NCBI GenBank assembly: GCA_029865125.1
Contig: JAOUHN010000002.1
Span: 713-64,712 of the forward strand
Source of the DNA: Candidatus Moraniibacteriota bacterium
Lineage (GTDB): Bacteria > Patescibacteriota > Minisyncoccia > Moranbacterales > UBA9337
Direction of reading: 5' to 3'
DNA: 64,000 bases
Notes under the pieces: model-generated
Database searches by the model: none
What the model was told of the DNA's origin: nothing
The model's input: only the letters and a program-made list of their open reading frames with translations
Program-made: the position numbers and the translations under genes
In this document: one piece after another, positions 1 to 64,000 of the stretch
Layout of the letters: each line of letters begins with the position of its first letter
How positions within the stretch are numbered: the stretch's first letter is position 1

Positions 1-2148
1 CTCAGCCCTGAACAACTCAAAGATTTTAAAGGTCTTCGAGGAGACGCTTCAGACAACATTCCTGGAGTGAAAGGAATTGGAGAAAAAGGGGCTATTAATC
101 TTTTGAAAGAATACGAGACTTTGGAGGGGATATATGAGCATATTGATGAACTGAAGGGTGCTGTGAAAAAAAAGCTTGAGGATGGGAAAGAAATGGCATT
201 TCTTTCCAAGGAATTGGGAACAATTAAGACTGACATTGAGCTTGATTTAAAATTGGATGAATGTGCAACGCATGATTTTGATCGAGAAAAAGTAACCAGC
301 CTTTTTCGAGAGTTGAATTTTCACAGTCTTTTGAAAAGGCTTCCGGGAAATTCAGACTTAAGAAAGAGAGATGAGGCGGAGATGGAGAAACGAAAAGAGA
401 TTCAATGTGAACTTCTGACTGAAGATGGTTTGAAAAGATTTTTTGATGAAATGAGCAAGCAAAAAGAAGTAGCTTTTGATTTGAGTTGTGTGGGTGAAAA
501 TGTCAAAGCCCTATCTTTTTTCTGGGGAGAAAAAAAGGCATATTTTGTGGAAATTGATGATGATAGTTTGGAATATATCAAAGAATTTTTTGAAAAATCA
601 AGCGTGAAAAAGATTGGTTTTGAACTCAAAGATGCAATGAGAAAAATGGAAGAAGGGCTCGGAGTGAAAATGAATTTGAATGTGTGGGACACGAAACTTG
701 CGAGTTATCTTTTGAATCCTGGAGGAAAAATTGATTTTGGAAAAGTTGCACTAGAAGAGCTTGGAGAGGAGTTTGAGAAAGATAATGGAGGACAACTTAG
801 TCTTGGAATGGAGGGTATTGAGGAGATATCACAGAAGGGCTGCAAGAAAGTTAAAATTATTTTTGATTTGAAACAGAGATTGAATGAAAAATTGGAAGAA
901 ATTAGCAATGATCAGAAAAAGGGAAAAACAATTCTGGATGTTTTTGAAAAAATTGAAATGCCACTTACTCGAGTGCTTTTGAATATGGAAAGAAACGGAA
1001 TCAGATTAAACGTTTCTTTGATGAACGAAATGTCAAAAAAAATTGGAGGAGAACTCTCAAATCTTGAAAAAGAAATTTGCGACATAGCAGGAAGACAATT
1101 TAATATTAATTCGCCCAAACAACTCACAGAAATTCTTTTTGATGAAATGAAAATCTCAACAGAAGGCATCAAAAAGACTAAGACCGGAATTTCAACCGCA
1201 GCTAGTGAGTTGGAAAAATTGAGAGGTAGACATGATATTATTGCGAGTATTGAAAGATACCGTGAAGCATTCAAATTAAAAAGCACATACATTGATGCGC
1301 TTCCAAAAGCAGTAGACAAAAATTCAAGAATTCACACAACTTTCAATCAAGCAGTGACCGCAACCGGGCGACTTTCATCTGAAAATCCAAATCTTCAAAA
1401 TATTCCAATTCGAACTGTAGAAGGAAAAATGATTCGAACAGCCTTTGAGTCTGAAGACGGCTGGGTTTTTGTGGCAGCGGATTATTCTCAAATTGAACTT
1501 CGAGTGATGGCACACATCAGTGGAGACAAGAAATTGATCGAAGCTTTTGAAAAAGGCGAAGACATTCACAAAAAAACGGCTGCAGAAATCAACAAGGTGT
1601 CGTTGGATGAAGTGACTGACAAAATGAGAAGTGAAGCAAAGGCACTCAATTTCGGAGTGATTTATGGAATGGGCTCCTATGGCTTTTCTCAATCCGCTGG
1701 AATTGATCAAAAGGAAGCCAAAAAATACATTGAAAAGTACATGGAGAATTTTCCAGGAGTGGCAGCATACATTGAAAACACAAAAGAATTTGCTCGTAAA
1801 AATGAATTTGTGGAAACAAAAACAGGAAGGCGAAGATATTTGCCTGAAATTAATTCTTCTAATTTCATGGTGAAGGGCACAGCAGAAAGAATGGCAGTGA
1901 ACATGCCAGCACAAGGCTTTGCAGCTGACATTATGAAGATGGCAATGCTTGCAATCCACAAGGAATTTGCACTCAATTCTGATGTGAAAATAATTCTTCA
2001 GATTCACGATGAAATCATTTTGGAAGTGAAAAAAGAATTGGCTGAAAAAGTTTCTCACAAACTGAAAGAAATTATGGAAAATACGTATAAGCTAAACGTT
2101 CCTTTGGTAGTGGACACTGAAATTGGAAAGAACTGGGGAGAAGTGTAG
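1..2148 (+). CDS. polA: DNA polymerase I (5' end outside window)
   Basis: Frame-1 ORF is open from base 1 (LSPEQLKDFKGLRGDASDNIPGVKGIGEKG = 5'-3' exonuclease HhH region). Pol motif A DYSQIELRV, motif B RSEAKALNFGVIYG, motif C QIHDEI. Stop TAG at 2146-2148. Confidence 0.95.
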   Translation, partial: LSPEQLKDFKGLRGDASDNIPGVKGIGEKGAINLLKEYETLEGIYEHIDELKGAVKKKLEDGKEMAFLSKELGTIKTDIELDLKLDECATHDFDREKVTSLFRELNFHSLLKRLPGNSDLRKRDEAEMEKRKEIQCELLTEDGLKRFFDEMSKQKEVAFDLSCVGENVKALSFFWGEKKAYFVEIDDDSLEYIKEFFEKSSVKKIGFELKDAMRKMEEGLGVKMNLNVWDTKLASYLLNPGGKIDFGKVALEELGEEFEKDNGGQLSLGMEGIEEISQKGCKKVKIIFDLKQRLNEKLEEISNDQKKGKTILDVFEKIEMPLTRVLLNMERNGIRLNVSLMNEMSKKIGGELSNLEKEICDIAGRQFNINSPKQLTEILFDEMKISTEGIKKTKTGISTAASELEKLRGRHDIIASIERYREAFKLKSTYIDALPKAVDKNSRIHTTFNQAVTATGRLSSENPNLQNIPIRTVEGKMIRTAFESEDGWVFVAADYSQIELRVMAHISGDKKLIEAFEKGEDIHKKTAAEINKVSLDEVTDKMRSEAKALNFGVIYGMGSYGFSQSAGIDQKEAKKYIEKYMENFPGVAAYIENTKEFARKNEFVETKTGRRRYLPEINSSNFMVKGTAERMAVNMPAQGFAADIMKMAMLAIHKEFALNSDVKIILQIHDEIILEVKKELAEKVSHKLKEIMENTYKLNVPLVVDTEIGKNWGEV

Positions 2149-2277
2149 AATTGAGATTTGAGAATTGAGATTTGAGAATTAAAAATTCGTGTTAAGTGGA
2201 AGAAGATAGAAATAGAAAAAATCCCTCGCGAGGGATTTTTTATTTTCTCAACTCTCTTTCTCAACTCTCAATTCTAA

Positions 2278-3282
2278 TTAGGATAGTTCCATTTCAGAAA
2301 GTTTTTTTCGAGCCTCAGCCTGCATGTCTGTGATTGTGTCATTTTCATCAACGATTTCAATGCGAAGCACTTCCTCGATGATATCTTCAAGTGTGACTGC
2401 TCCTTCTAGACCACCGTATTCATTGAAAACAAATGCAAAATGACTTTTTTTCTTGATGAATTCTGATAAAAGTGAGTCTAGTTTTTTCCCTTCAGAAACA
2501 CGAATCAATTTATTTGTGCGAAGTATTTTTGAAATTTCTTCTCCAAATGGAATCCCAATTAAATCTTTGGAGTACAAAAGACCAATGATGTTGTCAATTC
2601 TTTTTTCATATACTGGAATTCTTGTGAATCCTTTTTCTCGTATTTTCTCCAAAGTTGTTTTATCTAGAACAGTATGTGAATCAAGAGTAAACAAAACTGA
2701 TCTTGGAGTCATGACATCTTCTACTGTTTTATGAGAAAAAGAAAGCGCCCCAAGAATAATTCTTTCTTCATCAGAATCAATATCAGAATGTGGAGAATCT
2801 TCATGAAGTTTCACAATTTCTCGAAGCTCATCTTTGCTCCAGATGGTCGGCATTTCTTCACCAAGTATTCTGTTGAGTGCCCATGCCATAGGAGCACAAA
2901 CCGGATAGAAGATGAAAATAAAAAAACGCACCAAAAAAACAGATTTGGCTCCAAACTTGAGAGCATGTCTTGAAAACACTGCCTGTGGAATGATTTCTCC
3001 GAAAATAACAATAAGAGCAGTTGATATGATCCCTGCTATAACCCCACTAACAATACTTCCCAGAAAGATACTGATTGCTGAGTTGACCGCAACGTTTCCA
3101 ATGAGAAGGGTGACCAAAAGGAGGTTTCCGTTTTTGCGAACGGGATACACCTTTTTTGCATCCTTGTTTCCAAGCTTAATTTTTCTTTCAAGATCTGTTT
3201 TGTTGAGACTAAGAAGACCCAGATTCAATCCGGAAAAGATTCCGGAAAGTGTAATAAGAACGAACACTAAAAAATACGCCAT
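2278..3282 (-). CDS. CNNM/CorC-family membrane protein (DUF21 + CBS pair), hemolysin-like
   Basis: N-terminal multi-TM DUF21-like region (MAYFLVFVLITLSGIFSGLNLGLLSL...) followed by CBS-pair region and short C-terminal domain. Confidence 0.75.
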   Translation of the reverse strand: MAYFLVFVLITLSGIFSGLNLGLLSLNKTDLERKIKLGNKDAKKVYPVRKNGNLLLVTLLIGNVAVNSAISIFLGSIVSGVIAGIISTALIVIFGEIIPQAVFSRHALKFGAKSVFLVRFFIFIFYPVCAPMAWALNRILGEEMPTIWSKDELREIVKLHEDSPHSDIDSDEERIILGALSFSHKTVEDVMTPRSVLFTLDSHTVLDKTTLEKIREKGFTRIPVYEKRIDNIIGLLYSKDLIGIPFGEEISKILRTNKLIRVSEGKKLDSLLSEFIKKKSHFAFVFNEYGGLEGAVTLEDIIEEVLRIEIVDENDTITDMQAEARKKLSEMELS

Positions 3283-3303
3283 AAAAAATTTTAAAAATTA
3301 CAT

Positions 3304-3420
3304 TTAAAGTATACCACATAACATGAGACATGTATCATAGAGCGCGTAACATATAGCATAGAGCATGAAACATGTGGCATGGGACATGAAATACGTGATA
3401 TTTAACATAGAACAGTGTAG
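3304..3420. repeat. degenerate 9-bp tandem repeats (CATAGAGCA/CATGAAACA/CATGGGACA family)
   Basis: Visible tandem 9-mers. The same family recurs at 8860-8965, 18351-18595, 19290-19345, 24958-24990, 40358-40395, 41283-41325, 46782-46985 and 48080-48200. Confidence 0.8.
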
Positions 3421-3545
3421 TAAAAAAGTCAAAGGTACATAAGGTCTGTAAAGTCCGTAAAGTCCGTAAAGTCCATTGAGTCCATAAAGTCGAAAGTCTG
3501 TAAAGTCCGTAAAGTCTGTAAAATCCATTGAGTCCATAAAGTCGA
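3421..3545. repeat. tandem GTAAAGTCC / CATTGAGTC 9-bp repeats
   Basis: gtaaagtccgtaaagtccgtaaagtccattgagtccataaagtcgaaagtctgtaaagtccgtaaagtctgtaaaatccattgagtccataaagtcgaaagt. A second array is at 53395-53465. Confidence 0.85.
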
Positions 3546-3808
3546 AAGTGTTTCCAAGCTATTGGGCTATTACGAGGCGGCTATTGACAAAATTGATGAA
3601 ATATGCTAGGATGTACAGTCAAGTTGAAATGAGATTTGAGATGGGAGATTTGAGAATTGAGAATTTTTAAAACTAAATATATTAGGAAAATGTTTGGAGA
3701 GAGACATGAATTTTAAAAAGAAGACAACCGTTAGTCTTTTTGTGTCTCAGTGTCTAAGCATATTGATTACACAAGATTGATAGTTGTTTTTTTATTCTAT
3801 CGTTACTT

Positions 3809-3891
3809 GTCATTCTGAACTTGATTCAGAATCCCGAAATAATATCACGCGCGTTAGTCGTGGGGGATCCTGAAACAAGTTTAGGATGACA
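3809..3891. mobile_element. palindromic MITE-like element, family A (GTCATYCTGAAC...GTTCAGRATGAC)
   Basis: gtcattctgaacttgattcagaatcccg...ggatcctgaaacaagtttaggatgaca. Each arm is itself a hairpin. Homologous copies are at 13745-13827, 20106-20190, 42880-43290, 55632-55723 and 62199-62281. Confidence 0.8.
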
Positions 3892-4807
3892 TGGTGTATA
3901 AGTTGGGAAGAAGAATTGTGAAAAAGATAAAGATGAAGAAATTAATTCAGGGCATATATATGAAAACAGGCCTCACGAATCAATTTTCAGAAAAAGAATC
4001 GATTTCACAATTCTCTTTCTCAGAAATTAGAGTTGAGATTTGAGAGGTGAGAGTTGAGAAATAATGAAAAGATTTTTGGGAACAATCCTTGTGGTTGAAC
4101 CCAAAAATCTCTTGGTTATTTTGACTAAAGAGAAAAAATGTTCTTTTAGACCCAATCGTTTTTTTGTTGAGTTGATAGAGGCGGGCATAATTTGAAAATA
4201 GCATTTGGATTTTTTAGTCTTGCCAGGCTGAAAATAAAAAATGATGATTTTTTAATTATGGCTCTTTAAGATTTTTTTTCGGGAAAAAGGAGAATGCTTT
4301 GAAAAAAGCAAGAGAACCTCCCAGAGGTGGGACTCAAAACAAAGGCGTAGTAGCCCGGCAGTTATTTTCACCCGTAAGGATTCTGTCGTGATACTTTTCA
4401 ATGAGATTTGGCAGTTTCAAAGAAAGTAAAAGGATGCAGGGGGTTTGTGGTTACCTCCAAACAAAAAGCACAAGTTTTTCTGATTTAGATTTATTGAGGA
4501 GGCATGGCCCTCAATGAATAGAATTTTTCAGAAAACTAACTCAATGAGCCTTAGGTCAAGGCCAAAAAAATGATCCCATGAAAATAAAAAAGTGTGTTTT
4601 TCGCACAAGCACTTACATTACTAATTCGGATTATTGTGCGACAATGAATAATCCGAATATAATTTTCAAATGATTACGAAGATTTGCTCAATAAATTATT
4701 TTTGCTCAAATCCTCCTGATCATTTGTTTTATGATTAGGTGTAATTTGACAATTAGGTATTGGATTTAACATTAATTTTTCACGGAGATTTTTCAAGGAG
4801 GCTCTGA

Positions 4808-5296
4808 ATGTGGAAACTAGGTTCTGATGAATTAGTCAGTAATCGACATCACAGTCATCTTCATGATGATGTGGCTGAAATTTTGACTGAGGCGTTGTCT
4901 AGAATTGATTCTGGGAAACGAGATTTTTTCGTGGAACAGGTGGATTTTGGTAGAGTTGTTGGAGAAACGATTTGTGTTGCCACTGATAATGGTGATGAAA
5001 TTGTTTTTGCAAAACGGCCGAAGCGATATGGGCATACTCGATTTGTGAAAACCAAAAGGCCTGAGCCGTGCTCAAGTCTTGTGGTTATTCTCAAGAAAAT
5101 CGAGACTGGATATGTTCTCATATCGGCGTTTGTTGGCGTTAAGCCACAGCCGGAACCTTGGGATCACAGAAGTTTTTCCCAGCAATCTGATCCGCAAAAG
5201 GCGGAAAGACTGGCGATAGAATTTTGGAACTCGCATGCTCTTGTTTGGGGCTGCGATGTGATTTCAGGGACAGAGACAACTCGATGCCCTTGGTAA
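4808..5296 (+). CDS. hypothetical protein, first gene of GC-rich MoxR-vWA operon
   Basis: 162-aa ORF, AGGAGG RBS 8 nt upstream (4794-4799), GC content clearly above surrounding genes; no recognisable family. Confidence 0.5.
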   Translation: MWKLGSDELVSNRHHSHLHDDVAEILTEALSRIDSGKRDFFVEQVDFGRVVGETICVATDNGDEIVFAKRPKRYGHTRFVKTKRPEPCSSLVVILKKIETGYVLISAFVGVKPQPEPWDHRSFSQQSDPQKAERLAIEFWNSHALVWGCDVISGTETTRCPW

Positions 5297-5473
5297 AATT
5301 CGAGAATTAAGCGACTTACTTCGCGTGTTTTGACAAAATTCAGAACATAGGCGAGTAAGCGTCTATGATTTCTAGGTGATTCCCCACCAGCAAGAGCGGG
5401 AGAAGTGCAAGGTCTGAAATTGTCAACAATCGGCAGTGAAAGAGCGCTAAAACTTATCTGATGGAGAAAGATC

Positions 5474-6553
5474 ATGACTAATATCGCACAAAAAATCCAA
5501 AAAAGCCTGGTAGAATCTTTTGTTTTCACTAATGAAATCGCAAGGATACTCTCCTTGGGATTTGTTGGAAAAAGAAACATTATCGTTTTTGGGCCTGGCG
5601 GACATGGAAAGTCTGCAATGGTACAAAAGGTCATCGAAGACCTCGGTATGGCCGAGGAAACCTTTTTTCAATTCTTTGGCGAAGGCATGGACGAGTCCCG
5701 TCTTTTTGGCGGACTCAACTTCAAAAAGTTAGAAGAGGAAAAAGTTTTGGAATACTATCCCGAGAAATCTTTTCTGAATTCTCGGGTGGCCGTGTTTGAG
5801 GAGCTCTTTGATGCTCCTGCATCAGTTTTACTAGCTCTTAAGGACGTGTTGACTGCCAAAGAGCTTAGGAATGGATCGCAGCGATTCAAAATGAAAACCG
5901 AGGTTATTATTTGTCTTACCAACAAAGAGCCGAGCGAAATTTCGGACCTTGGTCCGGCAACTCATGCATTGATTGAGCGGTTTCCGCTTCAGCTCAATTT
6001 GAAGTGGAAGGACTATTCAGCTAAGAGTTATCTTCAGATGTTTGAGAAGGTAGCACATCAGTTTGACGGACCGGTTCTCAACGGATTCAAAGCTGTCTTG
6101 GCTGAAATTTTGGCCAAGGCTACCGAGGAAGGAAATTTTGTTTCTCCGCGGACAGCCGTGCACGCTTTTCAAGTGTGCCAAACGGCAGCGCAAATTCGTG
6201 GAGCAACCCAGGTTGAAAAGCAGGATCTCACTGATCTTCGTTTTTTGCCTGGACTTGAGGGCCTTGCTGAGACTATTCAGAAGGACCTCAATGTTGCCAT
6301 GGAGCGAGCCGAAGCGGAGGCTAAACTGGTTGAGGCAGAAGAAAAACTTCGGCGGTTAACCGGAGAACTTCGTGAAGCTAGTGCGCCGATTAAGGCGCTT
6401 CAGGTTGCCAAGAAATTGATGGCTTTTCAAGATGAGACTGCCAAGTTAAAAGTGACCGATGGTCTCAAGGATCGTCGCAAGGCGATTCGCGACTCGGTCG
6501 GTGAAAAAATCGCTGAGGCTCAAGCAAGAGCTTTGGAAAATACCCGCATTTAA
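5474..6553 (+). CDS. MoxR-like AAA+ ATPase with C-terminal coiled coil
   Basis: Walker A GPGGHGKS. MoxR/AAA_5-like core (VAVFEELFDAPASVLLALKDVLTAKELRNG...VIICLTNKEP...ATHALIERFPLQL, sensor LIERF ~ LDRF). C-terminal heptad-like AEAEAKLVEAEEKLRRLTGELRE. Confidence 0.7.
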   Translation: MTNIAQKIQKSLVESFVFTNEIARILSLGFVGKRNIIVFGPGGHGKSAMVQKVIEDLGMAEETFFQFFGEGMDESRLFGGLNFKKLEEEKVLEYYPEKSFLNSRVAVFEELFDAPASVLLALKDVLTAKELRNGSQRFKMKTEVIICLTNKEPSEISDLGPATHALIERFPLQLNLKWKDYSAKSYLQMFEKVAHQFDGPVLNGFKAVLAEILAKATEEGNFVSPRTAVHAFQVCQTAAQIRGATQVEKQDLTDLRFLPGLEGLAETIQKDLNVAMERAEAEAKLVEAEEKLRRLTGELREASAPIKALQVAKKLMAFQDETAKLKVTDGLKDRRKAIRDSVGEKIAEAQARALENTRI

Positions 6554-6563
6554 GGAGGGGCAG

Positions 6564-7919
6564 ATGACACAATTTACATTTCGGACATCTTCCTCGCCGA
6601 CATACATCTCGCCTAGTGCGGATGAAATGCGGGAGATGGGAGAGAAGCTGGGTCTCAAGAAATTTTCAAGAGATCTCGTAGCTGATCTTTGCAATCTGGC
6701 TTCTGGGGGAGTGGTAAATCCTCCTTCCACGTATCGCAATGAAGTACAGCGTAAAGTGGAGGACAAGCTTCCCGCTCCTAATGACAAGGGGCAGTGGAAG
6801 AGCAAGGCCGGGAAATGGACAGCGGATCGACAGATGATGATTGTCGAAGGCACGGAAAAAGCCATGAGATATCATCAAAATGTTTGTGATTTTTTGCAAG
6901 CAGTCGAGTTGGATAAATTTCCCGGAAATTCACCACTTGAAAAAGCAATGAACCTTCTTAAGCTCCTGTCGAAGAAAAACGGAGCTGCAGGAGGCGACGA
7001 AGGAGAAGAGCCTCTTCCAATCTTCACGGACAATGATCAATCGGAAGAGATTGGGGAGAGTTTGAATCAACTTATGGACGACATTGATTCGTTGTCTAGT
7101 GATGAGAAACAGCTGCTTGATCCTGAAGAGTCTGACTCTGAGGGCGAAAGTAAAGGTGACGGAGACGATAATCTTCGAAAAATGAAGCTTGCCGAAGATT
7201 TTTTGAGAGGCAAGGAAATGATGCTTGAGATCTCGAGAAATCTGGACAGGCTCACGCGGATGCAGGTTCGAAAGAGCAAGAAGCAAGAGCCGGATCCAGC
7301 GGGAGACAGTGTCAGAAATCGTCCAATGAAGCATTTGGACGAGATGCATCGGATGGTAAAGCCTGAGTGGGCGTTGCCTAGTGCTTATCGTACCTATCGA
7401 ATGGTGACAAAGGCTGCCCAGGTTCGCGAACGTGTCACGACCATTGAGAAAAAGCAGTTATTGTATGTTATTATTGACTGCTCAGGATCAATGGGTCAAG
7501 GGAAGCGGATTTTCAAGGCTGGTGGAATTCTCATGAATCGCCTTAAGGCGGTGATTGAGGGTGAAGCTGAGCTATATGTTCGGCTTTTTGATACAAATCT
7601 TAAAGACGAGCATCATGCTTCGTCTTCTAGTGAGGCAAAGGAGTTGATTCGCCATTTTACAGAAAAGAATTATTCTGGCGGTTCAACGGATATCTCAGCT
7701 TGCGTTCGAGCAGCGCAAGAGCGTATCAATGAAATTGTTGCGCAAGGATCAACTTATCGTCCCGAATTAGTCATCATCACAGATGGCGATGATAAGATAA
7801 ATTTGACTTTGCATGAGCTCAAAGGGACAAAGGCTCATGCGTTTGTGGTCGAATGTGCAAATAAGGCGCTAACTGATCTCGCTATTTCTACAGGCGGGGT
7901 TGGAATAAATAAAATGTAG
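6564..7919 (+). CDS. von Willebrand factor A (vWA) domain protein with long acidic N-terminal region
   Basis: Start reassigned to ATG 6564 behind AAGGAGGGG RBS (the ORF-track start at 6459 overlaps the MoxR gene). MIDAS motif DCSGSM ... GGSTD ... ITDGDD. Acidic linker DDIDSLSSDEKQLLDPEESDSEGESKGDGDD. Confidence 0.8.
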   Translation: MTQFTFRTSSSPTYISPSADEMREMGEKLGLKKFSRDLVADLCNLASGGVVNPPSTYRNEVQRKVEDKLPAPNDKGQWKSKAGKWTADRQMMIVEGTEKAMRYHQNVCDFLQAVELDKFPGNSPLEKAMNLLKLLSKKNGAAGGDEGEEPLPIFTDNDQSEEIGESLNQLMDDIDSLSSDEKQLLDPEESDSEGESKGDGDDNLRKMKLAEDFLRGKEMMLEISRNLDRLTRMQVRKSKKQEPDPAGDSVRNRPMKHLDEMHRMVKPEWALPSAYRTYRMVTKAAQVRERVTTIEKKQLLYVIIDCSGSMGQGKRIFKAGGILMNRLKAVIEGEAELYVRLFDTNLKDEHHASSSSEAKELIRHFTEKNYSGGSTDISACVRAAQERINEIVAQGSTYRPELVIITDGDDKINLTLHELKGTKAHAFVVECANKALTDLAISTGGVGINKM

Positions 7920-8599
7920 AATTGGAGGTGGACATGGTGCGAATAAGAGATTCTCCTTAGCTAGTAATCCAATGCTAGAGAGAGGTAGTAGCTCAATCAC
8001 AAGAAAAACTACCCGGCGGTATGCTTCCGATTTTTCTTTAGAGAAGTCGCCGTCGTTAACTTTCAAGAATTCGAATAGTTTTTGAAAGAAATTAGGGAGC
8101 AAGGGGGTTAATGAAAAGGAGCGAAACCTCTAAACAAAAAGAGCGTAAATATTGATAATGAAATGGCTGTGGAGGTATGACCCACGAAATCAATCTTATC
8201 AATATCCTTTCATAATTCTTTAGCTGAGTAGAACACAAAAAATCAGCATCATAACCTGAACAAGTTTTAGAATATTTGACTTGCTCTTGCATGCCTTTTA
8301 AAAAGGACAAGATTTGTTAGAATTTATTCTCATAAATCGGTAAGATCCATCTGCTAAACGGGAAAAGCCATGCAGGTGATAAATATTCCGAATCGTTTCA
8401 TTCTTTAGGTTGAGGGAGTTTGAAACATATGATTTCTGTGGCTTCAATCTGTGAACAGGCGCAGTAAACCCTCTTAACGCGCAATCAGCTGATTGTGTAT
8501 CGTTAATTCTACAAGGAGGTTCAGATATAATTTATCTGTTCCTCCTTAACTTAATATTAGTATTGATATAAATCGTTTTGGATTTGCAGGGTAAGCTAA

Positions 8600-8760
8600 G
8601 AGCCTGTTTAAAGTCTCCGTATTCTACTGCGAATCTGAGATTTTGGCTGCAAAATACCTAAATTTCGTTGAATTACTTTCCAAGTAGTCCTGTCTCAATT
8701 TATGTATTTTTCGCCTAAAATCTCAAATTCTCGCTACGAAAAGAGATTTTAAACAGGCTC
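8600..8760. mobile_element. MITE-like element family B (~160 bp, TIR GAGCCTGTTTAAA)
   Basis: gagcctgtttaaagtctccgtattctactgcgaatctgag...gagattttaaacaggctc. Near-identical copies at 28322-28481 and 32558-32718. Confidence 0.8.
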
Positions 8761-9289
8761 CGAGGTATTTCGTGAGTTTCATTTTTGGAGCTCAACTCTC
8801 TCCTTGAAATACTTTCTAGCCTACTTTGCAAATCTAAGACGGTTTGCAATATGTAGCATAGAACATAGAACATATAGCATAGAACATATAACATGGAGCA
8901 TAGAGCATGGAACTTAGAACATGGGACATATGACATAGAACACATAACATACAGCACATAATATACAGCATGGAGAATAATACAGGTGAATTTCGGTTCA
9001 GCTGTTTTTTTGTGTATGAATTAGAGTTGAGATGGTAGATCTGAGATAGAGAAACCCCTCCTCAGTCCTCCCCTTTAAAAAGAGGAGGAGGAAGTGAGAA
9101 TAATTTAAGATGTGATATGAGAAATATAAACCCCCTTTCCGCCAATTGGCGGACTCCCTTTGATGGAAAGGGGAGGAAGGAGGTGTTTTGTAATAGTTTG
9201 ATTTGATGATATAATATCACTATAGGAGATGCGAGAGGAGAGATAGGGATTTGAGAAATAATTTTAGAAAACTTAAAAATTAAAAACAT

Positions 9290-9664
9290 ATGAAAAATAA
9301 AAAATTAGTATTGTTTCAAAAAAAAGAAATTAGAAGAGTTTGGCATGAAGAGGAGTGGTGGTTTGTGGTTATTGATGTTGTGGGTGCTTTGACCGATTCA
9401 GTTAATCCGGCGGGATACCTTAAGGATATGAAGCGTAGAGATGATGAAATTTCCAAAGGGTGGGGGCAAATTGCCACCCCCCTTGCAGTTGAGACAGCTG
9501 GAGGAAAACAAAAAATTAACTGTTCTAATGTGGAAGGAGTTTTCAGGATAATCCAATCCATCCCATCACCCAAAGCGGAGCCCTTCAAGCGTTGGTTGGC
9601 GAAAGTTGGGAAAGAAAGGATGGATGAGATTGAGAATCCGGAATTAGTATTTAGTGTAAGCTAG
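9290..9664 (+). CDS. BRO-N domain protein (DinD-like), apparently C-terminally truncated
   Basis: EIRRVWHEEEWWFVVIDVVGALTDS...VEGVFRIIQSIPSPKAEPFKRWLAKVGKERMDEIENPEL matches the BRO-N / DNA-damage-inducible-protein-D family. The protein is only 124 aa and is followed by a 32-bp tandem duplication (9652-9715). Confidence 0.7.
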   Translation: MKNKKLVLFQKKEIRRVWHEEEWWFVVIDVVGALTDSVNPAGYLKDMKRRDDEISKGWGQIATPLAVETAGGKQKINCSNVEGVFRIIQSIPSPKAEPFKRWLAKVGKERMDEIENPELVFSVS

Positions 9665-9727
9665 AGTTGACACTAAATGGGTATTTAGTGTAAGCTAGAG
9701 TTATCACTAAATTAAAATCTTAAGAAA

Positions 9728-11170
9728 ATGGCTATAAAAAAGGAAAAAATAAGAAATTTCTTGAATGATCAAATCGCTCAGGCGGAGTTTAGAGCAAAAG
9801 CATATGTTTTTGATGAGGATAACAAAAGAAGGCCTCAGAGGAGTATTTTTGTTAAGATTAGGTCATATTTTGAGGATTTTTTCACTGCAAACAAATCAAA
9901 GCGATGGATTACTCTGACTGGTCTTCGTGGTGCTGGGAAAACTACGCTCATGTATCAACTTTATCACGAATCAAAAGTACGCGATTGTTACCGATTGATC
10001 TTATCATTGGATCAAGTGACGCAGATTATGGAAAGTAATATCAGCGAGGTTTTGCAGGTGTATGAAGAAGTAATAGGGTGTCACTTAGAAAATCTAGACA
10101 AGCCATTGTTGCTTTTTTTGGACGAGGTTCAATATGACCCTAAATGGGGAGTAGCATTGAAATCAGTTTATGATAGGAGTGATAAAGTGTTTATTTTTGT
10201 TACTGGTTCGGCTGCTTTGCACATGAATAGTAATACTGATATTGCAAGAAGAACTATATTTGAAAAACTATTTCCACTCAGCTTTACGGAATATTTAAAA
10301 ATTAAGAATAAAAAATTTCCCATTAAAGGTCTCAGCGGTAGAGTTCGAGGTGCTATTTTTGCTTCCGATTCGGCGAAGCAATGTTTTGAAGAACTTAAGG
10401 CTATTGAAAAACATGCGGATAAGTACTATATGGGAACAACGCGTATTGATTTTCAAAAATATCTTAATTATGGATCTTTACCATTTATGATTGCACTTCA
10501 AAATGAAGCCATTGTATATGATCAGATCAGCAAAACATTAGATAGAGTTGTTAATAATGACATTGCACAGCTGGGAAATTTTTCGCAAGAAGTTGTTTCG
10601 GTTATTCCTGCAATTCTGTATGCAGTGGCGGATATGGACGCTTTTAACTTTTCCACTATTTCGAATAAGTTTGGTTTGAGTCGGGCAAAGGTAGCTGAGA
10701 TTTTTTCAATTCTTGAACAAACAGAGATTTTATTTAGAGTCTACCCTCATGGATCTCATTTGAGTCAGTCAGTTCATACGACGAAAAAGCCATCCAAGTA
10801 TCTTTTTTCATCCCCTGCTTTTCGAATGATGTATTATAAGATGATTGGAAGTATTATTTCTGAGCAAAACACCAAAGGAAGATTACTGGAAGATTTGGCA
10901 GGGATGTATTTGCATAGATTTTTATATAAAAATACTTATGCATCACTGACATATGACAGTGCAAAGGGAGGCGCAGATTTTATTTTGACGATGCACAATA
11001 AGAGGTTAGTAATTGAAGTTGGCTCAGGAAAAAAAGGATATCGGCAAGTGATTGAAACTGCTAAGAAGGTAAAGGCAAGTTATTCAATCATTGTTTCTGA
11101 AAATGAGTTAGAATTTTCTGAAGAATTTAATGCAGTTAAAATTCCTATTAGATTATTTGTGTTAATGTAG
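9728..11170 (+). CDS. AAA-family ATPase (AAA_14 + DUF4143 type)
   Basis: Walker A GLRGAGKTT, Walker B LLFLDEVQY, DUF4143-like C-terminal region. Confidence 0.7.
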   Translation: MAIKKEKIRNFLNDQIAQAEFRAKAYVFDEDNKRRPQRSIFVKIRSYFEDFFTANKSKRWITLTGLRGAGKTTLMYQLYHESKVRDCYRLILSLDQVTQIMESNISEVLQVYEEVIGCHLENLDKPLLLFLDEVQYDPKWGVALKSVYDRSDKVFIFVTGSAALHMNSNTDIARRTIFEKLFPLSFTEYLKIKNKKFPIKGLSGRVRGAIFASDSAKQCFEELKAIEKHADKYYMGTTRIDFQKYLNYGSLPFMIALQNEAIVYDQISKTLDRVVNNDIAQLGNFSQEVVSVIPAILYAVADMDAFNFSTISNKFGLSRAKVAEIFSILEQTEILFRVYPHGSHLSQSVHTTKKPSKYLFSSPAFRMMYYKMIGSIISEQNTKGRLLEDLAGMYLHRFLYKNTYASLTYDSAKGGADFILTMHNKRLVIEVGSGKKGYRQVIETAKKVKASYSIIVSENELEFSEEFNAVKIPIRLFVLM

Positions 11171-11179
11171 AGTTACGAT

Positions 11180-12754
11180 ATGAATAAATTAGATTTGAGA
11201 AAGAGATTTGAGAAAATAATTGAATATCTTTTTTATGTGGCTGTTTTTCTGCTTCCTTGGCAGACGGTTTTTTTGGTGCGTGAAATTTTTGTGGGGGGTG
11301 AGAAGTGGCAATATGGGACTGTTGGGGTGTATTTGAGTGATGTTGTTTTGGTTTTGTTGTTGGGTCTGGTTGTAGTGGGAAAATTGAATGTTGAGACAAA
11401 TTTTCAATTTTCAATTTTTCACCCTATGGGCGATCACCCGAAGGGTGACAATTTAAAATCAATTTTTAATGATGAATTTAAAAACAAGCAAAAACATGTC
11501 ACGGCGAACTTGTTTCAAAATCCCAAGCGAATATTGAGCGCGTGGTTTGATAAGGGGATCCTGAATCAAGTTCAGGATGACAAAGTGAGATGGTTTGCGG
11601 GACTATTTTTGTTTTGGATTGCGCTGTCAATTTTTTGGTCGCCGGACAAATTTTTGGCGACATATTTTTTCTTCAAAATTCTTTTAGGGGTGGGATTGTT
11701 TTTTGCAATTGGGCGCATCAAATTTGATTGGAAAAAATTAATCTTTGTTTTGTTTGTGAGTGCTGTTTTTCAAGCTGGACTGGGAGTGCAGCAATATTTG
11801 ACTCAGGAGGTTTTTCCAAACAAATGGCTGGGAATAAGTGAGCATCAAGCATTTGAGGGGGGCGCAAGTGTTGTTGAGAATTCAAATGAAAGATGGCTTC
11901 GGGCGTATGGTGGATTTGAACACCCGAATGTTTTGGGAGGATTTTTGGTTTTGATAATTTTGGTGATTATTGGGGTAAATTTTCAATTTAAAATTTTTCA
12001 CCCTATGGGCGATCACCCGAAGGGTGACAATTTAAAATCAATTTTTAATGATAGAATTTTAAAAAGAAAAAAATATTTTACACTTGGATTGCTGGTTGTG
12101 AGTTGTTGGCTGCTGATGACTGGTTTGTTTTTTTCTTTTTCAAGAACTGCTTGGTTGGCTTTGATTGTTGGTTTAATCATCTTGACTGTGCTGAAATATA
12201 AGGGGATCCTGAATCCCGCTCCAGGCGAGGCGAGGCAAGTTCAGAATGACAAAGTGAAGTGGTTGATGATTATTTTGATTCCTATAATTTCAATTTTAGT
12301 GATGAATTGGAGTAATTTTTTCACTCGTTTTGATGCTGGTGCGAGGCTGGAACAGAAATCTGTGAGTGACAGGGTGAGTTATTTTTTTGAGGCGAAAGAG
12401 GTGATTGAAAATAATTTGTTTCTTGGAGCGGGGACAGGAAATTACGTCCAGGAAGTGATGAAAAATGATGAACTCAAAAAAGATGTGTGGGAATATCAGC
12501 CCGTTCATAATGTTTTCTTGTTGATTTTTTCTGAGCTGGGGCTCATCGGACTTGTGTTATTTGTTGGGTTATTGATTTTGATAATGCGCAGATGTGGACT
12601 AGAATCACTTCCAATATTTGCAGCGCTGTTGATTTTCATGATGCTTGATCATTGGCTTTGGACCAGTCATTTCGGAATGCTATTTTTCTGGCTAATTTTA
12701 GGACTCACTTGTTGCAAAAAGTCCTCTGGTGTAAGATTGAAAAGAGGTTTTTGA
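11180..12754 (+). CDS. O-antigen ligase (Wzy_C)-like polytopic membrane protein carrying three in-frame repeat-element insertions
   Basis: Multi-TM protein with SRTAWLALIVG and PVHNVFLLIFSELGLIGL (O-antigen ligase-like HN..L..E.G motif). The ORF stays open through two copies of the caccctatgggcgatcacccgaagggtgaca element (11400-11470, 11985-12055) and two family-A MITE arms (11555-11582, 12203-12251). Confidence 0.55.
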   Translation: MNKLDLRKRFEKIIEYLFYVAVFLLPWQTVFLVREIFVGGEKWQYGTVGVYLSDVVLVLLLGLVVVGKLNVETNFQFSIFHPMGDHPKGDNLKSIFNDEFKNKQKHVTANLFQNPKRILSAWFDKGILNQVQDDKVRWFAGLFLFWIALSIFWSPDKFLATYFFFKILLGVGLFFAIGRIKFDWKKLIFVLFVSAVFQAGLGVQQYLTQEVFPNKWLGISEHQAFEGGASVVENSNERWLRAYGGFEHPNVLGGFLVLIILVIIGVNFQFKIFHPMGDHPKGDNLKSIFNDRILKRKKYFTLGLLVVSCWLLMTGLFFSFSRTAWLALIVGLIILTVLKYKGILNPAPGEARQVQNDKVKWLMIILIPIISILVMNWSNFFTRFDAGARLEQKSVSDRVSYFFEAKEVIENNLFLGAGTGNYVQEVMKNDELKKDVWEYQPVHNVFLLIFSELGLIGLVLFVGLLILIMRRCGLESLPIFAALLIFMMLDHWLWTSHFGMLFFWLILGLTCCKKSSGVRLKRGF

Positions 12755-12784
12755 GATTTAATTTTTTATATTTTATATAACATC

Positions 12785-13735
12785 GTGCCTGAATTACCAG
12801 AAGTACAAACTATTGCTGACGATTTGAACAAAAAAATCAAGGGCGACAAAATCGTTGATTTTGAAAGTTTTTGGAAAAAGTCCATCAAGGGTGGATCCTT
12901 TGATGAATTTTTGCGTGGAATTGTGGGAAGAAAAATTGAAGGCGCACGAAGAATCGGGAAGAATCTTTTCATTGATTTGTCAGGTGGAAAAACGATTTAC
13001 ATTCATTTGAAGATGACGGGACACTTGCTGGTGAAACCAGCAAGCATGAAGCATGGAACACAAAACATGGAACAAAAAATTCAAAATGCAAAGCAAGAGG
13101 GGTATTTTGATGAAAAGGTGAATCAGTATATTCGACATGTGTTTTATCTCAAAGATCAAAATGCAAAACTCAAAACCACAATTCAAAAGTCAAAACTTTT
13201 AAATGCAAAATATGATAAAACGCTTGAATTTTCGGATCTGAGGAAGTTTGGGAAGATTATGCTGGTGGATACTGAAAAAGTAATGAAATTGCCTGAGATC
13301 GCAAAATTGGGCACAGATGTGATGGATGAGAAGTTTACTGTGAAATTGTTCAAAGAGATTTTGAAGAAGAAGCAAAAAAGTGTCATCGGAAATGTTTTGA
13401 TGGACCAATCTTTGATTTCTGGAATCGGAAATATCTACAGAAGTGAGATTCTTTTTGAATCGGGAGTGGATCCGAAAAGGAAAGTGAGTGAGCTGAAGGA
13501 TAGCGAAATTGAGGAGATGTACAAAAATACACTGAAAATAATCAAAAAAGCAATCAAGCTTCGAGGAACATCCGACAGTGATTATCGCGATACCTCCGGA
13601 GCTCCTGGAGAAATGCATAGGTTTTTGAAGGTGTATAATCGTGAAGGTGAAAAATGTAAAAAATGTGATACAATAGTGAAAAGAAAAAAAATTGGGCAGA
13701 GAAGTATTTATATATGCTCAGAGTGTCAAAAATAA
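12785..13735 (+). CDS. mutM: formamidopyrimidine-DNA glycosylase
   Basis: GTG start giving MPELPEVQT (catalytic N-terminal Pro). RKFGKIML ~ PRRFG. C-terminal zinc finger CKKCDTIVKRKKIGQRSIYICSECQ. Internal low-complexity insertion 13046-13210. Confidence 0.9.
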   Translation: MPELPEVQTIADDLNKKIKGDKIVDFESFWKKSIKGGSFDEFLRGIVGRKIEGARRIGKNLFIDLSGGKTIYIHLKMTGHLLVKPASMKHGTQNMEQKIQNAKQEGYFDEKVNQYIRHVFYLKDQNAKLKTTIQKSKLLNAKYDKTLEFSDLRKFGKIMLVDTEKVMKLPEIAKLGTDVMDEKFTVKLFKEILKKKQKSVIGNVLMDQSLISGIGNIYRSEILFESGVDPKRKVSELKDSEIEEMYKNTLKIIKKAIKLRGTSDSDYRDTSGAPGEMHRFLKVYNREGEKCKKCDTIVKRKKIGQRSIYICSECQK

Positions 13736-13744
13736 ATTTCTCGT

Positions 13745-13827
13745 GTCATTCTGAACTTGATTCAGAATCCCGAGATGATACCGCGCGTGTTATTTGATGA
13801 GGATCCTGAATCAAGTTCAGGATGACA
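13745..13827. mobile_element. MITE family A copy
   Basis: gtcattctgaacttgattcagaatcccgag...ggatcctgaatcaagttcaggatgaca. Confidence 0.8.
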
Positions 13828-13898
13828 GTGTTATTGTAAGTAGATAAATTCAAAACCTAATTTATTAATCAACTATTTAACTAGTTAACCAAGCTAAT

Positions 13899-15077
13899 AT
13901 GGAAAAGAAGTATAAAATTATTATTGCCATTGTTGCGATGTTGGTGGCAGGGAGTGTCGTGTATTTTTTTGCAACAAGCGATGAAAGAAGAATTGAGACC
14001 GTAGAGCAAACCAAGAGGGAGGCTCAGAAAACTGAAGGAGAAGGAAAACTAATTCAAGGTGATGTGAGCCCAATCTCAGGAATTGCGTGTGAGAATTGGA
14101 AAAAAAGACCAATTGCAGTGATGCAGCCAGCGGACATGCAGGCTCGTCCAGCGGCTGGTTTTTCTGATGCTGACATGGTGATTGAAATGCCTGGATTCAC
14201 TGCTTCAGTGACAAGGCTCATGGGAGTGTATATCTGCAATCTTCCAGATGCAGCGGGAGCAATTCGAAGCTCAAGACATGATTACATTCATCTTGCAAAG
14301 GGATTGGACGCTGTTTTTGTTCATTGGGGAGGATCTATTTTTGCTCTTGAGAAATTAAAAGGAAATATCATCGATCACATCGACTGTATGGTGTATTCCG
14401 AAAAATATTGTTTTAGGTGGGATTGGAGAAATATTGCTGGAATGAGAATGGAAGATTCAGGGCATGTGACAAGAGAAAGCATGGTTTCTATGATGGATGA
14501 AATGGGATTTCGAAAAGAAAGCAATTTTCAGGGATATCCTCATCAAGAAGAAGCCCCAATGGACAGTCGCCCAGAAGCAGGTCATTTGAGAGTGGCATTT
14601 GCAAAACCATATGACGTTGAATATGATTATGACAAGGCAACAAATGCATATTTGAGAACATGGGGAGAAAAAGAAGATACTGACAGAAACAATGGAGAAA
14701 GACTGGCTCCAAAAAATGTTGTGGTCATGATTGCGAAGAGCGAGCAAATTTCACTGGACATTGATTATGCAGCAAGAGGAGTTGAAAATCCTTGGGACAT
14801 GGTTCCAGAAAAAAAGAAGACAGGAAGCGAGACTATCAATTTTCGCTATAACGATGTGAATGTTGGAGACCCATGGTTTGACACAGCGGATAGTGGAGAG
14901 GCTTTCTACTATATGAACGGAAAAGAATATCGTGGAAAATGGAAGAAAGACAAGTCAGATATTGCAAGTAAGTTGTATTTCTATGACACTAGCGGAAAAG
15001 AAATCAAATTTGTGCCAGGTCAAATCTGGGTGGAAATTCTTGAGCCAGGACAAGCACTGAAATGGGAGAGTCAGTAA
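13899..15077 (+). CDS. DUF3048-family lipoprotein-like protein (YerB-like)
   Basis: N-terminal TM, then SPISGIACENWKKRPIAVMQPADMQARPAAGFSDADMVIEMPGFTASVTRLMGVY matching the DUF3048 N-terminal signature. Confidence 0.55.
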   Translation: MEKKYKIIIAIVAMLVAGSVVYFFATSDERRIETVEQTKREAQKTEGEGKLIQGDVSPISGIACENWKKRPIAVMQPADMQARPAAGFSDADMVIEMPGFTASVTRLMGVYICNLPDAAGAIRSSRHDYIHLAKGLDAVFVHWGGSIFALEKLKGNIIDHIDCMVYSEKYCFRWDWRNIAGMRMEDSGHVTRESMVSMMDEMGFRKESNFQGYPHQEEAPMDSRPEAGHLRVAFAKPYDVEYDYDKATNAYLRTWGEKEDTDRNNGERLAPKNVVVMIAKSEQISLDIDYAARGVENPWDMVPEKKKTGSETINFRYNDVNVGDPWFDTADSGEAFYYMNGKEYRGKWKKDKSDIASKLYFYDTSGKEIKFVPGQIWVEILEPGQALKWESQ

Positions 15078-15109
15078 ATTTAAAATTTAAAATTTAAATT
15101 AAATTTCCA

Positions 15110-15481
15110 ATGAAAAAATGTTCCAATGGAAGTTATGATTTAGAGGAAAGAACAGCTGTATTTGGCGAAGATGTGATAATTCTTTGTAAGAAAATTTCCA
15201 AAAATGAAATAACAAAACCGCTTATAAGTCAAATAATAAGATCGGCTACTAGTGTGGGCGCTAATTATCTGGAGGCTAATGGTGCAAGTTCTAAGAAGGA
15301 TTTTCGTAATAAGATTTTTATTTGCAAAAAAGAATCTTAGGAAACAAGGCATTGGCTTAGAATGTTAGCGAAAGCATGTGATGGAAATAAAGATAAATTA
15401 AGGGTTTTATGGCAAGAATCTAGGGAGTTGGCAATGATATTTAGTAAAATTTGTAGTACTATTGATAATGGGAAAAAGTAA
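15110..15481 (+). pseudogene. four-helix-bundle protein (23S rRNA IVS-protein family) interrupted by an in-frame TAG
   Basis: GANYLEANGASSKKDFRNKIFICKKES-TAG-ETRHWLRMLAKACDGNKDKLRVLWQESRELAMIFSKICSTIDNGKK. The family consensus KES.ET.yWL continues across the amber codon at 15338-15340. Confidence 0.55.
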
Positions 15482-15546
15482 ATTTTTGAATTTTCTGATT
15501 TAAAATTGATTTAAAATTTTAAACTTAAAATTTTAAATTTAAAAAG

Positions 15547-16503
15547 ATGATATATTTCTTGTATGGAGAGGATGACTTCTCTTCCACTGAAAAATTAAAT
15601 GAGATCAAAGATCAATTTTTGAACAAAAACGCTCAAGGTTCTTCCTTGAGTGTTTTAGACTTTGATGAGGGGATTGATCTCGATCTGCGAAGCGTCATCA
15701 GATTGGAAGGACTTTTTTCTTCTAACAAATTGGTGATGGTGAAAAACATTTTCAAGAGTGGAGGAATTGATACGCTGAGGCAAACATTTGATCTTTTTGA
15801 AGAGATGAATGGTGTTTTTGATGACAAGGAATTGGCGGTGGTTTTTTGGGAGAGTGAGAATCCAAAGAAAAACACAAAGCTGTTCAAAATGTTGGAAAAA
15901 AATGCAAAGACACATCTTTTTGAAAAAATTAGTGGCACAAAGCTTTCTCGTTGGATTCAAGATAGAGTGGAAAAAATGGGCGGAAAAATTTCAAAAGATG
16001 GATTGGAAAAATTGATTTCTTTTGTGGGAGATGATTTGTGGAAAATGTCTCATGAGATTGAGAAGTTGGTGAGCTATAAGGACGGCGAAGAAATTGCTGG
16101 AGGTGATGTTTCCGAATTGGTTAGTGCTAATATCACAAAGGATATTTTTGGCGCTATTGATGCGCTGGGAAGAAGAGACAAAAACACTGCCATCAAAATG
16201 CTTCACAATCAACTTGAATCAGGAGACGATCCTTTCTATGTGCTCTCAATGTATGTATATCAATTTCGAAATCTTTTGAAAATTGGAAGCTTTTATTTTC
16301 AAGGAATGAGAAACAACTACGAAATTGCACGTGTCGCCAAATTGCACCCGTTTGTTGTGCAAAAGGGAATTCAACAGCTACAAGGTTTTTCGGAGATGGA
16401 ATTAAAAAGAATTTATAAAAGACTTGAGAATCTAGATTATCAAGCCAAAACAGGTCACATTGACATTGTTCTCGGACTGGATAAGTTTGTTGCGGAAATT
16501 TAG
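15547..16503 (+). CDS. holA: DNA polymerase III delta subunit-like
   Basis: 318 aa, MIYFLYGEDDF start and overall HolA-like architecture; assignment by weak motif recollection. Confidence 0.5.
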   Translation: MIYFLYGEDDFSSTEKLNEIKDQFLNKNAQGSSLSVLDFDEGIDLDLRSVIRLEGLFSSNKLVMVKNIFKSGGIDTLRQTFDLFEEMNGVFDDKELAVVFWESENPKKNTKLFKMLEKNAKTHLFEKISGTKLSRWIQDRVEKMGGKISKDGLEKLISFVGDDLWKMSHEIEKLVSYKDGEEIAGGDVSELVSANITKDIFGAIDALGRRDKNTAIKMLHNQLESGDDPFYVLSMYVYQFRNLLKIGSFYFQGMRNNYEIARVAKLHPFVVQKGIQQLQGFSEMELKRIYKRLENLDYQAKTGHIDIVLGLDKFVAEI

Positions 16504-16610
16504 ATGAGAGATGAGATTTGTGAGTTGAGATTTGAGAAAAACAGAACCACCCTTCTTCGCCAGCTGGCGAACCCTCCTTGAAAAGAATGGGAGGTAAATG
16601 TGAATAAAAT

Positions 16611-16641
16611 AAAAAACCCGACGCTCAGTCGGGTTTTTTTG
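16611..16641. terminator. bidirectional intrinsic terminator (holA + / rpsT -)
   Basis: aaaaaa-cccgacgctcagtcggg-ttttttt. Confidence 0.75.
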
Positions 16642-16650
16642 TGCAAAGAA

Positions 16651-16923
16651 TTATTTGCTCTTTGCGATGGCTTTGACAGCCTTGTTTAGTCTTGATTTGT
16701 ATCTTGCAACGGTATTTTTTTTCAAAACTTTCTTTTGAGCAGCTTTATCAAGTGATTTGATAGTTTGCTTCAAAAGCTCAGATGCTTTTTTGTAGTCTTT
16801 TGCGGCAACTGCTTCACGAGTTTTTTTGATTGCACTTCTGTAAGTTCCTTTGGTTTTCTTGTTTACTACAGTTTTTTTTGCAGTAACTCGCATGTATTTT
16901 TTTGCTGATTCTTTGATTGGCAC
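16651..16923 (-). CDS. rpsT: 30S ribosomal protein S20
   Basis: GTG start giving MPIKESAKKYMRVTAKKT...ARYKSRLNKAVKAIAKSK, a basic ~90-aa S20-like protein. Confidence 0.85.
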   Translation of the reverse strand: MPIKESAKKYMRVTAKKTVVNKKTKGTYRSAIKKTREAVAAKDYKKASELLKQTIKSLDKAAQKKVLKKNTVARYKSRLNKAVKAIAKSK

Positions 16924-17201
16924 TTGTGTTGAATTCAATAGTGAGTCGCAGGCATAGGATGCGCGCAAAATCACGATTGAGTATGTTTAAACGTTTAAAT
17001 AAATAGCATGTAAAAAACTCCTGAGACGGGAGTCTTTATATATTATTAGCATGATTGTTTGTTTTTGTAAAGTATTGCGTATTACCTCCTTACGAAAGAC
17101 AAACAAATTGATTGTGAATATACAAATGTAAAAATTAAATAATGAATAGAAAATAATTCGAGCTCACTAAAAGAAGTCTTTTAGTGAGCTCGGGGTATTT
17201 A

Positions 17202-17735
17202 TTATTGACGAGGTCTGAGAGAAATTCTTAGAGCTAATCCAAGAAATATTCCCGTTAATAGCATTTTTATTGGGCTTGGATAATAAGCAGGAGAAAATAC
17301 AACCTGTTGCTTTTCTGTGTCAATAATAGGATTATCGAATCCAACCGTGATTCCTTCAATATTTTGAGGAATTGGTCGGTGCATCGACTGAACATTTCTT
17401 AAAATAGGAGTATCTTGTATGATCAGAGTATATTCTGCGTTGCATTCGGAAAAAAAATAATAGTTGCTGTCGCAACTGATTGATATGCTTATCGTTGTAT
17501 TTTCTTTGGCAATAGAGTCGAATATATCTCTTGAAACATCTTTGGGCACCTCTGTTTTTTTCGGTGGATTTTCAGTGTAGTTCCGTGGAATGACAAACGA
17601 AACTGATTGAGTTTTAGTTGTTTCTATTTCGTGGTATTTTTGGTTGTCGACGATTAGTCCGTATACAACTCCCATTGCGAGTAGCACAAATGCTAAAACA
17701 GAAATCATTTTTCGATGTTCCATGACAGTCTCCAT
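17202..17735 (-). CDS. bitopic membrane protein (N-terminal signal anchor + C-terminal TM with basic tail), paralog of 18634-19176
   Basis: Hydrophobic N- and C-termini; shares SF..P..Y, CD, FDNPIIDTEKQQVVFSP with its neighbour. Confidence 0.5.
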   Translation of the reverse strand: METVMEHRKMISVLAFVLLAMGVVYGLIVDNQKYHEIETTKTQSVSFVIPRNYTENPPKKTEVPKDVSRDIFDSIAKENTTISISISCDSNYYFFSECNAEYTLIIQDTPILRNVQSMHRPIPQNIEGITVGFDNPIIDTEKQQVVFSPAYYPSPIKMLLTGIFLGLALRISLRPRQ

Positions 17736-17897
17736 AGTTAACAGGGTTTGATTGAAAAGGTGCTAATTTTATTTGCTCAGAGTATGGCACAGAGAAGGAT
17801 AGTTTGCAAGGTTTTTTGTTTGCTGAAAAATGAAAAAGAATTGAAATTTGAGAAGAAATAATATTTAGTATAGAATGTTATGTATTAATACTTTTTT

Positions 17898-18350
17898 GTG
17901 AAATTTATGAGTGATTTGTTTGAGGGAGCAATAACAATATTTTATCGAGATAATGGAGGTGAGAATGAATTTTTGGTAGTGGAAAATTCTTCTTCAGGAA
18001 ACATCACTTTTGTTGGTGGTGCTAAGGAAGGATTCGATGAAAGTTTGGTGGAAGTGGCTAGACGTGAAAATGAAGAAGAGCTGGGGATTGACCCGGATGA
18101 ATATGAACTTGTTGAGACTGATGTTTTTCACAAATTTGTTTTTTCTCCTCACAAAAAGAATCGAGTGGGAAATGAAGGAAGGTATCAAGTTTTTGTTTCA
18201 GACTTGAGTGATGCTGATTTTGAAATTACTCCAACGGATGAACTCAAAAATGTTTGGTGGATGAGTGAGGAAGAGGTTTTTGACAACTTGACCTTTGATG
18301 ACTTGAAAGATGTTTTTGAAAGAGTGTTGGATGAAGGAGTGATAGCGTAG
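17898..18350 (+). CDS. NUDIX hydrolase
   Basis: Nudix box GGAKEGFDESLVEVARRENEEELGI. Confidence 0.8.
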   Translation: MKFMSDLFEGAITIFYRDNGGENEFLVVENSSSGNITFVGGAKEGFDESLVEVARRENEEELGIDPDEYELVETDVFHKFVFSPHKKNRVGNEGRYQVFVSDLSDADFEITPTDELKNVWWMSEEEVFDNLTFDDLKDVFERVLDEGVIA

Positions 18351-18595
18351 AACATGGAACACATAGCATATAACATAGAGCATGGAACACATAGCATGGA
18401 ACACATAGCATAGAACACATAGCATAGAACACATAGCATAGAACACATAGCATAGAACACATAGCATAGAACACATAGCATAGAACACACAGCATATAAC
18501 ATAGAGCATGGAACACATAGCATATAACATGAAACACATAGCATAGAACACATAGCATAGAACACATAGCATGAGACAGATAGCATAAAAAATAT
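18351..18595. repeat. ~17 tandem copies of 14-bp unit ACATAGCATAGAAC
   Basis: Directly visible. The all-Cys/Tyr/Met minus-strand ORFs here are translation artefacts. Confidence 0.9.
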
Positions 18596-18600
18596 TCAAG

Positions 18601-18624
18601 CCCCGTGGGATGCGTCCCGCGGGG
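18601..18624 (-). terminator. GC hairpin terminator for 18634-19176 gene
   Basis: ccccgtgggatgcgtcccgcgggg, followed on the minus strand by a T-run. Confidence 0.55.
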
Positions 18625-18633
18625 CTTGGTCGA

Positions 18634-19176
18634 TTATCTTTTTAGGCAAAATAGCAAGAAAAGAAAGCTAAATCCCGCTAATCCTAGTAATAGCACCAAT
18701 GTGACATATATCACTAGGCCCTTTTCATGTTCGGGCTGAAATATTAGAGTTTTCTTTTCAATGTCGAGTCTTGGATTTCCAAATGCCACACTTCCTGACA
18801 AAAATCCTTGTTTGAGGAAAATTTTCTTAGGATAGGCGAATCTTTCTGTGAATCCCCGGACATTTTCGCTGCATAAAGCAGTGTAGATAACCTGATATTC
18901 TCTAGAGCAATCGCAAGTATCGATCGTGACGTAATCACAGCTTTTTGAGTTAATAAGGGATTTAAAAAGCTGATTGTCGTTGTAGTTAATGTCCGCTTTT
19001 CTCAGACTAACCTTGTCAGAATATTGAGGCGGAACAAAGACATCAAATGAAATGTTTTGAAATTCTTGTTTTACAAGGTTTTTTTCATTATTGATGTATG
19101 CGAAGGTCGCAAAAAAAGAACATATAGAACATATTAGGCAAATTGCAATTATGACTATTTTAGTAGATTTCTTCAT
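18634..19176 (-). CDS. bitopic membrane protein, paralog of 17202-17735
   Basis: Start moved to ATG 19176 (MKKSTKIVIIAICLI..., AGGGAGAG RBS). C-terminal GNPRLDIEKKTLIFQPE + TM + LKR tail. Confidence 0.5.
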   Translation of the reverse strand: MKKSTKIVIIAICLICSICSFFATFAYINNEKNLVKQEFQNISFDVFVPPQYSDKVSLRKADINYNDNQLFKSLINSKSCDYVTIDTCDCSREYQVIYTALCSENVRGFTERFAYPKKIFLKQGFLSGSVAFGNPRLDIEKKTLIFQPEHEKGLVIYVTLVLLLGLAGFSFLFLLFCLKR

Positions 19177-19521
19177 GGCGCTCTCCCTGTTGGATATTGA
19201 GTTGTAAAATTTACTTTCTGACTTTATTGTCAGATAGGATAGTATCGCATAAAACCGGTTATTTTGCAAGAAGAAAAAGGATATTCTTTGCATCATGTTC
19301 CATGTTTTAAGTTATATGTTCCATGCTATGTGTTCCATGCAATGCGTCCTATGCTTAGAGCTTTTGACTTTAAGGACTTTCATCTTTTGACTCAGGTATT
19401 GACATATTTTTTTTTGTCATGTATAATACCAATACCTATGGTGTAGGTACTGTGATGAACAAAAACACAGCACCCTATTTAATGTTAATAAGCAGAAATA
19501 AGAGTTAACTAGTTCAGTCGT

Positions 19522-19748
19522 GTTTGTCATTCCGAAAAGTGTAATTTCTTGGACGATCCGCCAGCAGGCGGAAAAAAATAGTTTATCCGGCCTGTCTCGT
19601 AGCCAAGGCGGAAATCCATCCTTCATTGATTGCAGTGAATAACAACGGGTTGAAGTTATATTAAGAATGGATCCCGGATAAACTATTTCTCTAAAACTCA
19701 TTCTTCGTTTTGAGAAATATGTTTTCCGGGATGACAAAAAAATAGTCT
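19522..19748. mobile_element. long variant of the palindromic MITE (TIR GTCATYCCGRAAA), ~230 bp
   Basis: gtcattccgaaaag...ttttccgggatgacaaa with internal inverted ccggataaactattt repeats; a solo right end is at 24705-24730. Confidence 0.65.
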
Positions 19749-19785
19749 GTTTTATAAGTAATAATTTTTTAACTTTAAAAATAAT

Positions 19786-20061
19786 ATGAGTCAAAAACAA
19801 TCAGTTGATAAACAAAAGGTTTTAATTGCTCTCAAAAAAGCAAGAACCAGCTTGGACAAGATCATTGAAATGCTTGAGGGAGACAAGAAGTGTTTTGATG
19901 TAATTCAACAAAATTTGGCCGTGATCGGGCTTTTGAAGTCTGCAAATCTCAGCATTCTGGAGAAACATTTGAATGAGTGTGATGCTCTTCAATCAAGCAA
20001 GAAAAGCAAAGATTTAGTGAGGGACATTTTGAAGGTGGTGAACACTGCACAAAGTAAATAG
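19786..20061 (+). CDS. CsoR/RcnR-family metal-sensing transcriptional repressor
   Basis: 91 aa, helical, conserved Cys/His positions (CFDVIQQ ... HLNEC) typical of DUF156. Confidence 0.65.
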   Translation: MSQKQSVDKQKVLIALKKARTSLDKIIEMLEGDKKCFDVIQQNLAVIGLLKSANLSILEKHLNECDALQSSKKSKDLVRDILKVVNTAQSK

Positions 20062-20105
20062 ACGTGCGTAGGAATATTAAATTTAATTAATTCTCACGTA
20101 AGCAT

Positions 20106-20190
20106 GTCATTCTGAACTTGATTCAGAATCCCGAGATAATGTTGAGTGCGCGCGGATATAGGGGGATCCTGAAACAAGTTCAGGATGACA
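20106..20190. mobile_element. MITE family A copy between regulator and efflux genes
   Basis: gtcattctgaacttgattcagaatcccgag...gggggatcctgaaacaagttcaggatgaca. Confidence 0.8.
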
Positions 20191-20233
20191 CAATATCGCA
20201 CGATGGTTAATTTAACTATAAATTTATCAATTT

Positions 20234-21397
20234 ATGAATAAGAAAATAATTTTTTTGGTAGGGATAGTTTTGATTGGGGGATACTTCTCTTCCCAGGTTT
20301 TTGGTGATGAGAAAAAAGAAGAGACAGTTTTCAAAAATGTGCGTGTTTCAAAAATTGAAAACAAGGATGTTTTGAGTACAAGAGATTTTTCCGGAGTTGT
20401 GAAAGCTGAGAATGAAACCATGATTTCTCCAAAGATTTCTGGCTATGTGCTGGAAATGAAGAAAAAAGAAGGAGATTTTGTCAGAAAAGGAGAAGTTTTA
20501 GCTGTCATTGATGGTGATGATGTGCTTCTTCAAAACAATGTGGCTTTTCAAAATGTGAATGCTACTCAGAAAGTTTTGAAGGAAGCAGATGATTATTACA
20601 GTCAATTGGTTTCTGAAACCAGAGCAGCCGTGGCCGTTTCTAAAAAAGAATATTTGTCAGTGAAAAATGATAGCTCTGCAAGTGACAGTGAAATTGCAAT
20701 TGCCAAAAAGGGATATGAGCAAGCTCAAGAGTCTTTGGATAGTGCAAAAAAAGCGAAGGATTTGCAACTTGAATCAGCCAAGGCTAATTTGACTGCAGTT
20801 ATGGGTCAAGCAAGTATTTTTCAAAATCAAGCTCAAAAAACAAGTGTAGTTGCGCCGTATTCCGGAGTGATCACAAGAAAAATGGCAAACATTGGAGACA
20901 TGGTTTCTCCTTCAAGAGCGGTGTATGAAATTGCAGTCAATGAGAAAAAGGAAGTGGAGATTTTTGTTCCAGCTCTTTTGGCGAGAAATTTACAAGTTGG
21001 ACAAGCAGTGAGTTTGGTAGCTGAAAGTCAAAGTGAAAAAGTGGAAGGAAAAATCGTTGCAATTAGCCCTTCTGCTGATAGGCTTTCAAGAAAAGCATCT
21101 GTGAGAATTTCTGTTGAAAATGATTTGATTCTTGGAGAATTTGTTGTAGTGAGTTTGCCTTCTGGTGACGCTTTGAATGCAATTGTTGTTGAAAAGAAAG
21201 CAGTTGTGAGTGAATATTATGACAAATTTGTTTTTGTTCTTGAAGATGGAGTTGTTCGAAAAAAGAAAGTTGAATTAGGTCAAGAAAGTGGCGAATTTGT
21301 AGAGGTTTTGAGCGGCGCTAATGAAAGTGATGAAGTTGTCACCGAAGGTCAGTTCTATTTGAGAGACAGAGACTTGGTGAAAGTTATTACAAACTAG
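20234..21397 (+). CDS. efflux RND transporter periplasmic adaptor (membrane fusion protein)
   Basis: Signal anchor, biotinyl/lipoyl-like ISGYVLEMKKKEGDFVRKGEVLAVID, coiled-coil hairpin, beta-barrel C-terminus. Confidence 0.85.
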   Translation: MNKKIIFLVGIVLIGGYFSSQVFGDEKKEETVFKNVRVSKIENKDVLSTRDFSGVVKAENETMISPKISGYVLEMKKKEGDFVRKGEVLAVIDGDDVLLQNNVAFQNVNATQKVLKEADDYYSQLVSETRAAVAVSKKEYLSVKNDSSASDSEIAIAKKGYEQAQESLDSAKKAKDLQLESAKANLTAVMGQASIFQNQAQKTSVVAPYSGVITRKMANIGDMVSPSRAVYEIAVNEKKEVEIFVPALLARNLQVGQAVSLVAESQSEKVEGKIVAISPSADRLSRKASVRISVENDLILGEFVVVSLPSGDALNAIVVEKKAVVSEYYDKFVFVLEDGVVRKKKVELGQESGEFVEVLSGANESDEVVTEGQFYLRDRDLVKVITN

Positions 21398-21426
21398 ATG
21401 AAATTATTATTTAATACAAGCAAGTT

Positions 21427-24400
21427 ATGAATATAGAAAATAAATTAGGCTTAGCTGGAAAATTAGCAAAAATTTTTATTATCAATAAAGAATTGAGTGT
21501 GATTACGATTGTTGCTCTTTTTGCTTGGGGAATTTTCAGTTTTGTGATTATGCCAAAGCAATACAATCCAGAAATTGTTGCGCCAGCTTTCAATATTGTC
21601 ACTGAATTTCCAGGGGCAAGCAGTAGTGAGGTATATGAGCTCATCACACGTCCAATGGAAGACAAGATTCGTGAACTTCCGAAAGTAGACAAAATCATGT
21701 CTCAGTCTAAAAACGGAGGGGCAAGTATTGTGACCGTGCAATATTTTATTGGAGAAAATTTGGAAGATGCGAAGACGGAAATTTCCAAAAAAATTGAAGG
21801 AAATATGGATCTGAAACCGTTGGGTGCAAATGACCCAATCATCAAATCAATTGATCCGGATGATGTTCCTATTATCACAATTGGAATTACTTCTGAAAGT
21901 CTCTCGATGGAATCTTTGCGAGCGCTAGCTTTTGATGTCAAAGATGAATTGAAACTCGTTCAAGGAATCTCTCGAGTGGATGTGAAAGGAGGACTCAAAA
22001 AAGAACTGAAAGTTTCTCTAGATGAATCAAAAATGTCTTTCTATGGAATTTCTGTTTCTAGTGTTTTGAATGGAATTAGTGCGAATAATTTAAGTTTTCG
22101 AGGCGGTGAAATTGACGGAAATAAACTTAATCAAGAAATTGAGGTTGCTGGAGATATTGCAGGTGAAGAGGATCTCAAAAAAATTGTTGTTGGAAACCTA
22201 GAAGGAAAAATAATTTATCTTGAAGATGTTGCGAATATTGATTATGGAACGGAAAGAATTGACAGTTTTGTTCGTTTTTCTGAAAAAGAAAAGGATTCAA
22301 AAAACGCTGTGTATGTTGCTGTTTCAAAAATCAAAGGAACAAATGCGACACGAGTTTCTGGAGATATCGAAAATAAGATCAGTGAATTGCAAAACAGCAA
22401 AAGAATTTCATCTGAAGTTTCATTTGAAATTCTTCGAAATGATGGAAGAGTTGCTGGAGAAGAGGTTAAAAAACTTACTTCCAATCTGTTTGCTTCCGTA
22501 GCCATCGTTTCCTTTGTGTTGTTCTTGTTTTTGGGATGGAGAAGTGCGCTTGTTGTTGCCATTGCAATTCCTCTTACTCTCGCAGCTGTTTTTGGAGTGG
22601 GAAGTTTAGCAGGGCAAACAGTAAACAGAATCACTTTGTTTGCGCTCATTTTGTCACTGGGACTTTTGGTGGATAGTGCAACGGTAGTTGTTGAAAATAT
22701 TTTCAGAATGATTGCAAAAGACAAAAAAAGAAATCATGAAGAAATTGCGATTTTGGCAGTAGACGAAGTTGGAAATGGACTTATTATGTCAACTCTCACA
22801 ACCGTTTTGGCTTTCTATCCCATGGCGTTTGTGACAGGAATGATGGGGCCATACATGGGACCAATTCCATTTTTTGTTCCAGCAGCACTCATTGCTTCAA
22901 CTTTGATTGCGTTTACGATTAATCCTTTTTTGGCTAGTGTTTTGGCGAGCAGAAAAAAAATATCTGAAGAAAAAAAGAATAATTTTTTCTTGAATTTTTC
23001 TGAAACACTAAAAAAGAAATATAGAAAAGTATTGGAAAATATTTTGGATAATCAAAAACTTAGAAAAAAGATTTTAATTCTTACTATAATTCTTTTTGTA
23101 ATTTCAATGATGCTTCCTGCTGTGGGAATTGTGAAATTTCGAATGCTTCCGAAGGCTGACAAAGAGCAGTTTTATGTGTATCTAGATTTGCCTGAAAACA
23201 TTTCAGTGGAAGAAACCGACAAGATTTCAAGAGAGGTTGAATCAATCATTTTTGAAGAAAATGAAGTGAAAAGCATTCAGAGTTTTGTGGGCGAGTCTCA
23301 GGTAGTTGATTTCAATGGACTTTTCAAGGGAAGTGATTCTAGAATTGGAGAAAATCAAGCAACTCTCAGAGTGAATTTGACTCATCCAGAAAACAGAAAC
23401 ACAAATTCAGAGAAATTAGTGATTGAATTGAGAAAAAAACTTGTTCGAGAAACACAGAAATATCCTGACCTCAGAATCAAGTTGGTTGAAGATCCTCCAG
23501 GGCCTCCTGTGCTTTCAACTTTCCTGATCAAAATTCAAGGAAATGATGAAGCTGTTCTCAAAAATATTGCGCTAGACATTGAAAATATGGCGTTTGAAAT
23601 TGATGAAGTTGTTGACGTGGATAGCACTCTCAATGAAAAAGGTTTGAGTTATGTTTATGAAATTAACAAAGAAAAAGCTAACTTATCCGGAGTTTCTTCA
23701 GCAGAAATAATCCAAACTCTTCAAGCAGTTTTTTCTGAAATTCCTGTCGGATTGTATCATGAAAATGAAAATGATGAGGTTCGAAAAGCAGAGAGAGAAT
23801 TTATTGTGGTGAGTTTTGGGGACGAGGACAGAGATGAAAAGAAAGATCTTGATAAGATTTTTGTTGTAAGCAGAAGCTCCGAAAAAATTCCTCTATCTGA
23901 ATTGCTTGTTAAAAAAGATTTTCAAAATTCCGGAACAATTTTTTCTGATCAGAGAAAGAGAACGGTGTATGTTTCTGCTGAAATGGGAGAGCGAAGTGTG
24001 ACATATGGTGCAATTGATGGACTCAAAAAATTAGTTCAATATCGTTTGCCAAATGGAAAAGGAGAGCTGGTCTCATGGTCTTTGTTTGGAGCGACTTATC
24101 GCGATGAAGAGACAGGAGAAACTTTTGATATTTTGATTGATGGAGAATGGAAGTTAACCCTGGAAGTTTTCAGGGATCTGGGTCTTGCCATGGCTGTAGC
24201 CGTGTTTCTCATTTATTTCGTGCTGGTTGCACAATTCAAGTCAGCAACAATTCCTTTGTTGGTGATGGGAACAATTCCTCTTGCAATGATTGGAGTTCTT
24301 CCTGGATTTGCGATTCTTGGATGGGTTAATGGAATGTATTTCAATGCTACATCAATGATTGGAGTGATTGCACTTGCTGGAATTGTTGTGAACAATGCAA

Positions 24401-24672
24401 TCATCCTTTTGGAATATATTGGAGATTTGAAAAAAGAGAACAAAGGAATTCGCGAAGCACTTCTAGACGCGGGACAGACAAGATTCATGCCGATTATGCT
24501 TACTTCCGCAACCACTATTTTGGGATCACTCACGATTATTAGTGACCCGGTTTGGGCGGGACTTGCTTGGGCAATTGCATTGGGACTTTCACTGTCATCA
24601 TTTCTGACGCTGATTATTTTTCCGATACTATATTTCATGTTTGAAGAGAAAAATTGGGAAGGTGAGAAGTGA
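21427..24672 (+). CDS. RND efflux transporter permease (AcrB/CzcA-like)
   Basis: 1081 aa, 12-TM with two large periplasmic loops. Confidence 0.9.
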   Translation: MNIENKLGLAGKLAKIFIINKELSVITIVALFAWGIFSFVIMPKQYNPEIVAPAFNIVTEFPGASSSEVYELITRPMEDKIRELPKVDKIMSQSKNGGASIVTVQYFIGENLEDAKTEISKKIEGNMDLKPLGANDPIIKSIDPDDVPIITIGITSESLSMESLRALAFDVKDELKLVQGISRVDVKGGLKKELKVSLDESKMSFYGISVSSVLNGISANNLSFRGGEIDGNKLNQEIEVAGDIAGEEDLKKIVVGNLEGKIIYLEDVANIDYGTERIDSFVRFSEKEKDSKNAVYVAVSKIKGTNATRVSGDIENKISELQNSKRISSEVSFEILRNDGRVAGEEVKKLTSNLFASVAIVSFVLFLFLGWRSALVVAIAIPLTLAAVFGVGSLAGQTVNRITLFALILSLGLLVDSATVVVENIFRMIAKDKKRNHEEIAILAVDEVGNGLIMSTLTTVLAFYPMAFVTGMMGPYMGPIPFFVPAALIASTLIAFTINPFLASVLASRKKISEEKKNNFFLNFSETLKKKYRKVLENILDNQKLRKKILILTIILFVISMMLPAVGIVKFRMLPKADKEQFYVYLDLPENISVEETDKISREVESIIFEENEVKSIQSFVGESQVVDFNGLFKGSDSRIGENQATLRVNLTHPENRNTNSEKLVIELRKKLVRETQKYPDLRIKLVEDPPGPPVLSTFLIKIQGNDEAVLKNIALDIENMAFEIDEVVDVDSTLNEKGLSYVYEINKEKANLSGVSSAEIIQTLQAVFSEIPVGLYHENENDEVRKAEREFIVVSFGDEDRDEKKDLDKIFVVSRSSEKIPLSELLVKKDFQNSGTIFSDQRKRTVYVSAEMGERSVTYGAIDGLKKLVQYRLPNGKGELVSWSLFGATYRDEETGETFDILIDGEWKLTLEVFRDLGLAMAVAVFLIYFVLVAQFKSATIPLLVMGTIPLAMIGVLPGFAILGWVNGMYFNATSMIGVIALAGIVVNNAIILLEYIGDLKKENKGIREALLDAGQTRFMPIMLTSATTILGSLTIISDPVWAGLAWAIALGLSLSSFLTLIIFPILYFMFEEKNWEGEK

Positions 24673-24761
24673 GATTTGAGAGATGTGAATTGAGAAAATA
24701 CCCTTTTATGTTTTCCGGGATGACATTGTTAGCGTAAGAAATAATAATTAACTAAAATACT

Positions 24762-24977
24762 ATGTACAAATTAGACACAACAAAATGGACAGTTGAAAGA
24801 ATCATGTTTTTGATTGCGGGAATTTTTATTTTCGGATCACTCGTGCTTTCAATGATTGCAGTTCACGGATTTTTCTATTTCGCAATGTTTGTGGGAGCAA
24901 TGCTCATCATTTTTTCACTGACAGGATTTTGTCCAATGGCGATTATGGTAGACAAGATAAAGTCACGGAACATGTAG
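24762..24977 (+). CDS. DUF2892 (YgaP-like) small membrane protein
   Basis: Two TM helices and C-terminal TGFCPMAIMV (CP motif). Confidence 0.5.
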   Translation: MYKLDTTKWTVERIMFLIAGIFIFGSLVLSMIAVHGFFYFAMFVGAMLIIFSLTGFCPMAIMVDKIKSRNM

Positions 24978-25198
24978 CACGAAACATGGAACAAAAATCC
25001 AAAAGGTGCATCCCCCAGCCAAAATTAACGGCTCACACTGGTAGTGTGAGCCGTTGAAAATTATCATGATTAATGTTTTTTGAGTGAAAGAGTCTTGATA
25101 AATTTGAAATTATCGTCTAGGCTTAGTCTAAGTTTTAATTGTTCTTTTTTACTGTGATTTAATAAATATATTTCATATTCAACCTAGGGAGAGATGGT

Positions 25199-26023
25199 AT
25201 GAATTCAATGGCACTTGAATTATATTTGAAAGAAATTCAATTTGATTTATTGGACTATGAGAGAGAAAGAGAGCTACTAGTTAGAAAAAGTCAGGGGGAT
25301 GAAAAAGCTTTCAATATTCTTTTTAATCATCACTTGCAATTAGTTGTCAGTATTGCTAGAAAGTTTGAGTCGTTTGCTAGAGAAAATGGTGGCATGGATT
25401 TCGAAGACTTAATTCAAGCCGGAAACATAAGCTTGATAACAGCCATTAGAAGGTTTGATGTTGATCAAAGAACCAACACACTAGCTGCCTATGCTGCTTG
25501 GTGGATTCGGGATGGTATACTGAGTGAAATTGCTGATCAGAGTAGCACAATCAGGATTCCCAAACATCTTTATTGGGATGCTCGAAAAATTTCTAAGGAA
25601 ATGGGTGATGAAGAAGAATATGAAGCTCATGAGATTGCCGATTTCTTAGGGATTACAGAGGGAGCAGCAGAGCGTGCTCTAAAGTTTCTGAATAATGATT
25701 ATGCAATTGTGTCGTTGGATACGCCGGTTGCTAATGGAGAATCTTTTTTGGGTGATCTCATAGAAGGTAATTATGCTTCACCGGAGGAAGTGATTGAACT
25801 AAAAAACTTAGATGAGACCCTTTGTAAAGCACTTAAGCGTGTTGTAGCAAGAAGCAGGAAGCCCAAAAGGGATTTTGATATCTTTGTGATGCGGACAACA
25901 AAGGATAGAACTTTTCAAGATATTGCGAATGAAGTTGGGATGACCCATGAAAGAATCCGACAAATCCAAGATAAGATCATAGAAGACATCCAGGATGACC
26001 TGAGGCTTCAGGGAGCACTGTGA
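25199..26023 (+). CDS. RNA polymerase sigma-70 family factor (regions 1.2, 2, 3, 4)
   Basis: ELYLKEIQ (region 1.2), DLIQAGNISLITAIRRFD ... AAYAAWWIRDGI (region 2), FQDIANEVGMTHERIRQIQDKII (region 4 HTH). Confidence 0.85.
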   Translation: MNSMALELYLKEIQFDLLDYERERELLVRKSQGDEKAFNILFNHHLQLVVSIARKFESFARENGGMDFEDLIQAGNISLITAIRRFDVDQRTNTLAAYAAWWIRDGILSEIADQSSTIRIPKHLYWDARKISKEMGDEEEYEAHEIADFLGITEGAAERALKFLNNDYAIVSLDTPVANGESFLGDLIEGNYASPEEVIELKNLDETLCKALKRVVARSRKPKRDFDIFVMRTTKDRTFQDIANEVGMTHERIRQIQDKIIEDIQDDLRLQGAL

Positions 26024-26037
26024 TAATTGCAGGCGTG

Positions 26038-26074
26038 GTTCGCCTTCCAATCTGGTGGGAGGCGAACTTTTTTA
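26038..26074 (+). terminator. intrinsic terminator after sigma factor
   Basis: gttcgcct-tccaatctggtggg-aggcgaac-tttttt. Confidence 0.8.
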
Positions 26075-26140
26075 TTGCATAAATTTGGCTGTTGCATTAA
26101 AAATGCTATATACTAAATACAAAACACTAAACACAAAATA

Positions 26141-26710
26141 ATGATTGCAAAATTGACTGGGAAAATTGAATATGTCAAAAACAACTATGTTGTGATTGAT
26201 GTTAATGGTGTTGGGTATAAAGTGCATGTTACTGATTTTACTTTTGGTAGTATTGCTGGCAAAGAAGATGTGAGTGTCTTTGTGTATACCTACGTTAGAG
26301 AAGATACACTAGCGTTGTATGGATTTTTGGAATTGGCGGAAAAAGAAATGTTTGAACTTTTGATTTCAATTTCAGGAATTGGTCCAAAGGCGGCGCTTGG
26401 AATTCTTTCAATTGCGCCTCCAAAGACAATCAAAGCGGCAATTTTGAACGAAGATTCTTCAATTTTGACAAGAGTTTCAGGTGTTGGAAAAAAGACTGCA
26501 GAAAGAGTGATTCGCGAGCTTCAAGGAAAGGTGGATGGGTTAGACATTGAAGACACTGAAAAACTCATTGCCGACAGTGACGCTGTGGATGCACTGGTTT
26601 CAATGGGATATTCTGTCACAGAGGCGCGAGAAGCGCTCAAAAACGTTTCTCCTGACATTTCGGATGTTGGAGAGAGAGTGAAAGCGGCACTTAGGAATGT
26701 AGGAAGTTAG
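26141..26710 (+). CDS. ruvA: Holliday junction branch migration protein RuvA
   Basis: MIAKLTGKIEY...VNGVGYKVHV; HhH pairs; C-terminal domain. Confidence 0.9.
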   Translation: MIAKLTGKIEYVKNNYVVIDVNGVGYKVHVTDFTFGSIAGKEDVSVFVYTYVREDTLALYGFLELAEKEMFELLISISGIGPKAALGILSIAPPKTIKAAILNEDSSILTRVSGVGKKTAERVIRELQGKVDGLDIEDTEKLIADSDAVDALVSMGYSVTEAREALKNVSPDISDVGERVKAALRNVGS

Positions 26711-26834
26711 GGGTAGCATTAAATTAACATTGAGCTGCTAGATGGTCTAATGAGATTTTGAATAAAGCAAAATCAAAACTCAAAAATCAAAATGCAAAAC
26801 CACAACTCAAAAATCAAAAATGATTTAAAATTAA

Positions 26835-27176
26835 GATGCTATAATTTTTTCAATAAGAATCATAAGGTTTGCAGAAGATTTCCCGCAAAAAAGAATATTT
26901 TGGATTATCACTGATCAACTGCTGAGGTCGACAACTTCCGTTGGGGCAAACACAATAGAAGCAAAAGCTGCTAGTTCAAAAAGAGATTTTATTAAATTTT
27001 TTGAAATAGCATTAAAATCAGCCAATGAAGCAAAATATTGGCTAGGGATTCTAAGGGACAGTACTGATTTTGGAGAAAAAAATAAAGTTAAAATAAATAA
27101 TTATTTAAAAGAATTAGAAGAAATATCTAAAATGCTTGGAGCAAGTCTCCTCACTCTAAAAAACAAAAGAAAATAA
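26835..27176 (+). pseudogene. start-less remnant of a second four-helix-bundle (IVS-protein family) gene
   Basis: Open frame with no start codon: ...FPQKRIFWIITDQLLRSTTSVGANTIEAKAASSKRDFIKFFEIALKSANEAKYWLGIL...ISKMLGASLLTLKNKRK. The N-terminus is replaced by the TCAAAA repeat array at 26760-26830. Confidence 0.45.
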
Positions 27177-27289
27177 GTTTTAAGTTTTTTTATTGTGATT
27201 TTGAGTTTTGAGATTTGAATTTTGAGTTAAAAAATTGTAAAAATAAACTTAGATATAATAAGAATAAAATTTATAATAAAATTTCGTGT

Positions 27290-28360
27290 ATGTTAGAAAA
27301 GTCTACACAATTTATTCAAAATAATTCTCCGGACGGAGGGTTTTTGCAGTCGGATGAATGGAAAGATTTCCAGGAGAGTACTGGAAAAAAATCTTTTCAT
27401 GTCTCTTTGGATTGCTTTTGGGCGAATGCTTTTTTACATGAGCTTCCTTTGGTTGGGAAATATCTATATGTTCCGAGAGGACCTGTTTTGAATGTTTCTT
27501 TCGGGTCATGTTGTGAGTGCGGTCAAAAAGGAATTTTGGAGCTTTTGAGAATTGCCAAAAAAGAAAATTGTGGTTGGATTCGAATAGACATTGCAAGTGA
27601 AAAAGAATTGAGATTTTTGAAAAAAATCAAAGGTTTGAAAATCAAAAAAGCTCCGCATGATGTGCAGCCAAAACAGATTTTTGTGATTGACATTGATGGG
27701 AGTGAAGAGGAGATTTTGTCTGAAATGAAGCCAAAAACGAGATACAATATTCGTTTGGCACAGAAAAAAGGAGTTGAAATTGAAAGCGTGGACCGCAACT
27801 CGGATAAGTTGGAGGAATTTTTGAGTGAATTTTTGAGACTGACTGATGTGATGGCTAAGAGAAGTGGAATTACAACTCACTCAAAGGAATATTACAAAAA
27901 AATGTTGAAAAATATTTCAGAAAACAATCTGAGATTGTACACAGGAAAATTTGAAGGAAAAATTATTTCAGCAGCGCTTATTTCTTTTTATGGGAACACC
28001 GCGACATATCTTCATGGAGGGAGTGATGATGAGGCAAGAAATGTGATGGCGCCATTTCTTCTTCACTGGCAAGCCATTTTGGATGCAAAAGAAAAAGGTT
28101 ACAAAAGATATGATTTTGGAGGAGTGAAAACTTCAGTTGATGAAAGCGGAAAGGTGAAAATACAGAAGTCACCCTGGGAAGGAATTTCCAGATTTAAACT
28201 TGGTTTTTCAAAAAACAAAAAACCCTTGAATTTTTCAGGGAGTTATGATATAGTGGTCGGAAGTCATAAATATGGCTTGTATAGGTTCCTCCAGAGAACG
28301 AAGGAACTTTTTGTTTTCCTGGAGCTTGTTCAAAATCTCCGTATTCTACTGCGAAAATAA
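27290..28360 (+). CDS. FemAB-family peptidoglycan interpeptide-bridge aminoacyltransferase
   Basis: KYLYVPRGPV ... ISFYGNTATYLHGGS FemABX-like motifs. Start set to ATG 27290 (the ORF-track start is a TTG inside a repeat). The last ~13 codons and the stop lie inside MITE-B copy 28322-28481. Confidence 0.7.
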   Translation: MLEKSTQFIQNNSPDGGFLQSDEWKDFQESTGKKSFHVSLDCFWANAFLHELPLVGKYLYVPRGPVLNVSFGSCCECGQKGILELLRIAKKENCGWIRIDIASEKELRFLKKIKGLKIKKAPHDVQPKQIFVIDIDGSEEEILSEMKPKTRYNIRLAQKKGVEIESVDRNSDKLEEFLSEFLRLTDVMAKRSGITTHSKEYYKKMLKNISENNLRLYTGKFEGKIISAALISFYGNTATYLHGGSDDEARNVMAPFLLHWQAILDAKEKGYKRYDFGGVKTSVDESGKVKIQKSPWEGISRFKLGFSKNKKPLNFSGSYDIVVGSHKYGLYRFLQRTKELFVFLELVQNLRILLRK

Positions 28361-28481
28361 AATTTCGGCTGCAAAATACATAAAGTTCGTTGGATTATCT
28401 CTAATAGTCCTGCCTCAATTTCTGTATTTTTCGCCAGAAATTTTAATTTCTCGTTACGAAAGAGAGATTATGAACAAGCTC
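28322..28481. mobile_element. MITE family B copy
   Basis: gagcttgttcaaaatctccgtattctactgcgaaaataaa...gagagattatgaacaagctc. Confidence 0.8.
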
Positions 28482-28513
28482 TTTAAAAAAGTAGTGACGA
28501 ATCATCAAAGGAG

Positions 28514-29293
28514 GTGATCCAAATGAAAAAGTCACGATGGATTCAGCTTGACCCTAAGAGGTTGCTTCCGATTGGAAGAAATCTGACGAAAGCGGATTTG
28601 CTCAACATTAGCAATCAGTGGAAAGGTGTGTATCTGAGATTATTTCTTGAAAATAATCCGGACTTAATCTTTTCCAAGCATGCATTTGCGTATGTTAAGG
28701 AGTTGTCCAAAGAAAGTGGTCGTCTCAGAAAAGATCGTCGAGGAGACTTCATCCATCCATATAGGGTAGCGCAAATGGTCGCCCTGTTTGTGGTGTGGTA
28801 TTGTGAGATTTTTGATACCCCGCTGGACAGAAGACTCTTGGACATTCTTATTGCGGTAGCCTTGCTGCATGATGCTCCCGAAGATTATGACGGCGTATGG
28901 GGAGAAATTCTTAAGCTTTTTGGGGTGCATATTTCTAGTGTTGTTGACAACCTGGTCATTCGGGATAGTGAAAAAAAGAAGGAGAACAAATGGCAATATT
29001 TTGTTCGAGTTTTTTCTGATTTGATAGCCATCATTGTGAAAGCAGCAGATCGTATTCACAATACGAAAAACATGGCGAAGCACATTGGTAAAACAGATTT
29101 TTTTACTCCCAAAAGGATCAGTGATCAAAACAAGGAATCGCGTGAATTCATTATTCCTGCTATGCAGAAGCTTATAGAGCAAATGGGATCTGAAAGTCTG
29201 TTTGCGTATATGCTTCGGGAGCTGGAGATGACCATTGTTGATTCCGAGGCAATCCTGTATCGCTATCAAATAGCCCAAGGGAGGATGGAATAA
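28514..29293 (+). CDS. HD-domain protein, RelA/SpoT-type (p)ppGpp hydrolase-like
   Basis: HPYRVAQMVAL ... DILIAVALLHDAPED (the HD motif); no synthetase domain. Confidence 0.65.
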   Translation: MIQMKKSRWIQLDPKRLLPIGRNLTKADLLNISNQWKGVYLRLFLENNPDLIFSKHAFAYVKELSKESGRLRKDRRGDFIHPYRVAQMVALFVVWYCEIFDTPLDRRLLDILIAVALLHDAPEDYDGVWGEILKLFGVHISSVVDNLVIRDSEKKKENKWQYFVRVFSDLIAIIVKAADRIHNTKNMAKHIGKTDFFTPKRISDQNKESREFIIPAMQKLIEQMGSESLFAYMLRELEMTIVDSEAILYRYQIAQGRME

Positions 29294-29294
29294 C

Positions 29295-29339
29295 CGCGTC
29301 TGCGCTCATGTGAGTCTCAGGCGCGTTTTTTATTTTTTG
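29295..29339 (+). terminator. intrinsic terminator
   Basis: ccgcgtctgcgctcatgtgagtctcaggcgcg-ttttttatttttt. Confidence 0.6.
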
Positions 29340-29472
29340 GGTGATTTGGACTTTCAATTTTCGATTTTGTAGGCTTTTGAGACTTTATGAACTTTTGGCT
29401 TTTGACTCATGGAGTCTTGACTTTTGCCACTAAATGATATAAGATGGTCTCAGTTGTTAATCTAAAACTTTT

Positions 29473-29685
29473 ATGAAATTTCTTAACCTAGTTCACGTTA
29501 TTGTGTCAGCGTTGCTAATAGTTTCTATTTTACTCCAGAGTCGTGGATCAGGATTAAGCACAGTTTTTGGTGGTGGAATGGGAGGATATCACACTAAAAG
29601 AGGTTTCGAAAGGTTTTTGTTCTATTCTTCGATAACATTGGCTGTCCTGTTCGTGGGACTTGCGATTGTTAATGTTATCTTTTAG
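29473..29685 (+). CDS. secG: preprotein translocase subunit SecG
   Basis: 70 aa, two TM helices, LLQSRGSGLSTVFGGG signature. Confidence 0.75.
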   Translation: MKFLNLVHVIVSALLIVSILLQSRGSGLSTVFGGGMGGYHTKRGFERFLFYSSITLAVLFVGLAIVNVIF

Positions 29686-29732
29686 TAAAAATTATCAAAA
29701 AACATATCAGTAAAGGGATACTTAGACTACTT

Positions 29733-31400
29733 TTGCCGGGAAACTGGCGTCATCTTAATAATGTTTTGGACACGAAAGAAAAGATTATAATCTTTTTTCT
29801 TGTGGCCGTTCTGTCTTTTGCGTTTTTGTTTTGGATGGGGGTTTTTTATTTTCATTTTACAACTCCAATAGCTGACTTTGGAGGGACATATAAAGAAGGA
29901 ATGCTGGGTCAGCCACTCTATGCTAATCCTGTTTTCTCGCAAACCAGTGAAGTGGATGCTAGTTTGACGCAATTGGTGTATAGTGGAATTTTGAAATATG
30001 ATAAAACAGGAAATCTCGTTAATGATTTGGCAGAAAAATATGAAATTTCAGAGGACAAGAAGAAATATACTATATATCTCAAGCAAGGAGTTTTGTGGCA
30101 TGATGGAGAGATGTTGACCGCTGACGATATTGTGTTTACTGTGAATGTAATTAAAGATCCGGCATATAAGAGTCCTTTGAGGCAAAACTGGCAAGGAGTG
30201 GAAGTGAAAAAAATTGATGAATATTCCGTTGAATTTTTGATGGAAGATCAGCCATACTTTCGTTTTCTTGATAGTTTGACCTTAGGGGTGCTCCCTAAGC
30301 ATGTTTGGGAAAATATTGCCGCAGATAGATTTTTGTTGACAGAATACAATTTGAGACCGATTGGAACCGGTCCATTCAAGTTTGTGGATATGCAAAAAGA
30401 TTCTAATGGAAATATCATAACATATAACCTGAAATCTTTCGCAGACTATTTTGGAGGAAAAGCGTTTATTAATAATTTTTCATTTGTTTTTTATTCTGAT
30501 GAAGAATCTTTGATTTCTGCATATAGCAAAAAGGAAATCAATGGAATTAATGGAGTTTCACCAGAAAAAATTAGTGGGATTGATTTGGGAAAAAATACTA
30601 ATGTATATGAGATTAATGTCCCAAGATATTTTGCAGTTTTTTTGAACAAAAATAAAAGTGTTCCGCTTGCAGAAAAGGAAGTCAGAAGAGCTTTGAGATT
30701 TGGAACAAGCAGTCAGGCTGTTATCAATACTGTGTTGCATGAAAAAGCTAAGTGCATTGACGGACCTTTTTTGAATGAATCAAGCAAGTGTCATGAAGGA
30801 GGATATGACATAGAAAAAGCAAAGAGTATTCTGGAAGAATCTGGATGGAAGGTGGGCGATGATGGAGTGAGATCAAGAAATGACGTTCGACTCAGATTTA
30901 ATTTATTGACAATTGATTGGCCAGAGCTTTCAAATACTGCATTTGAACTTCAAAATCAATGGTCAGCGCTTGGTGCTGAGGTAGAGGTCAATGTTTTGAG
31001 TGTTTCAGATTTGAGACAGAATTATATTCGTCCAAGAGAATATGATGCGATTTTGGTTGGACAAGCAATTTCTTTCAATCCAGATCCATATTCTTTCTGG
31101 CATTCCAGTCAAAAAAAGGATCCAGGTTTCAATTTCTCAATGTTTGAGAATGAAGAGGCTGATGAAATACTTCTAGAAACAAGAAAAGAATTCAACACAG
31201 AAAAAAGAAATGAAAAATATAATAGATTAGAGGAAATTATTGATGAAGAGAGTCCAGCTGTTTTTCTATATACACCAATGTATTTGTATGTTTTAAATAA
31301 ACAAATCCAGGGAATTGATTTTGAAAATCTCAATGATGTGAGTCACAGATTTTCTGATATCGAAAAATGGTATATTGAAACAAAAAGAGTTAGAAAATAA
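29733..31400 (+). CDS. ABC transporter substrate-binding protein, family 5 (peptide/nickel type)
   Basis: N-terminal anchor, SBP_bac_5-like length and motifs (VYSGILKYDKTGNLVNDLAEKYEIS ... VLWHDGEMLTADDIVFT). Confidence 0.8.
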   Translation: MPGNWRHLNNVLDTKEKIIIFFLVAVLSFAFLFWMGVFYFHFTTPIADFGGTYKEGMLGQPLYANPVFSQTSEVDASLTQLVYSGILKYDKTGNLVNDLAEKYEISEDKKKYTIYLKQGVLWHDGEMLTADDIVFTVNVIKDPAYKSPLRQNWQGVEVKKIDEYSVEFLMEDQPYFRFLDSLTLGVLPKHVWENIAADRFLLTEYNLRPIGTGPFKFVDMQKDSNGNIITYNLKSFADYFGGKAFINNFSFVFYSDEESLISAYSKKEINGINGVSPEKISGIDLGKNTNVYEINVPRYFAVFLNKNKSVPLAEKEVRRALRFGTSSQAVINTVLHEKAKCIDGPFLNESSKCHEGGYDIEKAKSILEESGWKVGDDGVRSRNDVRLRFNLLTIDWPELSNTAFELQNQWSALGAEVEVNVLSVSDLRQNYIRPREYDAILVGQAISFNPDPYSFWHSSQKKDPGFNFSMFENEEADEILLETRKEFNTEKRNEKYNRLEEIIDEESPAVFLYTPMYLYVLNKQIQGIDFENLNDVSHRFSDIEKWYIETKRVRK

Positions 31401-31482
31401 TTTTTTTGAAAATAAATATTAAAAAGAAAACGTAATCAGCAAAACTTTTTGAGTTTGTTGTTTGAGGCGTTGAAAAACAAAT

Positions 31483-32511
31483 ATGAAATTTGACACAAGT
31501 ATTGACAAAGCGAATGTGAGAAAGGTTATTTTGGAGGAAGCGGATCAGTTTGAAAAAGGTTTTGAGTTTGCAAAGGAAATCAAGATTAATGATAAATTTG
31601 AGTCAATTACTATTTCCGGTATGGGAGGCTCTGCACTTCCTGGAAATATCGTGAGAATTTTTTTGGGTGACCTGTTTGAGAGAGGTCAAAAGAAAAATAA
31701 GTTGGCAGTATATCACAATCGATTCTATGCACTTCCTAAGGAAGCTTATGATAAATCACTAAATATTATTTGTTCTTTCTCTGGAAACACAGAAGAAACT
31801 CTTGAATCATTTCAAGAGGCAATTGACAACAATCTTCCATGCGTAGGAATTTCAGCTGGTGGAAAATTGGAAGAAATGTGCAAAGAAAACAATATTCAGC
31901 ATGTCAAATTCTCTGGATTTGACAAAAATTTCCAGCCAAGAATGGCAACCGGATATTTCTTTGCAGCAATTTTTCAGATATTGATGAATGGAAAATTGAT
32001 AGATGATTGCACTGAGGAGGTTTTGAAAATGAGTGTCAAGTTGAAAAAAGAAACATTGGAAATGGAAGAGAGAGGAAAAGAATTGGCTGAAAAAATCAAA
32101 GGAAAAACCCCGATTATATATTCTTCAACAAAGTTCAAGTCTTTGGCTATGATTTGGAAGATTAAGATTAATGAAAATGCAAAAACCCCATGCTTTTGGA
32201 ATTTTTTTCCAGAACTGAATCACAATGAGATGGTTGGATTCACCAATCCTCAAGCTGATTTTTCTTTCATTATGCTTAGAGATCCAAATGACCACCCTCA
32301 GAATAAAAAGCGTTTTGATGTGATGGCAGAATTGATGATGAAGAAGGGCATGAATACTGAGATTATTGAAATGGAAGAAGGAAGTGTTTTTTATAAGATT
32401 TTCGCAACACTTTATCTGGGAGATTGGACGTCATATTATTTGGCATTAGCTTATGGACAAGATCCTAATCCAGTTGACATGGTGGAGGAATTCAAAACTT
32501 TGGTGAAATAG
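31483..32511 (+). CDS. bifunctional phosphoglucose/phosphomannose isomerase (archaeal-type PGI/PMI, SIS domain)
   Basis: ISGMGGSALPGNIVRIF ... C-terminal GDWTSYYLALAYGQDPNPVDMVEEFK. Confidence 0.75.
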   Translation: MKFDTSIDKANVRKVILEEADQFEKGFEFAKEIKINDKFESITISGMGGSALPGNIVRIFLGDLFERGQKKNKLAVYHNRFYALPKEAYDKSLNIICSFSGNTEETLESFQEAIDNNLPCVGISAGGKLEEMCKENNIQHVKFSGFDKNFQPRMATGYFFAAIFQILMNGKLIDDCTEEVLKMSVKLKKETLEMEERGKELAEKIKGKTPIIYSSTKFKSLAMIWKIKINENAKTPCFWNFFPELNHNEMVGFTNPQADFSFIMLRDPNDHPQNKKRFDVMAELMMKKGMNTEIIEMEEGSVFYKIFATLYLGDWTSYYLALAYGQDPNPVDMVEEFKTLVK

Positions 32512-32557
32512 CTCTAGTGGGCACAGAAAAGATATTCAAAGAATGATTGCTTGCTTA

Positions 32558-32718
32558 GAACCTGTTTAAAATCTCCATATTCTACTGCAAATCTGATATT
32601 TTGACTGCAAAATACATAAATTTAGCTAGATTATTTTCAATAATTCTTGCCTTAATTCTTGTATTTTTCGCTCAAAATATCAATTTTTTGCTACGAAAGA
32701 GAGATTCTAAGCAGGCTC
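32558..32718. mobile_element. MITE family B copy
   Basis: gaacctgtttaaaatctccatattctactgcaaatctgat...gagattctaagcaggctc. Confidence 0.8.
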
Positions 32719-32973
32719 TTGGAATTTTTCTTTCAAGATGAAGTTTTTATATTTTTGATAATATTAAAACGTTCACTAATGAAAATGAGAATTGTGATCA
32801 AGCTCTAAGTTGCAATGTTGTGAGATATTCTTTGAATAGAAGTACGAAGAAGTAGATTTTAAATATGTTTTTGGCATTCAGCCTAAAGCATACTTTATAT
32901 AAAAAATAATAATAAAAATGTTAACCTCAACTTTAAAAAGATGTGTTGTGGGTGACATTTTTACAGTAAATGA

Positions 32974-34917
32974 ATGAAAAATAATACGAGTAAGAAAATA
33001 GATGACTTTTTGGACAAACACTTTGAAGAAAGGACATCTGACAAGAAAAGAGAAGAAAATAAAAGTGATCAAAGAGGTAATAAGAAAGAGGAAATAAGAA
33101 GACATGGAAAAAGACATGGTCAAAAACAAGGAAAAAGACATGGTCAAAAACAAGGTCAAGGAAACAGACAAGGGCAAGGATCAGCGCAAAGAGGCGCGTT
33201 TTCTGGAGGAAAAGTTAAGATTCAACATGGTGAATATACACACACAGGAGAAAAGAAAGTAAAAATTATTCCGCTAGGAGGACAAGAAGAGGTCGGAAGA
33301 AACATGACTATCTTTGAATATGGAAATGATATCGTTATTCTTGATATGGGAATGCAATTTCCTGAAGAAGACATGCCAGGAGTTGATTATATTGTTCCTG
33401 ATATTTCATATCTCAAAGGGAAAGAAAAAAATATTCGAGGTGTCATTTTGAGTCACGGACATCTTGACCACATTGGAGCTGCTCCGATTCTTTTGAGAGA
33501 ATTGGGATATCCTCCAGTGATCGGGAGAGATCTGACGCTGGCTCTTGTGAAAAAGAAAATGGAAGACTTTGAAAAGAAATCTTCTGAGCTTCTAAAAACT
33601 ATTTATGTTAAATCTTTGGATAGTAAATTGAGATTAGGAGAATTTCAGGTGGGATTTTTTGATGTCGAACACTCTGTGATGGATGCTGTTGGAGTCACAT
33701 TGAACACACCAGAAGGAACAATCATCCATCCTGGAGATTGGACACTGGAGAGAGATGAAAGAGGGGAAAGAATTTTGTCATATGAAAATCTTGCCAATCT
33801 TCCACGTCCAACAACATTGATGTTGGAGAGTTTGGGGGCGCTTGATTATGGTGTTCCAACTCCGGAAGCTGAGATGTATAGAAACATCAAAAAGCTTATT
33901 GATCAAGCACAAGGAAAGGTTATTATCGGAACTTTTTCATCTCAGATCAGACGTATTGGTCAAATTATCGAGTATGCTTTTGAGGTTGGAAAAAAGGTTG
34001 CACTGGATGGATATAGTATGAAGATGAATATTGAAATTGCAAAAGAATTGGGGTACATCAAAGCTCCAAAAGACACGCTAATAGACGTGAGCAAGGTGAA
34101 TAACTATCCTGACAACAAGGTGATTGTGATTTGCACCGGAGCACAAGGTGAGGATAATGCTGCTTTGTCTAGAATTGTAAACAATAATCACAAATTTATC
34201 AGAATCAATAGAAAAGATACCGTGGTATTTTCTTCTTCTGTTATTCCTGGAAATGAAAGAACAATTCAGAGATTGAAGGACAACCTATACAGAAAAAGTG
34301 ACAATGTATATCACACAGACATTATGGATGTTCACACCAGTGGTCACTGTAATGCAGAGGATATCAAGGAAGTGATTAAGCAGATCAAGCCGGATTTCTA
34401 TGTTCCTGTATATGCTAATCATTATTTCTTGAAAGAGGCTCAAAAATTGGCAGTTGAAACAGGATTCAAAAAAGAAAACTCATTTATTTTGGATAACGGT
34501 TCTATTTTGGAGATAAAGGACAAAAAAGCTGTTATTTCAAGTAAAAAAGTTAAAACCGATTATGTGTTTATTGATGGATTGGGAATTGGTGATGTCGGAC
34601 AAGTTGTTCTTCGTGACAGACAGGTTTTAGCGGAAGATGGAATGTTCATGATCACTGTGATTATTGAAAGCAAGACAAAAAAGATTGTTGGAAATATACA
34701 AGTGATTTCAAGAGGATTCATTTTTGTTAAGGAAAATTTTGACCTTGTTAATGCTACTAAGTTGGTAGTCAAAAAAGTCATCAAAGAAAAGACTTCTCCG
34801 GATGCAAGCATTAACTGGAAATATGTTAAAGATAATATTCGTGAAGAAGTTGGAAAATTCTTATATCAAAAAACACAAAGAAGACCGATGATTCTTCCTG
34901 AGGTTATTGAGGTTTAA
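32974..34917 (+). CDS. rnj: ribonuclease J with repeat-derived basic/Gln-rich N-terminal extension
   Basis: Metallo-beta-lactamase HGHLDHIGA, beta-CASP and C-terminal domain. N-terminal HGKRHGQKQGKRHGQKQGQGNRQGQG is encoded by direct DNA repeats. Confidence 0.9.
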   Translation: MKNNTSKKIDDFLDKHFEERTSDKKREENKSDQRGNKKEEIRRHGKRHGQKQGKRHGQKQGQGNRQGQGSAQRGAFSGGKVKIQHGEYTHTGEKKVKIIPLGGQEEVGRNMTIFEYGNDIVILDMGMQFPEEDMPGVDYIVPDISYLKGKEKNIRGVILSHGHLDHIGAAPILLRELGYPPVIGRDLTLALVKKKMEDFEKKSSELLKTIYVKSLDSKLRLGEFQVGFFDVEHSVMDAVGVTLNTPEGTIIHPGDWTLERDERGERILSYENLANLPRPTTLMLESLGALDYGVPTPEAEMYRNIKKLIDQAQGKVIIGTFSSQIRRIGQIIEYAFEVGKKVALDGYSMKMNIEIAKELGYIKAPKDTLIDVSKVNNYPDNKVIVICTGAQGEDNAALSRIVNNNHKFIRINRKDTVVFSSSVIPGNERTIQRLKDNLYRKSDNVYHTDIMDVHTSGHCNAEDIKEVIKQIKPDFYVPVYANHYFLKEAQKLAVETGFKKENSFILDNGSILEIKDKKAVISSKKVKTDYVFIDGLGIGDVGQVVLRDRQVLAEDGMFMITVIIESKTKKIVGNIQVISRGFIFVKENFDLVNATKLVVKKVIKEKTSPDASINWKYVKDNIREEVGKFLYQKTQRRPMILPEVIEV

Positions 34918-34944
34918 AACCATTCTGAATATTGGAAAAATAAA

Positions 34945-34978
34945 ACATCCCGATCGAATCGGGATGTTTTGTGTTTTG
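34945..34978 (+). terminator. intrinsic terminator after rnj
   Basis: acatcccgat-cgaa-tcgggatgt-tttgtgttttg. Confidence 0.8.
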
Positions 34979-35035
34979 CGTGTTTTGTTGTAGAATAAGG
35001 ATAGACATAAATTCAAAAATATTCAACATAAAAAC

Positions 35036-35593
35036 ATGGGAATTCAATCAGGGAGTCAAATGATTTCTAAGTTTGTTAATCCGAAAGAGATCTTGGATAA
35101 GGTAGGCTTGAATGAAGGTGATAAGGTCGCAGATTTTGGGTGTGGTCCTGGATTTTTCACTCTTCCTGTGGCTGAAATTGTTGGTGGAGATGGAGAAGTG
35201 TATGCTTTTGATATCATGCCTCAGATTCTTGAGAATGTGACTAGCCAAGCAAAGTCAATGGGAATCACTAACATTGCCACCAAGAGAGTAAACCTTGAAA
35301 AAGAAAAGAGTTCTGGACTTGAGGATAATTCTGTTGATTTGGTTATTATCAAAAATGTGCTTTTTCAAAACAAGAACAAAGAGGAAATCATCAAAGAAGC
35401 ACACAGAATTCTCAAAGATGGTGGTAAAATTTTGGTGATGGAATGGAACAAAAGAAATCTTTTGGTGGGACCAGAAGAAAGTTTGAGAGTGGACAAAGAT
35501 GATTTGGATAGAATGTTGATTGGAGCTGGTTTTGTTTTGAAAGAACAAATGACAGCAGGTGATTTTCACTATATTTCCATAGCAAATAAATAA
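35036..35593 (+). CDS. class I SAM-dependent methyltransferase
   Basis: Motif I DFGCGPGFFT, motif post-I YAFDI. Confidence 0.75.
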   Translation: MGIQSGSQMISKFVNPKEILDKVGLNEGDKVADFGCGPGFFTLPVAEIVGGDGEVYAFDIMPQILENVTSQAKSMGITNIATKRVNLEKEKSSGLEDNSVDLVIIKNVLFQNKNKEEIIKEAHRILKDGGKILVMEWNKRNLLVGPEESLRVDKDDLDRMLIGAGFVLKEQMTAGDFHYISIANK

Positions 35594-35620
35594 TTTTTTC
35601 GTTATATAATTTAAAGACAG

Positions 35621-37033
35621 ATGAAAAGAAATACATTTAGAAAAATATCAACAATGTTGGTTATTGCAGTTTTTGCTGTTAATTTTTCTGGTTGCTTGAA
35701 ACAAACAACGATTCCCAAAAGTGCGGTTAGTTTGGAATTCTGGGGTGTTTTTGATGACAGCACCGCGTATAACAATGCGATTGATGAATATCGAAAAATG
35801 GATTCCATAGTTAGTGATATTCGATACAAAAAATTTAATGTAAATGAGTATCGAAATGATTTGATTGATGCATTGGCAGCTGGAAATGGTCCAGATATTT
35901 TCATGATCAATAGTGCATGGATTCCTGATTTTGAAAACAAAATCGCTTTTGCGCCCAAAGAAGTTTTTGGCGAAAAAGAATTCAGAGATACGTTTGTGGA
36001 TGTTGCTGCAAATGATTTATTGAGTAGCAATGGAGAGGTGATGGGAACAACGCTCAGTGTTGATTCTCTAGCTTTGTATTATAACAAAGATATTTTCAAT
36101 GCTGTTGGAGTCACAGCTCCTCCAAAAACATGGGAAGAATTTGTGGACATTGCCAAAAAAACAACCAGGATCAGTGATACGGGAGACATTTTACAATCAG
36201 GAGCAGCTATGGGATCTGTGAACAATATCAATAGAGCTACTGATGTGATTGACATGTTGCTATTTCAAAACGGAGTGTCTTTGCCACAAAGAAATAATGG
36301 TATTGTGAATTTGAATCAAACAATTCGAACGAAGGACGATACTGTTTCTGGTGGATCAAATGCTCTTGAGTTCTACACGAGATTTGCTAATTCTAATTCG
36401 CCTACGTACACCTGGAGTAGCGATGAATCAATGCACTATTCACTGGATGAATTCTATGAAGGGGATCTTGCAATGATGTTTAATTTTTCTTGGCACTATG
36501 AAACAATCAAAAGTAAAAACTCCAAGTTGAATTTTGCGGTGACCACTATCCCTCAGTTGAATCCGAACAGCCCTGCAAACACTTCTAATTATTGGGTTTT
36601 GGTTGTGAGCAAAAACAAAATTCAAGGTGATTCAGGAAGCGGTGTGGCGGTTTCAAATGAAACCAGAACACTCGAAGCGTGGCAATTTTTGAAATTTTTG
36701 ACAGCTAAAAACAATGGGCAATTTGGACTGATCAATCCGCTTACGGGTGAGAAGGTAACCTATACAATGAGTAGTGATCCAGCCAAAGACTATGTGATTC
36801 AAACTAACAAACCTGCTGCAAGAAGAGACATTATTGAAGAGCAAAAGAATGATCCGTTTCTGGGACCCTTTGTTCAAGGAAATCTCATCGCAAAGAGTTG
36901 GATTCGAAATAATTCTGATAGCATCGAATCTGTTTGGGGTGATGTTGTGAGTGAAATTAACAAAGGTGGAACCACTGTTGGTCAGGGTCTTAATATTGCA
37001 AATACCAGAATAAATAATTTTTTGACGAAGTAA
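35621..37033 (+). CDS. ABC transporter substrate-binding lipoprotein (family 1, sugar-type)
   Basis: Lipobox-like AVNFSGC; SBP_bac_1-like size and W/Y-rich binding cleft motifs. Confidence 0.65.
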   Translation: MKRNTFRKISTMLVIAVFAVNFSGCLKQTTIPKSAVSLEFWGVFDDSTAYNNAIDEYRKMDSIVSDIRYKKFNVNEYRNDLIDALAAGNGPDIFMINSAWIPDFENKIAFAPKEVFGEKEFRDTFVDVAANDLLSSNGEVMGTTLSVDSLALYYNKDIFNAVGVTAPPKTWEEFVDIAKKTTRISDTGDILQSGAAMGSVNNINRATDVIDMLLFQNGVSLPQRNNGIVNLNQTIRTKDDTVSGGSNALEFYTRFANSNSPTYTWSSDESMHYSLDEFYEGDLAMMFNFSWHYETIKSKNSKLNFAVTTIPQLNPNSPANTSNYWVLVVSKNKIQGDSGSGVAVSNETRTLEAWQFLKFLTAKNNGQFGLINPLTGEKVTYTMSSDPAKDYVIQTNKPAARRDIIEEQKNDPFLGPFVQGNLIAKSWIRNNSDSIESVWGDVVSEINKGGTTVGQGLNIANTRINNFLTK

Positions 37034-37037
37034 AAAT

Positions 37038-37460
37038 ATGAGCTTGTTTTTGAGAAAAAAAATCGTGATATTTGCTTCTTTGATTTTGATGATAGTGATT
37101 TTTCCGTTGATGGCAGATGCGGCTGCTCCTCTTGTTCCTTGTGGAAGAGGTTCTGATGTTGCAGATAGATGCACATTGTGTCATTTGATTGTAGGCGTTC
37201 ATGGTATTGTTGGGTATATTCGAAATTTATTGGCAGGTGTGGCCATTGCGATGATTGCTGTGGGTGGAGTGATGTATGTTATTTCGGCTGGCAGTCAGCA
37301 AATGATGGAAAAAGCAAAATCAGTCATTCAACAAGCTTTGATTGGAGTGGCTATTGTTTTGGGAGCTTGGTTGATCATTAACACGATGATGTTGTTTTTG
37401 GGAGCAAGTGATAATCTTGGAGTGAATGCTGTGAATTGGTACACATTTGATTGCAAATAA
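37038..37460 (+). CDS. T4SS-pilin-like (VirB2/TrbC-like, PF18895-type) small membrane protein, Cys-rich variant
   Basis: Signal peptide, CGRGSDVADRCTLCH, then conserved AIAMIAVGGVMYVISAGSQQMMEKAKSVIQQALIGVAIVLGA module. Confidence 0.55.
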   Translation: MSLFLRKKIVIFASLILMIVIFPLMADAAAPLVPCGRGSDVADRCTLCHLIVGVHGIVGYIRNLLAGVAIAMIAVGGVMYVISAGSQQMMEKAKSVIQQALIGVAIVLGAWLIINTMMLFLGASDNLGVNAVNWYTFDCK

Positions 37461-37474
37461 TTTGAAAAAAAATA

Positions 37475-37750
37475 ATGGAAATAATTAGTGTTGCTCATGC
37501 AGCAGGAGTAATTGAGGAAGCTCCTCGCTTGGTGGATGTTGGTGCGAACGTCATATATTTTTTGTTGCGAATCTTCGGTGTTCTTGTTATAATTGCATCA
37601 GTGATTGCAGGGATGATGTATCTCACTTCTTCTGGAGATGAAAGGAAAATCGAGGTTGCAAAAAGAGCAGCGACTTGGATTGTTGTGGGTATTTTTGTTG
37701 CATTGGGAGCAATCATTGTGACGAGGCAAATAATAAGTTTTTTGAGTTAG
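37475..37750 (+). CDS. T4SS-pilin-like small membrane protein
   Basis: VIAGMMYLTSSGDERKIEVAKRAATWIVVGIFVALGA module. Confidence 0.55.
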   Translation: MEIISVAHAAGVIEEAPRLVDVGANVIYFLLRIFGVLVIIASVIAGMMYLTSSGDERKIEVAKRAATWIVVGIFVALGAIIVTRQIISFLS

Positions 37751-37818
37751 TTGAGAATAATAAAAAACAAAAAAAATCAAAAATATTTTTGATAAAGTTA
37801 TTGAAAGGAGGTGGAAAT

Positions 37819-38181
37819 ATGAAAACAAAAATAAAAAATTTAGTGTATGGTTTGAGCTTGATGGTTTTGATAGCGCCTGTGTTGGTTTCTGCAGCGGATT
37901 CAAAGCCTGGCGCAGTTCCTTCTGAAGCGAATTTATCCAAAGCAACTTTTTTGGAAGTTTTGACTAAGTTTATGAACTGGCTACTCGGTTTGGTGGGTGT
38001 TTTGGGAGTAATTGGCTTTGCAATTTCTGGAATAATGTATCTCACAGCTGCCGGTGATGAAGGAAGAATAGAAACAGCCAAAAAGACTATGATCTGGTCA
38101 ATTGTTGGAATTGTGGTGGCTCTTATGGGGGGAATTATTTTGACTACTGTAACAGGAATCTTGGGAGAAGGAAGCAAATAA
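37819..38181 (+). CDS. T4SS-pilin-like small membrane protein
   Basis: Start moved to ATG 37819 behind AAAGGAGGTGG. Signal peptide, then AISGIMYLTAAGDEGRIETAKKTMIWSIVGIVVALMG. Confidence 0.6.
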   Translation: MKTKIKNLVYGLSLMVLIAPVLVSAADSKPGAVPSEANLSKATFLEVLTKFMNWLLGLVGVLGVIGFAISGIMYLTAAGDEGRIETAKKTMIWSIVGIVVALMGGIILTTVTGILGEGSK

Positions 38182-38263
38182 TCTAGTAAGTTAATTTTTT
38201 AAGAGCTTAAATCGTGCTTGCCTAGCACAATAGGGGGCATAAGCAGCATTCAATTTATTTTTT

Positions 38264-38626
38264 ATGATGAGTGAAATAAAAAAAATCTTTTGGTCGTTTG
38301 CGCTTTTTTCACTGTTAATCCCAGTGGTTGCATTCGGTCAATGGGATGAAGGAATGGGATATGCTGAAGATGCTGGACTGCCTGAGGGTACAATCGCTGA
38401 CATTTTGATCAATGTCATGGAATGGTTGCTCTCATTGGTAGGGGTTTTGGGAATAATCAGTTTTGCAATTTCCGGAATCATGTATCTCACAGCTGCTGGT
38501 GATGAAGGAAGAATGGAAACGGCCAAAAAGACCATGATTTGGGCAATCATCGGAGTCATTGTTGCTCTTGCGGGGGCGATTGCGATTACTACGATCGATG
38601 CTATTTTGAATGCAGATATTATATAG
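38264..38626 (+). CDS. T4SS-pilin-like small membrane protein
   Basis: AISGIMYLTAAGDEGRMETAKKTMIWAIIGVIVALAG. Confidence 0.6.
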   Translation: MMSEIKKIFWSFALFSLLIPVVAFGQWDEGMGYAEDAGLPEGTIADILINVMEWLLSLVGVLGIISFAISGIMYLTAAGDEGRMETAKKTMIWAIIGVIVALAGAIAITTIDAILNADII

Positions 38627-38768
38627 GCTCAAATCAAATAGGTTTAACAAATGCAAATGCAGTCTCAGGTTGAGACTGTTTTTTGTTTTTCAGACATTGT
38701 GGTATAATCAAAGAAATAATAAAACAAGGGTATTGATTGAGAGAGGATGATTTTTTCAAACCCGTCTA

Positions 38769-39194
38769 ATGAAAAAAAGTAACATGAAAACAAAAATTTT
38801 TTTTAGAAGTTGTGTTTTTTTCTTGTTTTCAATGATGTTGCTTGTTGTTTCAGAAGGTGTTTTGGCTGTTACTTGTCCCGGATCCGGTTTTGAAGTGGAG
38901 GGAGGAGTTTGCATCCCAACCGGAACAGGGCTTCCTGATCCTGGAACCAGCACGCCAGTGCTAGACATCCTGATCAATTTCATGGAGTGGGCTTTGAGCA
39001 TTTTTGGTGTGGTGGCGATAATCGCATTTATCATCTCCGGAATTCAATATCTGACTGCTACGGGTGATGAATCCAGAATCACAACAGCAAAAACAAACAT
39101 GAAATGGTCCATCGTGGGGGTCATTGTGGGACTCATCGGATACATCGTGATTACTACCATCGATGCAATTTTGAATACTTATGCTATAATTTAG
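38769..39194 (+). CDS. T4SS-pilin-like small membrane protein
   Basis: IISGIQYLTATGDESRITTAKTNMKWSIVGVIVGLIG. Confidence 0.6.
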   Translation: MKKSNMKTKIFFRSCVFFLFSMMLLVVSEGVLAVTCPGSGFEVEGGVCIPTGTGLPDPGTSTPVLDILINFMEWALSIFGVVAIIAFIISGIQYLTATGDESRITTAKTNMKWSIVGVIVGLIGYIVITTIDAILNTYAII

Positions 39195-39214
39195 ATTTTT
39201 AAGGTTATAAAAAA

Positions 39215-39820
39215 ATGAAATTTTCAATGTATAAAAAAATATTTTTGAGTGTTTTTTTGGCAAGTGCAATGTTTTTTTTCGCAAATCAGTTTTGTCAAGC
39301 AGCGCCAATCACGTTTACTAGTCCACTGAAATACACTACGGTTGAATCTTTTACTGCTGGTTTTTTGGAAAGATTGCAAGGTGTGATTGTTATGATAGCG
39401 GTGGTGTTCATTGTGATTGGAGGGCTTTTGTATATGACTTCTGCTGGAAATGAACAAAAAATTGAGACCGCAAAAAAAGCTATTTCCGCTGCGGTCATAG
39501 GATTGGCAATCGCTGTTGCAGCTCCAACTTTCATCAAAGAAATCTATATTATTTTTGGAACAGGAGTTCCTGGAAGTGCTGCGGGGGCCCCAAGTCTCGC
39601 GAAGATACTCACAAATGTTTTGAATTTCTTGTTGGGAATTCTCGGAGTTTTGGCAGTTGTCATGATGGTTTTTGCGGGAATCATGTATCTCACAGCGGCG
39701 GGCGATGAAACTCGAATTGAAACCGCAAAAAAGATGACAAAGTGGTCTATTATGGGAGTGGCAGTTGCTCTTTCAGCAATAGTGATTGTCAGACAAGTGG
39801 CACTTCTTTTCACTGCATAA
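39215..39820 (+). CDS. T4SS-pilin-like protein with internally duplicated pilin module
   Basis: Two modules: VIGGLLYMTSAGNEQKIETAKKAISAAVIGLAIAVAA and VFAGIMYLTAAGDETRIETAKKMTKWSIMGVAVALSA. Confidence 0.6.
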   Translation: MKFSMYKKIFLSVFLASAMFFFANQFCQAAPITFTSPLKYTTVESFTAGFLERLQGVIVMIAVVFIVIGGLLYMTSAGNEQKIETAKKAISAAVIGLAIAVAAPTFIKEIYIIFGTGVPGSAAGAPSLAKILTNVLNFLLGILGVLAVVMMVFAGIMYLTAAGDETRIETAKKMTKWSIMGVAVALSAIVIVRQVALLFTA

Positions 39821-39842
39821 TAGCAAATTGAATTGAGAAAAT

Positions 39843-39874
39843 AAAAAATCCCTGAAGTAATCAGGGATTTTTTT
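39843..39874. terminator. bidirectional intrinsic terminator
   Basis: aaaaaa-tccctga-agtaa-tcaggga-ttttttt. Confidence 0.8.
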
Positions 39875-39888
39875 GAAAGAAATTTTTA

Positions 39889-40224
39889 CTATTTTATTTT
39901 TTTGAAACTCACCTTATACACTGGCTCATATTCGATTTCATATTCATCTTTGAGATATACACTTTTTCCTTCCATGAGCGTGCTCATGGCGATGTCAGAG
40001 ATCATTTCATTGAGATCATTGATTTCGTCTCTAAGTTCATCTAGTTTGACAGGTCGATAGGAATCTTCAATTTGCTTTTTCTTTTCTCGAAGTGTTTTGA
40101 GTTCTTCAACTAGCTCCATATATTTCCCATCATTTTCAAGGGAATATTTGAATTCTTTTCTAACATCACGCTGGTCCTTTTTGAAGTCTTGAAGCTTTTT
40201 GAATAGTTCTTGTATGTCCTGCAT
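39889..40224 (-). CDS. hypothetical coiled-coil protein
   Basis: 111-aa K/E-rich helical ORF, minus strand, downstream of the bidirectional terminator. Confidence 0.4.
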   Translation of the reverse strand: MQDIQELFKKLQDFKKDQRDVRKEFKYSLENDGKYMELVEELKTLREKKKQIEDSYRPVKLDELRDEINDLNEMISDIAMSTLMEGKSVYLKDEYEIEYEPVYKVSFKKIK

Positions 40225-40468
40225 ATTTGTTTTATTTTAGCGGAAAATAGCGCTATATGGACAATGTTTGAAATTACCTTATATAGCACAAACCACTTTG
40301 AATGTTTACAGATAACAAAAATAATTCTACCATAGAAAGAAGGAAGGTCAAAATCATGTAGCACAGAACACATAACATGGAACATGAAATGCAAAACTTC
40401 TCCTTAGTCACCCCTTTTGAGGAAAAAGGGAGGAGACACAGAAAGATTATAGTTCACTAATTTACTAA

Positions 40469-41254
40469 TTGAATAACATGCAACAAATTGAAATTAAAAG
40501 TAGTGATAATGAAAAGATAAAAACTCTCAGAAAACTTCGTAGCAAAAAATATCGAAACAAACTGGGTCTTTTTTGTGTTGAAAATTGGACAATTATTTTT
40601 GATGCACTCAAAGATGGAAATCAATTCGAAAGCATTTTTGTGACGGAGGAATTTTTGAAAAATAATGAAGACAAGATGGGCTTTATTTTCAAAAATTCCA
40701 ATGTGGATGAATATTTTGTGATTAGTGAAAAAGTGAACGAGTCATTCTCTTCTTTGGAGACTGCCCCGGGAATTTGTGTTGTGTTTCGAAAAACGGAAAG
40801 GCCAGTTGAATTGAATAAAAAAATAATCTATCTCAATGCAATTTCTGATCCTGGAAATCTCGGAACGATTTTTCGAAGTGCCTTGGCTTTTGGTTTTGAA
40901 AATATTGTTTTGGATGAGAATTGTGTGGACGCATTTAGTCCAAAAACAATTCAAGCATCCAAGGGTTCAATTTTCAATCTCAATATTTCTTTTGACAAAA
41001 ATTTTGAGATTTTGTCTGATGCAAAAAAGATGATGAAAATTATTTCCACTGATGTTGAGAAAGGAAAAAATTTGAAAGATTTTTCTAGCAAAGAAATTTT
41101 TTGTTTGGTGCTTGGAAATGAAACCAGGGGAGTGGATGAAGAAATCAAAAAAATGTGTGATGAGTTTCTCAACATTAAAATTGATTCACGAATGGAATCA
41201 TTGAATGTCGCTGCAAGTGCTTCAATAATTTTCTATGAACTCGGGAATAGTTAA
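40469..41254 (+). CDS. TrmH/SpoU-family RNA 2'-O-methyltransferase
   Basis: LNAISDPGNLGTIFRSA, LVLGNETRGV, NVAASASIIFYEL (SPOUT motifs 1-3). Confidence 0.85.
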   Translation: MNNMQQIEIKSSDNEKIKTLRKLRSKKYRNKLGLFCVENWTIIFDALKDGNQFESIFVTEEFLKNNEDKMGFIFKNSNVDEYFVISEKVNESFSSLETAPGICVVFRKTERPVELNKKIIYLNAISDPGNLGTIFRSALAFGFENIVLDENCVDAFSPKTIQASKGSIFNLNISFDKNFEILSDAKKMMKIISTDVEKGKNLKDFSSKEIFCLVLGNETRGVDEEIKKMCDEFLNIKIDSRMESLNVAASASIIFYELGNS

Positions 41255-41331
41255 TTAGTAAATGAGGGGCAGTGTTTTGTGATGCATGACCCATGTTCTA
41301 TGTTATGTGTTCTATGCTGTAGGATAAGGGC

Positions 41332-41360
41332 TTGACTTTTTCGTTTACATGGTGTATAAT
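41332..41360 (+). promoter_or_regulatory. near-consensus sigma-70 promoter (TTGACT-17-TGTATAAT)
   Basis: -35 ttgact at 41332-41337, 17-nt spacer, extended -10 tgtataat ending at 41360. Confidence 0.55.
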
Positions 41361-41396
41361 GATATTGTAAGTGGTTGAGACACACCACTTCAAGCA

Positions 41397-41424
41397 AAAC
41401 GGGTGATGCCCGTTTTTATTTTAT
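41397..41424 (+). terminator. intrinsic terminator ~35 nt downstream of the promoter
   Basis: aacggg-tgat-gcccgtt-tttatttt. Confidence 0.6.
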
Positions 41425-41483
41425 TTAAGCATTTAATTTCTTAATTTAAACCTGTTAGTACTCAAATTTCTTTTGAAATCTGA

Positions 41484-41675
41484 GTGATAGCAGCGAAAAC
41501 AAAAAGTATGCAAGAAGAAATGCAACAAAGAGACAATTGTGGGGGAGACAATTGCCCCGAGTGTCAAAAGAGTAATCAAGAAGTAAGAGAAAATGAAGAT
41601 TCAAACTTCGCAGTTCTCATTTCATTGGTTCCTCTCTTGGTGTTAACATTTTTTAGTCAAGTAGGAATGCTGTAA
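41484..41675 (+). CDS. small membrane-anchored Cys-motif protein (hypothetical)
   Basis: 63 aa, CGGDNCPECQ then C-terminal TM. Confidence 0.35.
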   Translation: MIAAKTKSMQEEMQQRDNCGGDNCPECQKSNQEVRENEDSNFAVLISLVPLLVLTFFSQVGML

Positions 41676-41705
41676 TAATCAGCAAAAATATTTTTTCCTG
41701 TTTGA

Positions 41706-41741
41706 ACAAAAAACCGTCAAATTATGCGACGGTTTTTTGTT
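41706..41741. terminator. bidirectional terminator with 17-bp perfect arms
   Basis: ttgaacaaaaaaccgtc-aaattatgc-gacggttttttgttcaa. Confidence 0.75.
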
Positions 41742-41791
41742 CAAGATTTTTACAAAATGGAAAAAAATTGCTAGTGTATGTGAGTGAATGA

Positions 41792-42769
41792 TTGTATTTT
41801 TTTATGAGAAAATTTTTAGTTATTATTGTGGTAATAAGTTTGGCAACACTTTCTTTGAAGGTGTATTTTGATGAGCATAGAAACACCGGATTTGGAAATG
41901 AAATTCAAAATGGAAGAACGTTGATTTCAAAAATTCCAATGTTCAAAAAAACTGTTTGCGACAGAACACTGGAATATTCAATTGGAAATTTTGATGAACG
42001 TTTTGGGATTAGCGAAGAAGAATTTTTGAGTGCTTTGAGAGAATCTGAACGTGTTTGGGAGGATGCGATAGGACGCAATCTTTTTGAGTATAATCCTCAA
42101 GCTTCATTCCAGGTGAGTTTGATTTTTGATGAAAGACAAAAGCAAAGCATGGAAAATGATGTGCTTGGAAATGACTATGAAAAGCTAGTTGCTGTTCAAG
42201 GAGAAATCTCTCAGGAATATAAGAATCTGGAAGCGGAGTACAATTCTTTCATTGAGATATATAACAAAGAAGTGAAGGAATATGAAAAAGAAGTTTCACA
42301 GTATAATTCTGAGGTGGAGAAATGGAACAAGGAAGGCGGAGCACCTTCGAAAGAATACAAGAAACTTGAGAAAAAGAGCGAAGAATTGAAAGAGTGGTAT
42401 CTGAAGATAGAAAAGGAAATAGATGAGATTAATGATTTGGCCAAAAAAATCAATGAGCTTGCTAAGAAAGAGAATGAGTTGATTTCAAATTTCAATGAAA
42501 ATGTGGAGACATATCGAGAGCGTTATGGAGAGGCTCAAGAGTTCAATCAGGGAGAATATGATGGACAAGGTATTTCTGTGTATCAATTTCGAGAGATGCA
42601 AGATTTGATTTTGGTTTTGACACATGAGTTTGGTCATGCTCTTATTTTGGGGCATGCACAAAATCCTCAGTCAATCATGTATTATTTGATGGAGCAGCAA
42701 GACCTCGAGAACGTGAAATTGACCCAGGAGGACATCAACGCACTCAAAACCGTGTGTGAGCTGAAATAG
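41792..42769 (+). CDS. secreted zinc metalloprotease (metzincin/matrixin-like) with central coiled coil
   Basis: Signal anchor, HEFGHALILGH zinc motif followed by Met-turn SIMYY; coiled-coil region 42200-42500. Confidence 0.6.
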   Translation: MYFFMRKFLVIIVVISLATLSLKVYFDEHRNTGFGNEIQNGRTLISKIPMFKKTVCDRTLEYSIGNFDERFGISEEEFLSALRESERVWEDAIGRNLFEYNPQASFQVSLIFDERQKQSMENDVLGNDYEKLVAVQGEISQEYKNLEAEYNSFIEIYNKEVKEYEKEVSQYNSEVEKWNKEGGAPSKEYKKLEKKSEELKEWYLKIEKEIDEINDLAKKINELAKKENELISNFNENVETYRERYGEAQEFNQGEYDGQGISVYQFREMQDLILVLTHEFGHALILGHAQNPQSIMYYLMEQQDLENVKLTQEDINALKTVCELK

Positions 42770-42879
42770 ACTTGAATTCTTACAGTTTTTGATCGTTGAA
42801 TTATACATGTTGTGCGATGAAGATTTAAAGTATGCAATTTGGTGAACAAAAAATGGCAATTGAAGCTCATATAAAACAT

Positions 42880-43290
42880 GTCATCCTGAACTTGTTTCAG
42901 GATCCCAAAGAATAAGCACCTGCTTAATTTAGAAGATAAAGCCATATATGAAACAGTATTGTGTTTATATAATAACTAACAATAATAACACTTCTTTATA
43001 TATTGGAGTAACAGGTAATTTGCAAAAAAGAATCTGGGAACACAAGGACAAGGTAGTAGAGGGTTTTACTAAAAAATACAACTGTGAAAAATTAGTATAT
43101 TTTGAACAAACAGAAAATGTTCACAGTGCACTCAACAGAGAAAAGCAATTAAAAAATTGGCACAGGCAATGGAAAATAAATCTGATTTCTAAGAGTAATC
43201 CAGAGTGGAAAGATTTATTTGATGAATTATGATGTATTAAATTTAACATGTGCTAGTTGCAGGGGATCCTGAAACAAGTTCAGGATGACA
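42880..43290. mobile_element. family-A palindromic element whose two arms flank a GIY-YIG nuclease gene (candidate autonomous copy)
   Basis: Left arm gtcatcctgaacttgtttcaggatccc at 42880; right arm ggggatcctgaaacaagttcaggatgaca ending at 43290. The 285-bp ORF lies between the arms, whereas other copies have only a 20-40-bp spacer. Confidence 0.65.
42948..43232 (+). CDS. GIY-YIG nuclease family protein (COG2827-like, 94 aa)
   Basis: CVYIITNNNNTSLYIGVTGNLQKRIWEH ... KLVYFE ... EKQLKNW = GIY-YIG motif with conserved R and E. Confidence 0.75.
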   Translation: MKQYCVYIITNNNNTSLYIGVTGNLQKRIWEHKDKVVEGFTKKYNCEKLVYFEQTENVHSALNREKQLKNWHRQWKINLISKSNPEWKDLFDEL

Positions 43291-43407
43291 AGTGACGAAG
43301 GTTGCTTTTTTAGAGAAAATATTGTATTCTTTTTTGAACGGAAAATTTCGTTCCTGTATGTAATTGAAAACTAAATATCAAAAAGAGATAGTGATCGGAG
43401 GTGCATC

Positions 43408-44235
43408 ATGAAAGGAATCCATCGTGATTTTAGGAATAAAGTAAGTGAACCTCAGAGTTTATTTGGCCTGGATTATCGGAGTATTTCCGTTCAAGGGTCA
43501 AAGGAAACATTCCTGCTTCTTGGAGGAAGGGGACTGGGATGGGAAGCTGTCACTCACTTAGCTTTTTTCCTGTATCAGCTGGGGCATAGTGTTATCCTTG
43601 TGTCGCTTCCGGGATGCGGAAGCTCAAGAGATTACAAGATTATCAAACCTTTTCCTGTGCAAAGCTTTTCGATTTTTTCCCAGTTTTTTGGGGAGATGGT
43701 GCGGCAACATGGGAGGATGCACGTCATTTCGCATTCTATGAGCGGACGATATTTTGCAGACTATCTAGCTAAATATGAGTCTGCGCAAAGGGATGTGAAA
43801 TCTGTCATCTTTGTGAATCCGTCAGGATTCCGAAAAGAGAGTCCAATGTTGATTTTTCGATTTCTGTTGTCGAAAATCATGCATAAAGTTCAAGAGATGC
43901 ACGGTGTTGATTTGGAGGAGTTGAAAGCTCTGAGCTTTGCTCCGAAAACCTCCATGTATTCTCGCGTGGATAGAATCGGGCAAAGGCTGGCAGAGATCAA
44001 GTATTGCATGCAAGGGGACATTCTGGATAGCCTGAAGCAAATCGCAATTCCAAGGATGGTGATTCTGGGAGAGCGCGATTTTGTTTTTCCGTCTGCAACG
44101 GATATGTCCATCAGGACTGAACTTGAAAGCGCGGGGTGTTTTGTCTCGGTGATGGATTTTGACCATAATCCCACAATTTTGCCGAATGCGGGTGATTTGG
44201 CGGAGGAAATTAGCCTGTATGCTCAAAATATTTGA
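43408..44235 (+). CDS. alpha/beta-hydrolase fold protein
   Basis: Nucleophile elbow HSMSG, ~275 aa. GC content is higher than neighbours. Confidence 0.55.
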   Translation: MKGIHRDFRNKVSEPQSLFGLDYRSISVQGSKETFLLLGGRGLGWEAVTHLAFFLYQLGHSVILVSLPGCGSSRDYKIIKPFPVQSFSIFSQFFGEMVRQHGRMHVISHSMSGRYFADYLAKYESAQRDVKSVIFVNPSGFRKESPMLIFRFLLSKIMHKVQEMHGVDLEELKALSFAPKTSMYSRVDRIGQRLAEIKYCMQGDILDSLKQIAIPRMVILGERDFVFPSATDMSIRTELESAGCFVSVMDFDHNPTILPNAGDLAEEISLYAQNI

Positions 44236-44412
44236 GATGTGGGGCATGTTTTGTTCTTGAGGCTCGGTGTCATAACTTTTGATTCCGGGCCTTGTTTTTT
44301 TCTATTGCTTTTTGTTTAAACATCATGTATAATATTTTCACGTGCAAGAAGTTGAAAAATTCTGCCTTAAGGCGGTTTTTTGTTTAAATAATACTAAGAA
44401 TTATTAATATTT

Positions 44413-46200
44413 ATGGAAATTAGAAATATTGCGATTATTGCCCATGTAGACCACGGAAAAACCACTCTTACAGACGCTCTTATGCGTCAAACCGGAATGG
44501 TTGAAGAAGGGGTGAGTATGGACAGTAATGAATTGGAAAAAGAAAGAGGTATCACGATTTATGCGAAGAATACTTCAATAAAATACAAGGACACTAAAAT
44601 TAATATTGTGGACACTCCAGGACATGCTGATTTTGGAAGTGAGGTGGAGCGAGTGTTGCGTTCAATTGATAGTGTTGTTTTGGTCGTGGATGCGCAAGAG
44701 GGTCCGATGCCACAAACAAGATTTGTTTTGAAAAAATCATTAGAATTGGGCCTAAAACCGATTGTAGTGATCAACAAGATTGACAAGCCTGCTTCAAGAG
44801 TGGAAGGCGTGGGAGAAGACGTTTTTGAGCTATTTTTGGACCTTGGAGCTAATGATGAGCAACTTGATTTCACAACAATCTATGCAATTGCCAGAGAAGG
44901 AATTGCAAAGGCTAGTATGGATGATGATTCAAAAGATCTAACTCCTCTTTTAGATGTGATTATGAAAGAGGTTCCAGTAGCATCTTCTGAAGAGAAAAAC
45001 AAGAAGCCTTTTGTGATCCAACCTTTTAACTTGGGATATGATAATTTCTTAGGTCGTTTGGCTGTAGGAAGAATTTATGATGGAATCATTCATGATGGTG
45101 ACGAAGTGATCGTGAAAAGTGAAGGAAAAGAGGCTAGAAAAGGAAAGATTACAAAACTTTTCACATTTGATGGAGTTACAAAAAAAGAAGTTGACGAAGC
45201 TCAAGCAGGAGATATTGTAATGATTGCCGGACTTTCAGACATTTTTATCGGAGAGACGATTTGCCAAAATGAAAATCAAGAAATTCTTCCAGCGATCAAT
45301 ATTGATGAACCAACAATATCTTTGAATTTTTTGGTGAACAATTCTCCTTTTGCAGGAAGAGAAGGTGAATTTGTGACAACAAGACAAATCAGAGAAAGAC
45401 TTGAAAAAGAGCTTGAAATTAACGTAGGACTCAAAATTGATTTTTCTGCAGCGGACAAGTTTAAGGTATATGGAAGAGGAGAGCTTCACATTGCTATTCT
45501 TTTGGAAAACATGAGAAGAGAAGGATTTGAGTTACAAGTTTCTCAACCAACCGTAATCATCAAAGAAGAAGATGGCAAAAAATTGGAGCCATTTGAAGAA
45601 GTGACCATTGAAGTTCCTAATGAAATGACCGGAACCGTGATTGAAAAACTTGGGAAAAGAAAAGGTAATATGATTGAAATGAAACCTGATAACGGAACAA
45701 CAAGAATGATTTTTGAAATTCCTACACGGGGTATTTTGGGATATCGTGGAGATTTTATTGTGGATACCAAAGGAGAAGGAGTGATGTATAGTCGCGTGAT
45801 TGGATTTAGAGATCACGTTGGAAATATTGATAAGCATGCATATGGTTCAATGATTTCAAAAGAGACTGGAAAAGCACTTGGATTTTCATTATATAATCTG
45901 CAAGAAAGAGGAACTTTGTATATTCCAGCAAATACTGAGGTATATGAAGGAATGGTAATCGGAAATGTTACAAAGGGTGATGAAATGACCGTAAATCCTC
46001 TCAAAGGAAAGCAGCTTACAAACATGCGTGCCTCAGGTTCTGATGATGCAATCAAACTTATTCCTCCAATTGAAATTACTCTTGAGAGAGGAATGGAAAT
46101 CATGAAGGAAGATGAATATCTTGAGATTACTCCAAAAAGCGTTAGACTTCGAAAACAAGCCTTGAAAGAAAACGAAAGAACAAAAGCGAAGAGAAAATAA
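44413..46200 (+). CDS. typA: translational GTPase TypA/BipA
   Basis: [26 protein letters not shown]-motifs; 595 aa. Confidence 0.95.
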
Positions 46201-46306
46201 TTTTATTAGTAATCAGTAACTCGTAACTAGTAACTTGCAATGTGCGTTATTAATGGAATACTTTTTATGAATTCCTCATTACGAGTTACAGTTTACTGAT
46301 TGCTGG

Positions 46307-46780
46307 ATGATGTTAAAAATAACTATTCTTTCAGTTGGAAAGATTAAAGAAAAATATTATCAAGGAATCATTGATGAATATGCAAAGAGGCTCACTCCGT
46401 ATGTTAAGCTTGATTTTGAGGTGCTCAAAGCAGAGCCTTTTTTTGATGATAGTGACAAGGAGGGAATAAAGAACAAAGAAGGAGAAAAAATTGTCAATTT
46501 TCTTGAAAAAAACAGATGGAGCAAAATTTTTATTCTTGATGAAAGAGGAAAAGAATTCACTTCTCATGAATTTTCAAAAGAAATTCATGACGGCACTGAG
46601 CCTATTGTTTTTGTGATTGGAGGAAGTTTAGGTTTGAGCCAGAATGTTTTGAGTTATCCCGGATCAAAAAGAATGGCGCTTTCTGAAATGACTTTTCTTC
46701 ATGAGATGACACAAGTGATTCTCATTGAGCAGATTTACCGCGCTGTGGCTATTGAGAAGGGGAAGAAGTATCATTACTAG
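46307..46780 (+). CDS. rlmH: 23S rRNA (pseudouridine1915-N3)-methyltransferase RlmH
   Basis: MLKITILSVGKIKEKYYQGIIDEYAKRL start typical of the RlmH SPOUT family; 157 aa. Confidence 0.8.
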   Translation: MMLKITILSVGKIKEKYYQGIIDEYAKRLTPYVKLDFEVLKAEPFFDDSDKEGIKNKEGEKIVNFLEKNRWSKIFILDERGKEFTSHEFSKEIHDGTEPIVFVIGGSLGLSQNVLSYPGSKRMALSEMTFLHEMTQVILIEQIYRAVAIEKGKKYHY

Positions 46781-46781
46781 T

Positions 46782-46985
46782 AGCACATAACATAGAACAC
46801 ATAGCACATAGCATAGAACATATAGCACATAACATAGAACATATAGCACATAGCATAAAACATATAGTGCAGAACAAAAAATCCGGATTTATCCGGATTT
46901 TTTGTTCCATGTTCCATGTTCCATGTTCCATGTTCCATGTTCCATGTTCCATGTTCCATGTTCCATGTTCCATGTTCCATGTTTT
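46782..46985. repeat. inverted pair of short-period repeat arrays flanking a terminator hairpin
   Basis: CATAGAACA-type units 46782-46870, hairpin aaatccggatttatccggattt-ttttg (46875-46904), then 9x ATGTTCCATG in opposite orientation 46905-46985. Confidence 0.85.
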
Positions 46986-47847
46986 ACATTCCAAGCATTG
47001 AGAAGATGATCATGAGAATGATGATGTTTGTTGTTGAGATGTGGTGGAGTCGGTTGGGGTTGATGGAAGATATGATGTTGATGTGAACCACAATTGCAAG
47101 GGAAATGAGAGTGAGAATGACAATGATATTTCTCAAGACGTCACTTTGCTTGTTGATTTTTGCTGAAAGAACAAAGCTATTTTTTTGTTCCTTTTTTGAA
47201 TATGCGCTGGGTTCAAGTTTCAAATCAGATGAAGAAATTTTTGAATCTGGAGTGGTGTTTTTCAATGCCATTAAAGTGCTTCCTCCGACTGCAGAAGAGG
47301 ATGAAGCAATTGATGAATATTTTTGACTCAGAGTTTGATTTTTTGGTTGAGCAAAAAGTTGAACTGAAATGATGACTTGTTTGTTTTTGATTTCCCCTTC
47401 CAAGACAGCGACGCCGGTTTCTTGATAATTTGGGTCAAGAATATTTTCTCTGTGAGTAGGGCTATTCATCCAAGCGGTGTGTTGCGAAAGAGGATCTTTG
47501 TAGTTTATTGCCAAATTTTCTCCAGCATATCGATATTCATATTCACTTGAACGAAACCAATACCATGGTGTTTTTCCTGCTGGAGAAGTGTGTGAGAAAT
47601 AGTTGTTGCTGATCATGTCGTAGGCCTTTTTTTGTGCTGCCTCTTTTAATTTTTCATTTTCAGTTAGTGGTGCGAGTTCTTTTTCCATTCTTGATTGATT
47701 GGTGAGTCGAACTATTTCTTGTGGAGTTATTTGCGCAGCCCAAGCGCAGGAGGCGACAAAAGACATCAATACTATTGAAGTGAAAATTGAAATATTAAAT
47801 TGTTTGTTTGTGATTTTCATTTTTGAAATATAAAAAAAGCGCTTCAC
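46984..47847 (-). CDS. CAP (SCP/PR1-like, YkwD-type) domain protein, membrane-anchored
   Basis: NYFSHTSPAGKTPWYW ... GENLAINY ... HTAWMNSPTHRENIL; C-terminal TM; the true start may be the internal MKITNKQF. Confidence 0.65.
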   Translation of the reverse strand: MKRFFYISKMKITNKQFNISIFTSIVLMSFVASCAWAAQITPQEIVRLTNQSRMEKELAPLTENEKLKEAAQKKAYDMISNNYFSHTSPAGKTPWYWFRSSEYEYRYAGENLAINYKDPLSQHTAWMNSPTHRENILDPNYQETGVAVLEGEIKNKQVIISVQLFAQPKNQTLSQKYSSIASSSSAVGGSTLMALKNTTPDSKISSSDLKLEPSAYSKKEQKNSFVLSAKINKQSDVLRNIIVILTLISLAIVVHINIISSINPNRLHHISTTNIIILMIIFSMLGM

Positions 47848-47929
47848 CCATGAAACACCCTTATATTTGCGAACCTCCTTATTTGTCTATAACATCATTA
47901 TAGCGCATTTTAAGGGAAAAGTCAAATCC

Positions 47930-48200
47930 ACATAACACATAACACATAACACATAACACATAACACATAACACATAACACATAACACATAACACATAACA
48001 CATAACACATAACACATAACACATAACACATAACACATAACACATAACACATTAAGCACTAGTCGGTGAGTTTTGATTTATGTTTTCCATGTTCCATGAT
48101 ATGTGTTTTATGTTCTATGCTCCATGATATGTGTTTCATGCTCCATGTTCCATGATATGTGTTTTATGTTCTATGTTCCATGTTCCATGATATTATTGTA
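47930..48200. repeat. ~18x CATAACA 7-bp tandem array followed by opposite-orientation CATGGAACA-type units
   Basis: cataacacataacacataaca... then atgttccatgatatgtgtt... Confidence 0.9.
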
Positions 48201-48234
48201 TAATGAAAGTGTAAGAAGAATAACAATAAAAAAT

Positions 48235-48570
48235 ATGAAAAAAATAATTTTTCATTGGGTGATTTCAACTCTTGCTGTGATGGTGGCTGCATATGTTCTT
48301 CCTGGTGCCAGTGTAGATGGAATTTTGGTGGCCTTTGTTGTTGCTGTAGTTTTGGGAATCATCAATACATTCATCAAGCCGGTGGTCAGCATTTTGACAT
48401 TGCCGATCAGTGCACTCACTCTGGGAATTTTTTCTTTGGTGATCAATGCGTTGTTTGTGATGCTTGTGGACAGATTTGTGGAAGGCTTTCATGTAGCGGG
48501 ATTTTGGTGGGCTTTGATTTTCAGTGTGTTTGTTTCATTGATTAACTTTGTTCTTCACAACAAAGAATAA
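48235..48570 (+). CDS. phage-holin_4_2/YvlD-family 4-TM membrane protein
   Basis: Start moved to ATG 48235 (the ORF-track N-terminus is a repeat translation); LPGASVDG ... GIINTFIKPVVSILTLPISALTLGIF pattern. Confidence 0.6.
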   Translation: MKKIIFHWVISTLAVMVAAYVLPGASVDGILVAFVVAVVLGIINTFIKPVVSILTLPISALTLGIFSLVINALFVMLVDRFVEGFHVAGFWWALIFSVFVSLINFVLHNKE

Positions 48571-48666
48571 ATGCGTATTGATTTTTTCCCCGTAAGATTG
48601 AATTGATTTTTGTGTGAGTGAAATAATCTTTCAAAAAAACGGGTGTAAATCCGTTTTTAATTTGAT

Positions 48667-49278
48667 ATGAGAAATCAACCAAAAAAATACAAAAGAATAG
48701 CAAAGAAGATGAAAAATTTTGACAGCGGAATCAGAACGTCTGTTGTCGTTGCAATTTTGATTTCTCTGAATTTTGCAATTTTTGCACATATGTTTGGGAT
48801 GGATGTTTTGGAATTATTAAATCCAAAAAGATACACCGATAACTCTGCAAATGTTAATGCTACAATGATGGAAGAAAAAATAAGAGATATGACAAAAGGA
48901 TATCCTATTGAAGAAATGGCGCAATATATTTCCAGAGAAGATGAACAAGTAGCAGCTTTTTTGGTGAGTATTGCTAAAAAAGAGAGTAATTGGGGGAAAA
49001 GATCTCCAAAATTGAACGGGAAGGATTGCTATAATTATTGGGGATTTCGTCAAAAAAGAGAAAAGATGGGAACTGGCGGGCACACTTGTTTTGACAATCC
49101 AAGAGAAGCAGTGAAGGTGGTTGCAAATAGAATTGAAGAATTGATTGAAAATGGTGTGGATAATCCCGCAGACATGATTGTGTGGAAGTGTGGAAGTAGC
49201 TGTCAAACGCACAGTGAAGTGGCTGTCAAAAAATGGATTAATGATGTAGATCTATATTACAAACGTTTTTATAATTAG
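48667..49278 (+). CDS. membrane-anchored hypothetical protein (possible glycoside-hydrolase/SLT-like fold)
   Basis: N-terminal TM; AFLVSIAKKESNWG weakly resembles a lytic-transglycosylase catalytic Glu context. Confidence 0.35.
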   Translation: MRNQPKKYKRIAKKMKNFDSGIRTSVVVAILISLNFAIFAHMFGMDVLELLNPKRYTDNSANVNATMMEEKIRDMTKGYPIEEMAQYISREDEQVAAFLVSIAKKESNWGKRSPKLNGKDCYNYWGFRQKREKMGTGGHTCFDNPREAVKVVANRIEELIENGVDNPADMIVWKCGSSCQTHSEVAVKKWINDVDLYYKRFYN

Positions 49279-49401
49279 GAAAAATAAATATAAATCACCC
49301 TGAATTTTTTTTGGGGTGGTTTTTTGTTTGATTTTTTGTTAAAATTCATATTGAAGGACTATGTCTTTTCGAAAATAAAAATAAATTAGAAGCAAAAATA
49401 T

Positions 49402-50139
49402 ATGGATCTAAAAAAAGATAACGAAAACATAGATGAAAGTAGTGAGTTGTTGGAGGGGAATAATCCTGATGCAACTCAAGAAGATGCGATCTATGATGAC
49501 AATCCAGAAGAAAAATACACTAAAGAAAATGAAGGAGAAATTCCAGAAGAATATTCTCTCGAAGATGATTCTTTGAGGATCGTTGATTATAACAGAGGAA
49601 TGTCCATGGAGAAAAAAATAATGATTGCTGCCTCTATTTTTTTGGGTGTAGCTGTGATTGCAGTGGCTGTGTTTTTTGCAAATCAGAAGGGATTTTTCGA
49701 TAAGTATAAGAAGCAACCAGGAATGTCAATTACAGAGCTGGGAGTTGCAGTGAATGTGAATGATCAAAGTAATTCTGATTCTCAGAAAGAAAATGAATCC
49801 GAAGAGAAAATTGAGAACGAGAATCTTTCCAAAAATGACGAGAAATTTACTCCAAACAGAAATTTGGAAATTACTACTTTGAACGGTGGTGGAGGCGCTG
49901 GAACAGCTGGAAAGATGAAGACCTTTTTGCAAAAAGATGGATATGAAGATATCACTGCAAAAAATGCAAATGAATTTGATCATGAAGGTGTGGAAATATA
50001 TTATGCAGGTAATGATTTGAAAAAAGATGCTGAGGCAATAAAAAAGGTGATTGAAAAGTCATATGACAATGTATCTGTGGCGCTGGCTTCTTCAGGCGAT
50101 GAAAAACTTTCCGAGATAGTTGTTATTGTTGGAAAATAA
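49402..50139 (+). CDS. LytR_C (LytR/CpsA/Psr C-terminal) domain membrane protein
   Basis: Acidic N-terminus, TM, then LEITTLNGGGGAGTAGKMKTFLQKDGYEDITAKNANEF ... VIVGK. Confidence 0.5.
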   Translation: MDLKKDNENIDESSELLEGNNPDATQEDAIYDDNPEEKYTKENEGEIPEEYSLEDDSLRIVDYNRGMSMEKKIMIAASIFLGVAVIAVAVFFANQKGFFDKYKKQPGMSITELGVAVNVNDQSNSDSQKENESEEKIENENLSKNDEKFTPNRNLEITTLNGGGGAGTAGKMKTFLQKDGYEDITAKNANEFDHEGVEIYYAGNDLKKDAEAIKKVIEKSYDNVSVALASSGDEKLSEIVVIVGK

Positions 50140-50159
50140 TATTAAAAATAGAAAAATAA

Positions 50160-52847
50160 ATGACCAGCGAAAAGAGAGAGAAAGATTTTTACAACCTTTC
50201 TCCAGAAGAAACATTAAAAGAGTTGAATTCAAAGCAGGAGGGTTTGTCATCTGATGAATTGCAAGAAAGAATTGAGAAATTTGGAAAAAATGAATTGCCC
50301 CAAGGAAAAAAGAGATCGGCTCTGAAAATCTTTTTCAGACAATTGGCCAGCCCTTTGGTTGTCGTTGTTTTGATGGCGATGTTTTTTTCTTTTTTGATTG
50401 GACATGTTGCAGATGCGATGTTCATTGTGTTTGTCATTGTTGTGAACACAATTGTTGGTTTTGTACAGGAGGCAAAATCAGAAAAAGCGCTTGAGAAGTT
50501 GAACAAATCAGTGAGGTTTTATTGTAGAGTTTTTCGAGATGGACGAAAATTCAGAATTCAGAGTGAAGAGTTAGTGGTTGGAGATATTGTTGAGATTAGT
50601 TCCGGAGACAAAATTCCAGCGGATGGAAGATTGATCAAATGTTATGGGCTCAAGGTGAATGAAGCTGCATTGACAGGAGAATGGATGCCAATTGAAAAGG
50701 ACATTGAAATAATACACAAAAAATCCGGAGTTTCTGATAGGAAAAACATGGTTTTCATGGGATCTATTGTGGATGATGGACAAGGACTTTTTGTTGTCAC
50801 AAAAGTAGGAGTGAAAACGGAGCTTGGAAACATTTCAAAACTTGTTAGTGAAGAAAAAGATGTTAGAACTCCTCTTCAGAAAAAATTCTATGAACTTTCT
50901 CAAAAGATGTTAGTCCTGATTCTTTTGGCAGTTTTTGTTTTTGCAACAATATATGTTTTGCGCGGTGAATCTTTGTATAATGTTTTCATTACATCAATTG
51001 CGCTGGTTGTGAGCGCTGTTCCTGAGGGACTTTTACCTGCGATTACAATTGTTTTGGTTTTGGCAATGAGGAGATTGTCTCAAAAAAAAGCGCTGGTTCG
51101 AAAATTGGATGCTACAGAAGGAATGGGTTCAATTTCAGTGATATGCATGGACAAAACCGGAACACTCACGCTGGGAAAAATGAGAATCAGTCACATTATT
51201 ACAGGAACAGAGGAGCTTTTGAAAGAAGCAGGAGAACTGGATGAAATATATGATCCAAATTCCGCAAGAGCTCATTTGAAAGCTTTGGAAGTGGCGACAA
51301 TGGTCAATGAGGCGTATATTGAAAATCCTGACGATGAAATATCAGAATATATCATCAGAGGAAGACACACTGACAAGGCTCTTCTTTTGGCAGGGATTAA
51401 CGCAGGGATTATTCGAGAGAAGCTGGAGAGAAGATATCCAGTAATCCAAAATATTCCGTTCAATTCACTTAACAAATTTGCAGTCAAAGTGTGTCAATAT
51501 GATGGGGGAGTTGTTGTGTATGCACTTGGATCACCTGAGGCAATCATTGAAAAATCGAAAAATATTAGCGTGGATGAAAAAGGTGAAGAGGAAATTTCTT
51601 CAGAAAATGCTCAAAGACTATTTCAGAGAGTGGATGAGTTATCCAATCAAGGATTGAGACTTCTTTCTTGCGCTTGGAAAAAAATGAGCGTTGAAGAATA
51701 TGAAAAGATTAAGGATAATCAAATTGCGTTGACAACCAATCTAGATTTGATTGGATTTATTGCATTGAAAGATCCTCTCAGAAAAGACGCCAAAGAGTCT
51801 GTTGAAAAAGCGCAACGAGCTGGGATTAGGCCGATTTTGATTACAGGAGATCACAAAAACACTGCCAAGGCGATCATCAGCGAACTCGGGATTAAAGTTA
51901 GCGATAAGGAAATCTTGGAAGGAAAAGATTTGGATGAAATGGATGATCAAGCGCTTTTGCGTAAAGTGAAAACGGTTTCAATTTTTGCCAGAGTTGTTCC
52001 TGAGCACAAAATCAGAATCGTCAAAGCACTGCAAGGAAATGGAGAGGTTGTGGCAATGGTTGGAGATGGAGTGAATGACGCTCCTGCTCTCAAAGCCGCT
52101 GACATCGGAGTTTCTGTTGAAAATGGAACGGACATTGCCAAAGAAGTTTCCGACATCGTTTTGTTGGATGACAATTTTTCTGTCATCATCAAAGCAATTG
52201 AGCAAGGACGACTTGCAAAAGATAACATCAGAAGAATCATTGTGTATCTTTTGGCGGATGATTTTTCAGAGCTATTTCTGTTCTTTGCGGCGGTCATTTT
52301 GGGAATGCCTTTCCCGTTGTATCCAGCTCAGATTTTGTGGATCAATCTGGTTGAAGATGGATTTCCTGATATGGCACTGACAACAGAGAGTGACACAAGT
52401 GGCATCATGGACAGAAAACCAGAGAATCCAAAAGACCCGCTCCTGAGTCGATCATATAAGAAGTTTATGTTTTTAGTCTTTTTGATTTCAGGTTTGTCTG
52501 CATGCGCAATATTTTGCTACATCGGAAGTTATTTGGGTGACATAGAAAAAGCCAGAACAATGACGTTTGCGTTGATTGCTTTTGATTCGTTGTTGTTTGC
52601 ATATGTTGTCAAATCTTTTCGAAAATCGTTTTTTTCCAAGGAAAATTTTTCAAACAAAGTTTTGAATTGGGCAATTTTGGCTTCAATTTTGATGCTTCTT
52701 TTGGGAATGTATGTTCCATTTTTCCAAGGATTTTTGAGAGTTCAAAACATCGAAATATATGACTGGGCAATCATCATTGGAATCACGATTGTTGAGACAA
52801 TTATTTTTGATTTCTACAAGATGAGATTGTTCGGAAGGGATAAATAG
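50160..52847 (+). CDS. cation-translocating P-type ATPase (type II, Ca2+/Mg2+)
   Basis: CMDKTGTLT phosphorylation site, TGDHKNTA, GDGVNDAPALK, 10 TM. Confidence 0.9.
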   Translation: MTSEKREKDFYNLSPEETLKELNSKQEGLSSDELQERIEKFGKNELPQGKKRSALKIFFRQLASPLVVVVLMAMFFSFLIGHVADAMFIVFVIVVNTIVGFVQEAKSEKALEKLNKSVRFYCRVFRDGRKFRIQSEELVVGDIVEISSGDKIPADGRLIKCYGLKVNEAALTGEWMPIEKDIEIIHKKSGVSDRKNMVFMGSIVDDGQGLFVVTKVGVKTELGNISKLVSEEKDVRTPLQKKFYELSQKMLVLILLAVFVFATIYVLRGESLYNVFITSIALVVSAVPEGLLPAITIVLVLAMRRLSQKKALVRKLDATEGMGSISVICMDKTGTLTLGKMRISHIITGTEELLKEAGELDEIYDPNSARAHLKALEVATMVNEAYIENPDDEISEYIIRGRHTDKALLLAGINAGIIREKLERRYPVIQNIPFNSLNKFAVKVCQYDGGVVVYALGSPEAIIEKSKNISVDEKGEEEISSENAQRLFQRVDELSNQGLRLLSCAWKKMSVEEYEKIKDNQIALTTNLDLIGFIALKDPLRKDAKESVEKAQRAGIRPILITGDHKNTAKAIISELGIKVSDKEILEGKDLDEMDDQALLRKVKTVSIFARVVPEHKIRIVKALQGNGEVVAMVGDGVNDAPALKAADIGVSVENGTDIAKEVSDIVLLDDNFSVIIKAIEQGRLAKDNIRRIIVYLLADDFSELFLFFAAVILGMPFPLYPAQILWINLVEDGFPDMALTTESDTSGIMDRKPENPKDPLLSRSYKKFMFLVFLISGLSACAIFCYIGSYLGDIEKARTMTFALIAFDSLLFAYVVKSFRKSFFSKENFSNKVLNWAILASILMLLLGMYVPFFQGFLRVQNIEIYDWAIIIGITIVETIIFDFYKMRLFGRDK

Positions 52848-52931
52848 GTTTTTTGGAAAACATCTTCGCTTTTCGCTTTTCAGCTTTAGACTGATACGCC
52901 TTGAGCGGATAACTTTCGGCTTATGGGCCTA

Positions 52932-52960
52932 TTGACGATAAGATATTTTGTTGCTAATAT
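52932..52960 (+). promoter_or_regulatory. sigma-70-like promoter upstream of tRNA cluster
   Basis: ttgacg (52932-52937), 17-nt spacer, taatat (52955-52960). Confidence 0.4.
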
Positions 52961-53011
52961 ATATCATGTTTTGACATGAGGTCAAAGCTTGTTTGTATTT
53001 ACGCTAAAAAT

Positions 53012-53115
53012 GCTCCGTTAGCTCAGGCAGGTAGAGTCGTTGCCTCTTAAGCAAACGGTCGTAGGTTCGCCCCAGCATGCGCAGGGCGTCCGGCGAATGC
53101 CCGGACGAATCCTAC
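53012..53115 (+). pseudogene. 5' fragment of a tRNA-Lys(CTT) paralog with 38-nt GC-rich insertion in the T-loop and no 3' acceptor strand
   Basis: gctccgttagctcaggcaggtagagtcGTTGCCTCTTAAGCAAACGGTCGTAGGTTCG-[ccccagcatgcgcagggcgtccggcgaatgcccggacg]-AATCCTAC; the anticodon and T arms are identical to the intact copy downstream. Confidence 0.5.
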
Positions 53116-53139
53116 ACAAAAAATAAAATAGAATAGTAA

Positions 53140-53212
53140 GCATCCATAGCTCAGTCGGTAGAGCAGTTGCCTCTTAAGCAAACGGTCGTAGGTTCGAATC
53201 CTACTGGGTGCA
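53140..53212 (+). tRNA. tRNA-Lys (anticodon CTT)
   Basis: Manual cloverleaf: acceptor GCATCCA/TGGGTGC, D arm GCTC-AGTCGGTA-GAGC, anticodon loop CTCTTAA, T arm GTAGG-TTCGAAT-CCTAC, discriminator A. Confidence 0.85.
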
Positions 53213-53262
53213 CAAATGAGATTTGAGATGATAGATTTGAGATAGAGATAGGAAAGAAATAT

Positions 53263-53334
53263 GCCCCCATAGCTCAACGGATAGAGCAACAGCCTTCTAA
53301 GCTGAAGATCTAGGTTCGATTCCTGGTGGGGGTA
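53263..53334 (+). tRNA. tRNA-Arg (anticodon TCT)
   Basis: Acceptor GCCCCCA/TGGGGGT, D arm GCTC-AACGGATA-GAGC, anticodon loop CTTCTAA, T arm CTAGG-TTCGATT-CCTGG. Confidence 0.8.
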
Positions 53335-53478
53335 CATTGTTAAATTAAAAATCAAAAATTGAAAATCAAAAGTTTGGAATGCAGAAATGCAAGGTGAAAG
53401 TTTGTGAAGTCTGTGAAGTCCATAAAGTCCATAAAGTAAAAAGTCTGTAAAGTCTAAAGAAAAAATCAAAAAAACACT

Positions 53479-53523
53479 GTCATCCTGAACAATAGTGAAG
53501 GATCCCAGAATAAAAGCACTGAT
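53479..53523. mobile_element. solo left arm of MITE family A
   Basis: gtcatcctgaacaatagtgaaggatcccagaataaaagcac. Confidence 0.55.
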
Positions 53524-53751
53524 TAGATTTGAGAAAGAGATTTGAGAAGCGCAATACCAAGTTTTTAGAATATTAAAAAACCACTCCGGAAGGGTGGTTT
53601 TTTGATAGCATTATTGTTATAGTGGAATAGAAATAATTCCCAGGACCGTCCTAGTTAAATCCGTCCTAGTTAAATATTTTCTAGCTATTTTTTGACTATC
53701 TGTATTTTTAGAGATAAACTTTAGCTATAGATAAAAAGTATTTGAATTTTT

Positions 53752-54528
53752 ATGAAACAAATTTCAGCACCAGTTGCGTGGGCAATTATTATCGGCACAA
53801 CCTTGGTAATTGCGGGTATTATTTTGGTTGAAAATAAAAAATTTAGTTATTCAAGTTTTGTTTCTGATGGATATTTGGAGAATCAAGATGAGGGATTGGT
53901 TGAATATTTGGAGAATCAAAATGAGGGATTGGTTGAATACTCAGATAAGAGGAGTGAAGAAATAAATAGAAGTTCAAATGGGAAAAATGAGAGATTAAGA
54001 GAATGTGGTTTAGTAAAAAAAATATGTTCCAATGGAACAGTTTTTGAAGAGGTTAATGAGGATTGTGAGTTTCCAGAATGTCCAAATGAGAAAATACCAA
54101 ATTGGGAAGAGTGGTATGTTGTGGGTTCTGGAAAGATGAAATTTACATTTAAGACTCCTAGTGGATGGAGGTGCTTTGAGGAGGATGTTTTTCATGAAAC
54201 AAACTGTGATGCTAATGCCTCAGGTCATCCATCTGGAAAGGATGCGATAATTCATTATCGCGGAGTAAGCATTGACAGGAGACTTAAGGAGATAGAAGAC
54301 AGCGAGACGAAGAAGTATGAAGAATTGAAAAAAATAAAAATAGGAAATTATAACGCTTATAGTTTCATAGAGGTGTATACTAAAAGTGGTGAAAGAAATT
54401 ATTATGTTTTAGTGGATTTTGATGATGGATATGTAAGTTTTCATCTTGTTAAAAAATCTTCAGGGGAAGAGTTGAGCGAGGAGGAAAAAACTATCATTTC
54501 TTCTCTTAATAAAGAATATAAAAGATAA
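53752..54528 (+). CDS. hypothetical membrane-anchored protein with internal 11-aa tandem repeat
   Basis: N-terminal TM; YLENQDEGLVEY / LENQNEGLVEY; Cys-containing C-terminal domain; flanked by twin hairpins. Confidence 0.45.
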   Translation: MKQISAPVAWAIIIGTTLVIAGIILVENKKFSYSSFVSDGYLENQDEGLVEYLENQNEGLVEYSDKRSEEINRSSNGKNERLRECGLVKKICSNGTVFEEVNEDCEFPECPNEKIPNWEEWYVVGSGKMKFTFKTPSGWRCFEEDVFHETNCDANASGHPSGKDAIIHYRGVSIDRRLKEIEDSETKKYEELKKIKIGNYNAYSFIEVYTKSGERNYYVLVDFDDGYVSFHLVKKSSGEELSEEEKTIISSLNKEYKR

Positions 54529-54615
54529 TTTAAATATGTTTTTCTGAATATCAAAACCATCCGGAAGGGTGGTTTTTGTGTTAAAATAGAAGTGGTAATT
54601 TTTTGGTGAAAAAGT

Positions 54616-55590
54616 TTGATGAAAAAAATTGTTTCGATCGTTTCCTTTTTTATTGTTTTAATTTCAGTCTTTGTTTTTGTCTTCACTTTCAGAGTGAAAT
54701 TGACAGGTGTTTTTGGTTTGAAAGAAAGTGGACTGCAAGAAATTCAAGAAGTTGCTCCCAGGAAGGCGAGTGTTTTGTTTGTGGGTGACATGATGTTTGA
54801 CCGCTGGATCAGACAGGTAACAGAAAGGAAGGGGATTGATTTTGTGCTTGGTGGAGTGGACCGAGTTCTTGAGAAAAATGACTTGGTTGTGGGAAATTTG
54901 GAGGGTCCAATCACGGGGAATGAGTCAGTGAGTGTGGGGACGGAGTTTGGTTCCAGGGAGAATTACATCTTCACTTTTCCTCCGGAAACCGCAAGCAATT
55001 TGCAAAAGAAAAACATTCGATTGGTGAGTCTTGGAAACAATCACATTTGGAATTTCGGAACTGACGGATTGGCGGAAACAAAAAAACATTTGAGTAATGC
55101 TGGAGTGGAATTTTTTGGAGACACTGGGGAAGATGGAGAGAGATTTGTTGTGAGGGAAATCAATGGAATCAAAATCGCTTTTGTGAATTTCAATCAGTTT
55201 GCCAGAAAGGGGAGAGAGAATGTGATGGGTGATTTGGAGGCTGTGAAGAGTCTCAAACCTGATTTTGTGGTCGTGTATGCTCATTGGGGGAAGGAATATG
55301 AAGGAAGGCCGGAGGAAGAGACTGTGGCGCTTGCACGCGCGTTTGTGGATGACGGAGCGGACGCTGTCATTGGTTCTCATCCTCATGTTGTTCAAACCAA
55401 GGAGGAATACAAAGAAAAAATGATCTATTATTCTCTGGGCAATTTTGTTTTTGACCAATATTTTGAAGACGAAACACAGCGAGGAATGATTGTGGAAGTT
55501 GAATTTGATTCAAGTGGGAAATTGAATTTTCAGGAGCATGACACAGAAATGGGGCCCAGTGGGCAGACAAGTTTGTTGTATCGGCTCTAG
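54616..55590 (+). CDS. CapA/PgsA-family metallophosphatase (PGA_cap)
   Basis: VLFVGDMMFDRWI ... SLGNNHIWNFG ... GSHPHVVQ. Confidence 0.75.
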   Translation: MMKKIVSIVSFFIVLISVFVFVFTFRVKLTGVFGLKESGLQEIQEVAPRKASVLFVGDMMFDRWIRQVTERKGIDFVLGGVDRVLEKNDLVVGNLEGPITGNESVSVGTEFGSRENYIFTFPPETASNLQKKNIRLVSLGNNHIWNFGTDGLAETKKHLSNAGVEFFGDTGEDGERFVVREINGIKIAFVNFNQFARKGRENVMGDLEAVKSLKPDFVVVYAHWGKEYEGRPEEETVALARAFVDDGADAVIGSHPHVVQTKEEYKEKMIYYSLGNFVFDQYFEDETQRGMIVEVEFDSSGKLNFQEHDTEMGPSGQTSLLYRL

Positions 55591-55631
55591 GTCATGGTAT
55601 AATGTGAATATTAGCACTGAGTAGATTTGAT

Positions 55632-55723
55632 GTCATTCTGATCCGCCAGTAGGCGGAGAAGAATCCCCGAATAAAGGGCACGAGTGTTGAATTACGAGAT
55701 CCTTCACTTCGTTCAGGATGACA
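55632..55723. mobile_element. MITE family A variant copy
   Basis: gtcattctgatccgccagtaggcggagaagaatccc...gatccttcacttcgttcaggatgaca. Confidence 0.7.
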
Positions 55724-55771
55724 TAGTAGTAGCTGGTTTGCGCAAAATTAATTAGACGTAATATAAATAAT

Positions 55772-56326
55772 ATGAAGATAGCGGTAATTTCAGACATTCA
55801 TGATAATTTCCACAATATGGTTTGTGCTGTTGAGGAGATTGAGAAGAGAGATGTTGAATATGTTTTGTGTTTGGGTGATTTGGTGGCCAACGGGATTGCG
55901 AAAATTTTGGCGAAATTGAATGTTCCTGTGCTTTTGATTTGGGGGAACAATATTGGAGACAAGGTTCAAGTCATGAACACTGCTTTTGAAAGCAAAGGAA
56001 AGTTGACTGTCAGTGAAAAAACATATGACTCAATTGAACTTGGTGGAAGAAAATTGTTTCTTTCACACTACCCTGACTTGGCGAATCCAATTGCTGCTTC
56101 TGGTGAATTTGACGCTGTGTTTTTTGGACACACTCACAAGAAATCTCAAGAAAAATTGGGAGATTGTTTGGTTCTCAATCCTGGAGAAATCGGGACTATG
56201 GTTGTTTCCGAAGCGAGTTTTGCGGTGTATGACACAAAAACAAATGAAGCGGAGTTCGTTGTTCTTGATGACACCGTGGTTATTCGAACTGACAAGGTTG
56301 AAGAGTACATGAAAAATATTTTCTAG
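55772..56326 (+). CDS. YfcE-like metallophosphoesterase
   Basis: MKIAVISDIHDN ... CLGDLV ... GHTHK. Confidence 0.8.
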   Translation: MKIAVISDIHDNFHNMVCAVEEIEKRDVEYVLCLGDLVANGIAKILAKLNVPVLLIWGNNIGDKVQVMNTAFESKGKLTVSEKTYDSIELGGRKLFLSHYPDLANPIAASGEFDAVFFGHTHKKSQEKLGDCLVLNPGEIGTMVVSEASFAVYDTKTNEAEFVVLDDTVVIRTDKVEEYMKNIF

Positions 56327-56416
56327 GCACTTTGCTAGAGCAAAAATCCTTATGTAGATAACTAGGGATTTTTGTTTTGGCAGAACCTATAACCTTGAGA
56401 AAGAGGAGGCGCTTAA

Positions 56417-56746
56417 ATGTTTTTCAAAATAGTTCTTTCGATTTTAGCAATCACTTTCTTGCTTGCTTGTCTGTTATTCTTGTGGGTTTTGCGCAAAGAT
56501 TTGTGCGACAGGATATATTCCGGGCTGTGCAACCTATTTGGAAGTAGAATTGATAACATCGATTCTAATATTGAGTATAGTCCACAAAGATTACTTTGCG
56601 CGTCTGCAGATAAGTCACCGGAATATGTAAATCTAGTGGAGTTACATGAGGAGTATGTAATATTAAGCAAGAAGAGATTTCTTCTGAGTTTAGGAGGAAT
56701 TAAGTCACTCCACAAGAAAGTTGAAGATGAAGTGATCAAACTCTAG
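56417..56746 (+). CDS. hypothetical small membrane protein
   Basis: AGGAGG RBS 8 nt upstream, N-terminal TM; the overlapping minus ORF was rejected. Confidence 0.4.
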   Translation: MFFKIVLSILAITFLLACLLFLWVLRKDLCDRIYSGLCNLFGSRIDNIDSNIEYSPQRLLCASADKSPEYVNLVELHEEYVILSKKRFLLSLGGIKSLHKKVEDEVIKL

Positions 56747-56795
56747 TCATTCAGATGAAAAAAACGGGACGCCCCTGCGTGGGTGCCCCGATTTT

Positions 56796-58067
56796 TTATA
56801 CTCCGTGTGCTTTTTTGTAGTCTTTCCATTCTCCATTTGACCAGTTTTTTGGTTTTTCTGTGAGAACAACTTCTTGACCTGGTTGAGGATAGTTGTTGGG
56901 TGAATCGTAACTGCTCTTGAAAACATCGCTCAATATGGTGATATTGTTCGAATCATATACGGTTTGCGTGAACACTGTTTCCATTGATCCATCACTTTCT
57001 CGTGAAGTGATGTGTGGTCCATCAACATCAACTCTGCGACCATTTTTTGTGCCATAGAATCTGAAGACGAGTTCTCTTGCAGGGATGTTAATTTCATATT
57101 GAATCAAGATATGATTGCCGGTATTATTGATGAATTTGAGGTCAGGTTTGGGAACATATACAGTAGAATCCATTCCTTGAGGATCGTAGTAGTGAACGGG
57201 ATAGGCATGATTTCTTCTGGCTGTGATTTCGAGTCCGCTATAGATTGCAGCTCGAAAAACAGTGGTTGAAACCTGGCAAACTCCTCCTCCATAATCAAGT
57301 TCTGTTTTGTTTTTCTTGATGACTAGTTCTTGCTTGTATCCATTCTCTCCGTCTACTGGTCCAAGATGCTCCACAAATGAAAATTCTTCTCCTGGCTTGA
57401 TAATGAGTCCATTGAATTTGTTGGAGGCTACTTGAATGTTGAATATTCTGTTGTTTGTTGATCCACTGAAATTTGATCTCCCTTCACCAATGAGCTCCAC
57501 TATTCCCATTTTGTTCACGTCACTTGATTTGATTTCCGGAGATAGTATTTCATAGGGAAGTTCAATTTCGTTTCGGTCAAAATCTTGATTTTGGATGAGA
57601 GTCATTATTTTTTCTTTGCTTTTCTCAAGATCTATTCCCATCCCATCTTTTTCTATTGAAAAAGCAGCAGCCTGACCTTCTTTGATGGAAAAGCTGGCAT
57701 TCACCGGTTCTATGTTGATCTCTTCGGACAAATTTTCCAAAAAAGAAACAATAATTTCCTCATCTGGAGATGATTGCTGAATCTTTTTGGTGTGAAACCC
57801 ATCAACAGTTCTGCTCAAAAGCGAACACAGAATCAGAGTTGTGTCACAATGTGAGATGTTTTCAATTTTTGATTTGTAGTTCTTTTGATGTTCAAGCGTA
57901 GGATTATATTTTGTCCATTTGTTGAATTCATCTTTGTGAATTATTTTTTCCTGATCTTTGATTTTCAATTTCAATTCTTCGAGATTGGAGAAAGCAAAAA
58001 CAGGGCTATTGAAAAATAGCGTTATTGCAAGGGTAATGATTAATAATATTAGTCTTTTTTTTAACAT
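56796..58067 (-). CDS. VanW-family protein
   Basis: GGGVCQVSTTVFRAAIYSGLEITARRNHAYPVHYY VanW signature. ATG 58067 chosen (signal peptide MLKKRLILLIITLAITLFFNSPVFA); the ORF-track start is an upstream TTG. Confidence 0.75.
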   Translation of the reverse strand: MLKKRLILLIITLAITLFFNSPVFAFSNLEELKLKIKDQEKIIHKDEFNKWTKYNPTLEHQKNYKSKIENISHCDTTLILCSLLSRTVDGFHTKKIQQSSPDEEIIVSFLENLSEEINIEPVNASFSIKEGQAAAFSIEKDGMGIDLEKSKEKIMTLIQNQDFDRNEIELPYEILSPEIKSSDVNKMGIVELIGEGRSNFSGSTNNRIFNIQVASNKFNGLIIKPGEEFSFVEHLGPVDGENGYKQELVIKKNKTELDYGGGVCQVSTTVFRAAIYSGLEITARRNHAYPVHYYDPQGMDSTVYVPKPDLKFINNTGNHILIQYEINIPARELVFRFYGTKNGRRVDVDGPHITSRESDGSMETVFTQTVYDSNNITILSDVFKSSYDSPNNYPQPGQEVVLTEKPKNWSNGEWKDYKKAHGV

Positions 58068-58176
58068 GAGAGCTAATTGAATTAGATAAGTCCCAAGGAA
58101 ATCAAAACCACTCTGCAAGGAACAGGGTGGTTTTGAATATAGTGAAATAATTTTTAATAAGATAAAAATATTTCCT

Positions 58177-58743
58177 CTAGAACCCGCGTACCTGAATTTT
58201 TTTTACTTTGTTTACTTCAGCCTTAGGAAGTCTGATTGTTAAAATTCCATTCTTGAGAGATGCTTCTGCTTTTTCTGGCAAAACGTCAACAGGAAGAACA
58301 ACTGATCTTGAAAATCCTCCCCAATAACACTCTTGGTAGTAATAATTTTCCTCAGAAACCTCTTCTTCACTCCTTCTTTCTCCTTTGATTGTCACCATAT
58401 CATTATTGATGGAAACATCAAGATCTTCCGGTTTCACTCCAGCAATGGTTGATTTGAGGACAATTTCATTGTCAGTTTGATATACATCAATAGTCAGCTG
58501 TCCGTCATCTTCCTCAGATGTTTCAATTGATGTGCTTTCATCATGATGTCCCCAGCTTCCGATAGATTGATCCTCGTGATGCATCATCTCTTCTGGTTCA
58601 TGATGAGATGGAGGCATGTTAATTCGTGACTCAGAATCATCTGAATTGATTTGCATGTGTTCCATATGATTAGGTTCATAGGCGTCTTCTATTTTTTTGG
58701 ATCCAGTAAGACGCTCCATGAATGATTTTTTTTGTTTTACCAT
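58177..58743 (-). CDS. Hsp20/alpha-crystallin small heat-shock protein with His/Met-rich N-terminal extension
   Basis: ACD: LTIDVYQTDNEIVLKSTIAGVKPEDLDVSINNDMVTIKGER ... GILTIRLPK. Confidence 0.8.
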   Translation of the reverse strand: MVKQKKSFMERLTGSKKIEDAYEPNHMEHMQINSDDSESRINMPPSHHEPEEMMHHEDQSIGSWGHHDESTSIETSEEDDGQLTIDVYQTDNEIVLKSTIAGVKPEDLDVSINNDMVTIKGERRSEEEVSEENYYYQECYWGGFSRSVVLPVDVLPEKAEASLKNGILTIRLPKAEVNKVKKIQVRGF

Positions 58744-58796
58744 ATTTTTAAGTTGATTTAGCTTTTTTACAAGTTGTTTTAATTATAGAATAAATG

Positions 58797-59462
58797 TCAT
58801 GAATTCGCAAGTTTTGATTTTGTGCTTATAAGCATTTTAAAAGCAAATAAAGTCAACAAAAAAATAATGGACATTCGTGTGAAAGAAGAATATTTTTCAG
58901 GAAAAAATGCTAAGAGATTGAATGCAAAATGAATCAGTGAGAGAGGGAAAATTATTTTGAAAATGAAGCTGTGAACTTTTTTTGGAACAATTGAGTAATA
59001 TCCAATAATACTGAAGGTCGTGCTGTGAAAAATGAATAATCCTGCGATTTCGAGATATTCGTTCATTGAAAAAGAGATGAATTTAGATTTGAGAAAGATG
59101 AACTCAATGAGTGCAAATCCGATTCCTGCCACAAGAGAATTGAAAACAATTGTTCTTCCTGAAACATGAGACGGTTCTATTTTTTTGAATACTATGATGA
59201 ACTTGGACAATTCTTCTGTGAAGGCGGAAACCAGAAGAAAGATTCCTGAAGAAGAAAGAATAAAACTTGTCATTGAATCAGTAAAGAAAATTTCTGAATT
59301 TCCTAAGAGTGTGATTGTGACAATGGCTTCAATAAAGAGAGAAAGAAGTGCTGCCAATGCGCCATATATTATTGATTCAAGAATGGATTTCATTTGAGAT
59401 TGATTTTTATTTTTGTATACTTTCATTATACAGAAAGATGAGCAAAAATAATAGCAAAACAA
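58797..59462 (-). CDS. CPBP-family (CAAX/Abi-like) intramembrane protease
   Basis: Multi-TM; FTEELSKF (EE motif) ... HFAFNLLAF (HxxxN). Confidence 0.5.
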   Translation of the reverse strand: MFCYYFCSSFCIMKVYKNKNQSQMKSILESIIYGALAALLSLFIEAIVTITLLGNSEIFFTDSMTSFILSSSGIFLLVSAFTEELSKFIIVFKKIEPSHVSGRTIVFNSLVAGIGFALIEFIFLKSKFISFSMNEYLEIAGLFIFHSTTFSIIGYYSIVPKKVHSFIFKIIFPLSLIHFAFNLLAFFPEKYSSFTRMSIIFLLTLFAFKMLISTKSKLANS

Positions 59463-59483
59463 AAAAGGCCCGAAGGCCTTTTT

Positions 59484-62147
59484 CTATTTCAGTGATTTGA
59501 GATATTTTTCAATCTCTTTGAGCCGTGCTTTTGCTTTTTGGAGACTTTCTTTTTCTCGCTCGACCACTTCTTTTGGGGCTTTTGAAACGAATTGTTTGTT
59601 TGATAATTTTCCTTCGACGCTCTTGATATATTTCTTTAGATTTTCAACTTCTTTTTCTTTTTCAGCACGTTCTTTTTGTGTATCGATCAGTCCTTCTAGT
59701 GGAATACTCACAGTAATTCCATGAGAAGTTGTCTTTGAAATTGAATTTTCTTGACTTGAGCCATATGAAATTTCTTCAACTCCTGTTCGGAGACCCTTGA
59801 TGATGTTTTCTTGAGTTTTGATTATCTCTTCAAAGTTTTTGATTGAGCATGATTTTGTGTTCACAAAAAGCTTCACTTTTTTTGCAGGCTCAATTTTGTT
59901 TTCAGTTTTGAGATTTCTGACAGTCTGAATGATTTCGATTATTGGTTCAAAACTTGCAGCATCTTTTGATGGGGCATAGGAGTCTTTTTTTGGCCATTTT
60001 TGAATCAGGAGAAGCTCTTTTTCATCAAGCTCTTTCCAAATCGTTTCTGTCACAAATGGAATGAAGGGGTGCCAAAGTTTCAAGAGATCGCGAAGAATTG
60101 TTTGAAGAATTGCAGTCTTTTCTTCTTCATTATTTTCAAATTTTGAAACTTCCAAATACCAATCTGCAAAATCATTTTTTGTGAAATCACCAAGTTTTTC
60201 GCTGGCTTGAGAAAATCTGAATTTGTCCAAATCACTAGTCACTTCTTCAATAAGCACATTCATTTTTTGAATGATCCATGTGTCAGCAAGAGTAAGATTT
60301 TTTTTGTTGATTTCTTTGTTGGAGTCTTTTGATTTTCCAAGAATGTATCTTGAGATGTTCCATAGTTTGTTCACAAAATTTCTGGAAGATTCAATTTTTT
60401 CTTTGTAGATTTTAATGTCATTTCCAGGGGCAATTCCAGTGACAAGGCTCAGTCTCAGTGCATCTGTTCCATATTCTTCAGTCACGTCTATTGGATCAAG
60501 AGTGTTTCCGGCTGATTTTGAGAACTTGTTTCCATGTTCGTCGCGAAGCATCCCATGGATATACACATCCTTGAAAGGAATTTCTTCCATGTAATATGTG
60601 GTCATGAGAATCATTCGAGCCATCCAGAAGAAAATAATATCGCGTCCCATTTGCATCCAATTGGTTGGATGAAAGACTTTTCGTTCTTCTTCTGTGAGAG
60701 TTGAAAAAGTCCAAAGTCCACTTGAAAACCAAGTGTCTAGTGTGTCAGGATCTTGTTTGATTTTTTTCGAATCACATTTTTCGCATTTCTTTGGTTCATC
60801 TCTGCTCACAATAATTTCTCCACATTCACAATACCAAATAGGAATTCTGTGACCCCACCAGATTTGGCGGGAAATACACCAGTCACGAAGTTCATTGATC
60901 CAACTGAAATATACTTTTTCAAATCTTTCTGGATTGATGGTGATTTTTTGATTCTTATCTCCGCCGAGTCCTGTTGTGACAGCTTCGATCATGAGCTCTT
61001 TGAGGCTTTTGTTGTGCCCAGGAATTTTTTTGTTCACATCAATGAACCATTGAGTTTTTGGAAGCGCTTCCACAACATCACCAAATCTGTCAGATGTTTC
61101 AACGCTTTGAGTGATTTCCTCTTCTTTTTCCAAAAGAGTGTTTTCTTTTAGGAATTCAACGAATTTTTCTCGTGCCTCTAGGACCGTGAGTCCTTCATAA
61201 TTCTTTCCGGCTTCTGCTGTCATTTTTCCATCTTCTCCGATCACTTGAATGAGTTCAATGGGATCATTCTTGGCTTTTTGGATTTCAAACATTTCAAAGT
61301 CTACTGGGCTGTGAGCAGGAGTGACTCCAACAGCACCTGTTCCAAATTCAGGATCAACCTCATCATTGGCAATGATTTTGATTTCAAGAGGTTTCTTTGC
61401 TCCAATATCCACTGTGAAAGTTTCCCCAATGAATTTTTTGTATCGCGCGTCTTTTGGGTTCACAGCCACGGCAGTGTCTCCCAATTTTGTTTCAGGACGG
61501 GTGGTTGCAATGGTGATGGGGAAGTCTTTTGAATATTTGAAAGTGTAAAGTTTTCCTGTTCTTTCTTTGTGTTCAAGCTCGTCGTCAGAGCAGGTTGACT
61601 GACCTTTCACAGACCAGTTCACAACTTTGTGCCCACGATAGATGAGCCCGTCTTTATACATTTTCTCAAAAACATTGTTCACCATTTCACTTCTTTCCTC
61701 GTCGAAAGTGTAGGCGAGACGATCCCAATCGCAACTGGTTCCCATTTTTTGAACTTGAGAAAGGATGGTTGATTTGGACTCTTCTGCGTATTCTCGGATT
61801 TTTTCAAGAAGTCCTTCGCGTCCAAATTCTTCTCTTGGATTTTTGTGACCTTTCTCAACAAGGAGTTTTTCTACTTTTGCCTGAGTGGCAACAGCAGCGT
61901 GATCCGTTCCAGGAACAAGCAAAACCTTTTTTCCTTGAAGGCGTTGATATCTTGCCATGGTGTCCATGATTGAGTTTTCAAGAGCATGACCCAAATGAAG
62001 AACTCCTGTCACGTTTGGAGGTGGCATCATGATGGAATATGGTTCACCTTTCAAATTGTCAGGATTGAAAAATCCTGAATCTTTCCAAGTTGAATAGATC
62101 TCATCTTCAGTTTTTTGTGGGTCGTATGCCTTTGAAAGTTCGCTCAT
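59484..62147 (-). CDS. valS: valine--tRNA ligase
   Basis: HIGH-type PPPNVTGVLHLGHAL, KMSKS-type KFSKSAGN, C-terminal coiled coil; 887 aa. Confidence 0.95.
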   Translation of the reverse strand: MSELSKAYDPQKTEDEIYSTWKDSGFFNPDNLKGEPYSIMMPPPNVTGVLHLGHALENSIMDTMARYQRLQGKKVLLVPGTDHAAVATQAKVEKLLVEKGHKNPREEFGREGLLEKIREYAEESKSTILSQVQKMGTSCDWDRLAYTFDEERSEMVNNVFEKMYKDGLIYRGHKVVNWSVKGQSTCSDDELEHKERTGKLYTFKYSKDFPITIATTRPETKLGDTAVAVNPKDARYKKFIGETFTVDIGAKKPLEIKIIANDEVDPEFGTGAVGVTPAHSPVDFEMFEIQKAKNDPIELIQVIGEDGKMTAEAGKNYEGLTVLEAREKFVEFLKENTLLEKEEEITQSVETSDRFGDVVEALPKTQWFIDVNKKIPGHNKSLKELMIEAVTTGLGGDKNQKITINPERFEKVYFSWINELRDWCISRQIWWGHRIPIWYCECGEIIVSRDEPKKCEKCDSKKIKQDPDTLDTWFSSGLWTFSTLTEEERKVFHPTNWMQMGRDIIFFWMARMILMTTYYMEEIPFKDVYIHGMLRDEHGNKFSKSAGNTLDPIDVTEEYGTDALRLSLVTGIAPGNDIKIYKEKIESSRNFVNKLWNISRYILGKSKDSNKEINKKNLTLADTWIIQKMNVLIEEVTSDLDKFRFSQASEKLGDFTKNDFADWYLEVSKFENNEEEKTAILQTILRDLLKLWHPFIPFVTETIWKELDEKELLLIQKWPKKDSYAPSKDAASFEPIIEIIQTVRNLKTENKIEPAKKVKLFVNTKSCSIKNFEEIIKTQENIIKGLRTGVEEISYGSSQENSISKTTSHGITVSIPLEGLIDTQKERAEKEKEVENLKKYIKSVEGKLSNKQFVSKAPKEVVEREKESLQKAKARLKEIEKYLKSLK

Positions 62148-62198
62148 ATGTATGTGGATTTTAAAATATAATTTTTTTCAAAAAATCTGCGCAAACAT

Positions 62199-62281
62199 GT
62201 CATCCTGAACTTGTTTCAGGATCCCTGAGTATAAGCACTCGTAGTGTTATTTTGAGATTCTGAAACAAGTTCAGAATGACA
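62199..62281. mobile_element. MITE family A copy
   Basis: gtcatcctgaacttgtttcaggatccctgagtataagcac...ttctgaaacaagttcagaatgaca; the spacer resembles the 5' flank of the GIY-YIG copy (gaataagcac). Confidence 0.8.
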
Positions 62282-62436
62282 CAGTTAAGAGAGTTAAATT
62301 GATTTTTACTGGTGATTGTATGGTAGCAATAAAAAGTTTATTTTTCAAGTTTTAACGGGATTTTAGCGGAAATAAAAACAGGGAAGCGATACGTGATCGT
62401 TTCCCTGGAATACCTCAGATTATCTTATGGGATGCT

Positions 62437-62682
62437 TTATACCGTTTCCATTGCTTTCTCAAAGCAAGTGGGGCAGTAAGTATGCGAAATTTTTTTTAAT
62501 TGATAAAGAGCATCTCGATTTATTATGTGTTTACATAAATCACGATCTTCTTCGCAAATACTACATTTTTTTTGAGTACCGTCTTCAGTGCATCCATGAA
62601 TTGATTTAAGTAGACCTTTTTTGTGTGTCTGCTCACACTCTACACACACACGCAGTAATATTTCTCGAGATATATCTGTCAT
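62437..62682 (-). CDS. small 8-Cys zinc-ribbon-like protein, paralog A
   Basis: CVEC ... GC ... CSIC ... C ... YCPTC pattern shared with the 62933-63202 ORF. Confidence 0.45.
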   Translation of the reverse strand: MTDISREILLRVCVECEQTHKKGLLKSIHGCTEDGTQKKCSICEEDRDLCKHIINRDALYQLKKISHTYCPTCFEKAMETV

Positions 62683-62932
62683 CTTTGCCCTCCCTGGCTA
62701 TAATTCGGCATCCCTGCCTTGTTTTTTGAACTTTATCACTATATTTAGTGATGATTAATATTATCACAAAATCGGGTTTCTGTCAATATGTGGCCATATT
62801 GACCGTATTTTACCCATGAAAAGCGCCGTTTCTGGGATTTTAACAGAGTAGCACATTTACATGAAATTTTTGTGAAATAAAATTAAGGGAAGAGCGGCGG
62901 CTCTTCCCAGATAAGGCTTCATAATGTGTTAC

Positions 62933-63202
62933 CTATGGTAATTTTGCTTTTTCTGTAGCGAGGCAACTCGGGCAATACCCCACGGATGCACGTTTTTGCT
63001 TATGAATCTCAACACAATTCCTTTTGGCTCTGCAAAAAGTGGACTTTTTTTTGCACATTGAGCAGTCCTGGGGCACTCCATTCTCTTTACACCCAAAGAT
63101 TGAGTTGAGTATGATATTGCTTTTCATGCAGATTGAGCATAGTCGCAACCACGGCAATTGTTTGACCATTTTTTCTCCTCTCTTGAGTTGATTTGATATC
63201 AC
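62933..63202 (-). CDS. small 8-Cys zinc-ribbon-like protein, paralog B
   Basis: LRLCSIC ... SIFGCKENG ... CSMC ... C ... YCPSC. Confidence 0.45.
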   Translation of the reverse strand: MISNQLKRGEKMVKQLPWLRLCSICMKSNIILNSIFGCKENGVPQDCSMCKKKSTFCRAKRNCVEIHKQKRASVGYCPSCLATEKAKLP

Positions 63203-63248
63203 TTAAACAAAGGGATACATAGGAGTATATAAAGCAATAACGTGTTTG

Positions 63249-64000
63249 TCAATGAATTTTGTTCATTTTGAGACTTGAACTGGCTTGAAGATTTTTCCAG
63301 TTTTTTTCACATTTTTGTCGCTCTGAATCATTCATTTTTTCCCAGCGGAAACATCCGGCAATGGCAATCATGGCAGCATTGTCCAAGGAATATTCAAATT
63401 CAGGACTTTCGAATTTTGTGTTTGCCAATTCTTTTTCGGTCGCATCTTTCAATTGAAGTTTCAGCTCTCTGTTGGCGCTCACTCCTCCGGCAATGAGAAT
63501 GGTTTTTGGGTTGTGCTTTTTTGCAGCTTTCATGGTTTTTTTGATGAGAACATCAATGCAAGCTTGTTGAAATTCATGAGAAATTTCAGGAATGAGATTT
63601 TCAAATTCTTTTTTTGAATTTTTTTCTTTCAGTTCTTTGACGGCATAGAGCACTGCGGTTTTGAGACCGGAAAAAGAAAAGTTGAAATCAGGAGAGTTTA
63701 GCATTGGGCGGGGGAGGGTGATGCGAGAGTTGTGATTTGAGAGTTGAGAATCTGGAGATTCTTTGAATTTCTGAGCCTGGGCGGAAATGATTGGTCCTCC
63801 GGGATATCCCAAATCCAAGATGCGAGCCACCTTGTCAAAAGCTTCACCAACAGCATCATCTTGAGTTTGTCCAATGACTTCATATTCCAAATGATCTTTC
63901 ATGAGAACAAGCTGAGTGTGTCCACCGGAAACAACCAAAGCCAAAACAGGAAATTCTATTTCCGTATTATTTGCGAAGTTTGCATAGATGTGACCTTCGA
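63249..64000 (-). CDS. tsaD: tRNA N6-adenosine threonylcarbamoyltransferase TsaD (N-terminus outside window)
   Basis: ...EIEFPVLALVVSGGHTQLV ... DDAVGEAFDKVARILDLGYPGGP; the frame is open to the window end (the ORF-track start is an internal TTG). Confidence 0.9.
   Translation of the reverse strand, partial: EGHIYANFANNTEIEFPVLALVVSGGHTQLVLMKDHLEYEVIGQTQDDAVGEAFDKVARILDLGYPGGPIISAQAQKFKESPDSQLSNHNSRITLPRPMLNSPDFNFSFSGLKTAVLYAVKELKEKNSKKEFENLIPEISHEFQQACIDVLIKKTMKAAKKHNPKTILIAGGVSANRELKLQLKDATEKELANTKFESPEFEYSLDNAAMIAIAGCFRWEKMNDSERQKCEKNWKNLQASSSLKMNKIH

What the first reader, a model, noticed from the sequence alone, without database searches (positions are those of the whole stretch)
4808..7919. 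GC-rich three-gene operon: unknown protein + MoxR-like AAA+ ATPase + vWA (MIDAS) protein, a candidate horizontally acquired NTP-dependent conflict module
Three co-directional genes have consensus RBSs (AGGAGG at 4794, GGAGAAAG before 5474, AAGGAGGGG before 6564). Their base composition is far GC-richer (GC by eye) than every other gene in the window.

The locus is bracketed by ~1.3 kb ORF-free, repeat-filled DNA on each side (3546-4807 with a MITE; 7920-9289). Immediately downstream lie a truncated BRO-N/DinD-like gene and a DUF4143 ATPase, both typical of mobile islands.

Sequence-level evidence:
- ATPase: Walker A GPGGHGKS, a MoxR-type core, and a C-terminal coiled coil.
- Partner protein: complete MIDAS (DCSGSM ... 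T ... ITDGDD) behind a ~300-aa N-terminal region that contains a poly-acidic Ser-rich stretch.
- The 162-aa first gene has no recognisable family.

From established knowledge, MoxR-vWA pairs with a third variable partner are described as ternary conflict/defence systems (vWA-MoxR-VMAP). This exact trio in a Patescibacteria-like background does not match anything I recognise, and the small first protein could be the effector or sensor.
Basis: partly seen in the sequence, partly recalled or inferred. Interest (0 to 1): 0.72.

Follow-up and report, generated by a model that had tools for sequence, protein, structure and literature searches.

The report
Mobile MoxR–vWA cassette with RNA partner
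A GC-rich, horizontally spread four-part cassette in tiny "candidate phyla radiation" bacteria: a small enzyme-like protein of unknown function, an ATP-driven motor, its adaptor protein, and a previously undescribed structured RNA. It resembles known chaperone and defence modules but fits none of them.

Summary
Three co-directional, ribosome-binding-site-preceded genes lie at 4808-7919: a 162-aa protein (g1), a MoxR-class AAA+ ATPase and a vWA/MIDAS protein. They form the only GC-high block of the region.

The trio is a conserved neighbourhood in dozens of Patescibacteria. It is GC- and GC3-richer than its flanks in every locus examined, so horizontal spread is well supported. It is not a vWA-MoxR-VMAP system, nor any of the four Kaur et al. 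ternary classes.

- **First gene.** It is not family-less: it is a divergent DUF3228-like protein. About 1,300 clusters exist, including copies in jumbo phages and in a defence island.
- **Dependency.** g1 often occurs alone, whereas this MoxR-vWA pair almost always has g1 nearby. g1 therefore looks like the client or effector, and MoxR-vWA like its ATP-driven accessory.
- **New part.** A structured, covarying, pseudoknotted RNA that is absent from Rfam follows the vWA gene in at least 13 loci. The window holds a diverged copy at 7994-8263.
- **Related loci only.** They also carry a covarying 5' hairpin motif and type III hammerhead ribozymes.
- **Flanks.** The flanking "repeat-filled DNA" is ordinary host repeat material.

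The function is untested. The most likely role is a mobile conflict-type module, possibly acting on RNA.

The parts
4808..5296 (+). g1: a 162-aa DUF3228-like small protein, the predicted client or effector of the module
   Evidence: - Family size: 38 close homologues and 1,312 clusters at E<=1e-3; phrog_23674 at 3e-26.
- AF2 model has pLDDT 94.6.
- Invariant residues include R13, H17, C56, D63, R70, R73, R78, E116, W118 and D119.
5474..6553 (+). MoxR-class AAA+ ATPase with a C-terminal coiled-coil-like tail
   Evidence: - PF20030 bpMoxR at 64 bits (cut-off 27) and AAA_5.
- The closest solved relative is RavA, E 1e-4.
- Walker A, Walker B, sensor 1, Arg finger and sensor 2 are conserved.
6564..7919 (+). 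vWA/MIDAS protein: helical N-terminal region, acidic disordered linker, C-terminal vWA domain
   Evidence: - VWA_CoxE, VWA_2 and VWA matches.
- MIDAS residues are invariant.
- The start is 10 nt after the moxR stop, and its RBS overlaps that stop.
7994..8263 (+). Probable diverged copy of a conserved structured RNA that follows the vWA gene in related loci
   Evidence: - Covariance model R1 gives a full-length match: 16.6 bits, E 0.006 in 1.16 Mb and 4.5e-5 in 8.5 kb. Position and strand match the other loci.
- It keeps the GUGG-AGGUAUGAC-CCAC hairpin and the AAAAUC..CAUCAU motif.
- Fold z-score is -2.68.
- Family-level covariation: 92% of cells paired and 41 of 64 pairs compensatory.
- No Rfam match.
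4456..4522 (+). Possible partial second copy of the RNA core hairpin (UUGAGG-AGGCAUGGC-CCUCAA) upstream of g1; uncertain
   Evidence: R1 local match to model positions 95-164: 11.1 bits, E 0.0028 in 8.5 kb.

Best explanation
**What it is.** This is a horizontally mobile cassette that circulates among Patescibacteria. It has four parts:
- a small DUF3228-like protein (g1);
- a catalytically competent MoxR AAA+ ATPase;
- a CoxE-like vWA/MIDAS adaptor, translationally coupled to the ATPase;
- a structured RNA immediately 3' of the vWA gene.

**What is shown.**
- The gene neighbourhood is conserved.
- The composition is foreign to the host in every locus.
- The ATPase and MIDAS motifs are intact.
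- The RNA structure is supported by covariation.

**What is inferred.** g1 is widespread on its own, whereas this MoxR-vWA clade is almost never seen without g1. By analogy with other MoxR/vWA pairs (CbbQ/O, NorQ/D, CoxD/E), g1 would be the client or effector. The vWA MIDAS site would grip g1 or its complex, and the MoxR hexamer would use ATP to remodel or activate it.

**Likely role.** A conflict-type function (defence or addiction), probably acting on RNA. The reasons are:
- g1 has conserved Arg, His, Asp and Glu residues and a weak BECR/RelE-like fold resemblance.
- g1 homologues sit in jumbo phages next to tRNA genes and in a restriction/GmrSD island.
- The cassette carries its own structured RNA, which could act as scaffold, sensor or antidote.
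For: - **Neighbourhood.** In a g1-anchored genome sample, MoxR and vWA were adjacent in 22 of 80 loci, in two gene orders. In a vWA-anchored metagenome sample, MoxR was always directly upstream, and g1 or DUF3228 was present in 18 of 20 loci with full flanks.
- **Composition.** The trio exceeds its flanks in GC in all 25 distinct loci with enough flanking DNA. The boundaries are sharp. GC3 is higher in 30 of 30 loci, by up to +0.52.
- **Identity across lineages.** MoxR is 74-77% identical between Moranbacteria, CPR2 and other CPR lineages.
- **Different insertion context.** The window lacks the TrmB + large-protein context seen in most other loci.
- **Active motifs**.
- **g1 fold and conserved polar residues**. 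g1 stands alone in the Myxococcales HsdR/GmrSD/MTase island and in jumbo and T4-like phages near tRNA genes.
- **DUF3228 paralogues** sit beside the same MoxR-vWA pair.
- **RNA**.
- **Neighbours** match PADLOC candidate families PDC-S13 and PDC-S01.
- **Possible GC-rich source.** A 63%-GC IMG/VR contig carries moxR-vwa-g1.
Against: - No PADLOC model matches g1, MoxR or vWA convincingly. No experimental defence phenotype is known.
- No recombinase or other mobility gene accompanies the cassette, so the transfer vehicle is unknown.
- The fusions hinting at RNA repair (AAA_18, Csx3, tRNA-ligase CPD) are below Pfam thresholds.
- The RNA was detected in only about half of the g1-moxR-vwa loci and in none of the moxR-vwa-g1 loci. 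The window copy scores weakly, and the independent 5'-domain model R3 did not recover it.
- The persistent GC offset could partly reflect amino-acid composition (GC1 is also high).
Confidence: 0.45

Rival explanations
1. The cassette is an RNA-centred ribonucleoprotein or RNA-repair/processing module, analogous to Ro60 (TROVE + vWA) with Y RNA. The vWA protein and MoxR would remodel an RNP built on the 3' structured RNA. g1 would process or heal RNA ends. The role would be RNA quality control or repair rather than killing.
For: - A covarying, pseudoknotted RNA is tied to the vWA gene.
- A covarying 5' hairpin precedes g1 in 29 or more loci.
- Type III hammerheads lie on the same strand in related loci.
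- g1 resembles BECR RNase folds.
- Rare g1 fusions carry kinase-like, Csx3-like or 2H-phosphoesterase-like segments.
- Phage g1 copies sit beside tRNA genes.
Against: - There is no TROVE domain, RtcB, ligase or kinase in the window or in typical loci.
- The fusion hits are sub-threshold.
- The RNA could simply be a 3' UTR or regulatory element.
- The RNA is not detected in many loci.
Confidence: 0.2
2. The genes form a dedicated chaperone/maturation system of CoxD/CoxE, NorQ/NorD or CbbQ/CbbO type for a CPR metabolic or structural client. The cassette would be essentially housekeeping, and its GC offset would come from protein composition.
For: - The best vWA Pfam match is VWA_CoxE, and many homologues carry PF05762.
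- The MoxR motifs are canonical.
- It is widespread in CPR, often in a recurring position next to TrmB and a large protein.
- Its GC tracks host GC with a constant positive offset in many loci.
Against: - No known client enzyme (CO dehydrogenase, NOR, Rubisco, chelatase) is nearby.
- GC3 differences reach +0.52, which amino-acid composition cannot explain.
- Distribution is patchy: many g1/TrmB loci lack the pair.
- The window copy sits in a different genomic context.
- The surroundings are variable and rich in TA or defence genes.
Confidence: 0.15
3. The genes are phage-derived morphogenesis or takeover genes left in the chromosome: a MoxR-vWA virion-assembly chaperone, as in Acidianus two-tailed virus or group 2.2 jumbo phages.
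For: - Relatives of the pair at 25-54% identity lie on IMG/VR contigs of 44-151 kb, one of which carries g1 as well.
- g1 occurs in jumbo phages.
- Published MoxR-vWA roles in virion assembly (PMC7824862).
Against: - There are no phage structural, integrase or terminase genes around the trio in the window or in about 100 related loci.
- The viral status of the IMG/VR contigs was not verified.
- There is no match to MoxR or vWA in 50,697 GenBank phage records.
Confidence: 0.1

Closest known systems
MoxR-vWA-centric ternary conflict systems (Kaur, Burroughs, Iyer & Aravind 2020; PMC7159879), especially the beta-propeller class whose ATPase defines Pfam PF20030 (bpMoxR)
   Same: - A MoxR ATPase and a vWA/MIDAS protein form an adjacent core with a third conserved partner.
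- The ATPase scores 64 bits on PF20030.
- The genomic surroundings are variable and conflict-like.
   Different: - The third partner is a 162-aa DUF3228-like protein, not VMAP, iSTAND, FtsH or a TPR/beta-propeller protein.
- The vWA domain is C-terminal, with no beta-propeller or effector domain after it.
- The hosts are unicellular, reduced-genome Patescibacteria rather than multicellular bacteria.
- An associated structured RNA is present.
CoxD/CoxE, NorQ/NorD, CbbQ/CbbO and RavA/ViaA chaperone pairs
   Same: - A MoxR AAA+ ATPase plus a vWA adaptor with its N-terminal region ahead of a C-terminal vWA domain.
- The dependency pattern matches: the accessory pair is found only with its client.
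   Different: - None of the known clients is present.
- The vWA score is just below the Pfam cut-off, and no NCBIfam equivalog is reached.
- Composition is foreign and distribution is patchy.
DUF3228 (PF11539; structures 2pd0 and 4fbd from apicomplexans)
   Same: - Both share the C-terminal motifs PEPxD...FW..HA.
- True DUF3228 genes sit beside the same MoxR-vWA pair in L003 and L007.
   Different: - There is no Pfam-level sequence match.
- hhalign finds only short motif matches.
- The function of DUF3228 is itself unknown.
Ro60 (TROVE + vWA) with Y RNA (the Rsr/Yrl RNA-repair operon)
   Same: A vWA/MIDAS protein is encoded next to a dedicated structured non-coding RNA.
   Different: - There is no TROVE domain and no RtcB/RtcA.
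- The RNA has no Rfam match to Y RNA.
- A MoxR ATPase and g1 are present instead.

This is an analogy only, recalled from general knowledge.

Membership tests
vWA-MoxR-VMAP ternary system (Kaur et al. 2020) | A third conserved protein (VMAP) with a VMAP-C domain and N-terminal effector or EAD domains | tested here: not met
   The only conserved third gene is the 162-aa g1, which has no Pfam match. No large VMAP-like ORF occurs in the window or in related loci. The definition was read in PMC7159879.
vWA-MoxR-VMAP ternary system (Kaur et al. 2020) | A vWA component with variable C-terminal effector domains | tested here: not met
   The vWA domain occupies residues ~285-451 and ends the protein.
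beta-propeller-containing MoxR-vWA system (Kaur et al. 2020; Pfam bpMoxR) | The MoxR ATPase belongs to the bpMoxR family | tested here: met
   PF20030 at 64 bits against a cut-off of 27, covering residues 7-176. Homologues are precomputed as PF20030.
beta-propeller-containing MoxR-vWA system (Kaur et al. 2020; Pfam bpMoxR) | [quoted passage not shown] | tested here: not met
   There is no sequence after the vWA domain. g1 is a 162-aa alpha/beta protein.
MoxR AAA+ ATPases (active) | Walker A, Walker B, sensor 1, Arg finger and sensor 2 are all present | tested here: met
   GPxGHxKS, AVFEE, TN, ERF and SPR are at least 90% conserved among 57 homologues.
vWA/MIDAS proteins | The DxSxS...T...D metal-ion-dependent adhesion site on a vWA fold | tested here: met
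   [not shown]
CoxD/CoxE-type maturation system | The vWA protein passes the VWA_CoxE model, and the pair sits in a cox (CO dehydrogenase) gene cluster | tested here: not met
   VWA_CoxE scores 26.2 bits against a cut-off of 26.4. No cox genes lie nearby.
DUF3228 (PF11539) | Match to the Pfam model | tested here: not met
   [not shown]
Known anti-phage defence systems (PADLOC-DB v2) | Significant match of the core proteins to a system model | tested here: not met
   g1 has no match. MoxR gives only mad8 at E 8e-4, and vWA only PDC-M20A at E 2e-3.
Rfam RNA families (for the 3' RNA) | A score at or above a family's gathering threshold | tested here: not met
   There are no hits other than tRNAs at gathering thresholds. 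Only chance-level hits appear in E-value mode.

The most novel reading that the evidence does not exclude
The cassette would be a new class of mobile ribonucleoprotein conflict system. A previously undescribed, pseudoknotted RNA of about 250 nt or more would be the specific partner (sensor, scaffold or antidote) of a DUF3228-like RNA-targeting enzyme. A dedicated MoxR-vWA motor would gate that enzyme's activity. This would give the first function for DUF3228, a family shared with apicomplexan parasites. It would also be the first MoxR-vWA system built around an RNA, and it spreads across the candidate phyla radiation without any recognisable mobility gene.
Probability: 0.15. Interest if true: 0.85.

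Novelty: new variant of a known kind. Interest (0 to 1): 0.62.

Why it matters
- **A new kind of third partner.** MoxR-vWA pairs are known as chaperones and, computationally, as switches of conflict systems. The third partner and the RNA found here are not part of any described class.
- **A handle on DUF3228.** The cassette gives a testable route into the DUF3228 superfamily, which has solved structures, no function, and members in eukaryotic parasites and jumbo phages.
- **New RNA motifs.** It adds a large and a small structured RNA motif, plus a hammerhead subfamily, to the sparse catalogue of non-coding RNAs in Patescibacteria.
- **Evidence of gene flow.** The universal GC and GC3 excess of the cassette over its hosts is unusually clear evidence for ongoing gene flow among these reduced-genome bacteria. 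The vehicle is unknown.

Tried and rejected
- **VMAP, iSTAND, FtsH and beta-propeller membership.** Rejected, because the defining third components and vWA architectures are absent.
- **Flanking repeats as island ends.** Rejected.
  - The heptamer arrays, the TAAAGTCCG arrays and the GAGATTTGAGA motifs occur throughout the window.
  - The 85-bp palindrome at 3808-3891 has at least 6 copies in the window, and the 160-bp palindrome at 8600-8760 has 3.
  - No flanking direct repeats specific to the trio were found.
- **Pseudogene remnants in 3283-4807 and 7920-9289.** tblastx against all fetched loci found nothing convincing.
- **Promoter and terminator scans.** Not above shuffled expectation.
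- **GenBank phages and PLSDB plasmids.** No MoxR or vWA relatives. Only g1 is found in phages.
- **BFVD fold search for g1.** Uninformative. The afdb50 library was unavailable.
- **Sequence-profile search of g1 against the PDB.** Only spurious hits, apart from a weak C-terminal match to 4fbd.
- **Literature.** No paper mentions DUF3228 or bpMoxR, or hammerheads in Patescibacteria.
- **Large protein and TrmB.** The large protein next to TrmB in other loci has no informative domains. Neither it nor TrmB is present in the window.
- **A fuller RNA model.** It could not be calibrated. The 5'-domain model R3 captured only one helix and did not recover the window copy. A filters-off run failed once.
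Full report
**1. Check of the observation**

The window comes from a Candidatus Moranbacteria MAG: the exact g1 and vWA proteins are recorded as OEV93_00355 and OEV93_00365.

Three co-directional ORFs lie at 4808-5296, 5474-6553 and 6564-7919. All three RBS claims are correct. The vWA RBS overlaps the moxR stop codon, which implies translational coupling.

Composition:
- The trio has 44-46% GC. The 45 other ORFs average 37.4 +/- 2.8%.
- GC3 is 0.45 for MoxR and vWA against a mean of 0.34. g1 reaches only 0.36, and three unrelated genes reach similar GC3.
- A 200-nt profile puts the GC-high block at about 4800-8000.

Domain assignments hold:
- PF20030 (bpMoxR) and AAA_5 for the ATPase.
- VWA_CoxE, VWA_2 and VWA for the third protein.
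- Bro-N (N-terminal part only) and AAA_14/DUF4143 downstream. The latter two match PADLOC candidate families PDC-S13 and PDC-S01.

The genes around the region are ordinary housekeeping genes: PolA, CNNM/CBS, Wzy_C and Fpg.

**2. The flanks are host DNA, not island ends**

The heptamer arrays, the TAAAGTCCG array and the GAGATTTGAGA-type motifs recur all over the window. A 160-bp palindrome at 8600-8760 has three copies. These are properties of the host genome. Only the coding trio carries foreign composition.

**3. The first gene has a family and a fold**

- g1 matches phrog_23674 at 3e-26.
- It has homologues in jumbo phages (GAP32, CBB, BF and others) and in Pseudomonas phages Milchi and Astolliot. 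There it stands alone among tRNA and nucleotide-metabolism genes.
- A profile search of 1.84 billion representatives finds 1,312 clusters.
- The alignment shows invariant R13, H17, C56, D63, R70, R73, R78, E116, W118 and D119.
- The AF2 model is confident, with pLDDT 94.6.
- A DUF3228 protein from a related locus hits 2pd0 and 4fbd at E 1e-43, so 2pd0 is a DUF3228 member.
- Profile comparison shows shared C-terminal motifs, PEPxD...FW..HA.

Bona fide DUF3228 genes and extra g1 paralogues sit next to the same MoxR-vWA pair in other loci. g1 is therefore a divergent DUF3228-like protein. It is coding, and it looks like an enzyme.

**4. The trio is a conserved neighbourhood with an asymmetric dependency**

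*g1-anchored genome sample (80 species-level loci, mostly Patescibacteria).*
- 22 loci have MoxR and vWA adjacent, ordered g1-moxR-vwa or moxR-vwa-g1.
- Many others have g1 without the pair.
- More distant g1 copies are solitary.
- One Myxococcales copy lies between HsdR, GmrSD, a HATPase protein and a methyltransferase.

*vWA-anchored metagenome sample.*
- MoxR is always directly upstream of vWA.
- g1 or DUF3228 is present in 18 of the 20 loci with adequate flanks.

So g1 can exist without MoxR-vWA, but this MoxR-vWA clade rarely exists without g1. That is the pattern of client-specific MoxR/vWA accessory pairs. This is an inference from established knowledge of CbbQ/O, NorQ/D and CoxD/E.

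**5. Horizontal spread**

- In all 25 distinct related loci that retain enough flanking DNA to compare, the trio is GC-richer than its flanks by 5 to 27 points.
- The boundaries are sharp: they run from the g1 start to a few hundred nucleotides beyond the vWA stop.
- GC3 of MoxR+vWA exceeds that of flanking ORFs in 30 of 30 loci. The median difference is +0.19, and the maximum is 0.79 against 0.27.
- The window copy (+0.11) is among the most ameliorated.
- MoxR identity of 74-77% links Moranbacteria, CPR2 and other lineages.
- In most loci the cassette lies downstream of a conserved pair: a large unknown protein and a convergent TrmB-family gene. The window has neither, so its copy sits in a different genomic context.
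- No recombinase accompanies the cassette.
- IMG/VR lists relatives on large predicted-viral contigs. One is a 63%-GC, 99-kb contig carrying moxR-vwa-g1. I could not verify viral hallmark genes there.
- GenBank phages and PLSDB plasmids have no MoxR or vWA relatives.

**6. A fourth, non-coding part**

*Discovery.*
- Downstream of the vWA gene, L017 and L024 share 86% nucleotide identity over about 400 nt, with equal similarity in all reading frames and no ORF.
- A three-sequence consensus fold already showed 12 compensatory pairs.

*Distribution.*
- Covariance model R1 finds the element on the + strand, 200-300 nt after the vWA stop, in L021 and in at least nine further metagenome loci.
- It also matches the window at 7994-8263: 16.6 bits, E 0.006 over 1.16 Mb and 4.5e-5 locally.

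*Covariation.*
- On 13 sequences, 92% of cells pair, against 72% when shuffled and 34-50% when slid.
- 41 of 64 pairs show changes on both sides. The caveat is that the alignment was fitted to the model.
- Inspection of the 5' domain shows a further covarying loop-to-downstream pairing, that is, a pseudoknot.

*The window copy.*
- It keeps analogous helices and the GUGG-AGGUAUGAC-CCAC hairpin.
- Its fold z-score is -2.68.
- It is AT-rich and diverged. The independent 5'-domain model R3 did not recover it.
- I therefore call it probable, not certain.
- A partial hairpin copy may lie at 4456-4522.

*Limits.* Rfam 15 has no match. The closest relatives of the window keep only the core hairpin, or carry a different conserved hairpin. 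The RNA was not detected in loci with the moxR-vwa-g1 order.

**7. Other structured elements in related loci (absent from the window)**

- A ~65-nt hairpin motif (AAGGAGAUCGGCUGG...UAACC...CCAGAAAUCUCCUU) lies once, on the + strand, between TrmB and g1. It is found in 29 or more loci, including loci without MoxR-vWA. 94.5% of cells pair, and 17 of 19 pairs are compensatory.
- Nine type III hammerheads with complete catalytic cores and covarying stems lie on the same strand in these regions. Rfam Hammerhead_3 gives only 21 bits.

**8. Comparison with known systems**

Kaur et al. (PMC7159879) define four MoxR-vWA ternary classes by their third component (VMAP, iSTAND, FtsH) or by a beta-propeller fused after the vWA domain.
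- The ATPase here belongs to the bpMoxR family, but every other defining feature fails.
- CoxD/CoxE-like pairs are the closest by vWA architecture, but no known client is present and the Pfam score is borderline.
- No NCBIfam equivalog is reached.
- PADLOC has no convincing match for the three core proteins.

The cassette is therefore a new variant of the MoxR-vWA theme. It has a DUF3228-like third partner and an associated RNA.

**9. Verdict**

- **Confirmed:** the observation.
- **Supported:** horizontal acquisition and the ternary character.
- **Not supported:** VMAP-type membership, and the 'mobile-island' reading of the flanks.
- **Most likely mechanism (about 0.45):** a mobile module in which MoxR-vWA uses ATP to remodel or activate the DUF3228-like protein g1, probably in a conflict role and possibly on RNA.
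- **Rivals:** an RNP or RNA-repair module (0.2), a dedicated housekeeping-type chaperone (0.15), and phage-derived morphogenesis genes (0.1).
- **Function:** untested.

Noticed in passing
L017 11760-11812 and 13796-13844; L019 1153-1222; L023 15594-15646; L034 11696-11744; L046 6613-6667; L048 6503-6555; L049 6591-6639; L062 4268-4320 (none in the window): Nine type III hammerhead ribozyme candidates lie on the same strand as g1. All have full catalytic cores (CUGAUGA...GAAA), a short stem I hairpin with a (A/G)UGUGU-like loop, and covarying stems. They score below Rfam's Hammerhead_3 threshold (21 bits against 48.5).
   Followed up: partly
For example L017 7647-7707, L024 2867-2930, L008 6759-6823, L006 7958-8022 (29 or more loci; not in the window): A ~65-nt covarying hairpin motif (AAGGAGAUCGGCUGG...UAACC...CCAGAAAUCUCCUU) occurs once per locus between the TrmB-family gene and g1, even where MoxR-vWA is absent. 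94.5% of cells pair and 17 of 19 pairs are compensatory. There is no Rfam match. It may be a leader or regulatory RNA of g1.
   Followed up: partly
L003, L006, L007, L008 and many of L009-L163: A conserved pair is the usual upstream neighbour of g1 and the trio in Patescibacteria: a 790-1300-aa protein without informative domains and a convergent, slightly overlapping TrmB-family gene. The stretch beyond it is gene-variable (AbiEii, RHH, STIV_B116-like, DUF3228), like an integration hotspot. The window lacks this pair.
   Followed up: partly
window 3808-3891; also 11507-11583, 13744-13827, 20087-20190, 42870-42906, 43254-43290, 62196-62281: An ~85-bp palindromic dispersed repeat (REP/MITE-like, core GTCATTCTGAACTTGATTCAGAATCC) has at least 6 copies in the window. 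28-nt matches to its core also occur in other CPR genomes (L003, L018, L020, L091, L142).
   Followed up: partly
window 8600-8760, 28322-28481, 32553-32718: A second dispersed palindromic element of ~160 bp has three copies in the window.
   Followed up: no
window 18353-18587, 46781-48189, 8857-8951, 3328-3380 and others: Long heptamer-period microsatellite arrays (CATAGAA, CACATAA, TGTTCCA) fill many intergenic regions of this genome. Some are 100% perfect over 12-18 copies.
   Followed up: no
window 9642-9709: Two tandem 34-nt repeats (AATTAGTATTTAGTGTAAGCTAGAGTTGACACTA) lie exactly at the junction between the truncated BRO-N ORF and the DUF4143/AAA_14 gene. They may mark the event that truncated BRO-N.
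   Followed up: no
L090, L092, L006, L020, L030 (about 150-250 nt after the vWA stop): The window's closer relatives carry a different conserved, covarying hairpin downstream of vWA (CCCACA-AUACnnnnnnGGUGAUAAG-GUGUGGG). It may be a divergent form of the same 3' RNA.
   Followed up: no
L003 9881-10462 against PDB 2pd0 and 4fbd: The DUF3228 protein of a Parcubacteria MAG matches the apicomplexan DUF3228 structures at E 1e-43, which is strikingly close for such distant organisms.
   Followed up: no

Follow-up and report, generated by a model that had tools for sequence, protein, structure and literature searches.

Among small bacterial repeats, REPs are extragenic by definition, and REP doublets are known as REPINs. 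Rickettsia palindromic elements (RPEs) are small palindromic dispersed repeats that lie both between genes and in frame within conserved genes; they are described as about 100-150 nt long with a conserved open reading frame (Ogata et al. 2000, via PMC10969869). In-frame intragenic copies are also reported for bacterial MITEs, including ERIC, BOX and Anabaena MITEs (PMC10969869). For CPR genomes, we found neither a description of in-frame repeats nor the element strings reported below in the literature that we searched, which is absence of evidence only.

Here we describe a membrane protein gene of a Candidatus Moranbacteria (Patescibacteria/CPR) genome, located in a 64-kb window (the whole stretch of DNA analyzed), that has taken up several such repeats with its reading frame intact. 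Our preferred explanation, to which we give a probability of about 0.75, is that small selfish or slippage-prone repeats have survived in this gene only where they were in frame, stop-free and structurally harmless, in the manner of RPEs but as new element families. As with RPEs, orthologues lack the insert, the peptide falls at a site that the fold tolerates, and the host gene remains intact. The elements differ from RPEs in several respects: the host belongs to Patescibacteria/CPR rather than Rickettsia, their lengths (30, about 70 and 84-86 nt) fall below those of RPEs, a single gene holds four unrelated repeat types with one nested in another, and most copies of the palindromic element that we call family A, namely the 84-nt ones, lack any open frame. 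The likeness is one of behavior, with no sequence relationship expected, and by this analogy we class the elements as RPE-like rather than as members of the RPE family. The original prediction of RPE-like in-frame insertion is supported, with the anatomy of the elements corrected as described below.

The gene occupies positions 11180..12754 of the forward strand and is uninterrupted in the list of open reading frames. Its 1,575-nt open frame, in a genome of 36% GC, starts with ATG and encodes 524 amino acids. As had been proposed from the DNA alone, translation continues without a stop through the repeat-derived segments, of which we count five, and ~80 extra codons come from small genomic repeats of at least four kinds. 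The protein matches the Pfam family Wzy_C (E = 7e-19; 68.5 bits against a cut-off of 31.7; residues 308-462) and is 100% identical to the NCBI entry ‘O-antigen ligase family protein [Candidatus Moranbacteria bacterium]’; its match to the IctB family in NCBIfam falls far under the cut-off. AF2 models the protein with 12 predicted transmembrane (TM) helices at a pLDDT of 86.7 and a pTM of 0.88, and a Foldseek search with this model returned WaaL (7tpg_B; E = 1.4e-5, probability 1.00) as the sole significant fold match in the PDB. The above-threshold Wzy_C match, the 12 predicted TM helices and the significant fold match link the protein to WaaL and the Wzy_C family, but its identity to WaaL (PDB 7TPG) is just 11%, with a TM-score of 0.47-0.58. 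It also exceeds the median length of its homologues, 448 amino acids, by ~75 residues because of the inserts. Residues invariant in the family are all retained, including R241, Y243, G244, P249, N250, S321, R322, R383, S394 and R398, among others. These comparisons agree with the earlier assignment to O-antigen-ligase-like proteins and suggest that the gene probably encodes a full-length and functional WaaL/Wzy_C-type membrane glycan-transfer enzyme, which would be both produced and active. To our knowledge, lipopolysaccharide synthesis is not expected in CPR bacteria.

The AF2 model and the homologue alignment place the inserts at the N-terminus and in the loops TM2-3, TM6-7 and TM8-9 (hereafter loops 1, 2 and 3), in line with the original prediction that they would fall between TM helices, which remains a structural prediction. 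Low AF2 confidence is confined to residues 71-130, 271-300 and 341-360 and to the C-terminus, such that the inserts form the low-pLDDT zones of an otherwise confident 12-TM WaaL-like model. As in WaaL, the conserved Arg/His residues lie in loops whose parity is opposite to that of the insert-bearing ones. Helix parity and analogy to WaaL therefore place the loop inserts on the face away from these residues, probably in the cytoplasm. The K/R bias computed on AF2 helix boundaries is modest (18/109 inside versus 13/149 outside), so that helix parity and the analogy with WaaL remain the main basis of the topology.

We compared the gene with four syntenic orthologues (L001, L002/L003, L081 and L082; gene order PolA...Wzy_C-Fpg-DUF3048-holA-S20) and aligned the protein with 117 homologues, for a total of 118 sequences. 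The original prediction had expected related proteins to lack the inserted segments, and they are indeed mostly missing from both the syntenic orthologues and the 117 homologues: the inserted residues occupy alignment columns that are mostly filled in under 15-50% of homologues. The loop-1 region spans 106 residues in the window protein and 93, 80, 64 and 82 residues in L001, L002, L081 and L082, respectively; the corresponding values are 65, 55, 40, 79 and 75 residues for the loop-2 region and 63, 64, 51, 61 and 51 residues for the loop-3 region. The shortest orthologous loops accordingly have 42, 25 and 12 fewer residues than loops 1, 2 and 3 of the window protein, with the difference of 12 in the TM8-9 loop seen in both L002 and L082. 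Judged on these alignments, the segments are lineage-specific additions to three loops. Loop 1 of L001 contains another palindromic family (TGTCATTTCGACCGA...CTCGAGATGACA) and its loops 2 and 3 contain AT-rich elements; the three loops are recurrent landing sites, since orthologues hold other repeats there. Moreover, loop 3 ends with a common ‘NDKV’ in the window protein and L001. This shared end and the recurrence in the same loops leave room for some ancestry or selection, as opposed to pure neutrality.

These comparisons also bear on whether the inserts could be an artefact, with repeats in the gene collapsed or chimerised during metagenome assembly, or a sign that the gene is decaying. The contig does belong to a metagenome-assembled genome, misassembly classically occurs at repeats, and the window contains another interrupted gene, a four-helix-bundle ORF with an in-frame TAG. 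Against this, the gene is collinear with its orthologues throughout, with the conserved blocks all in order; independently assembled orthologues show the same kind of insert; the invariant residues are intact and the AF2 model is confident; and a 1,575-nt open frame at 36% GC would be unexpected from decay. We find an artefact or pseudogene scarcely credible.

The original prediction described a ~70-bp element present twice in the gene. Both copies and their peptides are as it stated, although its second interval (11985-12055) deviates by about 7 nt. The element, while real, is a composite: in both copies, an AT-rich element encloses a nested 30-nt GC-rich twin hairpin. The AT-rich element is 7-nt-periodic and has the sequence AAATTTTCAATTTTCAATTTT CAATTTyCAATCAATTTTyAATG... 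Copy 1 lies in the TM2-3 loop (11399..11473, forward strand; NFQFSIF...NLKSIFND), with similarity running on to about 11500, and copy 2 in the TM6-7 loop (11978..12052, forward strand; NFQFKIF...NLKSIFND), with similarity running on to about 12080. Including the nested core, the two copies form a 75-nt unit with 73/75 identical positions that extends to 118 nt at 84% identity; a run of 59 nt is exactly alike between 11415-11473 and 11994-12052, where shuffled sequences give an expectation of 0. The nested twin hairpin (CACCCTATGGGCGAT + CACCCGAAGGGTGAC) comprises 10 codons read as HPMGDHPKGD and is identical in its two copies, at 11420..11449 and 11999..12028 on the forward strand. The composite of AT-rich element and twin hairpin folds with z = -3.0.

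The AT-rich element also occurs in loops of the orthologues L001, L002, L081 and L082, at 78-90% nucleotide identity compared with 56-64% for the whole gene. At the TM6-7 site, L001 carries the orthologous AT-rich element without exactly the 10 codons of the twin hairpin (NLKFKIFNLNSILNYEIFKRKKY). The core corresponds to a clean 30-nt alignment gap, as also seen for copy 1, in 6/6 orthologous AT-rich elements, with no duplication visible. The AT-rich part of the loop-2 element predates the split from the closest orthologue and is thus not a recent insertion. In-frame AT-rich elements are present in further genes as well, namely Fpg of L082 and, twice, FemAB of L002. Within the window, inverted AT-rich-element arms bound an intergenic cassette at 15078..15546 that encloses the four-helix-bundle gene (TIGR02436) broken by the in-frame TAG; DUF3048 and holA are adjacent in L001 and L002, which lack the cassette.

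A low-complexity element of this kind need not have been inserted. Its high identity across orthologues is partly compositional, and it could have arisen by slippage in situ. The AT-rich and GAGATTTGAGA segments could have arisen in place by slippage, intragenic duplication or gene conversion, leaving only the palindromic element and the twin hairpin as true insertions. Several observations fit such an origin: the window is rich in 7- and 14-nt tandem arrays; the AT-rich element has a 7-nt period and the L002 gene holds four perfect AATTTCC units; the window copies are nearly identical, whereas L001, which carries the element in loop 2, lacks it in loop 1; and loops 1 and 2 of L082 share ~50 residues that include the start of the next helix, which shows intragenic copying. 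On the other hand, a defined, non-periodic part of the element (CAATCAATTTTyAATG...) is conserved across orthologues and in the unrelated genes Fpg and FemAB, and is also kept in the inverted arms of the intergenic cassette, a pattern that independent slippage would hardly produce. We regard an in-situ origin of these segments as unlikely, at perhaps one chance in a few.

Short tandem repeats and direct repeats could also make the gene a contingency locus, in which 7-nt tracts or the 75-nt direct repeats would switch a surface-glycan enzyme off through frequent frameshifts or deletions. Simple-sequence repeats act as on/off switches in other bacteria, the product is a member of a surface-glycan family, each 7-nt unit gained or lost shifts the frame since 7 is not divisible by 3, and the two direct repeats lie 579 nt (193 codons) apart. 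Yet the tracts comprise just 2-3 imperfect units, a number too small for slippage to be efficient, loss of the DNA between the direct repeats could not be reversed, and we found no variant contigs of the 524-aa gene, which has one cluster member on one contig. Phase switching is a very unlikely explanation.

A further repeat type in the gene is the family A element, a palindrome of ~84-86 nt with hairpin arms (TGTCATyCTGAACTTGwTTCAGrATCCC ... inverted copy). The arms, ~28 nt each, are reverse complements of each other, giving terminal inverted repeats in an element of small size. The arm motif GGGATCCTGAATC has 11 matches in the window against 1.5 expected, and CAAGTTCAGNATGACAA has 12 against 0.08 expected; both occur at 11555-11583 and at 12203-12252. 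Overall, the window contains four short intergenic copies, one gene-carrying copy and two genic copies. What had been read as an isolated right arm at 11555-11582 is present as such, but is the end of a full 86-nt copy (11497..11582, forward strand) in the TM2-3 loop region, whose left arm is eroded and which encodes VTANLFQNPKRILSAWFDKGILNQVQDD. This copy is 78% identical to the intergenic copy at about 20100-20190 and occupies the one frame in which the 86-nt variant is free of stops; in the 84-nt copies, stops interrupt 6/6 frames. Since 86 nt cannot be divided into whole codons, the insertion must have come with a further base change or duplication that we do not see. The predicted arm pair at 12203-12251, in contrast, does not hold up. 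This segment of the TM8-9 loop (12202..12252, forward strand; GGGGATCCTGAAT...CAAGTTCAGAATGACAA, encoding KGILNPAPGEARQVQNDKV) is a single arm whose two parts are separated by a unique GC-rich stretch of 21 nt (12215-12235), and with z = +0.55 it has no significant fold. Hairpin z-scores are -6.3 and -10.6 for intergenic family A copies and -2.9 for the genic 86-nt copy.

Outside the gene, the 84-nt copy at 13744..13827 forms the near-perfect hairpin with z = -10.6 just downstream of the Fpg gene. The Fpg-DUF3048 spacer is 163 nt long in the window but measures 25 and 64 nt in L001 and L002, respectively, and the orthologous spacers lack family A. Together with the missing cassette between DUF3048 and holA and the different repeats in the loops of L001, this is evidence of element mobility. 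Further intergenic copies lie at 3808-3891, 20105-20190 (elsewhere given as 20100-20190) and 62198-62281. In addition, family A arms flank a 96-aa ORF (42942-43232) with a Pfam GIY-YIG match (E = 2.7e-17) at 42879..43290 on the forward strand; by this association, the region is a candidate gene-carrying relative of the short copies. Family A thus resembles MITEs in its perfect terminal inverted repeats, its length of <100 nt, its dispersal, its presence or absence between orthologous spacers, and a longer relative with the same ends that carries an ORF. It differs from MITEs in that no target-site duplication was recognised, the ORF encodes a GIY-YIG nuclease domain instead of a known transposase, each arm is itself a hairpin, and near-identical arms occur in high-GC viral-flagged contigs. 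At the flanks of family A, the palindrome extends only loosely (ACATGTCAT...ATGACAnGT); we identified no clear direct target-site duplication at the flanks of the repeat copies compared, and no transposase linked to any of the elements. In Rfam, no family matches any element: the only hits in the window are 2 tRNAs, and sub-threshold matches in the Wzy_C gene are noise. Family A arms are absent from 82/82 other loci examined, the orthologous loci included, while four high-GC viral-flagged contigs carry nearly identical arms; in the two of these that we inspected, we saw no GIY-YIG cargo.

The twin hairpin is confined to the Wzy_C gene within the window, and its family (TCACCCnnnGGGTGA x2) occurs at about 30 Patescibacteria loci. 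Like REPs and REPINs, it is a doublet of palindromic units (two of 15 nt, often forming an exact 30-nt palindrome) that is mostly intergenic and dispersed across many genomes. It differs in being much smaller and in residing in frame within essential genes (AlaRS and RsmH). In the AlaRS of two Patescibacteria genomes, HPxGDHPxGD is read in frame and adds exactly 10 residues to the sequence of PDB 3HTZ, and RsmH in Patescibacteria likewise contains HPxGDHPxGD in frame. Two more in-frame twin hairpins lie in the tails of a probable ribosomal protein S6 and a probable glycosyltransferase, as judged from their sequences. Eight of 29 copies lie at most 100 nt from a tRNA gene. The possibility that the twin hairpin acts as a terminator was rejected, as it was not scored terminator-like in our scan. 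A scan of metagenome contigs with CACCCTATGGGCGATCACCC gave two chance matches only, both in a high-GC glycine-dehydrogenase-like gene, and the twin hairpin was not found in viral contigs. For the peptide of the composite element, a word index of other proteins gave no candidate, and an exhaustive HMMER search returned one irrelevant tandem-repeat protein.

By its makeup, the twin hairpin is intrinsically suited to insertion into coding sequence: its 30 nt equal 10 codons, and only one of three phases forces a stop (TCA CCC nnn GGG TGA). The independent coding twin hairpins, about five in number, are all in the HPxGD phase, with none in the other open phase. Such a bias might indicate that the inserts were acquired for a function, with the peptides serving as selected cytoplasmic loop modules for docking or regulation, or the hairpins as internal DNA or RNA regulatory signals. 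The recurrence of repeat-derived sequence in the same three loops of several orthologues, the higher conservation of the element DNA than of the gene, and short helices in the AF2 model at residues 99-125 would agree with this. The phase bias is, however, equally explained by a hydrophilic, turn-forming peptide being better tolerated. Moreover, the presence and type of insert vary freely among orthologues, many homologues have minimal loops, AF2 confidence in the inserts is low, intergenic DNA and unrelated proteins contain the same sequences, genic hairpins are decaying, and the twin hairpin did not score as a terminator. We consider functional acquisition improbable.

Overall, we favor a model in which selfish or slippage-prone repeats persist in this gene because they do little harm; both the mechanism of insertion and the neutrality of the inserts are what we infer. 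Transposition, recombination or, in the case of the 7-nt arrays, slippage would spread the small non-autonomous repeats, chiefly into intergenic DNA. Copies that enter coding sequence would persist only if they keep the frame, lack stops and fall in places that the fold tolerates, which here would be flexible loops facing away from the catalytic side. Once within a gene, a copy would lose its hairpin potential and evolve as a disordered linker. The twin hairpin would have landed inside an AT-rich element, and the composites in TM2-3 and TM6-7 would most likely have been homogenised by intragenic gene conversion of pre-existing AT-rich elements or, alternatively, the composite would have been copied as one unit.

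CPR genomes are small and streamlined, yet conserved genes at this locus absorb repeats with the frame kept. This persistence of small repeats extends the RPE paradigm, in which selfish DNA gives rise to new peptide segments, past obligate intracellular Proteobacteria. The inserts naturally mark permissive loops, both in membrane enzymes and in aminoacyl-tRNA synthetases, and the twin hairpin is a simple case of an element made coding-compatible by its length and stop-codon content. If such insertion is general, it will affect gene calling, orthology assignment and length comparisons in CPR MAGs, where inserts can mimic “novel domains”. We tentatively raise a broader scenario, which we hold to be somewhat less than an even bet: a superphylum-wide Patescibacteria/CPR set of tiny, frame-tolerant repeats that colonise gene loops, with the family A arm as a cross-phylum signal. 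Its members may include the twin hairpin (HPxGDHPxGD), the AT-rich element read as NFQFSIFNFQSIFN, and hairpin-armed palindromes; they may routinely colonise loops of conserved genes, some of them essential (AlaRS, RsmH, Fpg, FemAB and Wzy_C), and be re-homogenised by gene conversion; and a conserved protein, possibly a small GIY-YIG nuclease, may recognise the family A arm. If true, these repeats would account for much of the protein-length variation and many of the new disordered segments in these reduced genomes, a major contribution so far undescribed.

The start of the gene lies in a repeat as well, as originally noted. A 26-nt unit of the GAGATTTGAGA family (11189..11214, forward strand) supplies codons 4-12 (LDLRKRFEK) of an N-terminal extension, and orthologue N-termini are shorter than or different from that of the window protein. 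This unit is an exact match to the intergenic sequence at 53523-53548, with a 3-mismatch copy at 2245-2270, and the family as a whole has 31 matches in the window against 5 expected.

The gene at 11180..12754 on the forward strand forms a single 524-codon frame, and its product matches at 100% identity an NCBI entry, an O-antigen ligase family protein, on a 66-kb contig. The product matches the Pfam Wzy_C profile with E = 7e-19 (68.5 bits vs a cut-off of 31.7), and alignments with orthologues and with 118 sequences show that all family-invariant and nearly invariant residues are kept, in line with the original prediction of an intact O-antigen-ligase-like gene. We consider it scarcely credible that this frame is an artefact or a pseudogene. 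At 524 residues the protein is longer than the median of 120 homologues (448 residues). Our preferred reading, to which we assign a probability of about 0.75, is that small repeats have been filtered by selection and persist as disordered linkers on the cytoplasmic side of an enzyme that still functions. Non-autonomous or slippage-prone small repeats would be the source of gene segments, selection would leave only copies that are in frame, stop-free and loop-located, and the surviving segments would then be carried as such linkers.

The gene contains 59 nt that are exactly identical between 11415-11473 and 11994-12052 (0 expected). The full copies of this long repeat span 75 nt with 2 differences, and their likeness extends over 118 nt at 84% (repeat pair D15). 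Both copies of the predicted ~70-bp element are real, but each is a composite of an AT-rich element and a nested 30 nt: CACCCTATGGGCGATCACCCGAAGGGTGAC, exactly 30 nt and ten codons long (HPMGDHPKGD), lies between ...AATTTT and CAATTT... in both. The closest orthologue, at locus L001, has the AT-rich element NLKFKIFNLNSILNYEIFKRKKY at the same place between TM6 and TM7 without the HPMGDHPKGD codons. When eight elements lying within genes (window plus four orthologues) are aligned with the two intergenic window arms, an AT-rich, 7-nt-periodic element common to all emerges. The AT-rich parts could instead have arisen by in-situ slippage or duplication, a possibility that we hold to be rather improbable and that is partly compatible with our preferred reading.

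The second component, family A, is an 84-86-nt palindrome with ~28-nt arms (TGTCATyCTGAACTTGwTTCAGrATCCC and its reverse complement), each a small hairpin. Four intergenic copies are complete (3808-3891, 13744-13827, 20105-20190 and 62198-62281). The predicted right arm at 11555-11582 is indeed family A sequence, but it terminates a full-length 86-nt copy whose left arm is eroded (11497-11582; 78% identical to 20100-20190, D17). Likewise, arm motifs are present where an arm pair had been placed at 12203-12251, but 12202-12252 is a single arm, GGGGATCCTGAAT plus CAAGTTCAGAATGACAA, split by a unique 21-nt GC-rich stretch encoding seven residues (PAPGEAR); it folds no better than shuffles (z = +0.55), and we rejected the arm-pair reading. 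The two arm motifs exceed chance in the window, with 11 matches vs 1.5 expected and 12 vs 0.08 expected. The gene start does lie inside a GAGATTTGAGA repeat, as predicted: the 26 nt at 11189-11214 (codons 4-12) recur unchanged at intergenic 53523-53548, and this family has 31 matches vs 5 expected. At 53478-53548, a variant left arm TGTCATCCTGAACAATAGTGAAGGATCCC precedes this 26-nt unit by 16 nt, near two tRNA genes (53140-53334).

In the 84-nt copies of family A, each of the six frames is closed by stops. Only the 86-nt variant leaves a frame open, one on each strand (VILNL...QVQDD), and this is exactly the frame that the genic copy occupies. Hairpin z-scores of the genic family A copies are -2.9 and +0.55, vs -6.3 and -10.6 for intergenic copies; the genic copies have lost most of their hairpin potential. 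For the 30-nt GC-rich core, or twin hairpin, sequence reasoning indicates that one phase always contains TGA; stops are generally absent from the remaining two. The coding twin hairpins seen (~five independent events) all use the hydrophilic HPxGD phase. A preference for this phase is only suggestive. We regard it as unlikely that the inserts have a selected function.

An AlphaFold2 model built from the 118-sequence alignment has a mean pLDDT of 86.7, a pTM of 0.88 and 12 long helices. Among PDB folds, only that of the WaaL O-antigen ligase 7tpg_B resembles it significantly (E = 1.4e-5, probability 1.00). The inserts fall between helices as had been proposed, in loops TM2-3, TM6-7 and TM8-9, and model confidence is low only at 71-130 (block means 53-72), 271-300 (45-61), 341-360 (71-76) and the C-terminal tail. 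Conserved Arg/His-rich motifs occupy loops of the other parity in the model (TM5-6, TM7-8, TM9-10 and TM11-12). In the work on 7TPG, both WaaL termini are reportedly cytoplasmic and the catalytic residues outside; on this topology the three insert-bearing loops would be cytoplasmic. Helix limits taken from the model give only a modest K/R bias.

We based orthology on synteny. The order PolA ... Wzy_C - Fpg - DUF3048 - holA is common to the window and to loci L001 (protein P0002, 54% BLASTP identity), L002/L003 (P0009), L081 (P0004) and L082 (P0011). Between conserved anchors, loop regions 1, 2 and 3 measure 106, 65 and 63 residues in the window, 93, 55 and 64 in L001, 80, 40 and 51 in L002, 64, 79 and 61 in L081, and 82, 75 and 51 in L082. 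The window thus exceeds the shortest orthologue regions by 42 + 25 + 12 = 79 residues, and in the 118-sequence alignment the inserted residues lie in columns mostly occupied by under 15-50% of homologues; the predicted orthologues with shorter loops exist. A contingency locus is a very unlikely explanation.

PolA and Wzy_C are adjacent in L002 (5976-6001), ~9 kb apart in the window (2149-11179), where the interval includes a CNNM/CBS gene and an AAA_14/DUF4143 ATPase, and ~2.7 kb apart in L081 (1286-4001), with an AbiEii gene between them, identifying this junction as a variable region. Window GC is ~36% with strongly positive GC skew; 6001-8000, overlapping a 486-aa ORF (6459-7919), has a GC of 0.47 vs ~0.36 elsewhere and may be foreign DNA.

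The three loops are recurrent landing sites. In L001, loop TM2-3 (6244-6390) carries in frame a different palindromic family, TGTCATTTCGACCGA...CTCGAGATGACA (also TGTCATTTCGACCGAATCCGCC...CTCGAGATGACA), which encodes CHFDRIRL...NCTRDD and has only the TGTCAT/ATGACA termini in common with family A; its loops TM6-7 and TM8-9 carry AT-rich elements. L002 has four perfect AATTTCC units in TM2-3 and otherwise minimal loops, and eleven further homologues among the 120 have NFQF-type motifs (NFQFSIFN / FQSIFN-like) in loop 1, 2 or both. In L082 (792-2240), loops TM2-3 and TM6-7 have ~50 residues in common (NFQF.IFNFQSI.N.LISKFRNSDL.QN...GNYNYVLRLTSYVL), reaching the start of the following TM helix, a likeness that indicates intragenic duplication or conversion and is independent evidence for intragenic copying. 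Because of this sharing and the 73/75-nt identity of the window copies, our preferred account of the pair is gene conversion between AT-rich elements that were already in place, once a twin hairpin had landed in one; the composite may alternatively have been copied as a unit.

In-frame intragenic MITEs, above all Rickettsia palindromic elements, are established (PMC10969869), and the window locus behaves like them, as originally proposed, a likeness of behaviour that does not imply membership of any of the Rickettsia element families. Family A has terminal inverted repeats and small size, and so corresponds in part to a MITE. The flanks of its copies gave no clear direct duplication of a target site, and the one ORF seen between its arms carries a nuclease domain (GIY-YIG), not an established transposase. 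Our search of the literature found neither in-frame elements of this sort in CPR/Patescibacteria nor the element strings, and Rfam holds no matching family for the elements.

A scan with CACCCNNNGGGNGANCACCCNNNGGGNGA that covered a single genome of each species gave 75 loci. Of these, ~30 are low-GC Patescibacteria-type contigs in which TCACCCnnnGGGTGA stands two times, in many cases making up an exact palindrome of 30 nt. These copies are mostly intergenic. In a terminator scan, the twin hairpin gave no terminator-like score. A tRNA gene lies <100 nt from 8 of 29 Patescibacteria-type twin hairpins (L008, L029, L031, L043, L060, L065, L066 and L072), several of which are 8-25 nt from the tRNA end, suggesting either that they insert there preferentially or that they help to terminate or process tRNA transcripts. 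In-frame HPxGDHPxGD occurs in five loci (L006:4433-4461, L019:666-694, L056:3553-3581, L025:2447-2475 and L036:4229-4257): at the same site of AlaRS in two Spechtbacterales-type genomes, an exact 10-residue insertion vs PDB 3HTZ, in RsmH of a Saccharibacteria MAG, and in the C-terminal tails of a putative ribosomal protein S6 and a putative glycosyltransferase. If general, this would amount to a CPR-wide set of frame-tolerant micro-repeats reaching essential genes, a possibility raised by a handful of loci.

The AT-rich element also occurs in other genes without breaking the frame, in Fpg of L082 and at two places in FemAB of L002; a GC hairpin, CCGCCAGCCGGCGG, is nested in the second FemAB copy. 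Between orthologues its nucleotide identity is 78-90%, inflated by low complexity, vs 56-64% for the gene's aligned codons. Window Fpg (12785-13735) has in-frame, lineage-specific 7-nt-periodic segments SMKHGTQNMEQKIQNAKQ and AKLKTTIQKSKLLNA (13040-13095, 13150-13215), together ~25 residues beyond the L001 length (D3); in the same loop, L082 has an AT-rich element (NFQFPISNFQ) and L002 a PLLIKERGQKISPSPLQGEGARR segment. At 163 nt, with an 84-nt family A copy inside, the window's Fpg-DUF3048 spacer is longer than those of L001 (25 nt) and L002 (64 nt). A 469-nt intergenic cassette between inverted AT-rich arms (15078-15546) holds a gene for a four-helix-bundle protein (TIGR02436, E = 2e-13) whose reading frame a TAG codon interrupts; since DUF3048 and holA abut in L001 and L002, this cassette is an insertion.

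At 42879-43290, family A arms also enclose a 96-aa GIY-YIG ORF (Pfam E = 2.7e-17), perhaps a gene-carrying relative of the 84-86-nt copies. Viral-flagged contigs with 51-71% GC contain near-identical arms (CGTCATCCTGAACTTGTTTCAGGATCC ... GGATCCTGAAACAAGTTCAGGATGACG; L083:1925-1950, L084:2993-3018, L085:7911-7936, L086:2281-2368), so that conservation of the family A arm extends to very distant genomes; L086 holds a complete ~88-nt element, and the right arm of L083 has compensatory changes in its inner hairpin. The window further contains long tandem arrays with 7-/14-nt periods (CATAGAACACATAG, GTTCCAT and ACACATA types) and 9-nt periods (AAAGTCCGT), at 8826-8998, 18315-18620, 46767-47033, 47919-48213, 3423-3562 and 53388-53457 (D1-D6). 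At 46870-46900, between convergent ORFs, a small palindrome, AAAAAATCCGGATTTATCCGGATTTTTT, separates two oppositely oriented arrays.

Follow-up and report, generated by a model that had tools for sequence, protein, structure and literature searches.

Ssn proteins bind a hairpin in single-stranded DNA and nick the strand just upstream of it (Chenal et al., Nat Commun 2025, PMC11893778). Cutting that is restricted to single-stranded DNA and falls a few nucleotides 5′ of the hairpin has been shown for four Ssn relatives, and by mutagenesis the GTC and the C after the stem are critical for both cutting and binding (PMC11893778). In Neisseria meningitidis, mutating Y6, Y17 or E64 abolishes cleavage by SsnA, and in the presence of SsnA, DNA that carries NTS transforms about 5-fold less efficiently (PMC11893778). 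The same paper points out that the NTS-ssnA-NTS arrangement resembles an IS, compares it with IS200/IS605 and REP/RAYT, and counts Rickettsia and Wolbachia among the SRM-rich genomes (PMC11893778).

We find that the window, by which we mean the whole stretch of 64,000 nucleotides that was analysed, contains a discrete arm-gene-arm unit of ~430 bp (42874-43302), in which two inverted hairpin arms (TGTCATCCTGAACTTGTTTCAGGATCCC), spanning 42880-43289, enclose an intact ORF for a 94-aa GIY-YIG protein. This unit very probably belongs to the Ssn/SRM system, its host being from Candidatus Moranbacteria and thus from the Patescibacteria, which go unmentioned in PMC11893778. The initial annotation had proposed the unit at 42880-43290, and the inverted arms, the intact ORF and a Pfam match bear this out; its description of the architecture as previously undescribed was mistaken, as the Ssn nuclease/SRM hairpin system was published in 2025 (PMC11893778).

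The encoded protein is, like SsnA, a 94-aa single-domain nuclease, which matches PF01541 (GIY-YIG) over residues 3-78 (E=2.6e-17) and no other Pfam domain. Compared with the 94-aa N. gonorrhoeae SsnA ortholog it is 47% identical over 91 of its 94 residues by BLASTP (E=4e-32), and tblastn gives E=9e-22 at 96% coverage. Ssn nucleases (CDD cd10448, GIY-YIG_unchar_3) are single-domain GIY-YIG proteins of about 90-150 aa, a description that the window protein fits. The Ssn paper delimits the family by BLAST to Neisseria SsnA, requiring E<1e-10 and a query coverage of 75% or more, and with the N. gonorrhoeae ortholog as reference the window protein lies within these limits. The catalytic residues are as in SsnA: Y7, Y18 and E65, which correspond to Y6, Y17 and E64 of the N. 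meningitidis protein, are invariant in an alignment of 27 sequences that includes the gonococcal one. Searches of PADLOC and PHROGs gave only weak partial matches for the nuclease, no specific NCBIfam model was found, a PDB sequence search found no solved relative, and an exact-protein look-up returned no match. The binding and cleavage of single-stranded DNA that we ascribe to the window protein would be those of its relatives, carried over from the literature.

Left and right arm are inverted copies that match over 56 nt with 82% complementarity (42876-42931 versus 43238-43293), and both lie within 70 nt of the ORF (Table 1). The core of the left arm, 42880-42904, pairs 42883-42890 with 42896-42903 and has as single-stranded DNA a fold energy of -6.1 kcal/mol; that of the right arm is 43265-43289. 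No promoter-like site was found between the left arm and the ATG. When the three full units that we have found are aligned, identity begins ~6 nt before GTCAT and falls to 35-53% past 43302. The sequence AAACAYT also stands before the arms at 53479 and 62199.

Table 1. Coordinates of the full unit and of the related elements in the window.
Feature	Coordinates	Strand	Remarks
Left outer boundary (AAACAT)	42874..42879	+	Start of similarity among full-unit copies
Left arm, Ssn-related hairpin motif	42880..42906	+	GTC + 8-bp stem + loop CTTGT + CCC
Left subterminal region and 5′ leader (AAAGAATAAGCAC...)	42907..42947	+	First ~13 nt kept in gene-less doublets
ssn-like gene, 94-aa single-domain GIY-YIG nuclease	42948..43232	+	Pfam PF01541; BLASTP to SsnA ortholog
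Right subterminal region (...ACATGTGCTAGTTGCA)	43233..43261	+	Last ~16-20 nt kept in doublets
Right arm, same hairpin motif as left arm	43262..43289	-	Stem 43266-43273 / 43279-43286; GTCAT outward
Right outer boundary (AAGTGACGAAGGT)	43290..43302	-	Conserved in 3/3 full units
Gene-less doublet	3808..3891	.	Left arm + ~26-nt spacer + right arm
Gene-less doublet	13744..13827	.	86% identical to the 3808 copy
Gene-less doublet	20105..20190	.	
Gene-less doublet, variant type	55631..55723	.	Nested GC hairpin in left-arm loop; right arm of GTCATCCTGAACGAAGTGAAGGATC class
Gene-less doublet	62198..62281	.	Left half resembles left end of full unit
Solo left arm, variant hairpin class (GTCATCCTGAACAATAGTGAAGGATCCC)	53478..53506	+	Followed by subterminal-like AGAATAAAAGCAC
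In-frame doublet with decayed left arm, in ORF 11180..12754	11496..11582	.	Encodes ...HVTANLFQNPKRILSAWFDKGILNQVQDDKV...
Single right arm with nested loop hairpin, in frame in ORF 11180..12754 (KGILNPAPGEARQVQNDKV)	12200..12251	-	

As in the Neisseria NTS (CGTCATTCCCGCGMAVGCGGGAATCYRG), the window arms have a GTC(A/T) leader, a stem that begins with an A:T pair and a trailing C, and their order of GTC, 8-bp stem, 4-5-nt loop and C is the NTS/SRM anatomy; leader, palindromic stem and trailing C are all present, and the motif is found in both 500-bp flanks of the gene. The flanking of the gene on both sides and the many dispersed, mostly intergenic copies are further points of likeness to the Ssn system. 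The published degenerate SRM pattern, HGTCWYN(0-2)YYVSBRHN(0-5)WNVSBRGN(0-2)RNCYNB, has no match in the window, whereas the positive control, 1.47 kb of N. gonorrhoeae, yielded 7. The pattern misses the AT-richer window stem (CCTGAA/TTCAGG around a CTTGT loop), as it requires G or C at stem positions that are A or T in the window arms; it matches 15 of 70 gene-flanking arms, and 1 of the 42 arms of the TTGW-loop class. By the literal published pattern, the window arms are not SRMs. Two further differences are that the window arms face outward, whereas the pair of NTS closest to the gonococcal gene points inward, and that the window repeats are mostly compact 82-91-bp doublets, found also in frame within a gene.

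The arrangement recurs around homologous genes. Of 75 homologous loci that could be tested, which come from many bacterial groups, outward-facing arms were found on both sides in 33 and at least one such arm in 60, against a background of 0.8% per 150-nt window; outward arms are the commonest two-sided arrangement, and the median unit length is 376 bp. A perfect 8-bp stem is present in 66 of the 70 arms of 35 two-armed units. The 65 distinct arm sequences all have the GTC, a C:G at the fourth pair and the C that follows the stem, and 63 of them open the stem with A:T; five pairs of the stem covary, pair 3 being CG in 28, TA in 25, GC in 11 and AT in 1. Many of the called homologous proteins start or end within the arms, with extensions VILNLFQDP and LLDAETSSA. 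Proteins that are 66-75% identical were found in Moraniibacteriota, Bdellovibrionales, Gastranaerophilales and other unrelated groups, which implies horizontal spread of the whole unit. Protein clades follow hairpin class weakly: identity is 59.2% within a class and 55.3% between classes, a difference reached in 0 of 2000 permutations, from which we draw no conclusion because the relatedness of the sample inflates it. Some homologs have no arms, among them a copy on a Rhizobium plasmid (43% identity). We also observed, between related Rhizobium plasmids, an indel unconnected with hairpins.

Each of the three full units has its own, unrelated surroundings, although two lie on one contig at a distance of 5 kb; they are 78-87% identical inside the unit (left end 82-86%, right end 78-85%, ORF 84-87%) against 30-53% outside it. 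The arms accompany the gene to unrelated loci. Differences between their ORF copies fall mostly at third codon positions (10/4/28, 8/4/24 and 10/4/31 by codon position). No target-site duplication was seen on inspecting the flanks of 36 listed units or of the window doublets, as the initial annotation had already remarked of this DNA, and the sole flank feature that these share is a pyrimidine before GTCAT. No orthologous empty site was recovered for the unit at 42880, and no close relative covers the locus: the neighbouring hydrolase has no homolog besides itself among 5.8 billion proteins, a metagenome scan with it gave no match, and the closest genome by BipA (GCA_042568235.1, 89% aa) starts inside BipA and extends away from the locus, with no arms in its 11.6 kb. 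On Planktothrix plasmids, a slot between doublets holds either a nuclease gene or a toxin-antitoxin pair, which is a cassette replacement between doublet arrays rather than a clean empty site.

Allowing at most one mismatch, we count 15 occurrences of the terminus GTCATYCTGAAC in the window, where 0.9 would be expected, and 0 of 100 shuffles reach 15. At least seven intergenic palindromes had been claimed in the initial annotation; five of these are complete doublets, the copy at 53479 turned out to be a solo arm, and a further one is the full unit itself. Its two copies within a coding sequence were found again in ORF 11180..12754, a membrane-protein gene, one as a doublet with a decayed left arm and one as a single right arm, and the doublet-coded segment is absent in all 13 aligned homologs, drawn from the best 21 library matches. 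The complete doublets in the window, 3809-3890, 13745-13826, 20106-20189, 55632-55722 and 62199-62280, are about 82-91 bp long. Doublets are 73-86% identical, with a density of about one per 10 kb in this genome, and the window together with 749 kb of related loci holds 39 outward gene-less doublets, of median length 85 bp. They are mostly intergenic, with arms in both orientations relative to the neighbouring genes. As single-stranded DNA the 13744 doublet forms a long hairpin (-20.9 kcal/mol, z = -6.6), and the variant type at 55631 is also found in a related locus (L001, 15688-15780).

The suggestion that the short copies are deletion derivatives of the full unit agrees with the subterminal sequence that they have in common with it, ~13 nt on the left and ~16-20 nt on the right, and so does the likeness, first seen in the spacer of the 62199 copy, to the 5′ side of the gene-bearing unit (62193-62238 versus 42874-42919, 93% identity over 46 nt). 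Terminal inverted repeats are common to the gene-bearing and the short elements, as the classical MITE/IS relation demands. The 82-91-bp doublets are the two ends of the unit minus its gene, comparable to REPINs beside a RAYT gene. Taken together, the sharp-ended units in unrelated contexts, the shared subterminal sequence and the in-frame copies absent from homologs support past mobility. Against recent mobility, the copies are old, having diverged to 73-87% identity overall, with 73-86% for doublets and 84-87% for full units.

How such a unit could have spread may be pictured from its biochemically characterized relatives. The 94-aa protein would recognise its cognate hairpin (GTC, 8-bp stem starting with A:T, 4-5-nt loop, C) only in single-stranded DNA, and would hydrolyse the strand a few nucleotides 5′ of the GTC. 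As the arms face outward, the predicted nicks would border the unit closely, with the top strand cut beyond its left end and the bottom strand beyond its right end. Since Ssn cuts a few nucleotides 5′ of its motif (PMC11893778), we would place the top-strand nick within or just left of 42874-42879, and the bottom-strand nick is predicted within 43290-43302. In the cell, the substrate would be single-stranded DNA, for example incoming or replicating DNA. We put it at an even chance that nicks made by the nuclease have helped units and doublets to spread slowly, through host replication or repair. Peel-and-paste of the IS200/IS605 kind is not possible as such, because inverted arms give each strand one cleavable site, and GIY-YIG hydrolysis provides no covalent intermediate for strand transfer. 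A bolder reading, which we regard as possible though rather unlikely, is that Ssn units are mobile elements in their own right, truly autonomous, with a 94-aa hydrolytic GIY-YIG nuclease as their sole protein, and that once single-stranded DNA has been nicked just outside each outward hairpin, replication or repair by the host can copy the unit, and the doublets in trans, to new sites, including sites in frame in genes. If true, they would form a new class of bacterial transposable elements, a GIY-YIG counterpart of REPIN/RAYT, spread horizontally over many bacterial groups including Patescibacteria.

Alternatively, nuclease and dispersed hairpins could be a domesticated host system with no ongoing mobility, kept to cut single-stranded DNA at marked places such as incoming DNA during uptake or recombination intermediates, as proposed for Neisseria, with the gene-flanking arms a relic or a means of autoregulation. 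To this we give substantial weight, somewhat short of even. It would be in keeping with the ~5-fold effect of N. meningitidis SsnA on transformation by NTS-bearing DNA (PMC11893778), with the location of the doublets mostly between genes, with the presence of one ssn gene for ~15 arms in the 64-kb window, like single-copy RAYTs, and with copies that are old and diverged and yet conserved both in their ORFs and in their non-coding ends. It sits less well with a ~430-bp unit in three unrelated contexts, two of these 5 kb apart on one contig, or with the horizontal spread implied by the 66-75% identical proteins, and the in-frame copies within a gene are hard to view as selected marks. We note that a domesticated system and an Ssn/SRM unit that has spread are compatible and not exclusive.

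A second alternative, the reading of the initial annotation, is an autonomous IS with a GIY-YIG transposase, in which the nuclease itself would cut out the hairpin-ended unit and insert it elsewhere, and would move the doublets as its MITEs. The same hypothesis was raised by the authors of the Ssn paper (PMC11893778), and several features speak for it: the anatomy is that of an IS in that the left end differs from the right and the boundaries are sharp, the doublets resemble deletion derivatives, and the distribution is multi-copy and cross-group. We nevertheless consider it doubtful, as no target-site duplication and no identical or near-identical copies were seen and no joining activity is known for a 94-aa hydrolytic nuclease. 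The only ORF of the unit encodes a GIY-YIG hydrolase, with no recognised transposase class (DDE, HUH, serine or tyrosine recombinase), and no GIY-YIG-based bacterial IS family was found in the literature searched.

Far less probable is that the gene is a free-standing homing endonuclease gene, or that the arms are RNA-level elements that have no connection with the nuclease, such as transcription terminators or other RNA hairpins. The nuclease has a weak N-terminal match to PHROG 314, a phage homing endonuclease family (E=2.8e-5), and scores 22.8 bits with TIGR01453, the left arm scores terminator-like on the minus strand, and covariation of the stem alone cannot separate RNA from single-stranded DNA. 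The TIGR01453 score is, however, below the cut-off of 56 bits for group I intron endonucleases, the protein is a single domain with no DNA-binding module, and 2.9 million viral contigs yielded no more than 3 confirmed relatives, so that the label of homing-endonuclease type in the initial annotation has to be given up. As to RNA, an Rfam search of the window returned two tRNAs only and matched the arms to no family, the arms occur in both orientations to genes and inside coding sequence, and the invariant unpaired GTC and trailing C fit the protein recognition mapped biochemically (PMC11893778).

That a resident GIY-YIG gene received by chance a MITE or half-MITE on each side is next to impossible and was rejected, frequent as doublets are in this genome, given the fixed distance and orientation of arms around homologs in unrelated groups (the 33 two-armed loci of 75, arm-GIY-YIG-arm units such as the initial annotation thought worth seeking in related genomes, against the 0.8% background), the arms that move with the gene to different loci in three contexts, and the many called proteins that start or end inside arms.

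Under the Ssn/SRM identity that we favor, a family that is valued as site-specific cutters of single-stranded DNA gains from the window a member in the Patescibacteria and a class of AT-rich hairpins (CCTGAA-CTTGT-TTCAGG). Because the published SRM pattern misses the AT-rich class, pattern-based surveys probably undercount such repeats. On the question whether the units are or were mobile, our observations go beyond PMC11893778 in the sharp-ended copies in unrelated loci, the REPIN-like doublets that keep the subterminal sequence of the unit, the in-frame copies missing from homologs, and the outward arms in most two-armed units.

Several other known systems are similar in part. The neisserial dRS3/NIME repeats, which cluster between genes, are short and palindromic and have the same inverted hairpin at their borders. 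The Rickettsia palindromic elements (RPE; PMC10969869) are similar to the window copies in being inserted in frame into coding sequence with the gene kept. Both, likened here by description, differ in that they are described as repeats without a known partner enzyme. Homing endonucleases of the I-TevI type share the GIY-YIG catalytic core but are multi-domain, are encoded in introns or phage genomes and cut double-stranded intron-less alleles, whereas the window protein has no DNA-binding domain and its relatives are rare in viral contigs. With IS200/IS605 (TnpA, peel-and-paste), the window unit has in common subterminal hairpins in single-stranded DNA, the lack of target-site duplication and a very small size; IS200/IS605 elements, however, lack inverted repeats at their ends and are cut twice on a single strand, whereas the window unit has inverted ends, one cleavable site per strand and an enzyme of another family.

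The closest working analogy is REPIN/RAYT, in which doublets of inverted hairpins with a short spacer can fold into one long hairpin, and a small nuclease gene, present in low number, is flanked by the same repeats (Bertels and Rainey 2011, PMC3116915; PMC3337134). Further likenesses are copies that are old, diverged and persistent, unlike identical IS copies, and single-stranded hairpins as the substrate. RAYT is, on the other hand, an HUH Y1 transposase of the IS200/IS605 kind that works through a covalent intermediate, whereas the window encodes a GIY-YIG nuclease that is hydrolytic and not homologous to RAYT (Pfam finds GIY-YIG only), and REPIN/RAYT are described as mostly inherited vertically, whereas units of the type described here are spread over many bacterial groups at high identity.

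The ORF enclosed by the two hairpin arms encodes a protein whose sole domain is the GIY-YIG catalytic domain (PF01541, E=2.6e-17, residues 3-78). Its similarity to the gonococcal SsnA ortholog (94 aa, 598..882 of the N. gonorrhoeae locus L002) extends over 91/94 residues at 47% identity (E=4e-32), and by the similarity criterion of Chenal et al. (2025, PMC11893778) it belongs to the Ssn family. Members of this family are single-domain GIY-YIG nucleases (the meningococcal one has 94 aa; CDD cd10448) that bind an oriented hairpin repeat in single-stranded DNA only and cut a few nucleotides upstream of it, leaving the reverse strand, dsDNA and RNA uncut; the repeat is NTS in Neisseria (CGTCATTCCCGCGMAVGCGGGAATCYRG) and was generalised as SRM (PMC11893778). 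Mutating Y6, Y17 and E64 of the meningococcal protein abolishes SsnA cleavage (PMC11893778), and their counterparts in the window, Y7, Y18 and E65, are invariant throughout our 27-sequence alignment of homologs (A1). No further ssn gene came up when the 64-kb window was searched by tblastn with its own protein. The nuclease and BipA proteins of the window are on record under Candidatus Moranbacteria, the organism being a MAG of that group. For many homologs, among them P0033, P0038, P0054, P0009 and P0098 of the alignment, database gene calls begin or stop within the arms, and the spurious extensions are translated hairpin (N-terminal VILNLFQDP-like, C-terminal LLDAETSSA-like). In a search of 5.8 billion clustered proteins at E<=1e-10, the adjoining alpha/beta-hydrolase matched only itself.

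The initial annotation was accurate in placing a GIY-YIG ORF between inverted arms; its claim that the architecture was undescribed is overtaken by the published Ssn/SRM system (PMC11893778). Our literature search found no follow-up to Chenal et al. (2025), and no description of MITE-like derivatives or of Patescibacteria members of the system. Each arm consists of GTC, an 8-bp stem (ATCCTGAA/TTCAGGAT), a 5-nt loop and then C, folds singly as ssDNA at -6.1 kcal/mol and has its anatomy in common with the Neisseria NTS. It is nevertheless missed by the published literal degenerate pattern for SRMs, which has 0 matches in the window because it requires G/C where the stem here has A/T; the positive control, 1.47 kb of gonococcal DNA, gave 7. 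The window locus is very probably of the Ssn/SRM kind, with a hairpin variant that escapes the published search pattern. There are 15 occurrences of the terminus GTCATYCTGAAC in the window, where 0.9 would be expected.

The arm sequences show that selection acts on the hairpin both as structure and as sequence. The 8-bp stem is perfect in 66/70 arms (35 two-armed units), and compensatory changes make five of the eight pairs covary; among 65 distinct arm sequences, pair 3 is CG in 28, TA in 25, GC in 11 and AT in 1, pair 5 is TA in 33 and CG in 32, and pair 6 is GC in 37, CG in 25 and TA in 2, with one non-standard. All 65 agree in GTC, in a C:G fourth pair and in the C that follows the stem, and 63 of them open the stem with A:T; of these positions, GTC and the trailing C were found to be critical (PMC11893778). 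Both main hairpin classes, the CTGAAC-TTGW class of the window and one identical to the Neisseria NTS, are present in Moraniibacteriota, and a third (GTCATYCTGARY...RYGAAGRATC) is found at window 53479 and 55722 and in Planktothrix. Within a unit, systematic differences between the left and the right arm are common. Some arms are nested, a second GC-rich hairpin lying within the loop of the first (e.g. TCCGCCAGTAGGCGGA); the same nested variants occur in two different genomes, and they are therefore heritable subfamilies, not random decay.

Arm-gene-arm is the normal form for the Ssn family. Scanning one genome per species gave 80 homologous loci, whose proteins share 52-77% identity with the window query, in Moraniibacteriota, Saccharibacteria, Bdellovibrionales, Gastranaerophilales, Alpha- and Gammaproteobacteria, Bacteroidota, Ignavibacteria, Elusimicrobia, Treponema and further groups. 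Among the 75 loci with at least 150 nt on either side of the gene, 33 are flanked on both sides by arms with GTCAT outward, one or more outward arms are present in 60, and just 5 have an inward arm on each side; the background is 0.8% per strand and 150-nt window. These figures exclude that a resident gene was by chance bracketed by two insertions, the alternative raised by the initial annotation. Chenal et al. report SRMs on both flanks in 42% of homolog genes (PMC11893778). The median unit is 376 bp long, its left arm starting 53 nt before the ATG and its right arm ending 34 nt after the stop (medians). The gonococcal ssnA is atypical, since its two nearest NTS point inward, unlike the outward arms of the window unit. 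Outward NTS doublets with a spacer of ~50-60 nt flank ssnA on both sides at this locus (NZ_CP119140.1, 1881678-1883150; a 2.17-Mb gonococcal chromosome that the plasmid collection lists among its plasmids). No GTC-hairpin arms were found at the 43%-identical homolog on Rhizobium plasmids (L087, L089), where a ~1-kb non-coding stretch, from the homolog to htpG, recurs on further plasmids that these strains carry.

At least seven intergenic palindromes had been proposed in the window; five are complete doublets, and one is only a solo arm. The accompanying proposal, descent of the short elements from the gene-bearing unit, is a reasonable reading: doublets retain ~13 nt of its left and 16-20 nt of its right subterminal sequence, and the doublet at 62199, already noted for a spacer resembling the 5′ UTR of the GIY-YIG copy, is 93% identical to the left 46 nt of the unit. 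In related loci (749 kb) and the window together there are 39 outward gene-less doublets (median 85 bp). Both further copies reported inside a CDS lie in frame in the gene of a 524-aa O-antigen-ligase-like membrane protein. The doublet-coded segment sits in a variable loop and is missing from 13/13 aligned homologs (429-507 aa, 35-57% identity; drawn from the 21 top matches in a library of 1.8 billion proteins). The same gene holds, also in frame, two copies of an unrelated repeat encoding NFQF(S/K)IFHPMGDHPKGDNLKSIFND, with its own hairpin (TCACCC...GGGTGA), making four in-frame repeat insertions; at the first site the repeat is absent from the aligned homologs, except for a possible remnant in P0244, and at the second, in a variable region, absence is not clear-cut.

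Features of the unit, its derivatives and other repeats (window coordinates unless L001, a related 70-kb contig, is named)
Feature	Coordinates	Remarks
Full unit	42874-43302	sharp ends, ~6 nt left of GTCAT to ~13 nt right of ATGAC
Nuclease ORF (+)	42948..43232	94 aa
Arms	42876-42931, 43238-43293	56-nt inverted repeat, 82% complementary
Alpha/beta-hydrolase gene	43408-44235	adjoins unit
Complete gene-less doublets	3809, 13745, 20106, 55632, 62199	82-91 bp
Solo arm	53479	variant class
Two in-frame arm copies	inside ORF 11180..12754	
118-nt in-frame repeat	11385-11502, 11964-12081	84% identical
Nested-hairpin arms	55632-55665, 12200-12250; L001 5430-5478, 15688-15725	
7-nt-unit arrays	3291-3408, 8826-8998, 18315-18620, 46767-46991, 47919-48213	some overlap mechanically listed ORFs
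9-nt-unit arrays (AAAGTCCGT-like)	3423-3562, 53388-53457	second directly upstream of solo arm, downstream of two tRNA genes
~175-nt non-coding sequence	8589-8763, 28311-28483, 32547-32720	three dispersed copies, 66-79% identical, each upstream of an ORF
190-nt segment	37958-39795	four tandem copies, 61-77% identical
Small ORFs with 190-nt copies	37675..38181, 38264..38626, 38769..39194, 39215..39820	consecutive

Among the other repeats, the 7-nt units (ACATAGC/ACATAGA; complement TTCCATG, reported 14-nt spacing) form long arrays in several intergenic regions, the ~175-nt sequence has no Rfam match at the gathering threshold, and the 190-nt copies constitute a tandem paralog array.

The sequences argue for past mobility of the unit through its unrelated contexts, its sharp ends, the subterminal likeness of the doublets, the in-frame copies and horizontal spread. 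Of the two full units in L001, one lies between ThiI and desulfoferrodoxin, the other between an HD protein and UvrA, and neither context resembles the matrixin/hydrolase context of the window. The three units are 78-87% identical within and 30-53% outside, and their ORFs differ by codon position as 10/4/28, 8/4/24 and 10/4/31, a skew that implies purifying selection on all three genes. Proteins from unrelated bacterial groups reach 66-75% identity. Given the usual divergence of proteins, vertical descent would leave a 94-aa protein far less similar across such groups, which points to horizontal spread.

That the unit is an insertion sequence with a GIY-YIG transposase is at present a hypothesis, already voiced by Chenal et al., who likened NTS-ssnA-NTS to an insertion sequence, drew the parallel to IS200/IS605 and REP/RAYT and proposed domestication (PMC11893778, discussion). 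Against an ordinary, active insertion sequence, the copies are old (doublets 73-86% identical, full units 84-87%), the flanks inspected of unit and doublets show no target-site duplication, as the initial annotation had remarked, and no promoter-like site was found inside the unit ahead of the gene. GIY-YIG nucleases, moreover, hydrolyse DNA and do not join it. The unit is almost missing from viral contigs (3 relatives confirmed in 2.9 million), and no orthologous empty site was recovered, no close relative covering its locus. In Planktothrix agardhii plasmids (L088, L090, L091), the slot between a methyltransferase gene and drmA is occupied by the nuclease gene in a single strain; two others have a toxin-antitoxin pair there, and all three carry doublet arrays. 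This looks like cassette exchange at repeats and not simple insertion. The slot lies in a defence island, from an MmeI/PglX-like gene to DISARM drmA; the nuclease gene is hairpin-flanked, the pair consists of a hypothetical protein and PIN, and the tandem arrays are of ~98-bp doublets (GTCATTCTGAGTGAAACGAAGAATCTC...).

Relatives of the window protein bind the hairpin in ssDNA and nick 5′ of GTC (PMC11893778). Because both arms face outward, nicks are predicted at both outer boundaries of a unit or doublet, one per strand, and the predicted positions coincide with the start and end of between-copy similarity. We consider it an evenly balanced possibility that such nicks, made in an ssDNA stage (replication, repair, uptake), led to slow copying of units and doublets to new sites by host enzymes. 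IS200/IS605 elements excise a single strand, whereas the inverted arms leave one cleavable site per strand, so that this excision cannot apply directly here. The Ssn system may now persist much like REPIN/RAYT, possibly with a host-level role in ssDNA handling.
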